Assembly (NCBI GenBank): GCA_038087875.1
Contig: JAXLNO010001453.1
Location: forward strand, 186,001-250,000
DNA length: 64,000 bases
Reading direction: 5' to 3'
Source: Malacoraja senta
Taxonomy: Eukaryota
A program made the translations under genes and the position numbers. Shown in pieces: positions 1 through 64,000 of this stretch (positions within the stretch are counted from its first letter, which is position 1; each line of letters opens with the position of its first letter). The notes beneath the pieces are model-generated. The model was not told the DNA's origin. It made no database searches and was given only the letters and a program-made list of their open reading frames with translations.

Positions 1-235
1 TTGTGCGTGACATTCGTTATTGGTAACAACGTTTATTTTTTTAATGTTTTCATGTCCTTCAAGAGAGAATTGCAAATCTGTAGATTGATGATGCATGTGA
101 ACCAATCACACTCAGCCAGCATCACTAACTCCACCCCACTATAACACTTATACTAAGGCCTATTCCCAGCACCGTCAGTCTGAGCAGCTAGGATGAAGTG
201 ACTACACCTTGTCTTTAAATGCTGCCAAGTTACAG

Positions 236-910
236 TGCTGATTATATATGTGTTTAAATCATATACTCTCAGGTGTCTGTCTACATGGTGTCAGAAGTGG
301 CATTAATCCCAAAGAACTGAACACTGCCATTAAGCGCCCACACCATCCCACGAAGACAGTAGAGAATGTTGCGGCACAGATCGGAACGGTCACCCTATTT
401 TCTGTCCGAGATGCAAAGAAACGGTCATACGACAGATCCAGCAGACCACTCCAGCCTCTACTGCCGGGCCAGGTCGTCCGTCTATGAACTTCAACTGGAC
501 ATTCTCGTCTGGGCACTGTTGTACGCCCGACTGATGAGCCGCGATCGTACCTTGTGGACTGTGAGGGAGCGGTATACCGGAGAAGTCGACAACACCTGCT
601 TGCTGTGAAGGAGCCCCGACCACCGCCTGCTGATCTCTATGCTCCGCCGCTCCAGTTCCAGCCGCCTTTCGCAATGTCTCACGCCCGTGGCCGCATGCCT
701 TGCACCCCCCCCTCCCACGTCCCTCGGTCTCCACTAACCACGGGGTTACACATACCGCATGTTTCCCCTCTCGGTCACCACAAGCCTCTCGCGTGCGATT
801 TTCACCTTCAGCCTCTCCGCCTAATCCTTCAGTGGAGGGAGGGGATGGTTGGGTCTGATGCTGATTAAAGATGTGTTTAAATTATATACTGTCTCAGGTG
901 TTTGCCTACA
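236..910 (+). mobile_element. Internally deleted Gypsy/Ty3 LTR retrotransposon remnant (LTR end, PBS, RT fragment, integrase C-terminus, PPT, short 3' LTR)
   Basis: Direct repeat 236-285 / 859-910, both ending in ...CTACA. PBS TGGTGTCAGAAGTGG at 286-300 is complementary to a tRNA-Leu 3' end. INPKELNTAIKRPHHPTKTVENVAAQ...FSVRDAK is Gypsy RT-like. KRSYDRSSRPLQPLLPGQVVRL*...EPRSYLVDCEGAVYRRSRQHLL is a Gypsy integrase C-terminus. Purine tract 834-845 is followed by TG. Confidence 0.85.
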
Positions 911-930
911 AAACCGAAGCGGTCGGGTTA

Positions 931-1104
931 AACATAGAAACATAGAAACATAGAAAATATGTGCAGGAATAGGCCATTCTGTCCTTCGAGCCCGCAACGC
1001 CATTCAATATGATCATGGCTGATCATCCAACTCAGTATCCTGTACCTGCTTTCTCTCCATACCCCCTGATCCCATTAGCCACAAGTGCCACATCTAACTC
1101 CCTC
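931..1104 (-). mobile_element. CR1 LINE 3' end with (GAAACATA)n tail
   Basis: aacatagaaacatagaaacatagaaa followed by the reverse complement of the CR1 3' UTR, whose sense version is at 32450-32557. Paralog at about 22792-22967. Confidence 0.9.
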
Positions 1105-2354
1105 TAACTAAATGTTGTGGCCTAGCATATCGGGTCCACAAATCAAGGAGGCACAAGGGAAGATACAAAACAAAATACACAAGGTATGCGTAGTCCTTGC
1201 CATCAGTAAATGTCGTTTGGGATGTAAATGGCCATCGGGATGTTCCCGTTTTCAGTTTTAGAGATACAGCACAGAAACAGGCCCCTCGGCCCACCAATTT
1301 CACGTTGACCAGCGATCCCCGTACACTAACACTATGCTACACATTGGGCACTTTAGTTTCATTCTTGGAACACAGATTCTTGGATTCATGGAACACATCG
1401 CAGAACAGCTTATATTGACGTCGCAACACGTCTCATGCTTCCAGAAACCCACTGCACCGACGAGGTCCTCTCTCCAGCAGCCGGGCTCCTTACCGGCCCT
1501 ATGTCGGCCTTCTCCCATTGTGGGCGGGCGAACCGGGACTTCCGGCTGAGTGCCCGCGCGAGGCGCTTGTTCTCCGTCCTCGGTCTGCGGCGGGCGAACC
1601 AGGCATACCGGGCTGGTCCTCAGTAATTGGCGATTGAGGTCTCGCCTAGCGAGCGATACTCTGTCCGCGTTGAGCTGCCTACTGCTGGGTGTGGCCGCGG
1701 CTAGATCACATCTGGCCGCGCTTTGGCCACATTCGAGACACATGCAGGTTTGCCGTTTAATTGGTCTCTATAATTGTTCCTGTGTGCAGGAGAGAGGCTG
1801 TGTGCGGTTACTTGCTGGTCGGCGTGGACGTGATGGAGCGAAGGGACTGTTTTCACTCTGTAAACTAAACTAAAGAAAACTCAAGCAATGTCTTATAGTT
1901 CACTCTATAATTCGCTCTCTTCAGAAACGGCACGAAGTTAGATTGTTTTCCTTTCAATGCTACATTATCGTGTAACTGAAATGTAACTAGCAGATGAAAG
2001 TGTTTTCACCGGAAGTAAAGATAATGAAATGTTTCTGGCTTCTTCTTCGTATTTCTTTATTCTTCCAAGTACTTTTTAGATAGAGAGAACAAAAGATGCA
2101 AAACTCTTTCGGAGACATAAAAATCAGCGAGATTGATTCGAATTGATCGGAGAGCACCTTGGTTCGCATTGAATAATTAAAATTGTTGAAACAGAATCTC
2201 TTGTTTGTTTCATATTGCTCATGTTGACAGTTGTTCAAAGAAGAAGAAAGATTCACCTGGTTAACTTGGTCAACACATTCCTATGTATTCATAATTTGAG
2301 TGTTTAGTAATAAATTGATCTTTGGCTAAATCGACTAAACCTGTTGTTTTTATT

Positions 2355-2456
2355 GGGGGTACACAAAAAAATGCTGGAGAAACTCAGCGGGTGCAGCAGC
2401 ATCTATGGAGCGAAGGAAATAGGTAACGTTTCGGGCCGAAACCCTTCTTCAGACCA
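2355..2456 (-). mobile_element. Penelope-like LTR fragment containing a minimal hammerhead ribozyme, 13-bp TSD
   Basis: TGTTGTTTTTATT at 2342-2354 and 2457-2469; single empty site at 24221-24233 in the paralog. The minus strand reads GGT-CTGAAGA-AGGGTTTCGGCCC-GAAACGTT-ACC, matching the hammerhead core CUGAnGA / stem II / GAAA / NUH. Confidence 0.8.
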
Positions 2457-3879
2457 TGTTGTTTTTATTCCTGTATTGAAAGAAGTTGCGCAACTTCTGG
2501 GGGCAGATAAATCTTCGGTAACCCGTCATGGTCAATGTGTATCTGCAACATCAGAGGTGCAGCTGTAGAAACGCTGCAGAATATGACAGTGCCCCAATCC
2601 CTTAATTCATCGAATCTGCTTTTTAACATTAGGAGCGAACTCTCTCTTGAATACATTAATTTTATTTTATTGCTAATATTATGCCATCTCCGGTCTGTCA
2701 CCAATCAAATACACTTTACTGATTGCACTTGGCGAATTCTATTTTGAAGAAAAATAAACAGCCTTTATCATTAACCTTCTTTTTCGCCTTCTAACTGCTG
2801 CCTTGCCGCTGGAGATTTCTTTTATTTTCTGTGCAATTGTACATTTTCAGTATCTGCGGTATTTTGTATTTTATTAAACTACGCCATATTGCAGCTGGTC
2901 CAAATTCGGCGCATCTTCTGCTGCATATGCCATACATGCAGGGTACAGCCATTGCCTAAAAATTAAAAAAAAAACTTCGTTTAACAGCAGGCACAATCAC
3001 TGTTCATAATCACTGCACCTCTTCGGACTTCCTGTGGCCATTGCGAAAATAATACCAAACTTCCTAAACCTGGACCAGACTCTGTCTGTTTTGGAACGTT
3101 GAAAATATTTTGTAGCGTGCTATCCAGTCAGCAGAAAGACAATACTTGATTGTAATGGAGCCATTTGTAGTATTATAGATACATGATAATGGCACAACGT
3201 TTAATGCAAGGTGAAGCCAGCATAGCCCAATCATACATAGTGCTAGGGTCAGCATTTAGGTAGATCAGTTGAGGAACAGATTTTTAGTCACAATGTCTGT
3301 GTCGACCTGATACCAAGAGCAGCTCCGATCTACCTGCGCGTTACCGATATCCCTCCATTCCCTGCAGATTCATATCTCCATCCAAATCTATTTTAAATTC
3401 CACTATCGTATCCGCCTTAACCATCAGCCCTGGCAGCGCCTTACATGCACTCGCCGCACTTTGTGTAAAACATTGCGCCGCACATGTTCGTTAAATTCTG
3501 CCCTTCGTACCATAAAGCTGTGACCTCTTGTATATAATGTTTTCCATTCTGGGAAAATCAAAGTTCCGGCAGTCTACCGGGTCTCATAAGTTTACATAAC
3601 TCGACCAGGTCTCCCCGCAATCTCCGACGTTCCAGAGGGATACAAATCCAAATATGACCAATCTCTCCCTGTACCTAATACCCGCCAATCCAGCCACCGT
3701 GCGCAACTGAGCAACTGCGGCTGTGAAACACGCTGTTCTTATTACGTTTCTTCATCTTGCTGAATTGACAAAGTCATTCACTAATGGCTTTGCTGCCGGT
3801 CACCAGTTTCTGCAGCGTGCTAGTTTAGTTAGTTTACATTAGTTTGGTGTAGTTAAAGTAAACTAAACAAATACAAGTA

Positions 3880-4655
3880 TAAATACAAAGGAGGTTAGTA
3901 AAAGCTTCTTTAGGTATGTGATGAGGAAAAAATAGTTAAGACCATAGTTGGACCCTTGAAGACTGAACAGGGTCAATTTATTGCGGGGTACAAGGAAATG
4001 GCAAATGAGTTGGACAGGTACTTTCGATCCGTCTTCACTAAGGAGGACAGAAACAATCTTCCAGATGTACTAGCCAGATGATCTGGGGTGACGGAGTAAC
4101 TGAAGGAAATCGACAATTGGCAGGAAATGGTGTTGGGTAGACTGATGCGATTGAAGGCTGATAAATCCCCAGCGCCTGATGATCTGCATCCCAGGGTAGA
4201 TAAGGAAGTGACTCTAGAAATCGTGGACGCATTGGTGATCATTTTCCAATGTTCTATAGATTCAGGATAAGTTCCTGTGGACTGGAGTGTAGCTGATGTT
4301 ATCGCACTTTTTAAGAAAGGCGGGAGAGAGAAAACAGTGAATTATAGATCAGTTAGCTTGAGATCGGTGGTAGGGAAGATGCTGGAGTCAACTATGTAAG
4401 ATGAAATGGCGGCTCATTTGGAGAGAAGCAACAGGATCGGTCCGAATCAGCATGGATTTACGAAGGGGAAATCATGCTTGACTAATCTTCTGGAATTTTT
4501 TGAGGATTTAACTAGGAGAATGGACAAGGGAGAGCCAGAGGATGAAGTGCACCTGGACATTCAGAAAGCATTTGATAAAGTCCCACATTGGAGATTAGTG
4601 GGAAAAATTAGGGCACATGGTATTGGGGGTAGAGTGCTGACATGGATAGCAAATT
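3880..4655 (+). mobile_element. Degenerate CR1 ORF2 fragment (RT region)
   Basis: QHGFTKGKSCLTNLLEFFE...DIQKAFDKVPH in ORF 4406-4672, with upstream stops and frameshifts. Paralog at about 25650-26420. Confidence 0.9.
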
Positions 4656-5510
4656 TGCTCATGTTACTTTGATTCCCTTCATCCAAATCATTTATGTATA
4701 TTGTAAATAGCTGCGGTCCCAGCACCGACCTTGCGGTACCCAACTTTTCACTGCCTGCCATTCCGAATGGGACCCGTTAATCCCTACTCTTTGTATCCTG
4801 TCTGCCAAACAATTTTCCATCCATGTCAGCGCTCTACCACCAATACCATGTGGCCTAATTTTGCCCACTAATCTCCTGTGGGACCTTATCAAATGCTTTC
4901 TGAATGACCAGGACACTACATCCACTGGCTCTCCCTTGTCCATTTTCCTACTTCCATCCTTAAAAAAATTCCAGAAGATTAGTCAAGCATGATTTCCCCT
5001 TCGTAATTCCATGCTGACTCGGACCGATCCTGTTACTGCTAACCAAATGTGCCGCTATTCTTTTATAATTGATTCCAGCATCTACCCAACCACCGATGTC
5101 AGGCAAACTGGTCTATAATTCCCTGTTTTCTCTCTGCCGCATTTCATAGAAAGTGGGATAACATTAGCTACCCTCCAATCCACAGGAACTGATCCTGAAT
5201 CTAGAGAACATTGGAAAATTAACACCAATTCATCCACAATTTCTAAGCCACTTCCTTAAGTACCCTGGGATGCAGACTATCAGGCCTCGGGGATTTATCA
5301 GCCTTCAGTCCCATCAGTCTACAGAACACCATTTCATGCTTAATGTGGATTTCCTTCAGTTCATTTGTCACCCCAGATCCCCTGGCCACATCAAGAACAT
5401 TGTTTGTGTCCTCCATAGTGAAGACGGATCCAAAGTACCTTTTCAACCCATCTGCCATTTCCTTGTTCCCAATAATAAATTCACTTTTTTCAATCTTCAT
5501 GGTCCAATCT
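4656..5510 (-). mobile_element. Degenerate CR1 ORF2 fragment, inverted relative to its neighbour
   Basis: Minus-strand ORFs encode VLGPQLFTIYINDLDEG and GLKADKSPRPDSLHPRVLKEVA. Paralog at about 26420-27257. Confidence 0.9.
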
Positions 5511-7342
5511 TCAAGGATGTAGTTTAGGCAGGTATTGTCGCAACGTTTAAGAAATATTGCGACAGGTACATAGATAAGATATGTTAAGAGGAATATGGGC
5601 CATTCGTATGCAGGTGGGTGTGCAGATGGGATACGTTGGTCATCGCGGGCAGTATGGGCCGGAGGACTATGTTTCACGCTGTATTACACTAGAACTCTAT
5701 GCCAAGATCGAAGAACAAATCACCTTCCGCTTGTGCAAGCCACACGTTTCTGGAGTTAACATCCGAGTCTTCAACGTTACTATATCTCTCTTCCTCCTCA
5801 TTTGGAAGAAAATTCGGCATATCGACGACTGTCTTGATTATATTGCCTCTCGTGATAACGTTCAAAACTTGAAATGTCTATTAACAACATCGTTCGCTCC
5901 AGAGAAATAAAATATCCTGACCTATACAGTCTCTCTCGGAATCGAACGTCTCCAGTCCTGGCAAAAACGTTTTCATTAATACTCTGCCACTCCCCACATT
6001 AATGGTATCAATGCTAACATATTGCGATCTGAAGAACATCGCACGTGCTGTCTCGCCAACGTCCTATACCAGATGTTTGAACTCCACTTATACCCAACTG
6101 CGTGGGACTCCCGCAGTGAAATAAGGCCACACCTCATGCTGGCTGGGGGAAGAAAAAATCCTACCATCCACATTCAAATTTACTCGCATTGGTTGTAAGC
6201 AGATTGTTCATGAACAAGATGGAGAAATGGCCCTCTTTCCGTGCTGTGTAACATGCAACTACCACTTACAGTGAGAGTTCGTTCAATATACCTGCCCCGC
6301 CCACGAGGAAGAGTTGACGCTGCGTCCCTTTAAATATTTACCGTCTCATTTGGTACTTTTGCCCTCTTTTAGAGACGTATATCCGATGAACAAAATAATA
6401 TACCTCCACTGATCATCACCGTGTCTTATTTTAACCCTCCATAACTCCTCATTCTTTTGTTCGCTGCAGAGGGAAAACGCTTCTGCATTATCCTGTCCAT
6501 CTTACAATTCACTCCGCCCAACATTAGTACCAGTATTGTGAATAGAGTTGTATACTCCTTAGTTTAAATGGATCCTTAATGAATTATTTCGAAAAATAAT
6601 ATCCCTCCTCCTGTGCTTTACTGCTCTGTGAAGTTTTTTTTCTGTGAATTGCTTAGTTTGAGTGCACAAAATATGACACTTCTTTCTTAGGTCACGACTT
6701 TCTTCAGAATGATCTGTTCCCAAACATGTACCGCCGGTCAGACTCCCCTTAACCGATTCAGTCGGCTCTATCATCTTGCCCATCAACATTCTTGATATCA
6801 CCAACGGATCAATGCATTGAGATTATTTCGCCCTAATATCTGAAACAACATCAAAATCAGTTCACCTCTCGTTTTATGAAATAACACATTACTTTCAAGA
6901 TAACCTGTAGATCAAGAACATTTCTTGTCGATATTTATTTCTGGTCAGTTTCCTCGTTACACATAATATTTGCTTATTATTTACTTCAAGAAATGCCAGC
7001 AGTTGAAAGATAGTAATGCTGCTGTTGTAGCTGAATTGTATAAGATGTCGTCTAGAAGGTTGCTGTGATTGACATCATTTGGACCCTGCCCAAGAATGAT
7101 TCCATTTTCTTTTGAAAATGAGCTGCACGGGGAATCCAGGATCAAATTATTAATGGGTGCATGTTAAGTGAATGGAACCGTCTCTGGAAAATGCATTACA
7201 AATGCTACAAATAAAATACTGTATAATATCGCAGCATATGTGGATAAATGGTATATGAGATGTATTTTGCTGCATTAAAAATTTTTCTTTTTGTATTTTT
7301 AAAATTGTGTTTAATATTAATTTTATTTTTAATGTATTTCCC

Positions 7343-10300
7343 CCTAGTCCCATCTACCTGCACTCAGACCATAACCCTTCATTCCTTTCCCGTCCATATA
7401 CCCATCCAATCTATTTTTAAAGGAATACATCGAACCTGCCTCAACCACTTCCACTGGAAGCTCATTCCACACAGCTACCAATCTATGAGTAAAGAAGTTC
7501 CCCCTAATGTTACCCCTAAGCTTCTGTCCCTTAATTCTCAAGTCATGTCCCAGGCAACATTCTAGTAAATCTCCTCTGTACTCTCTCTATTTTGTTGACA
7601 TCCTTCCTATAATTAGGCGACCAAAATTGTACTCCATACACCAGAATTGGCCTCACCAATGCCTTGTACAATTTTAACATTACATCCCAACTTCTATATT
7701 CAATGCTCTGATTTATAAAGGCCAGCACACCAAAAGCTTTCTTTACCACCTGAGATTCCACCTTCAGGGAACTATGCACAGTTATTCCTAGATCCCTCTG
7801 TTCAACTGCATTCTTCAATTCGCCACCATTTACCATGTACGTCCTATTTTGATTTGTCCTGCCGTGATGTAGCACCTCACATTTGTCAGCATTAAACTCC
7901 ATCTGCCATCTTTCAGCCCAGTCTTCCAAATGGCCTAAATCTCTCTGTAGACTTTGAAAATCTACTTCATTATCCACAACACCACCTATCTTAGTGTCAT
8001 CTGCATACTTACTAATCCAATTTTCCACACCATCATCCAGATCATTGATGTACATGACAAACAACAGTGGAGCCAACTCAGACCCCTGAGGCACCCCACT
8101 AGTCACCGGCCTCCAACCTGACAAACAGCCATCCACCATTACTCTCTGGCATATCCCATTCAGCCACTGTTGAATCCATCTTGCTACTCCACCATTAATA
8201 CCCAACAATTGAATCTTCTTAACCAACCTTCCATGAGGAACCTTGTCAAAGGCCTTACTGAAGTCCATATAGACAACATCCACTGCTTTACCCACATCAA
8301 TTTCCCGAGTAACCTCTTCGAAAAATTCAAGAACATTAGTCAAGCATGACCTGCCAGGCACAAATCCATGTTGACTGTTCCTAATCAGACCCTGGTTATC
8401 CAGATGCTTATATATATTATCTTTAAGTATCCTTTCCATTAATTTGCCCACCACTGACGTCAAACTAACAGGTCTATAATTGCTAGGTTTACTCTTCGAA
8501 CCCTTTTTAAACAACGGTACGCCAATCCTCCGGCACTTTTCCCGTTTCTAATGACATTTGAAATATTTCTGTCATAGCCCCTGCTATTTCTACACTAACT
8601 TCCCTCAATGTCCTAGGGAATATCCTGTAAGGACCTGGCGACTTATCCGTTTCCATATTTTTCAAAAGTGTCCGCACCTTCTCTTCTTTGAATCTCACAG
8701 TTTCCATTGCTACTCTGCTTGTTTCCCTTACCTCACATAATTCCATATCCTTCTCCTTGGTGAATACCGAAGAAAAGAAATTGTTGAATATCTCCCCCAT
8801 CTCTTTTGGCTCTGCAGATAGCTGTCCACTCTGACTCTCTAATGGACACATTTTATTCCTTATTATCCTTTTGCTATTAATATAGCTGTAGAAACCCTTT
8901 GGATTTACTTTCACCTTACTTGCCAAAGCAACCTCATATCTTCTTTTAGCTTTTCTAATTTCTTTCTTAATATACTTTTGACATTCTTTATACTCCCCAA
9001 GCACCTCCTTTACTCCATGCTGCCTATAATTATTGTAGATCTCTCTCTTTTTCCGAACCAAGTGTCCAATTTCCCTTGAAAACCATGGCTCTTTCCAATT
9101 TTTACTATTTCCTTTCAACCGAACAGGGACATAAAGATTCTGTACTCTTAAAATGTCACCCTTAAATGTCCTCCATTTCTAGTCTACATCCTTCCCATAA
9201 AACAACATGTCCCACTTCACTCGTTTTAAATCCTTTCGCATCTCCTCAAAGTTAGCCTTTCTCCAATCAAAAATCTCAGCCCTAGGCCCAGTTCTGACCC
9301 TCTCCATAGTTGTATTGAAACTAATGGTATTGTGATCACTGGACCCGAAGTGCTCCCCGACGCATACCTCCGCCACCTGCCCTGACTCATTTCCCAACAG
9401 GAGGTCGAGCACTGCCCCTTCTCTAGTAGGCACCTCTATGTATTGCTGCAAAAAACTATCCTGCACACATTTTACAAACTCCAAACCATCCAACCCTTTT
9501 ACAGAATGTGTTTCCCGGTCTATGTGTGGACAATTGAAATCTCCCACAATCACTACCTTGTGCTTACTACTAATATCTGCTATCTCCTTACATATTTGCT
9601 CTTCCAATTCTCGCTCCCCATTTGGCGGTCTATAATACACCCCTATAAGTGTTGCTACACCTTTCCCATTTCTCAGTTCCACCCAAATAGCCTCCCTAGA
9701 CGAGCCCTCTAATCTATCCTGCCAAAGCACTGCTGTAATAACTTCCTTGACAAGCAATGCAACACCCCCACCTCTTGCCCCTCCAATTCTATCACCCCTG
9801 AAGCAACGAAATCCTGGATTATTTAGTTTCCAATCACAACCCTCCTGCAACCATGTTTCACTGGTCGCCACAACATCATACTTCCAGGTGTCAATCTAGG
9901 CTCTAAGCTCATCCACCTTTCTTATAATGCTCCTAGCATTAAAATATACACATTTAAGAAACCCATCACCACTTATTCGCTGTTTATTATCTTTTTCTTC
10001 TTTGTCCCCTACATTTTGGGTCCGAGTGCTTCCCTTCTATGCCTCCTGCCTCCCACATTTTCCACTAGCTTTCTCTATTTGAGTCCCTCCCCCCAACCGT
10101 TCTAGTTTAAAGTCTCCCCAGTAGCCTTTGCAAATCTCCCCGCCAGGATATTGGTCCCCCTCGGGTTCAAGTGCAACCCGTCCTTTCTGTACAGGTCACA
10201 CCTTCCCCAAAAGAGGTCCCAATGATCCAGAAATTTGAATCCCTGCCCGATGCACCAGTTCCTCAACCACGCAATTATCCTCCACCTCATTCCATTCCTA

Positions 10301-10433
10301 CTCTCACCGTCGCTTGGCACAGGTATTAATCCTGAGATTGTTACCTTTGCGCTCCTTCACCTTAACTCTCATCCGAACTCCCTAAATTCTCCTTTCAAGA
10401 CATCTTCTCTTTTTCTACCTATGTCGTAACATA
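7343..10433 (-). mobile_element. CR1 LINE (3' part of esterase-type ORF1 plus disrupted EN-RT ORF2), occupying the place of GPCR exon 1
   Basis: ORF1 end ...WDLFWGRCDLYRKDGLHLNPRGTNILAGRFAKATGETLN* (10102-10320). EN motifs SETWL, GDFN and SDH (9179-9871). RT motifs QHGF..GRSC, GVPQGS and YADD (7543-8514). Confidence 0.95.
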
Positions 10434-10490
10434 TGTTATCACTAATTCTCACTGATTAAGGTATGTTCATTAGAAAGTCGTGTATCCAAT

Positions 10491-12710
10491 ATTATCTTCG
10501 AAATTCCAACTATCAAGGGGAAATAGACAATGATGCTCATTATCACCACAACTGTTTGCTCTCATTATTGAACCGCTAGCAGAAAAAATTAGAATACACC
10601 CTAATATCCATGGATATAATACTAAAGATTCATATAATAAAATATCTTTATACGCGGATGATATATTACTGTACATTACAAAACCTCAAATCACTATACC
10701 AAATATATTAAATTTAATTGAAGATTTTGGATCTTTTTCTGGATATAGAATAAATTGGAATAAAAGTGAAATTATGTCAATAAAACCGAAAGATTCAACA
10801 CATTTTTTAAAATTCCCTTTTAAAATAGCTACAGAAAAATTTAATTATTTGGGAATCGAAATTACCAGATCATATCAAGGTATGTTTAGGGCAAATTTTG
10901 ACCCCTTACTTAATAAATTAAACACACTAATTAAATTCTGGAAAACGCTCCCGATGTCTTTAATAGGCCGAATAAACGCAATAAAAATGATCTTTTTACC
11001 ACAAATTTTATACATATTTCAATCAATTCCTATATACTTACCAAAGAAGTTTTTAAAAAAACTCGACTCAGATATCACTAATTTTATATGGGACTATAAG
11101 TCACATAGAATACAAAAAACTCATCTGAATAAACCTAAAGTATTAGGGGGTTTAGCACTACCTAATTTTATGTATTATTATTGGTCAGTAAATATTAAAA
11201 ATATGATTCAACTGATGGATAACTCCGCCCAGCAAGCGGACTGGATTGTAATGGAGAAAGAGGATTGCTCCTCTAGAAACATTGGAGCGATCCTCCTCTC
11301 TCCAATGAAATTGAATAACATAAATTACAATAAGAACCCAATTATTCATAGTACAATCCGAATTTGGAAACAAATAAAACAAAATTTAAAATTAAGAAAT
11401 TTATCACTTTTATTACCTATAGTCAATAACCCTTCGTTTAATCCTTCTATTATAGATAAAGCATACACAATGGGATAGATTAGGAATTAAAACGCTTGGT
11501 GACTTGTATGAAACTGGAAAATTACTTTCATTTCAACAATTACAAATAAAATATAAACTCGGAAATAATCAATATTTTAAATACTTTCAAATATGCGACT
11601 ATTTGAAAAAATATACAAAAGATCATCATAATAACCCAGCAGATGTACTGGACGAGGCAATGCAGATAAAAGCGGAATCAGCAAACTTAATATAATATTT
11701 GTATAATATTATCTTAAATACACAAATACAATCTACGGAGGGTATCAGAAGAGACTGGGAACAAGAGTTAGCTATTAAAATTTCAAAGGAAAGTTGGAAT
11801 GAATACTTATTAAACGTGCATAAATGCTCGATTAATGTAAGACACACTTTAATACAATTTAAAATTTTACATAGATTATATTATTCGAAAACTAAAATTC
11901 ATAAAATTTTCCCAAATGTATCACTATTTGTGATAAATGTCAATCCCAAGAAGCTACCATAACGCACTCATTCGTTTCTTGTACAAAAATTCAAAAATTT
12001 TGGAATGACATTTTTAAAATCTTTACAAAGTTATTTAAAACAAGACTGATACCCAAAGCAGAATGGATTATCTTCGGAATAACGGAAGATGGTCCAGATC
12101 TAAATGTGTTTCAAAAGAAACTAATGGACTATGGGTTAATAACTGGAAAAAAGCGAATTCTAAAATTTTGGAAGAAGGCTCCAATACCAACTATAAATAT
12201 GTGGATTTCAAATATGTTTGAAACATTACACCTAGAAGAGATAAGACTCCTCCTAGCAGGTAAACCAGATCACTTCCACCTGACGTGGTCTGCATTTATA
12301 GAATTATTACAAACATAGGGTGCAAAAGTACTTTAAAAAAAAATTGAGGTCAGGTAAGGGGGGATGATAGTTGAAGAGCTGGTATGTCCCATTTACGTAA
12401 TGCTCATAAAAATATTTGTTTTTCTCTTTTTCCTCTTTCTCTCTTTCTTTCTTTCCTAGGGTCTATTTCTTAACTCTTTTTCTTTTGTTTTTAATTTTGC
12501 TCTTATAGGGTCTTCGTCCTTTTTTGTTGTCACATTTCCTACACTTTCACTTTTTCCTTCACTTTCTTCTTTCTTTCAATCTTTTCCTTTTCTAGTGTAA
12601 AAAATAAATGGAGTACATTAATTGTAAGAAGATATAAATGACAAGTACTAATGTATGTGGTTGTAATGTAATGTACTTCTAATAAAATACAAATTAAAAA
12701 AAAAAAAAAA
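10491..12710 (+). mobile_element. 5'-truncated L1-clade LINE with poly(A) tail and 18-19 bp TSD
   Basis: GAAAGTCGTGTATCCAAT at 10473-10490 and 12711-12728; single copy at the paralogous site 35253-35270. RT motifs RGNRQ*CSLSPQLFALIIEPLA and SLYADD; C-terminal Cys-rich region; AATAAA at 12681 then an A-run. Frameshifted. Confidence 0.95.
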
Positions 12711-13137
12711 GAAAGTCGTGTATCCAATCGCAAGCTGGAGTGCTGATCGCTAGGCTCGGGAGTTTATCAATGTGTTTGGAAGGGAGTAGTGTAGAAGGCA
12801 AGTGCTCCAGCGGAGAATTGGGAATCTAACGTTCGACTCCTTCCTGCCTGGCTGTTGGAGAGACGGGTTTAGGTCCAGGACGATGGCGTCTGATGCGGAA
12901 CTGCTGCTGCAATATGCAGTCTGTGGTTCATCAAAGGCGGCTGGGGTGGGCTCACGCTACCTGCGTATACCGCTGATAGCTAATGCGCACATCTCCTTAG
13001 CACGCACTGAGGGATTGCAAGTAGAGCAGTCGTTCTCGACCAAATAAACAAAGCGTACCAAAAATTTACCCCCACCCCAAATTACCATCGCGTTTCCCTT
13101 TCATGTAACGACAGTTTCCTCTTCTCTACTCCCCCCG

Positions 13138-14050
13138 TGAACTTGTTGGCGATTGTGATACTGTCCCGCAGAAATTGTGGTCTCTCAAAATGCACCACTC
13201 GTTACCTGGTGGCCATGGCGGCGGTGGACCTCTCAGTGATTGTCTGCGAAGTGATATTACATCGGATTGCCGACGTTTGCTGGTGGCGCACATTCCTCTT
13301 CCACAATACTGTGTGCAGGTGCATTATGTTCCTCGCTCCCGCCGCCGTTGCCTGTTCGGTTTGGCTCAGGGTCGCTTTCACATTTGATCGCTTTGTGGCC
13401 ATTTCCACTCAGAATCTGAGAACCAGATACTGCACCGAAAGAACCGCGCTGGTGGTTATAGTGACCCTAACTGCGTCCTTTGTTTACAGAACGCTCCCTG
13501 GCCATTTACGTACACTTATTATCGCAGGGATCAGCAGGGTATACTGTGGGGTTGCCAAATACCATATCACTTTTATGTTCTGCCATCGTGGATAGCATTT
13601 TCCTGGACTCAACAGCTGCTAATGCCAGTCATTCCATTTTGTTTGATTATGCTTATGAACATGCTTACTGTCAGACGCATTTTAGTGGCCAGTCGTGTCC
13701 GCAGAAAACTCCGCGATCTCAGTAGCGAGGACCCCAAAATCGCAAACCGCAGACGGTCCGTAATTTTACTTGTAGCAATTTCCAGCAGCTTTATGCTGCT
13801 CTGGGGCACAACTGTAGCATATTTCGTTTTCTATCGATGTACGAACGGATTTTGGTTCAGAGGGTTGAAGAACCCATTTGCAACATTTGAACAAACTGGA
13901 ATTTTGCTACAACTGTTGAACACCTGCACAAACACGCTCATTTACAACGTGACCCAGAGGAGGTTCAGAGAGCAGCTGCTCCAGGTACTCAAATGCCCCT
14001 TCACCCTAACTGTAAGTTTAATAAAATCGAGAAAACCTGGTGTAAAATAA
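13138..14050 (+). pseudogene. GPR139/GPR142-like class A GPCR, copy 1 (exon 2 only; pseudogene)
   Basis: Homologous to 57581-58494. Acceptor AG has become CG at 13136-13137, there is a 1-nt frameshift at about 13476-13482, and exon 1 is absent upstream. Confidence 0.9.
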
Positions 14051-15073
14051 CATTACAATAATAATCCCTTCGTGAGTGAGTGCAAAAACTATGTAATGAA
14101 GGAGTTTTCTTTGAAACCTTTCCGCATCAATTTTCAAAAAAATAGCTGAGAAGTACAATCTGAACGCGTTCCCTGCACTGGAATGCATATTTGGCCATCT
14201 ATTTAACATGCGACATGGGCGCGTTGTTCAAAGTGTCCAGTGGGGTGGGCGGCCATGTGGTATGTTGTACTGGAGCAGACCTCCAATGTTTCCGGAATTG
14301 AGCCTCGCCGTTAACTCTTTCCACCTTCCTTTGAATCCAGCGGCAAAGTCTCCAGCACGCAATGAAAACAGACATAGAGTTATGGACATAAACATTTCAT
14401 GCTCCATTACTCTAGTCTTCTTTCAGACGTTCCATGGTTACGTGTGTAAGTGCCCAGTGCACAAATGTGTTTAATAAAATTCTTGCTGCAACATTTACGT
14501 TAATGAGAGTTCGATTTTATTTTTGCTTCTCGCACTCAATGTAATGCCTCATTGCACCTTGCAGAGGCTTTCGGTTTTCATCACAATTATTAACTCTGGA
14601 CTAGATGCAGCCAAAGGTTGTGGGTGCTATTCATACAAGTTGGCATTACTAATTATATTTTAATGGAAGCAGAGTGTAACAAGCGAGTGTCCAGTAGAGG
14701 GCGGTAAAGTGAGTAGGTTCACCTGTGTGGTAAAGATATTCTGAATCGATTTTCATTAATATCCCACCTCCATTGATGCAGCGCCGACGCTGGAGCTCTG
14801 CCGAGGCGAAGTAGCTAAATTCGGCGTACCAGTACATATCTGTTTTGAGCGGTTGCATCATTTGCATCATTTATCGCTCTCATTGTACGCATCACGGAGA
14901 TGAAGAAGCGCAAAGGATTGCTTCTCCGTCTTGAGAGCATTTCTTGTCGGGTAGGCGACGTATCGGCTGTTTAGTGACCTGCAGCGAAAAAATGGAGACT
15001 GATGAACTAACATTTTATCGACATATAAACTGATAACAAAAGTATTTTTGGGACAAAATTAGTTTTCCTTCAG

Positions 15074-15295
15074 TTGTTTGTGCCAGTTTTGATATCCATT
15101 GGGATCAGTGTCCATTTGTCACGTGGCGCCACCTTCCACAGCAATCTTTTCTGAATCTGATTTACCATAAAACCGTCCATCCGTAGAATCCAGCCGGCAC
15201 GCCTCCAAATGAATGGCAATAGCTCTACTATTTCGGTCCTCGATTCTTCCCCATCATCACACTGTTCTTCTCTGAACCCATCTCTGATTGCTCAT
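15074..15295 (+). other. Exon-like segment a (222 nt; ttttccttcag| ... |gtaagt)
   Basis: Canonical acceptor and donor at its ends; visibly homologous to 15706-15930. No recognisable protein; plus-strand frames contain stops. Confidence 0.4.
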
Positions 15296-15705
15296 GTAAG
15301 TACTCATTGATATAATGAGATTACAATGTACATTAAAGATTCACTCTTCACCAGTTGCATCCAACGGTAGCGGATGGTGTTTACTCAAGCAAGGGAATCT
15401 AATAATATTTTAAGGAAGCAGAGTCTAGTAGTCGGGGCGGTAAAGGGCGAAGGTTCGCTTTTCTGATTGGTCATAGTTACAAATTGGTCTGGCATGTATC
15501 TTCCAAGCCACTACCACAGCGCAGACGCTGCAGTTCTGCAGAGGCTAAGAGAGTAGAATAAAAACAAGAGGAATACGCTCGAAAGGAAGCTTCTCAGAAT
15601 CGAGTGCACCCCAGGTAGGACTCCGCAGTTGGGCAGACATTGAGAAAAATGGAGAAGGCTTCCAATTAAAATGTAACTGATTACGAAGAATAAGGGATCT
15701 TTCAG

Positions 15706-15930
15706 CTGTTTGTGCCAGCTAAGATATTCACGAGGATCAGGGTTGATTGGTGACTTTTGTCTTGGCGGCAACTTCTGCACAAATGTTTCCATAACATAAT
15801 TTACATTCCTTCATACTTTGAATGCAAGAGCAAGCCTTCAGCTCTCAATGGCAATAGGTCCACAATTCCGTTCCTCAACCGTTCCATGCCCATCACACTT
15901 TTCTTTTTGTGGCCATCTATGATTTTCTAT
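15706..15930 (+). other. Exon-like segment b (225 nt; ctttcag| ... |gtaagt)
   Basis: Diverged paralog of segment a with splice signals at equivalent positions; copy at 60982-61206. Confidence 0.4.
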
Positions 15931-16026
15931 GTAAGTGCCCAGACCACAATTCTTGATAACCTTCTTGGAGACTGCTTCTCCCACATTCGTGCAATAATAT
16001 GTCTATACACACACATATATTCCATT

Positions 16027-16332
16027 TGGAGATACAGCGCGGAAACAGGCTCCTCGGCACAGCGAGTCCGCGTTGATCAGCGATTCCCGCACACTAACAC
16101 CATCCTACACATTGCGGATAATTTAACATTTTTACCGAAACCAATTAACCTACAAACCGATACGTCTTTGGAGTATTCGAGGAAACCGGAGCACCGGATA
16201 AAAGCCTACGGGGAGAACGGACAACGGGTCACGCGGATAACGGACAAACTCCGTGCAGGCAACTACAGTGGTCAGGATCAAATCCGGATCTCTGACGGTT
16301 TAGGACAGCATCACTGCCTCTGCGGCACCCCT
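16027..16332 (-). mobile_element. tRNA-derived SINE (V-SINE/HE1-like), degenerate
   Basis: Reverse-complement similarity to the SINE at 19346-19640 and a CR1-like 3' portion. Paralog at about 61302-61608. Confidence 0.75.
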
Positions 16333-17223
16333 GCGGGTTTGATAGTAAACAATGTTATGGAAAGATTTTTGCGGAAGGTGATGCCAAGTGACAAGTCATA
16401 AATCAACCCTGATGATACATAGTAATATATATAGTAATATATATAAACATAAATATTTTAAAAATATGGTAATACATATAAAAATAATTGTTATAATAAT
16501 ATATACAAATATAATAATATATACAAATAATATTAGGGAATACTATTTATTGTCATACAAAACAGACATGGTTCGTACGAAATGTATAATTGTATATATT
16601 ATTATAATATTTATTTTAATATATTTATATATATATTTAAATGGATGGATGGAGATATTAACAGAGGACATCGCATCAGGCGTTAAACAGATTAAATGCT
16701 TTTGGCGGAATGTCACAATTCTAGAATCGTTTTGGCATTACGAGAACGCACAGAAGGAAGAGCAGTTCTCAGCAAAGTGTGTGGAGGCTTCTCTGAACTG
16801 CTGACAAGAGTTCACTTCAAATACTTCCAGCTGACTCACTAGATGTTTTTCTCACACAGAAGACGGAATGTTGCTCGAAAGCAAATATCTATATTGCTCT
16901 CTGGGTATTACTTCCCCGATTTAATCAAATCCCTGCTAGGTTTTGTTTGCAATTGCAAAACAACACACTTCCCACATTATTCCGTGGCCCATGGACCGAC
17001 CCTTTACCCAACCGTCCATTTACTGTTCTCTCTTGAGTCCTCCCTTCATCTTTGCAATCTCTGAGTATCGGACATAACGCGGTTCCTAGAATGTACGCTC
17101 TATTCGCTAACAAAATCAACCAAATACTTAATTTTAAACAAACAAATCACATGAGATGAGCGTTAGTGGGAATAGTACGTTATCAGCAATGGTCTCTCCA
17201 ACGTGCATCACTTTCCAATGAGG

Positions 17224-17870
17224 ACAATAGAAACATAGAAACATAGAAAATAGAAGCAGGAGGAGGCCGTTGGGCCCTTCGAGCCAGCATCGCCATTCAC
17301 TGTGATCATGGCTGATCGTCCGCAATCAATAACCCGTGCCTGCCTTCTCCCCATATCCCTTGATTCCACTAGCCCCTAGAGCTGTATCTAACTCACTCTT
17401 AAATCCATCCAGTGACTTGGCCTCCACTACCCTCTGTGGTAGGAAATTCCACAAATTCACAACTCTCTGGGTGAAAACGTTTTTCTCACCTCAGTCTTAA
17501 ATGGCTTCCCCCTTTATTCTAAGACAGTGGCCCTTGCTTCTGGACTCGCCCAACATTGGGGACATTTTTCCTGCATCTAGCTTATCCAGTCCTATTATGA
17601 TTTTATATGTTTCTATAAGCCCCCCCCCGCCTCATGCGTATAAACTCCAGTGAATACAAGCCTAGTCTTTTCAATCTTTCCTCATATGACAGTCCCTCCA
17701 TCGCAGGGATCAATCTCGTGAACCTACGCTGCACTGCCTCAATCAGAAGGATGTCCTTCCTCAAATTAGGAGACCAAAACTGTACACAATACTCCAGATG
17801 TGGTCTCACCAGAACCCTATACGACTGCAGAAGAAACTCTTTACTCCCAGACTGAAATCCTCTTGTTATG
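17224..17870 (-). mobile_element. CR1 3' fragment with (GAAACATA) tail
   Basis: LVRPHLEYCVQFWSPNLRKD in ORF 17603-17914; tail at 17224-17250. Paralog at 62404-63790. Confidence 0.9.
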
Positions 17871-18230
17871 AAGGCCAACATTCCATTATCTTTCTTGTAA
17901 TTGTAAACCAGCATTTTCGGTTCCTTGTTGCTGCAGATGCAACAGCTGATTTTACACCTGCTCTATTTCCACAATTCATGCCAGTTGAAATCTATGGGGA
18001 ACCATACGAAGTTGGGGGGCGATGAACGGGCGAGGAGAACGTCCATACATTTAATATTTCAGGTAAAGGATTTAGTGTAGTTGATGTTCGGAGAATGGTT
18101 TCACAGTGGAGAGAAACCAGGGAGGGATTGGGATGAGGTGTGGCGGGTGGGAGTTACATGGAAACAGCCCCGTCGAGTCAACACCGCCACCGATTACCCG
18201 TCCACAACCATTTCCATGTTATCTCAGTTT

Positions 18231-18435
18231 CGCACGACTCTCCCCATACGAGGGGGAATTTTCAGAGGGCTGATCAACCTACAAACCCGCATGCCTTTAG
18301 GACGTGGGCTCAAACCGGGACTCCCGGAGTTAACACACGCGTTCTCATGGAGATTGCCCAGCAGCACCCGAGTTCAGGATCACACACGTCTATCTGGAGC
18401 TGTCAGGTAGCAGCTCTACCAGCCGCGCCACTGTG
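18231..18435 (-). mobile_element. tRNA-derived SINE, degenerate
   Basis: The minus strand begins cacagtggcgcggctggtagagctgctacctgacagctccaga, an A-box-like head of the same family as 19346. Confidence 0.7.
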
Positions 18436-19345
18436 TATTCCGCTAATAGTGGGCGATTTCCTTCGGCTGCTCCAGTGTCTTTCCACGAAGGATGGCGAGA
18501 ATCTATCTGCCATTGCCGCGTGGAAAGTAGTATCATCGGTTGGAGTTGATTGGCAGATGAAATTGAGAGATTTGCAATAGTAAGTAACAAGAATGAGATT
18601 CGAGGGATTGCTCAGAGCCGGCTTTAATTCCTCCTGCAGGGCAAGGAAAAGATGTGAAATCCCCTAAATTTATTTTCTCCGCCGATGTCGCCTGAGATTT
18701 GTATAGCTTCAAATTTGAGTTGGGTACTCTCTCACCAAATCCTCTTCGCTCCAGACTCTAGTATCCCGATTACACCATACGGCAAACACATCCTGTCATT
18801 TGGGTCTTGGGTCCTGATATTTAGTTGACAGCGATGTACATGTTGTTCAATTTGAGGAATTCGCTGGGGCTGCTGGTTTCCGCTCAAGGGTAATTTCACG
18901 GTTGTTCACAGCTCATTCTGATTTATTGGCCCCCACATCCTGCTGTACGTTCGGCTCCTCTCTCTTTCTCGCGCTCTTTCCACCTCCGTCGACCCACCCA
19001 CGGCCCCTCGGTCCAAACTGCAAACAATCTTTTTTATCTTGGATTCCAGCGGATATCACACTCTCAGAAAGGAAGCGGTAAATAAACCTCGTGGCCTTCG
19101 TTCAAGCAGTCCGATGGAACGGTCTCCCTGGACATCGACATCCCAAATGTCCCATTGGCGGACAATGGACGATAGTGATAGGCCAAAGCGCCAATCTGAC
19201 CATTTCAATGAAGGCGCTTATCTAAAATGGTCCCATATGGCTGTACTTGGCGCATGTTCTTCTAAATCTTTTCTAACCATTAATTAGCCCAAATGCATCT
19301 TAAGTGTTGTAACGTTGCCGACTACGAACACTTCCTTACACATAT

Positions 19346-19640
19346 CGGCACCGTGGCTTAGTGGTAAAGCTACAGCCTTGGAGCGCCAGAGACCCGGGTT
19401 CGATCCTGACTACGGCTACTTGTCTGTACTGAGTTTGTCCATTCTACCCGTGACCTGCGTGTGTTTTCTTCGAGATCTTCGATTTCACCCAACACGCCAA
19501 AAAAAAGTCAAGTATGTAGGTTACAGGTTAATTGGCTTGGTGTAGATGTAAACATTGTCACTATGGCAGTTTTAAGTGATCACTGGTGGGTGCGGACCCG
19601 ATTAGGCGAAGGGCCAGCATCCGCGTGGTATCTCTACATT
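19346..19640 (+). mobile_element. tRNA-derived SINE (V-SINE/HE1-like)
   Basis: Pol III A-box TGGCTTAGTGG at 19354-19364 and B-box GGTTCGATCC at 19397-19406, followed by a conserved core and a CR1-like tail. Confidence 0.85.
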
Positions 19641-20713
19641 AAATATCCACCGTGAGGGAACAAATGCGCTTCACGACGTGTTTGAATGTTTCTCCTCCCT
19701 CCTTCGGCTTATGCACTCGTTTGGAGAACCGTGCCAAATATGAAACTCTTTATCTATTCTACTCGTGATACTATAAACCATGAAAGGTCACCTCACGAAC
19801 CCGTACAGTGAAGGGATGAAGTTCTCAGATCAATCCAGTTTCGTTCTGAATGGAATCCTTCGGGTCCCGGCAACATCCCAGTAAATATTTTCTGCACGCA
19901 CTCGAAGTTAACATCATCCTTCCTGAAGTATTGACAGAACTGTATTCGAGAATGATATTCCAAGTGCAGAAAGAAGGAACTGCATAAGCTACTTTAAAAA
20001 AAGATACATAACATTATGTAGACATTATTGGGTCAAACAACATCTCCGGAGAAAATGCACACTATGTTACACATTTAATGCTACAAACCTGTAAATAAAA
20101 GTCGAACCTTACACTCCTTTCACCTCCAAAACATTATCGGGAAATCCATCGAGCAACAGGGATATTTTCACCTCTGTGGTCCTGGCGCTTTTCAGTAATC
20201 GCGACCAGATGTGAAGTCTGGTGACTTCACTTATAGCATGGATTTATATACCAAGAATGCCATTCTTCTGCCGTAACCAACAGATAATAGTTGGCTATGA
20301 TTTTGGAACTAGTCATTCTTCTTAGTGCTGGAAATGCATGTTATTTATTAATATCGTCCACCGAGCTAGCCTCAAATGTCTCTGAAATAGAGACGTTTAC
20401 CTTTTCTCCATGCTAGGTGTCCTTGTTGCCGTGATTCAGAGGCCACGTGATTTCGTGGCAATTGTAAGTGAGCCCGAATATGTTTCCAAGCATCTAGAAG
20501 CGAACCTGCTTGCTTGACATGTGGTGTTGTTAGTAGACGACTCCATCTTAGTTGAAAACGTGTATACTCCTTTCATTATAGAACTCACCATCGTCGTACA
20601 CACATGTTCGTGTCCCATAGTGTCAACCACGGCTTACATTTTCTGTACATTATCAGCTCACCGGACTATATGCGAAATTACAGGTTGAATGGTCTAAAGC
20701 AAGCACACATCTG

Positions 20714-21592
20714 TGGGCGGCGCGACTCTCGTCGGCAGCGGCCTCTGCAGTCCGTCTGTCTTTTTATTATTTTTGTCTCGTTTTTATGTAGTTTTTATTA
20801 TTTTTTTTGTCGGGGTATATGTGTGGGGGGTGGAGGGGGGGGGTGGGGGTGGGGGTGGGGGGGAGAACTTTAAAATCTTTCCCCTGCACGGGTAACCCGA
20901 CCTTTTCTTTGTCGGGTCTCCGTTGTCGTTGGGGCTGGGCAACGTGGAGCGGCCTCCACCAGGAACGACCTGGGGCTCCAGTTGCGGAGCTGCGGACTAC
21001 TCACCGTGACGGGGCTGGCCGAGTCCGGAGCGGGTGGAGCTGTGGTGGAGACAATCGCTGCTGCGACCCGACCCCCGGAGATTCGGAGGCTACAACCGCG
21101 GGTCTGGCGGACAGCAACACAGGAAGCCCGCGGGTCCCTGGGGGGATACCGCTTTTCGGGGCTTCCGCAGCGGCGACTTCTACCGCCCGAGTTGCGGGGT
21201 TGAAGAGCACCTGGAGCGGGGCTTTACATCGTCGCCCCGCGCGGCTTGGAGTGGCCGCGGTTTTTTGCGATCGCGCGCCGGCGCTCTAACACCAAGACCC
21301 GGTGCGCGACCTTGCATTAACCGGCGTGGCTTTAATGGCCGCGGGATAAACACCATCGCCCGCCGGGGGCTTTGACTTTGACTCTGACATCGGGGGGGGG
21401 GGGGGAGTGCAGTGGAGAGATACGTTTTTTTGCCTTCCATCACAACGCTGTGATGGATGTATGTGTAAATTGTGTTGTGTCTCGGGTCTTCTTCGTTTTG
21501 TAATGTATGGCTGCAGAAACGATATTTCGTTTGGACCTCAACGGGGTCCAAATGACAAATTTATCCAAATGACAAATAAAATAATAATAATA
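20714..21592 (+). mobile_element. GC-rich non-coding retroposon with (AAT)n tail and 5-bp flanking repeat
   Basis: ATCTG at 20709-20713 and 21593-21597. Ends in ccaaatgacaaataaa(ata)n. Long G-runs at 20826-20863 and 21392-21405; no RT-like ORF. Confidence 0.6.
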
Positions 21593-22097
21593 ATCTGAAG
21601 GCGAGTGGTCGAGACATAGGATGGCATGTCCATGCGCGTCGATTGGCTCTGTCTGCAAACTTTGTTAAGCGTGGGCAAAGTAAGGGTAAGGGCTTGCCTC
21701 CGTAGTTTATAACTCAATAAGCAAAGATTAGAGTTCTGCTGGAAATTAATTCAAACCACGCAGCCACTTTCTGCACGCTCTCTATCTGTTGTCCCTCAGA
21801 ACTCTGTCATACCATGCCCAGCTGTTGAGCAGAACAAACATGCGACATCTTGCTCGCATTGCGTTGTGCGTGACATCCGTTATTGGTAACAACGTTTATT
21901 TTTTAATGTTTTCATGTCCTTCAAGAGAGAATTGCAAATCTGTAGATTAATGACGCATGTGAACCAATCACACTTAGCCAGCATCACTAACTCCACCCCA
22001 CTATAACACTTATACTAAGGCCTATTCCCAGCAACGTCAGTCTGAGTAGCTAGGATGAACTGACTACACCTTGTCTTTAAATGCTGCCAAGTTACAG

Positions 22098-22772
22098 TGC
22101 TGATTATATATGTGTTTAAATCATATACTCTCAGGTGTCTGTCTACATGGTGTCAGAAGTGGCATTAATCCCAAAGAACTGAACACTGCCATTAAGCGCC
22201 CACACCATCCCACGAAGACAGTAGAGAATGTTGCGGCAAAGATCGGAACGGTCACCCTATTTTCTGTCCGAGATGCAAAGAAACGGTCATACGACAGATC
22301 CAGCAGACCACTCCAGCCTCTACTGCCGGGCCAGGTCGTCCGTCTATGAACTTCAACTGGACATTCTCGTCTGGGCTCTGTTGTACGCCCGACTGATGAG
22401 CCGCGATCGTACCTTGTGGACTGTGAGGGAGCGGTATACCGGAGAAGTCGACAACACCTGCTTGCTGTGAAGGAGCCCCGACCACCGCTTGCTGATCCCT
22501 ATGCTCCGCCGCTCCAGTTCCAGCCGCCTTTCGCAATGTCTCACGCCCGTGGCCGCATGCCTTGCACGCCCCCCTCCCACGTCCCTCGGTCTCCACTAAC
22601 CACGGGGTTACACATACAGCATGTTTCCCCTCTCGGTCACCACAAGCCTCTCCCGTGCGATTTTCACCTTCAGCCTCTCCGCCTAATCCTTCAGTGGAGG
22701 GAGGGGATGGTTGGGTCTGATGCTGACTAAAGATGTGTTTAAATTATATACTGTCTCAGGTGTCTGTCTACA
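22098..22772 (+). mobile_element. Internally deleted Gypsy remnant, duplicate copy
   Basis: LTR blocks 22098-22147 and 22721-22772; PBS 22148-22162; PPT 22696-22707. Confidence 0.85.
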
Positions 22773-25700
22773 AAATCGAAGCGGTCGGGTTAAACATAGA
22801 AACATAAAAACATAGAAAATATGTGCAGGAATAGGCCATTCTGCCCTTCGAGCCTGAAACGCTATTCAATATGATCATGGCTGATCATCCAACTCAGTAT
22901 CCTGTACCTGCTTTCTCTCCATACCCCCTGATCCCATTAGCCACAAGGGCCACATCTAAATCCCTCTAACTAAATGTTGTGGTCTAGCATAACGGGTCCA
23001 CAAATCAAGGAGGCACAAGGGAAGATACAAAACAAAATACACAAGGTATGCGTAGTCCTTGCCATCAGTAAATGTCGTTTGGCATGTAAATGGCCATCGG
23101 GATGTTCCCGTTTTCAGTTTTAGAGATACAGCACAGAAACAGGCCCTTCGGCCCACCAATTTCACGTTGACCAGCGATCCCCGTACACTAACACTATGCT
23201 ACACATTGGACACTTTAGTTTCATTCTTGGAACACAGATTCTTAGATTCATGGAACACATCGCAGAACAGCGTATATTGACGTCGCAACACGTCTCATGC
23301 TTCCAGAAACCCACTGCACCGACGAGGTCCTCTCTCCAGCAGCCGGTCTCCTTACCGGCCCTATGTCGGCCTCCTCCCATTGTGGGCGGGCGAACCGGGA
23401 CTTCCGGCTGAGTTCCCGCGCGAGGCGCTTGTGCTCCGTCCTCGGTCTGCGGCTGGCGAACCAGGCTGGTCCTCAGTTATTGGCGATTGAGGTCTGGTCT
23501 AGCCAGCGATACTCTGTCCGCGTTGAGCTGCCTACTGCTGGGTGTGGCCGCGGCTAGATCACATCTGGCCGCGCTTTGGCCACATTCGAGACACATGCAG
23601 GTTTGCCGTTTAATTGGTCTCTATAATTGTTCCTGTGTGCAGGAGAGAGGCTGTGTGCGGGTACTTGCTGGTCGGCGTGGACGTGATGGAGCGAAGGGAC
23701 TGTTTTCACTCTGTAAACTAAACTAAAGAAAACACAAGCAATGTCTTATAGTTCACTCTATAATTCGTTCTCTTCAGAAACGGCACGAAGTTAGATTGTT
23801 TTCCTTTCAATGCTACATTATCGTGTAACTGAAATGTAACTAGCAGATGAAAGTGTTTTCACCGGAAGTAAAGATAATGAAATGTTTCTGGCTTCTTCTT
23901 CGCATTTCTTTATTCTTCCATGTACTTTTTAGATAGAGAGAACAAAAGATGAAAAACTCTTTTGTTATTAACATAAATCCTATTAAATCGTAGACAAAAA
24001 TATCAGCGAGATTGATTCGAATTGATCGGAGAGCACCTTGGTTCGCATTGAATAATTACAATTGTCGAAACAGAATCTCTTGTTTGTTTCATATTGCTCA
24101 TGTTGACAGTTGTTCAAAGAAGAAGAAAGATTCACTTGGTTAACTTGGTCAACACATTCCTATGTATTCATAATTTGAATGTTTAGTAATAAATTGATCT
24201 TTGGCTAAATCGACTAAACCTGTTGTTTTTATTCCTGTGTTGAAAGAAGTTGCGCAACTTCTGGGGGCAGATAAATCTTCGGTAACCCGTCATGGTCAAT
24301 GTGTATCTGCAACATCAGAGGTGCAGCTGTAGAAACGCTGCAGAATATGACAGTGCCCCAATGCCTTAATTCATCGAATCTGCTTTTTAACATTAGTACC
24401 GAACTCTCTCTTGAGTACATCAATTTTATTTTATTGCTAATATTATGCAATCTCCGGTCAGTCACCAATCAAATACACTTTACTGATTGCACCTGGCGAA
24501 TTCTATTTTGAAGAAAAATAAACAGCCTTTATCATTAACCTTCTTTTTCGCCTTCTAACTGCTGCTTTTCCGCTGGAGATTTCTTTTATTTTCTGTGCAA
24601 TTGTACATGTTCAGTATCTGCGGTATTTTGTATTTTATTAAACTACGCCATATTGCAGCTGGTCCAAATTGGGCGCATCTTCTGCTGCATATGCCATACA
24701 TGCAGGGTACAGCCATTGCCTGAAAATTAAAAAAAAAACTTCGTTTAACAGCAGGCACAATCACTGTTCACAATCACTGCACCTCTTCGGACTTCCTGTG
24801 GCCATTGCGAAAATAATACCAAACTTCCTAAACCTGGACCAGACTCTGCCTGTTTTGGAACTTTGAAAAGATTTTGTTGCGTGCTATCCAGTCAGCAGAA
24901 AGACAATACTTGTTGTAATGGAGCCATTTGTAGTATTATAGATACATGATAATGGAACAACGTTTATTGCAAGGTGAAGCCAGCATAGCTCAATCAAACA
25001 TAGTGCTAGGGTCAGCATTTAGGTAGATCAGTTGAGGAACAGATTTTTAGTTCACAATGTCGGTGTCGACCCGATACCAAGAGCAGCTCCGATCTACCTG
25101 CGCGTTACTGATATCCCTCCATTCCCTGCAGATTCATATCTCCATCCAAAACTATTTTAAATTCCACTATCGTATCCGCCTTAACCATCAGCCCTGGCAG
25201 CGCCTTACATGCACTCGCCACACTTTGTGTAAAACATTGCGCCGCACATGTTCGTTACATTTTGCCCTTCGTACCATAAAGCTGTGACCTCTTGTATATA
25301 ATGTTTTACATTCTGGGAAAATCAAAGTTCCGCCAGTCTACCGGGTCTCATAAGTTTACATAACTCGACCAGGTCTCCCCGCAATCTCCGACGTTCCAGA
25401 GGGATAAAAATCCAAATATGACCAATCTCTCCCTGTACCTAATACCCGCCAATCCAGCCACCGTGCGCAACTGGACAACTGCGGCTGTGAAACACGCTGT
25501 TCTTATTACGTTTCTCCATCTTGCTGAATTGACAAAGTCATTCACTAATGGCTTTGCTGCCGGTCACCAGTTTCTGCAGCGTGCTAGTTTAGTTAGTTTA
25601 CATTAGTTTGGTGTAGTTAAAGTAAACTAAACAAATACAAGTATAAATATAAAGGTGTATAGTAAAAGCGTCTTTAGGTATGTGATGAGGAAAAAATAGT

Positions 25701-28700
25701 TAAGACCATAGTTGGACCCTTGAAGACTGAACAGGGTCAATTTATTACGGGGTACAAGGAAATGGCAAATGAGTTGGACAGGTACTTTGGATCCGTCTTC
25801 ACTAAGGAGGACAGAAACAATCTTCCAGATGTACTAGCCGGATGATCTGGGGTGACGGAGTAACTGAAGGAAATCGACAATTGGCAGGAAATGGTGTTGG
25901 GTAGACTGATGCGATTGAAGGCTGATAAATCCCCAGCGCCTGATGATCTGCATCCCAGGGTAGATAAGGAAGTGACTCTAGAAATCGTGGACGCATTGGT
26001 GATCATTTTCCAATGTTCTATAGATTCAGGATAGGTTCCTGTGGATTGGAGTGTAGCTGATGTTATCCCACTTTTTAAGAAAGGCGGGAGAGAGAAAACA
26101 GTGAATTATAGATCAGTTAGCTTGACATCGGTGGTAGGGAAGATGCTGGAGTCAACAATGTAAGATGAAATGGCGGCTCATTTGGAGAGAAGCAACAGGA
26201 TCGGTCCGAATCAGCATGGATTTACGAAGGGGAAATCATGCTTGACTAATCTTCTGGAATTTTTTGAGGATTTAACTAGGAGAATGGACAAGGGAAAGCC
26301 AGAGGATGAAGTGCACCTGGACATTCAGAAAGCATTTGATAAAGTCCCACATTGGAGATTAGTGGGCAAAATTAGGGCACATGGTATTGGGGGTAGAGTG
26401 CTGACATGGATAGCTAATTTGCTCATGTTACTTTGATTCCCTTCATCCAAATCATTTATGTATATTGTAAATAGCTGCGGTCCCAGCACCGACCTTGCGG
26501 TACCCAACTTTTCACTGCCTGCCATTCCGAATGGGACCCGTTAATCCCTACTCTTTGTATCCTGTCTGCCAAACAATTTTTCATCCATGTCAGCGCTCTA
26601 CCACCAATACCATGTGGCCTAATTTTGCCCACTAATCTCCTGTGGGACCTTATCAAATGCTTTCTGAATGACCAGGACACTACATCCACTGGCTCTACCT
26701 TGTCCATTTTCCTACTTCCATCCTTAAAAAAATTCCAGAAGATTAGTCAAGCATTCCATGCTGACTCGGACCGATCCTGTTACTGCTAACCAAATGTGCC
26801 GCTATTCTTTTATAATTGATTCCAGCATCTACCCAACCACCGATGTCAGGCAAACTGGTCTATAATTCCCTGTTTTCTCTCTGCCGCATTTCTTAGAAAG
26901 TGGGATAACATTAGCTACCCTCCAATCCACAGGAACTGATCCTGAATCTAGAGAACATTGGAAAATTATCACCAATGCATCCACAATTTCTAAGCCACTT
27001 CCTTAAGTACCCTGGGATGCAGACTATCAGGCCTTGGGGATTTATCAGCCTTCAGTCCCATCAGTCTACAGAACACCATTTCATGCTTAATGTGGATTTC
27101 CTTCAGTTCATTTGTCACCCCAGATCCCCTGGCCACATCAAGAACATTGTTTGTGTCCTCCATAGTGAAGACGGATCCAAAGTACCTGTTCAACCCATCT
27201 GCCATTTCCTTGTTCCCAATAATAAATTCACTTTTTTCAATCTTCATGGTCCAATCTTCAAGGATGTAGTTTAGGCAGGTATTGTCGCAACGTTTAAGAA
27301 ATATTGCGACAGGTACATAGATAAGATATGTTAAGAGGAATATGGGCCATTCGTATGCAGGTGGGTGTGCAGATGGGATACGTTGGTCATCGCGGGCAGT
27401 ATGGGCCGGAGGACTATGTTTCACGCTGTATTACACTAGAACTCTATGCCAAGATCGAAGAACAAATCACCTTCCGCTTTTGCAAGCCACACGTTTCTGG
27501 AGTTAACATCCGAGTCTTCAACGTTACTATATCTCTCTTCCTCCTCATTTGGAAGAAAATACGGCATATCGACGACTGTCTTGATTATATTGCCTCTCGT
27601 GATAACGTTCAAAACTTGAAATGTCTATTCACAACATCGTTCGCTCCAGAGAAATAAAATATCCTGCCCTATACAGTCTCTCTCGGAATTGAACGTCTCC
27701 AGTCCTGGCAAAAACGTTTTCATTAATACTCTGCCACTCCCCACATTAATGGTATCAATGCTAACATATTGCGATCTGAAGAACATCGCACGTGCTGTCT
27801 CGCCAACGTCCTATACCAGATGTTTGAACTCCACTTATACCCAACTGCGTGGGACTCCCGCAGTGAAATAAGGCCACACCTCATGCTGGCTGAGGGAAGA
27901 AAAAACCCTACCATCCACATTCAAATTTACTCGCATTGGTTGTAAGCAGATTGTTCATGAACAAGATGGAGAAATGGCCCTCTTTCCGTGCTGTGTAACA
28001 TGCAACTACCACTTACAGTGAGAGTTCGTTCAATATACCTGCCCCGCCCGCGAGGAAGAGTTGACGCTGCGTCCCTTTAAACATTTACCGTCTCATTTGG
28101 TACTTTTGCCCTCTTTTAGAGACGTATATCCGAGGAACAAAATAATATACCTCCACTGATCATCACCGTGTCTTATTTTAACCCTCCATAACTCCTCATT
28201 GTTTTGTTCGCTGCAGAGGGAAAACGCTTCTGCATTATCCTGTCCATCTTACAATTCACTCCGCCCAATATTAGTACCAGTATTGTGAATAGAGTTGTAT
28301 ACTCCATAGTTTAAATGGATCCTTAATTAATTATTTCGAAAAATAATATCCCTCCTCCTGTGCTGTACTGCTCTGTGAAGTTTTTTTTCTGTGAATTGCA
28401 TAGTTTGAGTGCACAAAACATGACACTTCTTTCTTAGGACACGACTTTCTTCAGAATGATCTATTCCCAAACATGTACCGCCGGTCAGACTCCCCTTAAC
28501 CGATTCAGTCGGCTCTATCATCTTGCACATCAACATTCTTGATATCTCCAACGGATCAATGCATTGAGATTATTTCGCCCTAATATCTGAAACAACATCA
28601 AAATCAGTTCACCTCTCGTTTTATGAAATAACACATTTCTTTCAAGATAACCTGTAGATCAAGAACATTTCTTGTCGATATTTATTTCTGGTCAGTTTCC

Positions 28701-29092
28701 TCGTTACACATAATATTTGCATATTATTTACTTCAAGAAGTGCCAGCAGTTGAAAGATAGTAATGCTGCTGTTGTAGCTGAATTGTATAAGATGTCGTCT
28801 AGAAGGTTGCTGTGATTGACATCATTTGGACCCTGCCCAAGAATGATTCCCTTTTCTTTTGAAAAGGAGCTGCACGGGGAATCCAGGATCAAATTATTAA
28901 TGGGTGCATGTTAAGTGAATGGAACGGTCTCTGGAAAATGCATTACAAATGCTACAAATAAAATACTGTATTATATAGCAGCATATGTGGATAAATGGTA
29001 TATGAGATGTATTTTGGTGCATAAAATTTTTTAATTTTTTAATTTTTAATTTTTTTTTTAAATATTAATTTTATTTTTAATTTACTTCCCCC

Positions 29093-32000
29093 TAGTCCTA
29101 TCTACCTGCACTCAGACCACAATCCTTCATTCCTTTCCCTTCCATATACCCATCCAATCTATTTTTAAAGGATAACATCGAACCTGCCTCCACCACTTCC
29201 ACTGGAAGTTCATTCCACACAGCTACCAATCTATGAGTAAAGAAGTTCCCCCTAATGTTACCCCTAAACTTCTGTCCCTTAATTCTCAAGTCATGTTCCC
29301 TTGTTTGAATCTTCTCTACTCTCAATGGGAAAAGCTTATCCACGTCCACTCTGTCTAACGCGCTCATAATTTTAAAGACCTCTATCAAGTCCCCTCTTAA
29401 CTTGTTCAACCTTTCTCTGTAACGTAGTTGCTGAAACCCAGGCAACATTCTAGTAAATCTCCTCTGTACTCTCTCTATTTTGTTGACATCCTTCCTATAA
29501 TTAGGCGACCAAAATTGTACTCCATACACCAGAATTGGCCTCACCAATGCCTTGTACAATTTTAACATTACATCCCAACTTCTATATTCAATGCTCTGAT
29601 TTATAAAGGCCAGCACACCACAAGCTTTCTTTACCACCCTATCTACGTGAGATTCCACCTTCAGGGAACTATAGCAAGATAGCAATTAATGATTATGATA
29701 TAACAGATAGCAATTAATGATTATGATATAGTTGGGATCACGGAGACATGGCTCCAGGGTGACCAAGGCTGGGAGCTGAACATCCAGGGATATTCAATAT
29801 TCTGGAGGGATAGAGAGAAAGGAAAAGGAGGTGGGGTAGCGTTGCTGGTTAGAGAGGAGATTAACGCAGTGGAAAGGAAGGACATCAGCTTGGAGGATGT
29901 GGAATCGGTATGGGTAGAGCTACGAAATACTAAGGGGCAGAAAACGCTGGTGGGTGTTGTGTACAGGCCACCTAGCAGTAGTAGTGAAGTTGGGGATGGC
30001 ATCAAACAGGAAATTAGAAATGCGTGCAACAAAGGCAAAACAGTTATAATGGGTGACTTCAATCTACATATAGATTGGGTGAATCAAATTGGCAGGGGTG
30101 CTGAGGAAGAGGATTTCTTGGAATGTATGAGGGATAGTTATCTAAACCAACATGTAGAGGAACCAACGAGAGAGCAGGCTATTCTAGACTGGGTATTGAG
30201 TAATGAGGAAGGGTTAGTTAGCAGACTTGTTGTGCGTGCCCCCTTGGGCAAGAGTGACCATAATATGGTTGAGTTCTTCATTAGGATGGAGAGTGACATT
30301 GTTAATTCAGAAACAACGGTTCTGAACTTAAAGAAAGGTAACTTTGAGGGTATGAGACGTGAATTGGCCAAGATTGACTGGCAATTAGTTCTAAAAGGGT
30401 TGACGGTGGATATGCAATGGAAGGCATTTAAAGACTGCATGGATGAACTACAAAAATTGTTCATCCCAGTTTGGCAAAAGAATAAATCAGGGAAGGTAGT
30501 GCATCCGTGGATAACAAGGGAAATCAGGGATAGTATCAAAGCAAAAGATGATGCGTACAAATTAGCCAGAAAAAGCAGCATACCAGAGGACTGGGAGAAA
30601 TTCAGAGACCAGCAGAGGAGGACAAAGGGCTTAATTAGGAAAGGGAAAATAGATTATGAAAGGAAACTGGCAGGGAACATAAAAACTGACTGCAAAAGTT
30701 TTTATAGATATGTGAAGAGAAAGAGATTAGTTAAAACAAATGTAGGTCCCTTGCAGTCAGAAACAGGTGAATTGATCATGGGGAACAAGGATATGGCGGA
30801 CCAATTGAATAACTACTTTGGTTCCGTCTTCACTAAGGAAGACATAAATAATCTGCCGGAAATAGCAGGGGGCCGCGGGTCAAAGGAGATGGAGGAACTG
30901 AGTGAAATCCAGGTTAGTCGGGAAGTGGTGTTGGGTAAATTGAATGGATTAAAGGCCGATAAATCACCAGGGCCAGATAGGCTGCATCCCAGAGTACTTA
31001 AGGAAGTAGCTCCAGAAATAGTGGATGCATTAGTGATAATTTTTCAAAATTCTTTAAATTCTGGAGTAGTTCCTGAGGATTGGAGGGTAGCAAACGTAAC
31101 CCCACTTTTTAAGAAGGGAGGGAGAGAGAAAACGGGGAATTACAGACCAGTTAGTCTAACATCGGTAGTGGGGAAACTGCTAGAGTCAGTTATTAAAGAT
31201 GGGATAGCAGCACATTTGGAAAGTGGTGAAATCATTCGACAAAGTCAGCATGGATTTACGAAAGGTAAATCGTGTCTGACGAATCTTATAGAATTTTTCG
31301 AGGATGTAACTAGTAGAGTGGATAGGGGAGAACCAGTGGATGTGTTGTATCTGGACTTTCAGAAGGCTTTCGACAAGGTACCACATAAGAGATTAGGATA
31401 CAAACTTAAATCACACGGTATTGGGGGTTCAGTATTGATGTGGATAGAGAACTGGCTGGCAAACAGGAAGCAAAGAGTAGGAGTAAACGGGTCCTTTTCA
31501 CAATGGCAGGCAGTGACTAGTGGGGTACCGCAAGGCTCAGTGCTGGGACCCCAGCTATTTACAATTTATATTAATGATCTGGACGAGGGAATTGAAAGCA
31601 ACATCTCCAAGTTTGCGGATGACACTAAGCTGGGGGGCAGTGTTAGCTGTGAAAATGATGCTAGGAGACTGCAAGGTGACTTGGATAGGCTGGGTGAGTG
31701 GGCAAATGTTTGGCAGATGCAGTATAATGTGGATAAATGTGAGGTTATCCACTTTGGTGGCAAAAAAGGGAAGGCAGACTATTATCTAAATGGTGGCCGA
31801 TTAGGAAATGGGGAGGTGCAGCGAGACCTGGGTGTCATGGTACACCAGTCATTGAAAGTAGGCATGCAGGGGCAGCAGGCAGTGAAGAAAGCGAATGGTA
31901 TGTTGGCCTTCATAGCAAGAGGATTTGAGTATAGGAGCAGGGAGGTTCTACTGCAGTTGTACAGGGTCTTGGTGAGACCACACCTGGAGTATTGCGTACA

Positions 32001-35000
32001 GTTTTGGTCTCCAAATCTGAGGAAGGACATTATAGCCATAGAGGGAGTGCAGAGAAGGTTCACCAGACTGATTCCTGGGATGTCAGGACTTTCATATGAA
32101 GAAAGACTGGATAGACTTGGCTTATACTCGCTAGAATTTAGGAGATTGAGAGGGGATCTTATAGAAACGTACAAAATTCTTATGGGGTTGGACAGGCTAG
32201 ATGCAGGAAGATTGTTCCCGATGTTGGGGAAGTCCAGGACAAGGGGTCACAGCTTAAGGATAAGGGGGAAATCCTTTAAGACCGAGATGAGGAAAAACTT
32301 TTTCACACAGAGAGTGGTGAATCTCTGGAACTCTCTGCCACAGAGGGTAGTTGACGCCAGTTCATTGGCTATATTTAAGAGGGAGTTAGATGTGGCCCTT
32401 GTGGCTAAAGGGATCAGGGGGTATGGAGAGAAGGCAGGTACGGGATACTGAGTTGGATGATCAGCCATGATCATATTGAATGGCGGTGCAGGCTCGAAGG
32501 GCCGAATGGCCTACTCCTGCACCTATTTTCTATGTTTCTATGTTTCTATGTTTCTATGCACAGTTATTCCTAGATCCCTCTGTTCAACTGCATTCCTCAA
32601 TTCGCTACCATTTACCATGTACGTCCTATTTTGATTTGTCCTGCCGTGATGCAGCACCTCACATTTGTCAGCATTAAACTCCATCTGCCATCTTTCAGCC
32701 CAGTCTTCCAAATGGCCTAAATCTCTCTGTAGACTTTGAAAATCTACTTCATTATCCACAACACCACCTATCTTAGTATCATCTGCATACTTACTAATCC
32801 AATTTTCCACACCATAGATGTACATGACAAACAACAGTGGACCCAACTCAGACCCCTGAGGCACCCCACTAGTCACCGGCCTCCAACCTGACAAACAGCC
32901 ATCCACCATTACTCTCTGGCATCTCCCATTCAGCCACTGTTGAATCCATCTTGCCACTCCACCATTAATACCCAACAATTGAATCTTCTTAACCAACCTT
33001 CCATGAGGAACCTTGCCAAAGGCCTTACTGAATTCCATATAGACAACATCCACTGCTTTACCCTCATCAATTTCCCTAGTAACCTCTTCGAAAAATTCAA
33101 CAAGATTAGTCAAGCATGACCTTCCAGGCACAAATCCATGTTGACTGTTCCTAATCAGACCCTGGTTATCCAGATGCTTATATATATTATCTTTAAGTAT
33201 CCTTTCTATTAATTTGCCCACCACTGACGTCAAACTAACAGGTCTATAATTGCTAGGTTTACTCTTCGAACCCTTTTTAAACAACGGAACAACATGCGCA
33301 GTACGCCAATCCTCCGGCACTTTTCCCGTTTCTAATGACATTTGAAATATTTCTGTCATAGCCCCTGCTATTTCTACACTAACTTCCCTCAATGTCCTAG
33401 GGAATATCCTGTCAGGACCTGGCGACTTATCCGTTTTCATATTTTTCAAAAGTGTCCGCACCTCCTCTTCTTTGAATCTCACAGTTTCCATTGATACTCT
33501 GCTTGTTTCCCTTACCTCACATAATTCCATATCCTTCTCCTTGGTGAATACCGAAGAAAAGAAATTGTTCAATATCTCCCCCATCTCTTTTGGCTCTGCA
33601 GATAGCTGTCCACTCTGACTCTCTAATGGACACATTTTATTCCTTATTATCCCTTTGCTATTAATATATCTGTAGAAACCCTTTCGATTTACTTTCACCT
33701 TACTTGCCAAAGCAACCTCATATCTTCTTTTAGCTTTTCTTGTTTCTTTCTTAATATACTTTTTACATTCTTTATACTCCCCAAGCGCCTCATTTACTCC
33801 ATTCTGCCTATAATTATTGTAGATCTCTCTCTTTTTCCGAACCAAGTGTCCAATTTCCCTTGAAAACCATGGATCTTTCCAATTTTTACTATTTCCTTTC
33901 AACCGAACAGGTACATAAAGATTCTGTACTCCTAAAATTTCACCCTTAAATGTCCTCCATTTCTCTTCTACATCCTTCCCATAAAACAACATGTCCCACT
34001 TCACTCCTTTTAAATCCTTTCGCATCTCCTCAAAGTTAGCCTTTCTCCAATCAAAAATCTCAATCCTAGGTCCAGTTCTGACCCTCTCCATAATTGTATT
34101 GAAACTAATGGTATTGTGATCACTGGACCGGAAGTGCTCCCCGACGCATACCTCTGCCACCTGCCCTGACTCATTTCCTAACAGGAGGTCGAGCACTGCC
34201 CGTTCTCTAGTAGGTACCTCTATGTATTGCTGCAAAAAAGTATCCTGCACACATTTTACAAACTCCAAACCATCCAGCCCTTTTACAGAATGTGTTTCCC
34301 AGTCTATGTGTGGAAAATTGAAATCTCCCACAATCACTACCTTGTGCTTACTACTAATATCTGCCATCTCCTTACATATTTGCTCTTCCAATTCTCGCTC
34401 CCCATTTGGCGGTCTATAATACACCCCTATAAGTGTTGCTACACCTTTCCCATTTCTCAGTTCCACCCAAATAGCCTCCCTAGACGAGCCCTCTAATCTA
34501 TCCTGCCAAAGCACTGCTGTAATAACTTCCTTGACAAGCAATGCAACACCCCCACCTCTTGCCCCTCCAATTCTGTCACTCCTGAAGCAACGAAATCCTG
34601 GAATATTTAGTTTCCAATCACAGCCCTCCTGCAACCATGTTTCACTGATCGCCACAACATCATACTTCCAGGTGTCAATCCAGGCTCTAAGCTCATCCAC
34701 CTTTCTTACAATGCTCCTAGCATTAAAATATACACATTTAAGAAACCCATCACCACTTATTCTCTGTTTATTATCTTTTTCTTCTTTCTCCCCTACATTT
34801 TGGGTCCGAGTGCTTCCCTTCTCTGCCTCCTGCCTCCCACATTTTCCACTAGCTCTATTTGAGTCCCTCCCCCCAACCGTTCTAGTTTAAAGTCTCCCCA
34901 GTAGCCTTTGCAAATCTGCCCGCCAGGATATTGGTCCCCCTCGGGTTCAAGTGCAACCCGTCCTTTCTGTACAGGTCACACCTTCCCCAAAAGAGGTCCC

Positions 35001-35213
35001 AATGATCCAGAAATTTGAATCCCTGCCCGCTGCACCAGTTCCTCAGCCACGCATTTATCCCCCGCCTCATTCCATTCCTACTCTCACCGTCGCGTGGCAC
35101 AGGTAGTAATCCTGAGATTGTTACCTTTGCGGTCCTTCTCCTTAACTCTCCTCCTAACTCCCTAAATTCTCCTTTCAGGACCTCTTCTCTTTTTCTACCT
35201 ATGTCGTAACATA
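29093..35213 (-). mobile_element. CR1 LINE (ORF1 3' part plus ORF2), split by a nested CR1
   Basis: ORF 32538-34700 (720 aa, EN+RT) and ORF 29098-29685 rejoin in frame as ...DLGITVH|SSLKVES... once 29673-32557 is removed. Same insertion as 7343-10433. Confidence 0.95.
29673..32553 (+). mobile_element. Young 5'-truncated CR1 LINE with uninterrupted ORF2 and (GTTTCTAT)n tail
   Basis: Open frame 29704-32451 with ITETW, GDFN, SDH, QHGF, PQGS and FADD motifs. CTAT at 29669-29672 and 32554-32557; empty site actatgcacag at about 7771-7781. Confidence 0.97.
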
Positions 35214-35679
35214 TGTTATCACTAATTCTCACTGATTAAGGTATGTTCATTAGAAAGTCGTGTATCCAATCGCAAGCTGGAGTGCTGATCGCTAGGCTCG
35301 GGAGTTTATCAATGTGTTTGGAAGGGAGTAGTGTAGACGGCAAGTGCTCCAGCGGAGAAATGGGAATCTAACGTTCGACTCCTTCCTGCCTGGCTGTTGG
35401 AGAGACGGGTTTAGGTCCAGGACGATGGCGTCTGATGCGGAACTGCTGCTGCAATATGCAGTCTGCGGTTCATCAAAGGCGGCTGGGGAGGGCTCACGCT
35501 ACCTGCGTATACCGCTGATAGCTAATGCGCACATCTCCTTAGCACGCACTGAGGGATTGCAAGTAGCGCAGTCGTTTTCGACCAAATAAACAAAGCGTAC
35601 CAAAAATTTACCCCCACCCCAAATTAGCATCGCGTTTCCCTTTCATGTAACGAGAGTTTCCTCTTTTCTACTCCCCCAG

Positions 35680-36568
35680 TGAACTTGTTGGCGATTGTGA
35701 TCCTGTCCCGCAGAAATTGTGGTCTCTCAAAATGCACCACTCGTTACCTGGTGGCCATGGCGGCGGTGGACCTCTCAGTGATTGGCTGCGAAGTGATATT
35801 ACATCGGATTGCCGACGTTTACTGGTGGCGCACATTCTTATTCCACAATACTGTGTGCAGGTGCATTATGTTCCTCGCTCCCGCCGCCGTTGCCTGTTCG
35901 GTTTGGCTCACGGTCGCTTTCACATTTGATCGCTTTGTGGCCATTTCCACTCAGAATCTGAGAACCAGATACTGCACCGAAAGAACCGCGGTGGTGGTTA
36001 TAGTGACCCTAACTGCGTTGTTCTGTTTACAGAACGCTCCCTGGCCGTTTGCGTACACTTATTATCTCAGAGATCAGCAGGGTATACAGTGGGGTTGCCG
36101 AATACCATATCACTTTTATGTCCTGCCCTATCAACAGCTGCTAATCCCAGTCATTCCATTTTGTTTGATTATGCTGATGAACGTGCTCACAGTCAGACGC
36201 ATTTTAGTGGCCAGTCGTGTCCGCAGAAAACTCCGCGATCTCAGTAGTGAGGACCCCGAGATCCCAAACCGCAGACGGTCCGTAATTTTACTCCTTGCAA
36301 TTTCCAGCTGTTTTATGCTGCTCTGGGGCACAAATGTGGCATTTTTCGTTTTCTATCGATGTACGCATTTTGGTTCAGGGGGTTGAAGAACCGATTTGCA
36401 ACATTTGAACAAACTGGAATTATGCTACAACTGTTGAACACCTGCACAAACACGCTCATTTCCACCGTGACCCAGAGGAGGTTCAGAGAGCAGCTGCTCC
36501 AGGTACTCAAATGCCCCTTCACCCTAACTGTAAGCTTATTAAAATCGAGAAAACATGGCGTAAAATAA
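35680..36568 (+). pseudogene. GPR139/GPR142-like GPCR, copy 2 (exon 2 only; pseudogene)
   Basis: Acceptor intact (35678-35679) but no exon 1. Net 21-nt in-frame loss (SWIAFSWT replaced by Y, about 36128) and a 4-nt frameshifting deletion at about 36365. Confidence 0.9.
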
Positions 36569-37689
36569 AATTACAATACTAATCCCTTCCAGAGTGCAAA
36601 AACTAGGTAATGAAGCAGTTTCCTCTAAAATCTTTCCTCATCAATTTTCATAAAAATAGCTGGGAAATACAATCTGAACCCGTCCCCTGCACTGCAATGC
36701 ATATTTGGCCATCTATTTAACATGCGAAACGGGCGCGTTGTTCAAAATGTCCAGTGGGGAGGGCGGCCCTGTGGAACCGAGTGCTATGTTGTACTGGAGC
36801 AGACCTCCAATGATTCCGGAATTGAGCCTCGCCGTTAACTGTTTTCACCTTCCTTTGAATCCAGCGGCAACGTCTCCAGCACGCAATGAAAACAGACATA
36901 GAGTTATGGTCCTAAACAGTGCATGCTCCATTGCTCTACAATTCTTTAAGACGTTCCATGGTTACGTATGTAAGTGCCCAGTGTACAAATGTATTTAATA
37001 AAACTCTTGCTGCAACATTTACGTTAATGAGAGTTCGATTTTATTTTTGCTTCTCGCACTGAATGTAACGCCTCATTGCTTCTTACAGAGGCTTTCGGTT
37101 TTCATTACAATTATTAACTCTGCACCAGATGCACCAAAGGTAGTGGGTGCTATTCATACAAGTTGGCATTACTAATAATATTTTTAATTCAAGCAGAGTG
37201 TAACAAGCGAGTGTCCAGTAGAGGGCGGTAAAGTGAGTACGTTCACCTGTGTGGTAAAGAGATTCTGAATCGATTTGCATTAATGTCCCACCTCCATTGA
37301 AGCTGCGCCGACGCTGGAGATCTGCCAATTTGAGATTCGAGGGAGTGCTCAGAGAGTAGGATTTAACTCCGCCTGCAGGGCAAGGAAATGTGAGAAATCC
37401 ATTAATTTATTTCCTCCACCGATGGCGGCTGAGATTTTGTATAGCTCTAAATTTGGGTTGAGTACTCTCTCCCCACATCCTCCGCTCCCGACGCGGTAAC
37501 GATTACATTTTTACATATTCTGATTGACATTTTCCCCTCGAGGCCGAAAACACCTTCACTGAACATTTTATGCTTTATTTCTTGACTTATTAACGATTAA
37601 AGGTAAGTAAGTTTAAAAACATCAAAAGGCTTTGAATTTAAAACGACCAGCTGCAACTGATGACGTCACAATGGCTCGGCTAGCAGTGG

Positions 37690-38470
37690 TCAGCTTCACT
37701 TACTGTTGTGGGACGTATCACTGATGGGGACGACAGAGTATAGAAGAGAGATCGAACGACTGTCCATATGGTGCCAACACAATAACCTGGCCCTCAACGC
37801 CAGCAAAACCAAGGAACTGATTGTGGAATTTGGAAAGATTAGGATGGGGACCCACAATCCCGTTAATGTCAACGGGTCGATAGTTGAAAGGGTCAAGAGC
37901 TTCAAATTCCTGGGTGTGCTCATCTCTGAAGACCTTTCCTGGTCCGAGAACACTGATGCAATTAATAATAAAGCACATCAGCGCCTCTACTTCCTGAGAA
38001 GATTACGGGCAGTCAGTTTGTCAAGGAGGACTCTCCCTTACTACTACAGGTGAACAGTAGGGAGCATGCTGACCGGTTGCATCGTGGCTTGGTTCGGCAA
38101 CTTGAGCGTACTGGAGAGGAAAAGAGTACAAAACGTAGTAAATACTGCCCAGTCCATCATCGGCTCCCTTCCATCGAGGGGATCCATCGCAGTCGCTGCC
38201 GCAAAAAGGCTGGCAGCATCATCAAGGACCCACACTATCCGGGCCACACACTCATCTCCCCGCTACCTTCAGGTAGAAGGTACAGGAGCCTGAAGACTGC
38301 AACAACCAGGTTCAGCAAAAGCTACTTCCGCACAGCCATCAGGCTATTAAACTCGGCTCGGACAAAACTCTGAACATTAATAGCCCATTACCTGTTTATT
38401 TGCACTTTATCAGTTTACTTATTCATGTGTGTATACATTTATATAATGCTATATGGACACACTGATAGAC
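37690..38470 (+). mobile_element. Rex1/L2-type LINE 3' fragment
   Basis: NLALNASKTKELIVEF, VKSFKFLG, KAHQRLYFLRRLR and TATTRFSKSYF..AIRLLN motifs; frameshifted. Confidence 0.85.
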
Positions 38471-40346
38471 ATAGTAATATAGAAACATAGAAAATAGGTG
38501 GAGGAGGAGGCCATTCGGCCCTTCGAGCCATCACCGCCATTCGTTGTGTTCATGGCTGATCGTCCCCTATCAATAACCCGTGCCTGCCTTCTCCCCATAT
38601 CCCTTGACTCCATTAGCCCCTAGAGCTCTATCCAACTCTCTATTAAATCCATCCAGTGATTTGGCCTCCACTGCCCTCTGTGGCAGGGAATTCAATAAAT
38701 TCACAACTCTCTGGGTGAAAACGGTTTTTCTCACCTCAGTCTTAAATGACCTCCCCTTTATTCTGAGACTGTGGCCCCTGGTTCTGGACTCGCCCAACAT
38801 TGGTAATATTTTTCCTGCATCTAGCTTGTCCAGTCCTTTCATAATTTTACATGTTTCTATAAGATGCCGCCTCATCCTTCGAAACTCCAGTGAATACAAG
38901 CCTAGTCTTTTCAATCTTTCCTCATATAACAGTCCCGCCATCCCAGGGATCAATCTGGTGAACCTACGCTGCACTGCCTCAATCACAAGGATGTCCTTCC
39001 TCAAATTTGGAGACCAAAACTGTGCACAATACTCCAGATGTGGTCTCACCAGACCCTATACAACTGCAGAAGAACCTCTTTACTCCTATACAGAAATCCT
39101 CTTGTTATGAATGCCAACATTCCATTAGCTTTCTTCACTGCCTGCTGTACCTGCACGTCAACTTTCAGTGACCGGTGCACAAGGACGCCCAGGTCTTGCT
39201 GTACCACCCTCTTACCTAACCTAACCCCATTGAGATGATAATCTGCCTCCTTGTTTTTGCCGCCAAAGTGGATAACATCACATTTATCTATATTATACTG
39301 CATCTGCCACGCCTCTGCCCACTCACTCAACCTGTCCATGTCACCCTGCATCCTCCTAACATCCTCTTTATAGTTCACACTGCCAACCAGCTTTGTGTCA
39401 TCCGCAAACTTACTACGTTGCTCCTAATTCCGTCTTCCAAATCATTAATATATATGGTAAACAGTTGCGGCCCCAACACCGAGTCTTGCCGCACTCCACT
39501 CGCCACTGCCTGCCATTATGAAAAGGACCCGGTCACTCCTACTCTTTGCTTCCGGTCTGCCAACCAATTTTCTATCCATGTCAACACCCTACCCCCAAAC
39601 CATGTGCTCTAATCTTAGTCACCAGTCTCCCATGCGGGGCCGTATCAAAGGCTTTCTGAAAGTCTAGATACACTACATCCAGTTGGATCCCTTCATCCAT
39701 TTTACTTGCCACATCCTCAAAAAATTCCAGAAGATTAGTCAAGCATGATTTCCCTTTCATAAATCTATTTTCACTAGGACTAATCCTTTTACTGCTATCC
39801 AAATGCCCCATTATTACCTCTTTAATAATTGACTCCAGCATCTTTCCCACCACCGAAGTCAGGCTAACTGGTCTGTAATTCCCCGTATTCTCTCTCGCTC
39901 TTTTCTTGAAAAGTGGGATAACATTAGCTATCCTCCAATCCACAGGAACTGATCCTGAATCTATTGATCATTGGAAAATGATCACCAATGCGTCCACTAT
40001 TTCTAGAGCCACCTCCCTGAGGACCCTGGGAAGCAGACCATCAGGCCCAGGGGATTTATCTTCCTTCAGTCCCATTAGCCAACCCAATACTATTTCACGC
40101 CTAATGAATATTTCTTTCAGTTGCTCTACCCCCTTAGATCCTCTGTCCTCCAGTACATCTGGGAGATTGTTTCTGTCTTCCTTAGTAAAGACAAATCCAA
40201 AGTACCTGTTCAACTCTTCTTCCATTTCCTTGTGCCCATAATAATTTCACCCGTGTCTGCCTTCAAGGGACCCACATTGGACTTTGCTACTATTTTCCCC
40301 TTAACATATCTTAAGAAGCTTTTTTTACTGTCCTTCTGTATATTCC

Positions 40347-41070
40347 TTTTTTTTTTGATTAATATTTTTATTAGAAGCAAACATATTATAAAGTATAGTA
40401 ACATATTATAATAGAAAATAAAACTTTTCATATACATCAATCATACATTATTAAAATTGTCAATTGTCGATTAATTCTGCTTCTAGTGTTTTTTTTATAT
40501 AGATAGAAAAAGAGAGGTAGAAAGAAAAAAGCATTATAAATATCGAAAAAAAAGAGGTGGAATAAGTTACTTATAATACGTCATTGGAGATAAGTTCGTA
40601 GTTAAGAACTATAATTTTACATCTAATCCTGAGTTCAAGCTTCTGTTGGGTTTTCGTGCTGGGCCCATCTATCCCTTCAAATAGTTAATGAATGGAGCCC
40701 ATATTTTAACAAAAAGTTGAAATTAAGACAAGTCTAATTCTTTCTAGATGTAGGGTCTCCGACATTTCCACAATCCACATTTTAATTGTGGGGGTTATAG
40801 GACCTTTCCAAAATTTTAATATGAATTTTCTCCCAGTTATTATACTGTAGTCAAGGAAGTTTCTTTGGCTTGTTGTGAGTGTTAAACATTGTTCTGATAT
40901 CCCAAGTATTATTAATTTTGAGTCTGGATCCAATTTAGTATTAACAATTTCAGAAATTATTTCAAAAACATCAATCCAGAATTTTTTTATTTTTATACAA
41001 TTTGCAAAAGTATGTGTTAAATTGGCCTCTAGATGTAGGCATTTATCCTATATAATGATAAATACCTTCC
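40347..41070 (-). mobile_element. L1-clade 3' fragment nested in CR1
   Basis: T-run at 40347-40356 with a minus-strand AATAAA nearby. ORF 40706-40933 (LKFWKGPITPTIKMW...ETLHLERIR) is homologous to L1 ORF 12106-12318 (LKFWKKAPIPTINMW...ETLHLEEIR). Confidence 0.85.
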
Positions 41071-42235
41071 GGCTACTCTTTGCTGTGTTATACATCTTTT
41101 CTTTTAGTTATATTCTATCTCTAACTTCTTTTGTCAACCACGGTTGCCTCCTAACCCCCTTAGAATCTTTCTGCCTTTATGGAATGAAATGATCCTGCGT
41201 CTTCCGGATTATGCCCAGAAATTCCTACCATTGCTGTTCCACCGTCCTTCCTGCTAGGATCCCCATCCTGTCTACTTTGGTCAGCTCTCCTCTCATGCCT
41301 TCATAGTCCCCTTTGTTCAACTGCATCACTGCCACTTCCGATTTTACGTTCTCCTTCTCAAATTGCAGATTAAAACTAATCATATTATGATCACTACCAC
41401 CAAGCGGTTCCTTTACCTCGAGTTCTCTTATCATAACTGGTGCACTGGACAGCACTAAATCCAGAATTGCCTTTTCTCTGGTGGGCTCCATTACAAGCTG
41501 CTCTAAGAATCCATCTCGGAGGCATTCTACAAACATCAATTTCTTGGGGTCCTGAACCAACCTGATTTTACCAGTCTACCTGCATATTGAAATCCCCCAT
41601 CACCACAGTGGAATTACCTTTGTTACATGCCAGTTTTAACTCCTGCTGCAACTTACACCCTGCATCCGGGCTACTATTTGGGGATCTGTAAATAACACCA
41701 ATTCGTGTCTTCTTGCCTTTGCAATTCATCAACTCAATCCACAGTGACTCTACCTCGTCAGTCTATATGTCTTCCCTCGCAAGGGTCTGAATTCCCTCCC
41801 TCACCAGCAAAGCTACCCCCCTCCTCTGCCCACCTGCTACCCCCCTCCTCTGCCCACCTGCCTGTCCTTTCTATAGGATGTATAACCCTGAATATTAAGT
41901 TCCCAGGCCCTATCCTCCTGCAGCCATGTCTCAATAATCCCCACAATGTCATATCTACCAACCCCTAACTGAGCCTCAAGCTCATCTACTGTACTTCTTA
42001 TACTTCGCGCATTCATATACAATACTTTTAATTCCTTACGCATCTCACCTTTCACATCGATCCCTATTACAATTGGCCATACTCTCCTATCCCTTTGTGA
42101 GCTTTCTTTCCCGTTAATTCTGGGGTCATTAACCATCCCTTTACTCTCTTTCCCTTTAACTCCATCCTCGACTATCCCATTTGACACCCCACCCATCTTA
42201 TTCAGTTTAAAACCACCCGTGTAGCAGTGGCAAAC

Positions 42236-43970
42236 TGCTTTCAACAGATTTGACTGCCCCACACCACCCCAGCCTCCCCCACCTGGTCTGCTGACCATTG
42301 CTGCTTCCTCTCCACCTCCCCTCCCTCCCTCCATCGTCTCCATCACTCCTGAGATGTCACCTGTGCGGAATCCCCTCTTTCCACCTCCCATTCCACCAGC
42401 AGCCCCACCTATGACTCTTCATACTGCTCAGGTCAAGATGATGCTGGACAGACTGAAGCCAAGGAAAGCAGTGGGGCCTGATGACACCAGCCGAAGTCTA
42501 CTGAAGACCTGCTCTTCAGAGCTGTGTGGTATTGTAACACACCTGTTCAACCTGAGCTTGCGTCTACAGAAGGTTCCAAGGCTGTGGAAAACATCTTGCC
42601 TGGTACCTGTCCCAAAGAAGACCCATCCCACTCACCACAATGACTACAGACCAGTAGCGCTCACATCACGTATTATGAAGACATTTGAGAGATTTGTCCT
42701 TTCCTACATCAGGACTAGTGTGTCAAATCAAATGGATCCTTTACAGTTTGCATATCAGCCTAACAACAGTGTCGATGATGCCCTCATTTACATGCTGCAG
42801 AGGGTGTACACACATTTGGACACTACTGATGCATCTGTAAGGATTACGTTTTTTGACTTCTCAAGCGCCTTCAACACAATTCAGCCCCGACTGCTAGTGG
42901 AGAAGATGGAGAAGATGAAAGTGGATCCATCACTGGTACTGTGGTGTTTGGATTACCTTTCCCTCAGACCACAGTACGTGCGCCTACAGAACAACAATGT
43001 CTCAAGCACCATCTTGAGCAGCACAGGGGCTCCACAAGGAACTGTGCTGGCTCCATTCCTGTTTACCATCTACACAGCGGATCTCCGATATAATACCAAC
43101 AGCTGCTTTTTGCAGAAATTTTCGGATGACACAGCTGTTGTCGGCCTCATTAAAGGGGGCAATGAGGAGGAGTATAGAGACATGATAAGTAACTTTGTGG
43201 AGTGGAGTGCACCCAATTACCTCCTTCTTAACACCACAAAAACCAAGGAGATAGTTGTGGACTTCAGGAGGGGGAGGAGAAGGACTCAAGCAACACCAAT
43301 CACCATTAAGGGCACTGAGGTGGAGGTGGTCGCTAACCACAGGTACCTTGGTGTGCAGCTTGACAGTGAGCTGGACTGGAAGAGTAATATGGAGGCGGTA
43401 TACAGGAAGGGACAAAGCCGACTGTATTTTTTAAGGAGGCTGAGGGCATTTAACATCTGCCAACCCCTACTGTGCAGTGTCTACCATTCAGTGGTGGCCA
43501 GTGCTCTGTTTTTTGCGGTGGCCTGTTGGGGAGATGGCGCCCGCATAGCGGACAAAAACAGGCTGGACAAGCTGATCAGGAAGGCCGGCTCAGTGGTCGG
43601 GGCTGAGCAACGAACGGTCCAGCAGGTGGCAGAGGCCAGAACTCTCAACAAACTGGGTTCTATATTGACCAACCCCACTCACCCACTCCATGCCCTGAAG
43701 GTGATCAAGAGCAGCATCTTCAGTCAGAGACTGAATGCACCAATGTGCAAAACTGACAGACATAGGAAGTCCTGTTTACCAGCTGCTATAAGGTTATATA
43801 ATGCGCATAAATAACTGCACTTTTTTATTCTTTAATTGTATTTTAACTTGTATTTTAACTTGCATTTTAACTTGTTAAGTATGGCAGCTATTTGAGGAAA
43901 TGTGTGGTGTTATGTCTGTCTTGAAGCTGTCGTGGCACTGTAATATCCTGCAAAGGTTTATTAAAGGTAT

Positions 43971-43997
<27 letters not shown>
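42236..43997 (+). mobile_element. 5'-truncated Rex1/Babar-type LINE with open RT frame and (AATC)n tail
   Basis: Frame open 42237-43814 with KAVGPD, DYRPVALTS, DPLQFAY, DFSSAFNTI, GAPQGTVL and FSDD motifs. Tail from 43971. CAAAC at both junctions (42231-42235, 43998-44002). Confidence 0.92.
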
Positions 43998-44001
<4 letters not shown>

Positions 44002-45544
44002 CCTGCCTGCCAGAATGCGGATCCCTCACCTGTTAAGATGCAATCCGTTCCTTTTGTACAGCCCCCCTTACTCCAAAACAGATCCCAGTGATCTAAGAAT
44101 CTAAATCCCTGCCTCCTGCACCAGTTCCTCAGCCACACATTCAGGTCCCGTACCTCCCTGTTTCTGCTCTCGCCAGCACGAGGAAGTGGAAGCAAACCGG
44201 AGATAACAACTCTGGAGGTCCTGCTTTTCAGCATTTGTCCGAGCTCTCTAAAGTCACGCTGCAGAATATTCATCCCCTTCTTTCCGACATCGTTTGTGCT
44301 GACATGCACTACCACTTCCGGCTGTTCACCTTCGCCCTTGAGGATTTTCTGCACTCTGTCCGTGACATCCTGCATCCTGGCACCAGGAAGGCAGCACACC
44401 ATCCTCGAATCCCGTCTATTGCCGCAGAAACCCCTGTCCGTACCTCTCACAATGGAGTCTCCAACTACAATGGCGTTGTCTGACGTTGGCCTCTTTGGAT
44501 TTGGCTCAACAGCCCTTTTTGCTTCGCAAGCCAGCGCGCCGCTCAGTGTGATAACGTATTCTGTCCCGACAGCTTCTAAGTGGGTGAACCTGTTCACAAG
44601 ATGTACAACACCCGGGGACGTTTGCATTCCATGTTTCCCTCCCTTTCTCACCGTCACCCACCTTCTCTCTTCCAGTACCTTACATGTAACAATCGTACTG
44701 TAGGAAAAGGAACGACTCAGTTTCTCGGACGAACCTGAGGTCATCCACTTGCTTCTCCAGTTCCCCAACACTGTCCTTCACGAGCTGTACCTGGATGTAC
44801 TTCTCACATTTGTAGCAGCGGTGTCCTTGACCTTCCACATACTGAAAGCATCACACTGAATCAGCTTACCTGACATGTCCTTATTTCGTCTCTCCCTCTC
44901 CAGCGTTTTGCTTAGCCTCCTCTCCTCAGCCTGCTCGCCGAAGACTCTCGAGGCAAAGACTCACACATTTCTCACAGGGCACTTCACTCACAAGGCCGCT
45001 CACTCACTGCCGCTCCCTAAGAGCCGTCTTGCTTATATTGACTGAGAAATTATCTTTGTTGCAGTTGCTTCAAAATCCACGGGAGCTCTGAGTAAAGTCT
45101 GCCTGTGCTTTGCCTCTCCTTTTCAACTCTTTTCCCCCTCTGACTCACTTCTAACTCTCCTCCCACTCGGGCTAGAGCCAATCAGTGTTTTCTCCTGATC
45201 TGTTCTGTAGTCATGTCTACTATGTTCTGATGTGCTGAAGAAAAGCAAGAATGTCATTGTCCTATCAGGGACACATGACAATAAATTCTCTTGAATGTTG
45301 AATCTTGAATGATCACATTGAATGGCGGTGTTGGCTCGAAGGGCCGAATGGCCTACTCCTTCGCCGATTGACTATTGAAAAGGAGCTAATCAGCCACTCT
45401 CCAACTCCGTCTTATCTGCAGGACCTTCTCTCTCTGCTTCCAGACCCATAAACTAATTTACTGCACAAACACATGTGTTACTTTTTAAGCTAGGGGGCTA
45501 GACTGTTGCAAGTAAATTAACAGGCACAATCCTCGGCAACGTGC

Positions 45545-45700
45545 AGGCTCAGCTATCGTTTCGTTGAACACCTCCGCTCAATTCGCCTAAAATTGCTTGA
45601 TCTCCCGCTTACTAAACACTTTAACTCCCCCTTCCATTCCACACTGACCTCTCTGTGCTGGGTCTCCTGCATTGTTGGAGGAGTCAAAATTGTCCCCTCT
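45545..45700 (+). mobile_element. Penelope-like element GIY-YIG endonuclease fragment
   Basis: Translates as YRFVEHLRSIRLKLLDLPLTKHFNSPFH.HTDLSVLGLLHC, resembling the C-terminal part of PLE GIY-YIG domains. Confidence 0.75.
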
Positions 45701-45734
45701 TACTTTTTGCTCGAATCTGCTTGACAACGTACCC

Positions 45735-46200
45735 TGCTTCTGCAAAGTATTTTACACTTCAACCGCGTGGAGAGTTTACGAATAGCAACGGCGTTTTTAA
45801 AACCCTTGCCTCCCGGTTCCTCCTCATTCTGTTGCTCAAACTGCAGACGGTCACACAAACCCTGGCGGTCAGTTAAGCCCGCGGGAGACTGCGGGGTGAG
45901 AACAATGGAGCAAACAGTGAGCTAGCAATGAAGAACAGAGGAATGTCCATCATCTTACTGGTGGCAATCTAGTGAAGCTGTATCCTGTTGCGTTCGCCTT
46001 ACCTTGTAAATGTTATTGTTGTAAAAGTTACAAGCATTAGCTGTGCTAGCCGGTTTAATGCCACTGATCCAATGTTTATCCTCCAAGAAAGTGGATGCAT
46101 GCTGGTGCTTCTGAACTCCTGCACCAATTCGTGCATTTATGAAGGGCGCAGACCAAATTCCGAGAGTAGTTGAAGAATACGGCTAAATACCCCCTGGGTC
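45735..46200 (+). pseudogene. Older GPR139/GPR142-like GPCR fragment (ECL2 to helix 8)
   Basis: FYTSTAWRV; PCLP/FLLILLL; LAVS*ARGRLRG..MKNRGMSIILLVAI**; FILQESGCMLVLLNSCTNSCIY; frameshifted TKFRE*LKN..KYP. Multiple stops. Confidence 0.8.
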
Positions 46201-47427
46201 TATTTAGACGAATGTTTACATATTGTGAACGTCTCTAAAGTAAGCGGGTAATTTACATTTTATTTTCACTATCACAGTTAATGCGAGTGAACTCATAAGG
46301 GAGGGTGTTATATGGTGATATGGTTATGTCATTGGGGCAGTCAAGAAGACCTGTAGAATATTGCGAGCTAAATTTCCATCAAAGTTTACCTATATATCCT
46401 GTTCACTCTTTTAAGCGAATGTTGACGATATAGGGCAGAAATAATTTGTTTGGGGGCACAAATAGTTAGTGAATCTAATAGGATGCTGTGTTGCTTCAGT
46501 GGGGAAGGAGGGAGCTAGTTGCAGTTCTATACGTGACCGCGCGAGGGCGCGTTCCTTTTAGAACTGGTACTTCACAGTTGCATCCGATGAAATCAGTGCT
46601 TCGTTGTATTGTGTTCGAGTAACACATCTAGTACCTGTTCTTTTACACAAAGACCCCCTATAGAAATTTAAATCTCTGGTAAAATAAAATTGTAATGGCA
46701 TAAATCAAGGCCACTAAGCAAGTCATTCTGCTGTCTATTAAATTGGACATAGAGATTCCTGTTTTATACCAATGTCATTAGAATCGACGTCTGAGATTTT
46801 CTTCATTTTAGTCCATGTTACATTGTGCAGCTTACACTGAGTGATGCAATGAAGCCCGGGTAACTGATCGTATAGATGTAGACCCTATTTTCTTAGAAGA
46901 ACGCTGTCCACGTGCTGGTCGTACATTGTTGGAACAAACTCATCTCGTTTGTGGTTGCAAATAAAATGTGACAGCCCAGATATTTAACTTTCTATTAATT
47001 TAATTGGGACAATGGAATGAGGCAGGAATATACAGTGGACTGCGCCTTGTTTCACACCACGCCGTGAGCTTTTCTGGTATTTCTGTTCCAGGCACTCCCA
47101 GTACTATGTCCCATAATACACTGTCAGGACTGGTCCCATGTGAAGCCCGGCTCCTTCTGTGCAGCCTCATCAAAAACATTCCCATTCAATTCCCCCATGG
47201 ATCACATTCAGCGACTTTGTTTCAAGTCATAAAATGATATAGCACGTAAACAGACCCTTCGGTCGAACGTCCATGCCGATCAAAATGTCCCATTCCAGGT
47301 AATCCCATTTGCCCGCGGTCCCCGTTAAATCAATCCTATCCATTTGCCCGCTCAAATGTATTTCAAATAGTATTATACATCCTGTCTCCACTATCTCCTC
47401 TGGCAGTTAGTTCCTTGTCGACAATAG

Positions 47428-48110
47428 ACTAAAGACAATAGACAATAGGTGCAGGAGGAGGACATTCGGTTATTTGAGCCAGCACCGCCATTCACTGTGA
47501 TCATGGCTGATCATCCACGTTCAGTGCCCCGTTCCTGCCTTCTCACCATATCCGCTGACCCCGCTATCTTTAAGAGCTCCATCTAACTATCTCTTGAAAA
47601 CATCCAGAGAATTGGCCTCCACTGCTTTCTCAGGCAGCGAATTCCACAGATTCACAACACTCTGAGTGAAAATGGTTTCCCTCATCTACGTTCGAAATAG
47701 CCTACACATTCTTAAACTGTGGCCCCTAGTTCTGGGCTCTCTCAACATCGGGAACATGGTTCCTACCTCCAGCGTGTCCAATCCTTTAATAATATTTTAT
47801 GTTTCAATAAGATCCCCTCTCATCTTACTAAATTCCAGCGTATACAAGCCCATCCGCTCGATTCTATCCACATATGACAGTCCCGCCATCTCTGGAATTA
47901 ACCTCGTGAACGTACGGTGCACTCCTTCAATAGCAAGAATGCCGTTCCTCAAACCTGGAGACCAAAACTGCACACATTACTCCAGGTGTGGTCTCATTAG
48001 GGCTCTGAACAACTGCAGAAGGACCTCTTGCTCCTATACTCACTTCCTCTTGTTATGATGGCCAACGTGCAATTAGCTTTCTGCACTGCTCCTGTACCTG
48101 CATGCTTACT
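47428..48110 (-). mobile_element. CR1 3' fragment with (GACAATA)n tail
   Basis: gacaatagacaataggtgcagg tail followed by the reverse-complemented CR1 ORF2 C-terminus. Confidence 0.85.
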
Positions 48111-48321
48111 TTCAGTGAGTGATGAACAAGAATCCCCAGGTGATACCCATCACCTTCTCAAGTGCAAAGGTTTCCTTCCCGTTCCTGTTAAATATTTCCC
48201 CTCTCTCCTTTAACCTAATTCCTCTGGTTCTTTATTCTCCAACTCTGGGTAAAGGACAATGTGCATTCACGTTCTCCAATCCGCTAATGATTTCATACAC
48301 TCAGCCTCCAGCGCTCAAGAT

Positions 48322-48617
48322 ATCAGAGATCCGCCGTGGAAACAGGCCCTTCGTCCCACAGAATCCGCGCTTACCAACGATCACCAACAGTAGCACTATC
48401 CTGCAAGCTAGAGACAAGTTACAATTTGCAGACGTTAAGAATAAACTATATTTCTGTACGTATTTCTAGTCTGGGAGGTAATCGGAACACCCGGAGAAAA
48501 CCTAGGCAGTCATCGGGAGAACTCGCAAAATCGCTACTGACAGCACGGTACTCAGGTTCTAATCCGGGTGTCTGACACTGCAAGGGAGCAACTCTACCGC
48601 TACGACACGATGCCGCC
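48322..48617 (-). mobile_element. tRNA-derived SINE
   Basis: Minus-strand head ggcggcatcgtgtcgtagcggtagagttgctcc...cccggattagaacctgag; same family as 19346. Confidence 0.75.
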
Positions 48618-49536
48618 TAATTTAGTCCTACCCAGCTCAACCGATCCTTTTTGCGTAATCGCTCGAGGGAGAATAGTAGAGCTGTGATCTACAACACCCT
48701 TCTAGTGAAGGGGTTGTTATGTTGCTGTTGTGGGGGAATTCCCAGACTATAGCGATGCAGAGAAGTAATTCAGTACCGGCTCATTGAGCAAAAACAGTAA
48801 TTACTGCTTTAAGGTATTTGCATATTTGTGCAGTCGCCCATTGGGAAAGGCGCCAGGCGTATTTAAAGTGTTTAATTTTACTGCCCTCACGTGACTATCC
48901 ATCAAGGGATTTACTTTAGCAGTTGCTGTAGCTACGCATCTGGTGTCCAGTGATATATCCAGCGACTCAGATCTGGATTACTCAGTAGGGCCCAATGGTG
49001 AACTACCCACCTATATTACTGGTAATCCGCCATATACGTTAGTATATTTTGGTTTATAGACTTCCTATTCTTCCCGAGTCCCGGACGATTTTGCTGCTAT
49101 TAGTAAAGGTCAATCACTACCTGAAATTAGAAAGTCTGTCAGGGTGTCGGTAAAGTGGAATTGGTTAACGTAATTCTGACAATTCCGGGCCAGCCCATCC
49201 TCCATCCAGTGACACCCACGGTTCTATAACTAAAACAGATAATTCTGCAGTTATTAAACAGGTTATCCAGGACCGAGAGAAGGTGAGACAGAACAAACGT
49301 TTCAGATCTCTGGTCACATTTCCTATCCCGCTGCCAAGTGTCGTAAGAGCTCTTGTAATTATCTGCAGCTATTGGCTAATGATATGGAAACGGATTCCGG
49401 AGAAGCAGCTCGCAGTTGGAAACAATCAAACCACCAGGACACCTGCACAGAATGAAAGCAAACCGACAACTGAGAGAGAAGAGTAAATCAGGCACATCCA
49501 ACCGCATCAGCGGAGCAGAGAGCAAGACAACGGCGA

Positions 49537-49574
49537 TGTTTTTGTAAGGGTCTTAACTTGTTTCCATCACTGTG
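49537..49574 (-). other. Recombination signal sequence: CACAGTG - 22 nt - ACAAAAACA
   Basis: Heptamer 49574-49568 is a perfect consensus, the spacer 49567-49546 is 22 nt, and the nonamer 49545-49537 matches 8/9. It directly follows the V exon. Confidence 0.95.
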
Positions 49575-49881
49575 CGCCACAGTGCGCAGTAATAGACTGC
49601 AGAGTCGCTGAGATCCAGCCCTGAGATACTCAAACTGGTGAACTTAGTCGCTGTATTGAGCTCAATAGAGAAACGAGTATCAGCGTATTGGGCCTTATCT
49701 TCATTGTCGTTGGTGTCTCTCCACATAGTAAACTCGGGCTGCATGCCTGGATATTGTCGGTACCATAATAAAGTATATCCACTCCATGTGGTATCATAGT
49801 TACAGGTTAAAGTCACCGCTTCTCCTTTTGTCTTCTTCGCCGTGTGCAGTGGCTGTGTGACAGATTCTCCGTGAATCATGA
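49575..49881 (-). CDS. T-cell receptor alpha/delta-type V gene segment, V exon
   Basis: Acceptor ttttacag| at 49882. Encodes ..GESVTQP..VTLTCNY..LLWYRQYPG..RFSIELN..SLSISGLDLSDSAVYYCALW with canonical Cys23, Trp41 and Cys104 and no stops. Confidence 0.92.
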
Positions 49882-49994
49882 CTGTAAAATAAATATATTG
49901 AGATAGTAACAGACACCGGAGTCTCGTGAGATTGCACTTCTCAAAACCTGAATGAGAAAGGCGAGGGGAACTGAAAAATTTGATCCCGAATTAC

Positions 49995-50040
49995 CTGTCA
50001 GAAACGCTCCCCACCCAACACAGATGCCGAGGAAACGCAT
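49995..50040 (-). CDS. Leader exon of the TCR V gene
   Basis: ATG CGT TTC CTC GGC ATC TGT GTT GGG TGG GGA GCG TTT CTG ACA G|GTAATT gives MRFLGICVGWGAFLT. A 113-nt phase-1 intron splices in frame (G+TC = Val) to the V exon. Confidence 0.88.
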
Positions 50041-50429
50041 TTTACCCGTTCACTCTGTACCAGCAGCGTTCCAAACTTGAAGCGACACAAACTGGTGCGT
50101 TTTCTCAGTCAAAGCGCGGCTCCTGGTCACCGGATGTTCGCTGTCACTGCCCTGTGCCCCCAGTGATGGAGTCAGAGATGTGGGTGGGCAGCGGGGTCTC
50201 AGCCAATTGAAATGCACGTAGCCGGAGTCCAGCTTTGCCCCCGAGAGTAGTCGCATCCGCTTGAACAAACCGTGGTTGAGGAAGACATATTTGTTCTTGT
50301 AACCGGTAGTGAAGGTGCGAAGCCTGAGATTGTTAAACGGAACAATAATAATGTGCATATTCACAAATGGAATAGATCGGGTAAACTCACAGAGTCTCTT
50401 GGCCAGATTAGGGTGATAGAGAAACAGAG

Positions 50430-50717
50430 AAAATAGATTTAAGGTCAGTGGGGAGGAAGATTTAATAGAGACCAGAAGGGTAACTTTTTAATACAAAGGG
50501 GGCTTATGGAACGAGCTGCCGGAGGTAGTAGTTAAGGCAGGCACAATCGCAAAGTTTAAGAAGAACGTTGACATGTGCATGGATAGAACATATGTTGAGG
50601 GATAGGGGCGAAACACATGCAGGTAGGACTAGTGTAGATGGAACATGTTGGCCGGTGTGGGCAAGTTGGGTCGAAAGGTGTGTTTGCGCGCTGTAAGACC
50701 CTATGATGCCATGATAC
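50430..50717 (+). mobile_element. CR1/HE1-type 3' end fragment
   Basis: ggaacgagctgccggaggtagtagttaaggcagg...gttgggtcgaaagg...gctgtaagaccctatga resembles the CR1 3' UTR. Confidence 0.7.
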
Positions 50718-50729
50718 TAAAAAACACAA

Positions 50730-50857
50730 CAGTATTAACGGCATCCGTCCAAAGGCGACAGTTGTACAGTCGTTTCGGCAGTGTCGAGAAAACATCAGTA
50801 TTAACGGCATCGTCGAAAGGCGACAGTTGTACAGTCGCTTCGGCAGTGTCGAGAAAA
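50730..50857. repeat. Two-copy tandem repeat of about 63 bp
   Basis: cagtattaacggcatc(c)gtc.aaaggcgacagttgtacagtcg.ttcggcagtgtcgagaaaa at 50730-50792 and 50796-50857. Confidence 0.9.
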
Positions 50858-51074
50858 GGGGAGTTATTACGATGTTTTGATGTTTTAATTGAGAAATGCA
50901 CGTGATTTCGATATGAAGTATATTACAAGCAAAGCCAGAAGGATGTACAAGGAGACATTTTCAATCAATGTTTCCAGTTCCACTCTCCCTTCATCTGCCA
51001 TGTTTTGGCATATGAAATTCATTCCTGAGGACCTCATCACACCGAGTCCACGCCGACCACCGATGATCAGATAA

Positions 51075-51309
51075 CTTTCGTTCCATGTTATTTCACTTTT
51101 CCATCTATTCCTTTCACACTTGGTGTATGCTTACAGAGGCCAATTAACCTAAAACATCACACCTATTTGGGATACGGGAGGAAATCAGAGCACCTGGACT
51201 ATACCGACACGGTCACAGCGAGACGGGAAAACTCCACTCAGACATCACCCGAGTACAGGATTGATCCCGGGTCTCTGAAGCTTCGAGGCAGCAGCTGCGC
51301 CACTGTGCC
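51075..51309 (-). mobile_element. tRNA-derived SINE, degenerate
   Basis: Minus-strand head cggcacagtggcgcagctgctgcctcgaag...gacccgggatcaatcctg. Confidence 0.7.
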
Positions 51310-52831
51310 GACAAAATGTGTGAATTGTTTTTATAAAGAGTGCAGCTGGGTGATTGTTGAACTTTAACCACAGCTAGCCGGCAATATAGGTTTGGAATTT
51401 CCATGAGTTGCAGCAGTATATCGAGTGGTCTGGTGATCTGCATTCTGCGCACAGACCGCTGCTGCCTGGATTCGGTTCGTGGTCAGGGGTTATGGCGGGT
51501 TGTTTTCTATCTCCAGTGGAAACACCATTAGACCGCGCAACGTTCACTCTGTGTAGTATCAGCGTCGCCGCCACCACGTGAACAGTCAGCAGCTCACTAA
51601 CATTTAAAATGATATACTTATGCAAAATACACAAACATTATTGCTACCAACGGCTAAGATTACCATAATCCCGACAGGGTCAGGCGGCCAGGGGTCTCAG
51701 AATCAAATTAATATTGAATTCGCTTTCAAAATATATATCCAAAATCAAAGAAAATATAAACCAACAATGGCCCACAAATCATCTTTTCGAATATGCTAAC
51801 TATACGACGTGTTGTCAGTCATGTAAACAAACCACTGGAGATTGGAAGATAATTCAAATGCACTCTCGCTCACTTGCTCGCGGAGTGGCGTGGATATCAG
51901 GGCAGTTGTGGAGGAGCAGCCATGAATTGAGAAATCGCAAGATTTGACTGGGTCTTTACATGGAAATGGTTCCGCCTTCACAGACCTCGACTATGGGAAA
52001 ACAACTGCGATTATTGTGAATTGTAGGAATAGTCATAGTGCGTCAAGGTTTTGTATTTCAATATATATACTTTATTCGAGAAATAAATATATATAATACA
52101 TGATCCTTACAAAACCCCATCCGACACTCTCGGAGGCTAAACATACATTCAATACTGTTTACACAAATTACACAATTTTACCTCCCACCTTAGGGGTCAC
52201 AAGTAACATTAGAACATTTGCAGATGACACAAAACTGGATGGCAGTGTGAACAGTGAGGAGGATGCTGTGAGAATGACTTCGACAGGCTGGGTGAGTGGG
52301 CAGCTGCATGGCAGAAGCAATTTAATGTGGGTAAATGTGAGGTTAGCCACATAATTAATGTGAGGTTAGCCAAGTAATTGCACATCAATGTATTATCAAT
52401 GCATTCCGATGATTTCGCCCTAATATCTGGAATAACGTCACATGCGGCCCCCTGTCTGTTTTATTGATAAAACATCGCTCAAAATATAACTATTTGATCA
52501 AGGACATTCCTTGGTGATATTTATTTCTGGTCATTTGGCACGTTATACGTTAAATTTTCTTATGATTTTCTTCATGAAGTGCCAACAGGTGAAAGATATT
52601 AATGCCGCTGCTGTATCCAATTGTATTCACTCCCACCTAGACAGTTCCATGTGATTTACATCATTTAGACCGCTGCACAGGAACCATTCTCGTTTGTTTT
52701 GAAGAGGAGCTCCAAGCGAAACCCAGGAAAATATTATTATTGGGTACATGTCAAGTGAATTCAACAGTGTCTGGTAAGAGCAGTAGAAAGGTAGAAAATA
52801 CAATATTACATCGTAGCATGTGTTGATAAGT

Positions 52832-54900
52832 GATCACAAGGTCATAAGTGATAGGTGCAGAATTAGGCCACTAGGCTCATCAAGCCTACTCCGCCATTTA
52901 ATCATGGATGATCCATCTCTCTCCCTCCCCAACCCCATCTTCCTGCCTTCTCCCCATAACCGCTGACACTCGTACTAATCAATAATCCATCTATCTCTGC
53001 CTTAAATATATAAATTGACGGCTTCCACAGCCTGGTGTGGCAAAAAACTCCACAGATTCACCACCTTTTAATTAAAGAAATTCTTCCTCCTTCTTCCCAA
53101 AGGAACGCCATTCCATTTTGAGGCTATGGCCTATGGTCGAAGACTCTCCCTCTAGTGGAATCATCCTCTCCACGTCCACTCTATGCAAACCTTTCACTAT
53201 TCGATAAGTTTCAATGTGGACCCCCATGATGCTTCCAAACTCCCGCGAATGTCGTCAAACGCTCGTCATATTTTAACCGACTCATTTGCTGGGATCGTTG
53301 TTGTAAACGTACTCTGGACCGTATCATGAACTGGCAATTCCTTCCTCAGATATGGTACCCACAATTGCTCACGATACTCCAAAAGCGACCTGACCAGTGC
53401 CTGATAGTGCCTCAGTATTGCATACCTGTTTTTTGTATTATTGCCCTATTGAAATAAATGCTAGCATTTTGTTTGCCTTCCTTACTACCAATTCGATTTA
53501 CAAATTACCTGGTTTGGTAATCTTGCACTAGCACTCTCAAGTCCCTTTGCACCTTCGATTTCTGGTTTCTCTTCCCATTTTGGAAATGGTCTACGCTTTT
53601 ATTCCTACTACGAAAATGCATGACCCCACACTTTGCTACTCAACATTCCATCTGCCATTTCTCTGCCCACTCTCCCAACCTATCCAAGTCCTTATGTAAA
53701 GTTCCAGCTTTCTCTGCACTACCTGTGTATGGAGCATGCTGCCAGAGACAATAGACAATAGACAATAGGTAAAGGAGTAGGCCATTCGGCTCTTCGAGCC
53801 ATTCAATGTGATCATGGCTGATCGTCTCAAATCAGTACCCCGTTCCTCCCTTCTCCCCATACCACCTGACTCCGCTATCTTTAAGAGCCCTATCTAGCTC
53901 TCTCTTGAAAGTATCCAGAGAACCGGCCTCTACCGCCTTCTAAGGAAGATAATTCCACAGACTCACAACTCTCTGTGAGAAAAATTGTTTCCTCGTCTCC
54001 GTTCTAAATGGCTTACCCCTTATTCTTAAACGGTGCCTCCTGGTTCGGGACTCCTCCAACATCGGGAACATGTTTCCTGCCTCTAGCGCGTCCAAAACCT
54101 TAATACTCTTGTATGTTTCAATAAGATCCCCTCTAATTCTTCTAAACTACAGAGTATACAAGCCCAGCCGCTCCGTTCTCTCAGCATATGATAGTCCCTC
54201 CATCCCGGGTATTAACGGTGCACTCCCTCAATAGCAAGAATGGCATTCCTCAAATTAGGGGACCAAAACTGCACAATACTCCAGATGTGGTCTCACTGGG
54301 GCCCTGTACAAATGCAGAAGGATCCTTTGCTCCTATACTCGACTCCTCTTGTTATAAAGGCCAACATGCCATTCCCTTTCTTCACTGCCTGCTGTACCTA
54401 CATGCTTAATTTCATAGAATGATGAACAAGGACCCCCAGATCCCGTTGTACTTCCCCTTTTCCCAACTTGACGCCATTTAGATAGTAATATGCTTTCCTG
54501 TTTGTGATACCGAAGTGGATAACTTCACATTTATTCCTATTAAACTTCAACTGCCATGCATTTGCCCACTCCCCCAACCTGTCCAATTCATCCTGCATTC
54601 GCATAGCATCCTCGTCACAGTTCACACTGCCACCCAGCTTTGCGTCATCTGCAAATTTGCTAATGTCACTTTGAATCCCTTCATCCAAATCATTTATATA
54701 TATTGTAAATAGCTGCGCTCCCACCACAGAGTCTTGTTGTACCCGACTTGTCACTGCCTGCCATTCTGAAAGGGACCCGTTAATCCCTACTCTTTGTTTC
54801 CTATCTGCCAACCAATTTTCCATCTATGTCAGCGCTCTACCCCCCAATACCATGTGCCATAATGTTGCCCACTAATCTCCTATGTGGGACCTTATCAAAT
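52832..54900 (-). mobile_element. Two adjacent degenerate CR1 3' fragments (tails ..cacaaggtcataag at about 52832 and (GACAATA)n at about 53745)
   Basis: ORF 54398-54823: WLADRKQRVGING...QLFTIYINDLDEG..SKFADDAKL. Confidence 0.85.
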
Positions 54901-56559
54901 GCGTAGGCAGGTGGGGTGTGCAGCCAGTGTTGATTATATTGCCTCTCGTGATAACGTTCAAAACCTGAAATGTCAACTCACAACATCGTTCGCTGCAGAG
55001 AAATAAAATATCCTGACCTATACAGTCTCTCTCGGAATTGAACGTCTCCAGTCCTGGCAAAATCTTTGTCATTAATAATCTGCCACTCCCCAGATTAATG
55101 GTATCATTGCTAACATATTGCAATCTGGACAACATTGCACGTGCGGTCTCGCCAACGTCCTATACCAGATGGTTAAACTCCACTTATACCCAACTGCGTG
55201 CGACTCCGGAAGTGAAATAAGCCCACACCTTAAGATGGCTGAGGGAAACAATATCCTACAATCCCCATACAAATTGACTCGCATCGCTTGCAAGCCGATT
55301 GCTCATGAACAAGATGGAGAAAAGCCCCTGTTTCCATGCTGTATAACATGCAACTACCACTTACAGTGAGAGTTGGTTGAATATACCTGCCTCTCCCGTG
55401 AGGAAGAGTTGGCGCTGCGTCCCCTTTAAATATTTACCGACTCATTTTAGACTCCTGCCCTCTTTTAGAGACCTATATCAGAGGAACAAAATAAAAGACC
55501 TCGTCTTATTTTAACACTCTATAACTCCTCGGGGTCTTGTGCGCGAGGAACCTCAGCATTATCAAGTCCATCTCACAATTTACAGCGTCCAATATGAGTA
55601 TCATTCTTGTGAATAGAGTTGCATACTCCCTAGTTAAAATGGATTTTTAATGAATTATTTCGAAAAATAATATCCCTCCTCCTGTGCTGTACTGCTCTGT
55701 GAATTTTTTTTCTGTGAATTGCTTAGTTTGAGTGCACAAAACATGACACTTCTTTCTTAGGTCACGACATTCTTCAGAATGATCTACTCCCAAACATGTA
55801 CCGCCGGACAGATTCTCCTTAACCGATTCAGTCGGCTCTATCATCTTGCATATCAACATTCTTGATATCTCCAACGGATCAATGCATTGAGATTATTTCG
55901 CCCTAATATCTGGAATAACATCAAAATCTATTCACCTCTCGTTTTATGAATTAACACATTTCTTTCAAGATAACCTGTAGATCAAGAACATTTCTTGTCG
56001 ATATTTATTTCTGGTCAGTTTCCACGTTACACATAATATTTGCATATCCTTTACTTCATGAAGTGCCAACAGTTGAAAGATAGTAATGCTGCTGTTGTAG
56101 CTGAATTGTATGAGATGTCGTCTAGAAGGTTCCTGTGACTTACATCATTTGGACCGCTGCCCAAGAATGATTCCCTTTTCTTTTGAAAAGGAGCTGCATG
56201 AGGAATCCAGGATCAAACTATTAATGGGTGCATGTTAATGAATGGAACAGTGTCTGAAAATGCATTACAAATGCTACAAATAAAACACTATATTATATCG
56301 CAGATTGTGTGGATAAATGCTATATGACATGTATTTTGCTGCATCTTCGTGTCACACCTTTAAATTTAAAAATAGAATGTGCAGTCGTATCTTACATTTC
56401 CCTTGTGCGGTTGGTACTCAGCTGGTGCCTGAGTAGCAAACGATCGCATAATGAGTTTGATCGCTTTGTATCACCAGGGAGCAACCTATTTGTTCAACGG
56501 CCCACAACGGATGTCCGCGGGGAGGTGAACGCACGCTGTCCTTCACTTTTTTCTAGGAA

Positions 56560-56565
56560 TATAAA
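56560..56565 (+). promoter_or_regulatory. Candidate TATA box of the intact GPCR
   Basis: TATAAA about 80 nt upstream of the ATG at 56641; position only, no expression evidence. Confidence 0.4.
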
Positions 56566-56640
56566 TATCGCGCGGTTTGACTTCTCACTTTGACTTCTGT
56601 AAGTTTTGAACGGCATAACTGGGGTCGGCTGGAAGGAGAA

Positions 56641-56710
56641 ATGAGTTGGAAGTGGTATTTGACAGCTGAATATTATTATTATCCAATTCTAGCAGCAATC
56701 GCAGTACCTG
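56641..56710 (+). CDS. GPR139/GPR142-like orphan GPCR, exon 1
   Basis: gaaATG AGT...: MSWKWYLTAEYYYYPILAAIAVP then G|GTAGGT donor. The YYPILAAI.VP motif supplies the first half of TM1. Confidence 0.85.
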
Positions 56711-56829
56711 GTAGGTCAATGGAACGTGTATGCGGGACTGACTTGTGGGATGATGTGTTGATAAAGGCAATGTTAAAGGTAAAGTGCAAATAGTGTGCGA
56801 AACACGGGAATGCTGGACTGCATCCGTCG

Positions 56830-57115
56830 TCTATGGATTATCGTTGGTGATATTAACTCCGAGGAACTTGAAGTCCTCAACCACTTCCACTTCAGGAGCG
56901 TTGATGGTGACCGGTGATCCTTCGCTTTTCCTAAAATAGATAACTTGCTCCTTCGTCTGGTTGATACTGACGTTGAGATTGTTATTATGTAGAAAGTTGT
57001 GGGAGCAGTTGCAGCCGAATTTGGCCGCGGGTCGTAAGTGTTTAGGGTGAAGTGTCGGGGACGGAGCAGACATCTTTATGGGGCACCGTTGTTGAGAATT
57101 ATTGTGGATGGGGTG
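56830..57115 (-). mobile_element. Rex1/L2-type RT fragment inside the GPCR intron
   Basis: IILNNGAP (GAPQG-like) and ..VEVVEDFKFLGVNIT motifs. Confidence 0.75.
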
Positions 57116-57580
57116 TTATCACTGATTATCACTGATTAAGGTATGTTCATTAGAAAGTCGAGTATCCACTCGCAAGCTGGAGTGCTGATCGCGAGGCTCG
57201 GGAGTTTATCAATGTGTTTGGATGGGAGTAGTGTTGAAGGCAAGTGTTCCAGCGGAGAAATGGGAATCTAACGTTCGACTCCTTCCTGCCTGGCTGTTAC
57301 AGAGAAGGGTTTAGGTCCAGGACGATGGCGTCTGATGCTGAACTGCTGCTGCAATATGCAGTCTGCGGTTCATCAAAGGCCGCTGGGAGAGGGCTCACGC
57401 TACCTGCGTATACCGCTGATAGCCAATGCGCACATCTCCTTAGCACGCACTGAGGGATTGCAAGCGGAGCAATCGTTTTCGACCAAATAAACAAAGCGTA
57501 CCAAAAATTTACCCCCACCCCAAATTAGCATCGCGTTTCCCTTCCATGTAACGACAGTTTCCTCTTTTCTACTCCCCCAG

Positions 57581-58494
57581 TGAACTTGTTGGCGATTGTG
57601 ATCCTGTCGCGCAGAAATTGTGGTCTCTCAAAATGCACCACTCGTTACCTGGTGGCCATGGCGGCGGTGGACCTCTCAGTGATTGTCTGCGAAGTGATAT
57701 TACATCGGATTGCCGACGTTTACTGGTGGCACACATTCCTCTTCCACAATACTGTGTGCAGGTGCATTATGTTCCTCGCTCCCGCCGCCGTTTCCTGTTC
57801 GGTTTGGCTCACGGTCGCTTTCACATTTGATCGCTTTGTGGCCATTTCCACTCAGAATCTGAGAACCAGATACTGCACCGAAAGAACCGCGCTGGTGGTT
57901 ATAGTCACCCTAACTGCGTTCTTCTGTTTACAGAACGCTCCCTGGCCTTTTGCGTACACTTATTATCTCAGGGATCAGCAGGGTATACTGCGGGGTTGCC
58001 GAATACCATATCACTTTTATGTCCTGCCATCGTGGATAGCATTTTCCTGGACTCAACAGCTGCTAATCCCAGTCATTCCATTTTGTTTGATTATGCTTAT
58101 GAACGTGCTCACTGTCAGACGCATTTTAGTGGCCAGTCGTGTCCGCAGAAAACTCCGCGATCTCAGTAGTGAGGACCCCGAAATCGCAAACCGCAGACGG
58201 TCCGTAATTTTACTCCTAGCAATCTCCAGCAGTTTTATGATGCTCTGGGGCACAAATGTGGGATATTTCGTTTACTATCGATGTACGAATGCATTTTGGT
58301 ACAGGGGGTTGAAGAACCCATTTGCAACATTTGAACAAACTGGAATTATGCTACAACTGTTGAACACCTGCACAAACACGCTTATTTACACCGTGACCCA
58401 GAGGAGGTTCAGAGAGCAGCTGCTCCAGGTACTCATGTACCCCTTCACCCTAACTGTAAGTTTAATAAAACTGAGAAAACCTGGTGTAAAATAA
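57581..58494 (+). CDS. GPR139/GPR142-like orphan GPCR, exon 2 (spliced product 327 aa, apparently intact)
   Basis: Acceptor ctcccccag|TG gives G+TG = Val. Contains NLLAIVIL (TM1), YLVAMAAVDL (TM2), C..SVWLTVAFTFDRFVAI (TM3), an ECL2 Cys, LWG (TM6), LNTCTNTLIY (TM7) and QRRFR (helix 8), with no stops. Confidence 0.92.
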
Positions 58495-58926
58495 CATTAC
58501 AATAATAATCCCTTCGTGAGTGAGTGCAAAAACTATGTAATGAAGGAGTTTTATCTGAAATCTTTCCGCATCAATTAAAAAAAAAATTGCTGAGAAATAG
58601 AATCTGAAGTCGCTCCCTGCACTGGAATGCATATTTGGCCATCTATTTAACGTGCGACACGGGCGCGTTGTTCAAAGTGTCCAGTGGGGAGGGCGGCCAT
58701 GTGGAACCGATTGCTATGTTGTACTGGAGCAGACCTCCAATGTTTCCGGAATTGAGCCTCGCCGTTAACTGTTTCCACCTTCCTTTGAATCCAGCGGCAA
58801 ATTCTCCAGCACGCAATGAAAACAGACAAAGAGTTATGGACATAAACATTTCATGCTCCATTACTCTACTCTTCTTTCAGACGTTCCATGGTTACGTATG
58901 TAAGTGCCCAGTGCACAAATGTGTTT

Positions 58927-58932
58927 AATAAA
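58927..58932 (+). terminator. Candidate polyadenylation signal of the GPCR
   Basis: AATAAA about 430 nt after the stop; present at the equivalent position in copies 1 (about 14473) and 2 (about 36997). Confidence 0.4.
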
Positions 58933-59714
58933 ATTCTTGCTGCAACATTTACGTTAATGAGAGTTCGATTTTATTTTTGCTTCTCGCACTCAATGTAATG
59001 CCTCATTGCACCTTGCAGAGGCTTTCGGTTTTCATCACAATTATTAACTCTGGACTAGATGCAGCCAAAGGTTGTGGGTGCTATTCATACAAGTTGGCAT
59101 TACTAATTATATTTTAATGGAAGCAGAGTGTAACAGGCGAGTATCCAGTAGAGGGCGGTAAAGTGAGTAGGTTCACCTGTGTGGTAAAGAGATTCTGAAT
59201 CGATTTGCATTAATGTCCCACCTCCATTGATGCAGCGCCGACGCTGGAGCTCTGCCGAGGCGAAGTAGCTAAATTCGGCGTACCAGTACATATCTGTTTT
59301 GAGCGGTTGCATCATTTGCATCATTTATCGCTCTCATTGTACGCATCACGGAGATGAAGAAGCGCAAAGGATTGCTTCTCCGTCTTGAGAGCATTTCTTG
59401 TCGGGTAGGCGACGTATCGGCTGTTTAGTGACATGCAGCGAAAAAAATGGAGACTCATGAACTAACATTTTATCGACATATAAACTGATAACAAAAGTAT
59501 TTTTGGGACAAAATTAGTTTTCCTTCAGTTGTTTGTGCCAGTTTTGATATCCATTGGGATCAGTGTCCATTTGTGACGTGGCGCCACCTTCCACAGCAAT
59601 CTTTTCTGAATCTGATTTACCAACAAACCCTCCATCCGTAGAATCCAGCCGCCACGCCTCCAAATCAATGGCAATAGCTCTACTATTCCGGTCCTCGATT
59701 CTTCCCCATCATCA

Positions 59715-60532
59715 TGTGAGGTTATCCATTTTGGTGGCAAAAACAGGAAAGCAGACTATTTTCTAAATGGTGGCCGACTAGGAAAAGGGGAGATGCAGCG
59801 AGACCTGGGTGTTATGGTACACCAGTCATTGAAAGTAGGCATGCAGGTGCAGCAGGCAGTGAAGAAAGCGAATGGTATGTTAGCTTTCATAGCAAAAGGA
59901 TTTGAGTATAGGAGCAGGGAGGTTCTACTGCAGTTGTACAGGGTCTTGGTGAGACCACACCTGGAGTATTGCATACAGTTTTTGTCTCCAAATCTGAGGA
60001 AGGACATTATTGCCATAGAGGGAGTGCAGAGAAGGTTCACCAGACTGATTCCTGGGATGTCAGGACTGTCTTATGAAGAAAGACTGGATAGACTTGGTTT
60101 ATACTCTCTAGAATTTAGGAGATTGAGAGGGGATCTTATAGAAACTTACAAAATTCTTAAGGGGTTGGACAGGCTAGATGCAGGAAGATTGCTCCCGATG
60201 TTGGGGAAGTCCAGGACAAGGGGTCACAGCTTAAGGATAAGGGGTAAATCCTTTAAAACCGAGATGAGAAGAACTTTTTTCACACAGAGAGTGGTGAATC
60301 TCTGGAACTCTCTGCCACAGAGGGTAGTCGAGGCCAGTTCATTGGTTATATTTAAGAGGGAGCTAGATGTGGCCCTTGTGGCTAAAGGGATCAGAGGGTA
60401 TGGAGAGAAGGCAGGTACGGGATACTGAGTTGGATGATCAGCCATGATCATATTGAATGGCGGTGCAGGCTCGAAGGGCCGAATGGCCTACTCCTGCACC
60501 TAATTTCTATGTTTCTATGTTTCTATGTTTCT
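59715..60532 (+). mobile_element. CR1 3' fragment (young subfamily as at 29673) with ATCA duplication
   Basis: ORF 59793-60428 is nearly identical to the end of ORF 29842-32451; (GTTTCTAT)n tail. ATCA at 59711-59714 and 60533-60536; empty site at about 15256. Confidence 0.93.
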
Positions 60533-62852
60533 ATCACACTGTTCTTCTCTAAACCCATCTCTGATTGCTCATGTAAGTACTCATTGATATAATGAGATTA
60601 CAATGTACATTAAAGATTCACTCCTTACCAGTTGCATCCAACGGTAGCGGATGGTGTTTATTCAAGCAAGGGAATCTAATAATATTTTAAGGAAGCAGAG
60701 TCTAGTAGTCGGGGCGGTAAAGGGAGAAGGTTCGCTTTTCTGATTGGTCATAGTTACAAATTGGTCTGGCATGTATCTCCCGAGCCACTACCACAGCGCA
60801 GACGCTGCAGTTGTGCAGAGGCTAAGAGAGTAGAATAAAAACAAGAGGAAAACGCTCGAAAGGAAGCTTCTCAGAATCGAGTGCATCTCGGGTAGGACTC
60901 CGCAGTTGGCCAGACATTGAGAAAAATGGAGAAGGCTTCCAATTAAAATGTAAATGATTACGAAGAATAATGGATTTTCAGCTGTTTGTGCCAGCTAAGA
61001 TATTCACGAGGATCAGGGTTGATTGGTGACTTTTGTCTTGGCGGCAACTTCTGCACAAATCTTTCCATAACATAATTTACATTCCTTCATACTTTGAATG
61101 CAACAGCAAGCCTTCAGCTCTCAATGGCAATAGGTCCACAATTCCGTTCCTCAACCGTCCCATCCCCATCACACTTTTCTTTTTGTGGCCATCTATGATT
61201 TTCTATGTAAGTGCCCAGACCACGATTCTTGATAACCTTCTTGGAGACTGCTTCTCCCACATTCGTGCAATAATATGTCTATACACACACATATATTCCA
61301 TTTGGAGATACAGCGCGGAAACAGGCTCCACGGCACAGCGAGTCCGCGTTGATCAGCGATTCCCGCACACTAACACCATCCTACACATTGCGGATAATTT
61401 AACATTTTTACCGAAACCAATTAACCTACAAACCGATACGTCTTTGGAGTATTCGAGGAAACCGGAGCACCGGATAAAAGCCTACGGGGAGAACGGACAA
61501 CGGGTCACGCGGATAACGGACAAACTCCGTGCAGGCAACTATAGTGGTCAGGATCAAATCCGGATCTCTGACGGTTTAGGACAGCATCACTGCCTCTGCG
61601 GCACCCCTGCGGGTTTGATAGTAAACAATGTTATGGAAAGATTTTTGCGGAAGGTGATGCCAAGTGACAAGTCATAAATCAACCATGATCATACATAGTA
61701 ATATATATAGTAATATATATAAATATAAATATTTTAAAAGTATGTTAATACATATAAAAATAATCGTTATAATAATATAATTGTATAATTGTATATATTA
61801 TTATTATATTTATTTTAATATATTTATATATATATTTAAATGGATGGATGGAGATATTAACAGAGGACATCGCATCAGGCGTTAAACACATTAAATGCTT
61901 TTGGCGGAATGTCACAATTCTAGAATCGTTTTGGCATTACGAGAACGCACAGAAGGAAGAGCAGTTCTCAGCAAAGTGTGTGGAGGCTTCTCTGAACTGC
62001 TGACAAGAGTTCACTTCAAATACTTCCAGCTGACTCACTAGATGTTTTTCTCACATAGAAGACGGAATGTTGCTCGAAAGCAAATATCTAAATTGCTCTC
62101 TGGGTATTACTTCCCCGATTTAATCCAATCCCTGCTAGGTTTTGTTTGCAATTGCAAAACAACACACTTCCCACATTATTCCGTGGCCCATGGACCGACC
62201 CTTTACCCAACCGTCCATTTACTGTTCTCTCTTGAGTCCTCCCTTCATCTTTGCAATCTCTGAGTATCGGACATAACGCTGTTCCTACAATGTACGCTCT
62301 ATTCGCTAACAAAATCAACCAAAGACTTAATTTTAAACAAACAAATCACATGAGATGAGCGTTAGTGGAAATAGTAAGTTATCAGCAATGGTCTCTCCAA
62401 CGTGCATCACTTTCCAATGAGGACAATAGAAACATAGAAACATAGAAAATAGAAGCAGGAGGAGGCCGTTGGGCCCTTCTAGTCAGCATCGCCATTCACT
62501 GTGATCATGGCTGATCGTCCGCAATCAATAAGCCGTGCCTGCCTTCTCCCCATATCCCTTGATTCCACTAGCCCCTAGAGCTGCATCTAACTCACTCTTA
62601 AATCCATCCAGTGACTTGACCTCCACTACCCTCTGTGGTAGGAAATTCCACAAATTCACAACTCTCTGGGCGAAAAAGTTTTTTCTCACCTCAGTCTTAA
62701 ATGGCTTCCCCCTTTATTCTAAGACTGTGTCCCTTGCTTCTGGACTCGCCCAACATTGTGGACATTTTTCCTGCATCTAGCTTATCCAGTCCTATTATGA
62801 TTTTATATGTTTCTATAAGCCCCCCCCCTCATGCGTCTAAACTCCAGTGAAT

Positions 62853-63547
62853 ATTGTATTGTATTGTATTGTATATCTTTATTGTCATTTCCTGAGTATT
62901 CGCATACCCAGAGGAAACAAAACACGTTCCTCAACCAGTGTCCATTTCAGTGTGCAGTAAAAAATAAATAGAAGTAAAAATACATATATCATGAACAAAT
63001 TAACACTCTACTCTACTAAACATCAACAGGCGTTCCAATCGGCAGCGGCACGACAGTGGCTCTGCTGCAGTGTGTCCAGGTTGGTGGTTGGTGCACGATA
63101 CTTTGGCAGGGGACAAAGTCCGTTTATCAGTCTTATAACCTGCGGTAAGAAGCTGAGGAGCATCCTGCTGGTTTTGCACCTAATGCCTCTTCCCAGATGG
63201 CAGGATGGAGAATATGTGATGCGATGGGTGGTAGGGGTCTTTGATGATGGAGATGGCTCTGCTGATACATCTCTTCCTGTATATGTCCAGCAGGAAAGGG
63301 AGTGGAGCACCAATAATCCTGCTGGCGGTCTTCACAATCCTGTCTAGTTGGTGCCGTTCGTACGCCTTGCAGCTCCCGAACCAGGAAGTGATGCCGTAGG
63401 TTAATGTGCTCTCGATTGTCCCCCTATATAAAGTTCGTAGGTGTGTAATGGGGAGACCTGCTTTACGTAGTCTTCGGAGAGGGTGTAGTCGCTTCTGGGC
63501 TCTCTTGACCAGTGCTGTGGTGTTGGTCGTGGACGTCAGGTCATCTG
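62853..63547 (-). mobile_element. Rex1/L2-type 3' fragment with (ACAAT)n tail, nested in a CR1 fragment
   Basis: SDDLTSTTNTTALVKRAQKRLHPLRRLRKAGL... Absent from the paralogous site at about 17650-17670, where about 7 bp (caagcct) are present instead. Confidence 0.88.
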
Positions 63548-64000
63548 ACAGTCTTTTCAATCTTTCCTCATATGACAGTCCCTCCATCGCAGGGATCAAT
63601 CTCGTGAACCTACGCTGCACTGCCTCAATCAGAAGGATGTCCTTCCTCAAATTAGGAGACCAAAACTGTACACAAAACTCCAGATGTTGTCTCACCAGAG
63701 CCCTATACGACTGCAGAAGAAACTCTTTACTCCCAGACTGAAATCCTCTTGTTATGAAGGCCAACATTCCATTATCTTTCTTGTAATTGTAAACCAGCAT
63801 TTTCGGTTCCTTGTTGCTGCAGATGCAACAGCTGATTTTACACCTGCTCTATTCCCACAATTCATGCCAATTGAAATCTATGGGGAACCATACGAGGTTG
63901 GGGGCGATGAACGGGCGAGGAGAACGTCCATACATTTAATATTTCAGGTAAAGGATTTAGGGTAGTTGATGTTGGGAGAATGGTTTCACAGTGGAGAGAA

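Follow-up and report, generated by a model that had tools for sequence, protein, structure and literature searches.

The CR1 element and its ORF1/ORF2 junction

The window, i.e. the whole stretch of 64,000 nucleotides that was analysed, carries on its minus strand a 5′-truncated, dead copy of a CR1 LINE that belongs to a family referred to here as family A (Table 1). The family-A ORF1 matches the SGNH/GDSL esterase domain PF13472 with 55.6 bits (cut-off 32.9), and ORF2 scores above the cut-offs for PF03372 and PF14529 (APE endonuclease) and for PF00078 (reverse transcriptase, RT). The element is thus an esterase-type CR1 LINE with the esterase in ORF1 and APE and RT in ORF2. The CR1 label itself is provisional and is based on ORF2 motifs and on the similarity of ORF1 to turtle, lizard and shark elements; the closest named ORF1 proteins stem from a skate and are 82–85% identical.

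Table 1. Features of the CR1 junctions in the window (coordinates of the window)
Feature	Position	Strand	Evidence and remarks
Family-A CR1 copy holding the junction	7335..10425	-	96% identity to an unbroken family-A copy over 10425-7549, 95% over 7551-7335
ORF1 3′ end (SGNH/GDSL esterase domain, ...DGLHLNPRG...GETLN, then stop)	10102..10425	-	Translation; only the last ~105 codons are kept
Slippery heptamer T TTA AAC in ORF1 phase	10105..10111	-	Sequence read; conservation at the nucleotide level
ORF1 stop TAG directly 3′ of the heptamer	10102..10104	-	Sequence; TAG, TGA or TAA depending on the family
G-rich tract GGTTGGGGGGAGGG, candidate 3′ stimulator	10085..10098	-	Begins 6 nt past the heptamer
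ORF2 -1 frame linker (FKLERLGGG...GDGF), no ATG	9959..10111	-	Translation; copy-specific TAG at 10039-10037
ORF2 APE-type endonuclease, start LKCVYFNARS	9179..9958	-	Translation; PF03372 and PF14529; premature TAG at 9898-9896
Same junction in the segmental duplicate	34882..34891	-	Heptamer 34891-34885 followed by TAG; 4-nt gap 20 nt further on
Divergent family-B CR1 junction, T TTA AAC TGA	42202..42211	-	-1 frame leads into the endonuclease

The first-pass annotation of this DNA had described an ORF1 that ends GAG ACT TTA AAC TAG, a G-rich tract about 6 nt downstream of the heptamer, and a -1 frame that reaches the endonuclease start without an ATG, all of which was confirmed by the sequence. 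The motif LKCVYFNARS begins at 9958, 153 nt beyond the heptamer, and the -1 frame at the junction translates as FKLERLGGGTQIEKASGKCGRQEA*KGS...GDGFLKCVYFNARS, with a single TAG on the way to the motif. A second junction at 34891 had been regarded as a sister copy; it indeed carries GAG at the site of this TAG as well as a 4-nt gap, but it is a segmental duplicate and not an independent copy. Since both copies share the same element start position (10425 and 35205) and lie inside a 96%-identical duplicated block, they are one 5′-truncated insertion, dead in both places. The 4-nt deletion, which had been called private, is common to near-identical copies elsewhere, and so is the TAG at 10039-10037. 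The proposed open ancestral linker was borne out, with GAG at the TAG site in 32 of 40 full-length family-A linkers, TAG in five and other codons in three.

Slippery heptamers are common: the generic pattern X XXY YYZ is matched 473 times in the window (238 + 235) and TTTAAAC 15 times. The evidence therefore lies in the phase and the conservation of the heptamer, not in its mere presence.

Positions 1-30000 compared to 21864-37300 and 54900-62900 revealed tandem segmental duplications with 92–98% identity, and near-identical copies recur on contigs C1453, C3819, C41 and C25. The duplications include a gene that we take from its translations to be GPCR-like (13011-14050, 35628-36386 and 57529-58494). 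The sister family-A copy is interrupted by a 5′-truncated, family-E-like CR1 on the plus strand (29704-32549), in which an ORF2 remnant of 915 open codons is retained, and continues at 29672-29083. On the minus strand, an unrelated insertion with an RT (42225-43814, plus strand) interrupts a family-B CR1 (38666-45197) close to the end of its ORF1. At the junction of this family-B element (42211), codon 6 is an in-frame ATG instead of the GGG of other family-B copies. Finally, an ORF at 49553-49990 (minus strand; ...VTLTCNY...LLWYRQ...DSAVYYCAL) presumably resembles an immunoglobulin or T-cell-receptor V segment.

Conservation of the heptamer at the nucleotide level

Junctions were collected from the own genome (1.94 Gb) and from metagenome contigs, which provide the DNA evidence across species and whose CR1 elements we assume to be bird- or reptile-like. 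They were anchored by tblastn without the last four ORF1 residues, i.e. independently of the motif; rows anchored on the truncated protein P0116 were spurious and were excluded. Among the 172 non-identical junctions, 157 contain TTTAAAC, and the 15 other rows comprise three displaced junctions, one with a one-base offset in which the motif is present, and 11 single-copy variants. In 200 kb of unselected own-genome sequence, all four junctions encountered (4/4) carry the motif.

Within the own genome, ORF1 ends GTT TTA AAC TGA in families B and C (linkers of 185 and 239 nt), TCT TTA AAC TAA in family D (188 nt), GAT TTA AAC TAA in family E (191 nt) and GGT TTA AAC TAA in family F, and family A′ has a linker of 323 nt. 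Further own-genome searches with proteins P0013 and P0094 returned only families already seen, and those with window positions 32100-32520 and with P0019 at E 1e-120 gave no matches. The metagenome elements are far removed from these families, with a DNA identity of just 31–44% over the 120 nt upstream. Their ORF1 end was matched in 14 of 53 loci. Three of the 14 end too early, L163 is frameshifted, and the junction is visible in the other ten. Eight of these ten read T TTA AAC-stop (one of them off by one base); the two contrary rows are L184, which has TTTAAAC followed by TGC in place of the stop, and L154, which has TTTTAAC. No relatives were found in viral contigs or prokaryote genome contigs.

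For a comparison between lineages, one natural copy each was taken from five own-genome and six metagenome lineages, leaving out L148, L150, L154, L184, L185 and broken singletons. All 11 end NNT TTA AAC-stop, with seven different residues at codon -3 (V, G, T, C, S, A, D) and three different stops (TAG, TGA, TAA). Synonymous variants that would break the heptamer, which the first-pass annotation had named as a test, are used by no lineage. A single codon is kept in just 1/28 conserved upstream control columns, and an invariant third base was found in 0/53. In the same segments TTA accounts for 15/138 Leu codons, AAC for 21/49 and T-ending codons for a fraction of 0.30, which gives a background of 0.014 per independent lineage; as the lineages are related, 11/11 does not equal 11 independent trials, but the control columns share the same history. 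Judged by these comparisons, the heptamer is conserved at the nucleotide level beyond the amino-acid need.

Reading frame and start codons of ORF2

The register of ORF2 was analysed in family A at several levels. The sequence TTTAAACTAG occurs in 30/30 family-A loci fetched by DNA similarity (30 of 40 scored), a sample biased towards the query. Among loci fetched by the ORF1 protein alone (30 of 150 listed), ORF2 follows in the -1 register in 23/30, and none has a Met in the part of the frame that is open ahead of the endonuclease motif. The 52 non-identical short-linker family-A copies include 41 in the -1 register; 34 of the 41 are open, and all 34 open linkers lack a Met. Seven family-A copies were analysed whole; in one of them, 986 codons starting at the heptamer and including the RT motif are free of stops. 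The first ORF2 Met is residue 269 in the six of these seven that are open far enough, including the unbroken one, and the NARS motif lies at residue 58, so that an AUG-started family-A ORF2 protein would miss most or all of the endonuclease. At the sequence level, all three refutation tests, i.e. register, in-frame AUG and synonymous heptamer variants, thus turned out favourable for family A and support the earlier frameshifting interpretation.

The same register holds across the families. Nine different linker lengths (104, 146, 158, 185, 188, 191, 239, 257 and 323 nt) are all 2 mod 3, and the 692 linker codons of 11 copies contain no stop in the -1 frame compared to 63 in the 0 frame and 59 in the +1 frame. 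The open -1 stretch upstream of the heptamer contains a Met in 0/11 lineages and is only one to two codons long in three of them, so that translation must enter ORF2 at the heptamer or directly behind it and not further 5′. In addition, the linkers are mosaic (L254-L268, L073-L089, L214-L253): families A′, C and E share the 3′ half of the linker and the endonuclease start, while their ORF1s differ. This suggests that ORF1s have been swapped via recombination within the linker, with the -1 register kept. In L194 (family D), a 63-nt tandem duplication lies inside the linker and likewise keeps the frame. Closely spaced family-B ORF1 pieces in L066-L071 (G000:C25:2069925-2087771) apparently form a tandem array of element fragments.

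The first-pass statement that ORF2 has no AUG holds for family A; elsewhere, methionines occur in the linkers (codon 64 in A′, 26 in B, 36 in C and 40 in D), and in several families an AUG overlaps or closely follows the stop. Such an in-frame AUG was found in 7 of 15 lineage copies, overlapping the stop (UAAUG) in family E and L177 and following it after 2 nt in L141, L143, L150, L151 and L185; the motif profile shared by all 15 of these copies is true by construction, because they were picked by that pattern, and is not counted as evidence. In family E, a Met at codon 4 (UAAUG) is present in 21/21 open linkers. An AUG that overlaps or adjoins the ORF1 stop, as in SART1, is thus absent in family A and present in family E and some lineages.

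These start codons speak for termination–reinitiation, the most serious rival of frameshifting. Here ribosomes would restart in the -1 frame just behind the ORF1 stop, using an AUG, as in SART1, or a near-cognate codon; the motif would aid the restart, and a free ORF2 protein would result. Near-cognate codons are also at hand: most family-A copies carry TTG as codon 6, and CTG overlaps the stop in families B and C. Moreover, the -1 register and the open linker are predicted by reinitiation too, and SART1 and L1 provide precedents in passages of PMC3708506, PMC2881922 and PMC5009743. However, families A, A′, B, C, D and F as well as lineages L149 and L152 have no AUG near the stop, and the first 12 codons of family D and L149 offer none of the listed near-cognate codons either. 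Reinitiation also leaves unexplained why an in-phase X XXY YYZ heptamer is invariant while the start codon varies, and why GN or KN can replace the terminal LN (see below). We therefore regard it as an unlikely general explanation, although some lineages may use it in addition to frameshifting.

A start within the linker, at an internal AUG or non-AUG codon, appears very improbable, as does a separate ORF2 mRNA made by splicing or from an internal start, with the motif as an RNA-processing signal. The linker methionines in A′, B, C and D would be compatible with such a start, and CTAG in the TAG families is a possible splice acceptor. Yet no stop interrupts the -1 frame ahead of those methionines, every change in linker length keeps the frame, and the AG is missing in the TAA and TGA families. 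For family A no RNA data set was listed, but 4468 polyA reads from a related organism, about 6% of one sequencing run, were compared: none of the joints listed has GT..AG ends, and no start peak was seen near the junction. This is weak evidence, as these reads come from many decayed copies and both strands.

C-terminal ends of ORF1 proteins

Among ORF1 proteins with a normal C-terminal end, 66 of 72 end in LN; they stem from sharks, rays, coelacanth, frogs, turtles, lizards and a snake. Residues that have no NNU codon are found in 2/76 proteins at position -3 compared to 35/76 at position -4, a bias that the position within a helix may also shape. In the esterase structure model, LN closes the last helix (292-310). 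That ORF1 simply needs a C-terminal Leu-Asn, with the heptamer as a by-product of protein constraint and shared descent, would fit this helix and the high frequency of LN but is hardly credible, given that codon choice is fixed just here, that a codon whose residue varies freely nevertheless keeps its third base, and that the last residue has a pLDDT of only 34.

Ends other than LN were found among more distant proteins. C-terminal ends were measurable in 98 of 150 profile hits, with 41 LN, 11 GN, three KN and 43 otherwise; these last 43 fit no heptamer at the very end. Gln precedes GN in 9/11 proteins and precedes LN in 0/41, a pattern that would result from the codons CAG GGA AAC (heptamer G GGA AAC) in the former and NNU UUA AAC (U UUA AAC) in the latter. 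At the protein level, the GN and KN ends thus fit other slippery heptamers. In eight further proteins, KN occurs at position +28 and the protein continues past it. Between +23 and +31, a range chosen after seeing the data, a slip-compatible tripeptide is present in 37/57 non-LN proteins compared to 25% of control windows.

A search for naturally fused longer proteins gave two matches, both gene models. Two stingray models run from ORF1 via ...GFKL... into the endonuclease in the same layout, which may reflect annotation repair or copy-specific indels, and they were not counted. Four CR1 ORF1 proteins carry misleading names (P0027, P0077, P0031 and P0121, named after a bacterium, a frog parasite, a ribosomal protein and an oxidase), probably due to contamination or gene-model fusion.

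A short G-run as candidate stimulator

U_UUA_AAC is the heptamer of the coronavirus 1a/1b frameshift, and the site in the window had been called coronavirus-type. This holds for the heptamer, whereas no stable or conserved stem was found and the G-quadruplex remains putative. GGGG is present within +6 to +15 in 164/172 junctions but in only 9.7% of 14,746 control windows, and the G-run ranks in the top 0.1–2.2% of G4Hunter windows. A two-tier quadruplex was folded by ViennaRNA in just 4 of 15 copies. A 3′ stimulator would be expected 5–9 nt downstream; in the 15 copies selected by that pattern, the first base of the long G-run lies at +8 to +12, which equals or exceeds the usual spacer. In the same number of copies, no hairpin was better than those of 200 shuffles each (z between -1.3 and +1.3), and consensus folding of 13 copies, one row of which was offset by 16 nt, yielded 0 consensus pairs; the programs used do not model pseudoknots directly. 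An Rfam search up to E 5 gave no frameshift family and one chance snoRNA match, and when the G-tract was scanned for duplexes with other parts of the element in seven copies, no partner at a shared place emerged.

Passages of PMC3919603 describe frameshift reporters with U_UUA_AAC, in which three-tier G-quadruplexes 6–8 nt behind UUUAAAC lead to up to about 7% -1 frameshifting. The CR1 G-tract is shorter than the three-tier quadruplexes described there.

Proposed mechanism and comparison with known systems

Taken together, we consider it likely that -1 programmed frameshifting at U_UUA_AAC yields an ORF1–ORF2 fusion in CR1. A minority of ribosomes would slip back by one base at the heptamer before reaching the ORF1 stop, the tRNA-Leu (UUA) and tRNA-Asn (AAC) presumably re-pairing in tandem on UUU and AAA, and would continue through the linker into endonuclease and RT. 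The predicted transframe product reads ...GETLN-LERLGGG... or ...ETLK-LER.... Most ribosomes would stop and release the ORF1 protein, resulting in a high ratio of ORF1 to ORF2 protein as for Gag and Gag-Pol, and the variable linker of 35–108 codons would flexibly tether the esterase to the endonuclease. Pausing of the ribosome may be caused by the adjacent stop together with the G-run, as a weak quadruplex or a bound protein, and not by a pseudoknot. The junction design is real and general and very probably functional in active elements, even though the copy in the window is dead.

A broader proposal is that esterase-type CR1 elements, which dominate among the retrotransposons of most vertebrates, have expressed their RT as a Gag-Pol-like fusion by -1 frameshifting since before the shark–tetrapod split, using heptamers that can replace one another (U UUA AAC, G GGA AAC and A AAA AAC) in distant relatives and a short natural G-run as stimulator, with neither hairpin nor pseudoknot. 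We put this forward tentatively, as quite possible but somewhat less probable than its opposite.

Canonical vertebrate CR1 elements of type IVB likewise have an ORF1 with zinc-finger/coiled-coil and SGNH esterase and an ORF2 with APE and RT, according to portions of PMC4120745 and PMC13343379. Compared to the coronavirus 1a/1b signal, CR1 has the same heptamer in the same phase and the polymerase ORF in the -1 frame, but instead of a pseudoknot or stable stem it offers a short G-run and an adjacent stop, and the host of the signal is a non-LTR retrotransposon.

Among APE-type non-LTR elements, a figure legend in the review PMC5911963 states that Dictyostelium TRE5-A and TRE3-A need a -1 frameshift for ORF2, so that the idea already has a precedent among non-LTR elements; compared to CR1, clade and host differ and ORF1 is unrelated. 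In SART1 (UAAUG coupling) and L1 (AUG-independent ORF2 translation), the RNA is likewise bicistronic and ORF2 depends on ORF1 translation, and CR1 family E shares the UAAUG. However, those elements produce a separate ORF2 protein by reinitiation, whereas CR1 family A has no AUG and an invariant slip site.

Parts of PMC3894237, PMC3708506 and PMC5009743 treat the way in which LINEs translate ORF2 from an RNA with two genes as an open question, with reinitiation shown for L1 and SART1. The 2016 frameshifting review treats L1 ORF2 as a case of unusual initiation, and within 300,000 characters of its text the term CR1 does not occur. Similarly, the word frameshift does not occur in the main text of PMC4120745 and of the 2026 vertebrate CR1 survey PMC13343379, and the portions cited above do not deal with ORF2 translation. 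No description of CR1 frameshifting was found in the open literature that was searched, and an earlier mention is possible.

If frameshifting is indeed used, the commonest LINE of birds, reptiles and sharks would have a retrovirus-like strategy, and a tethered esterase–endonuclease–RT protein would be predicted. It would explain the absence of a reliable CR1 ORF2 start codon for annotation, and CR1 would provide a natural test case of G-run-driven frameshifting.
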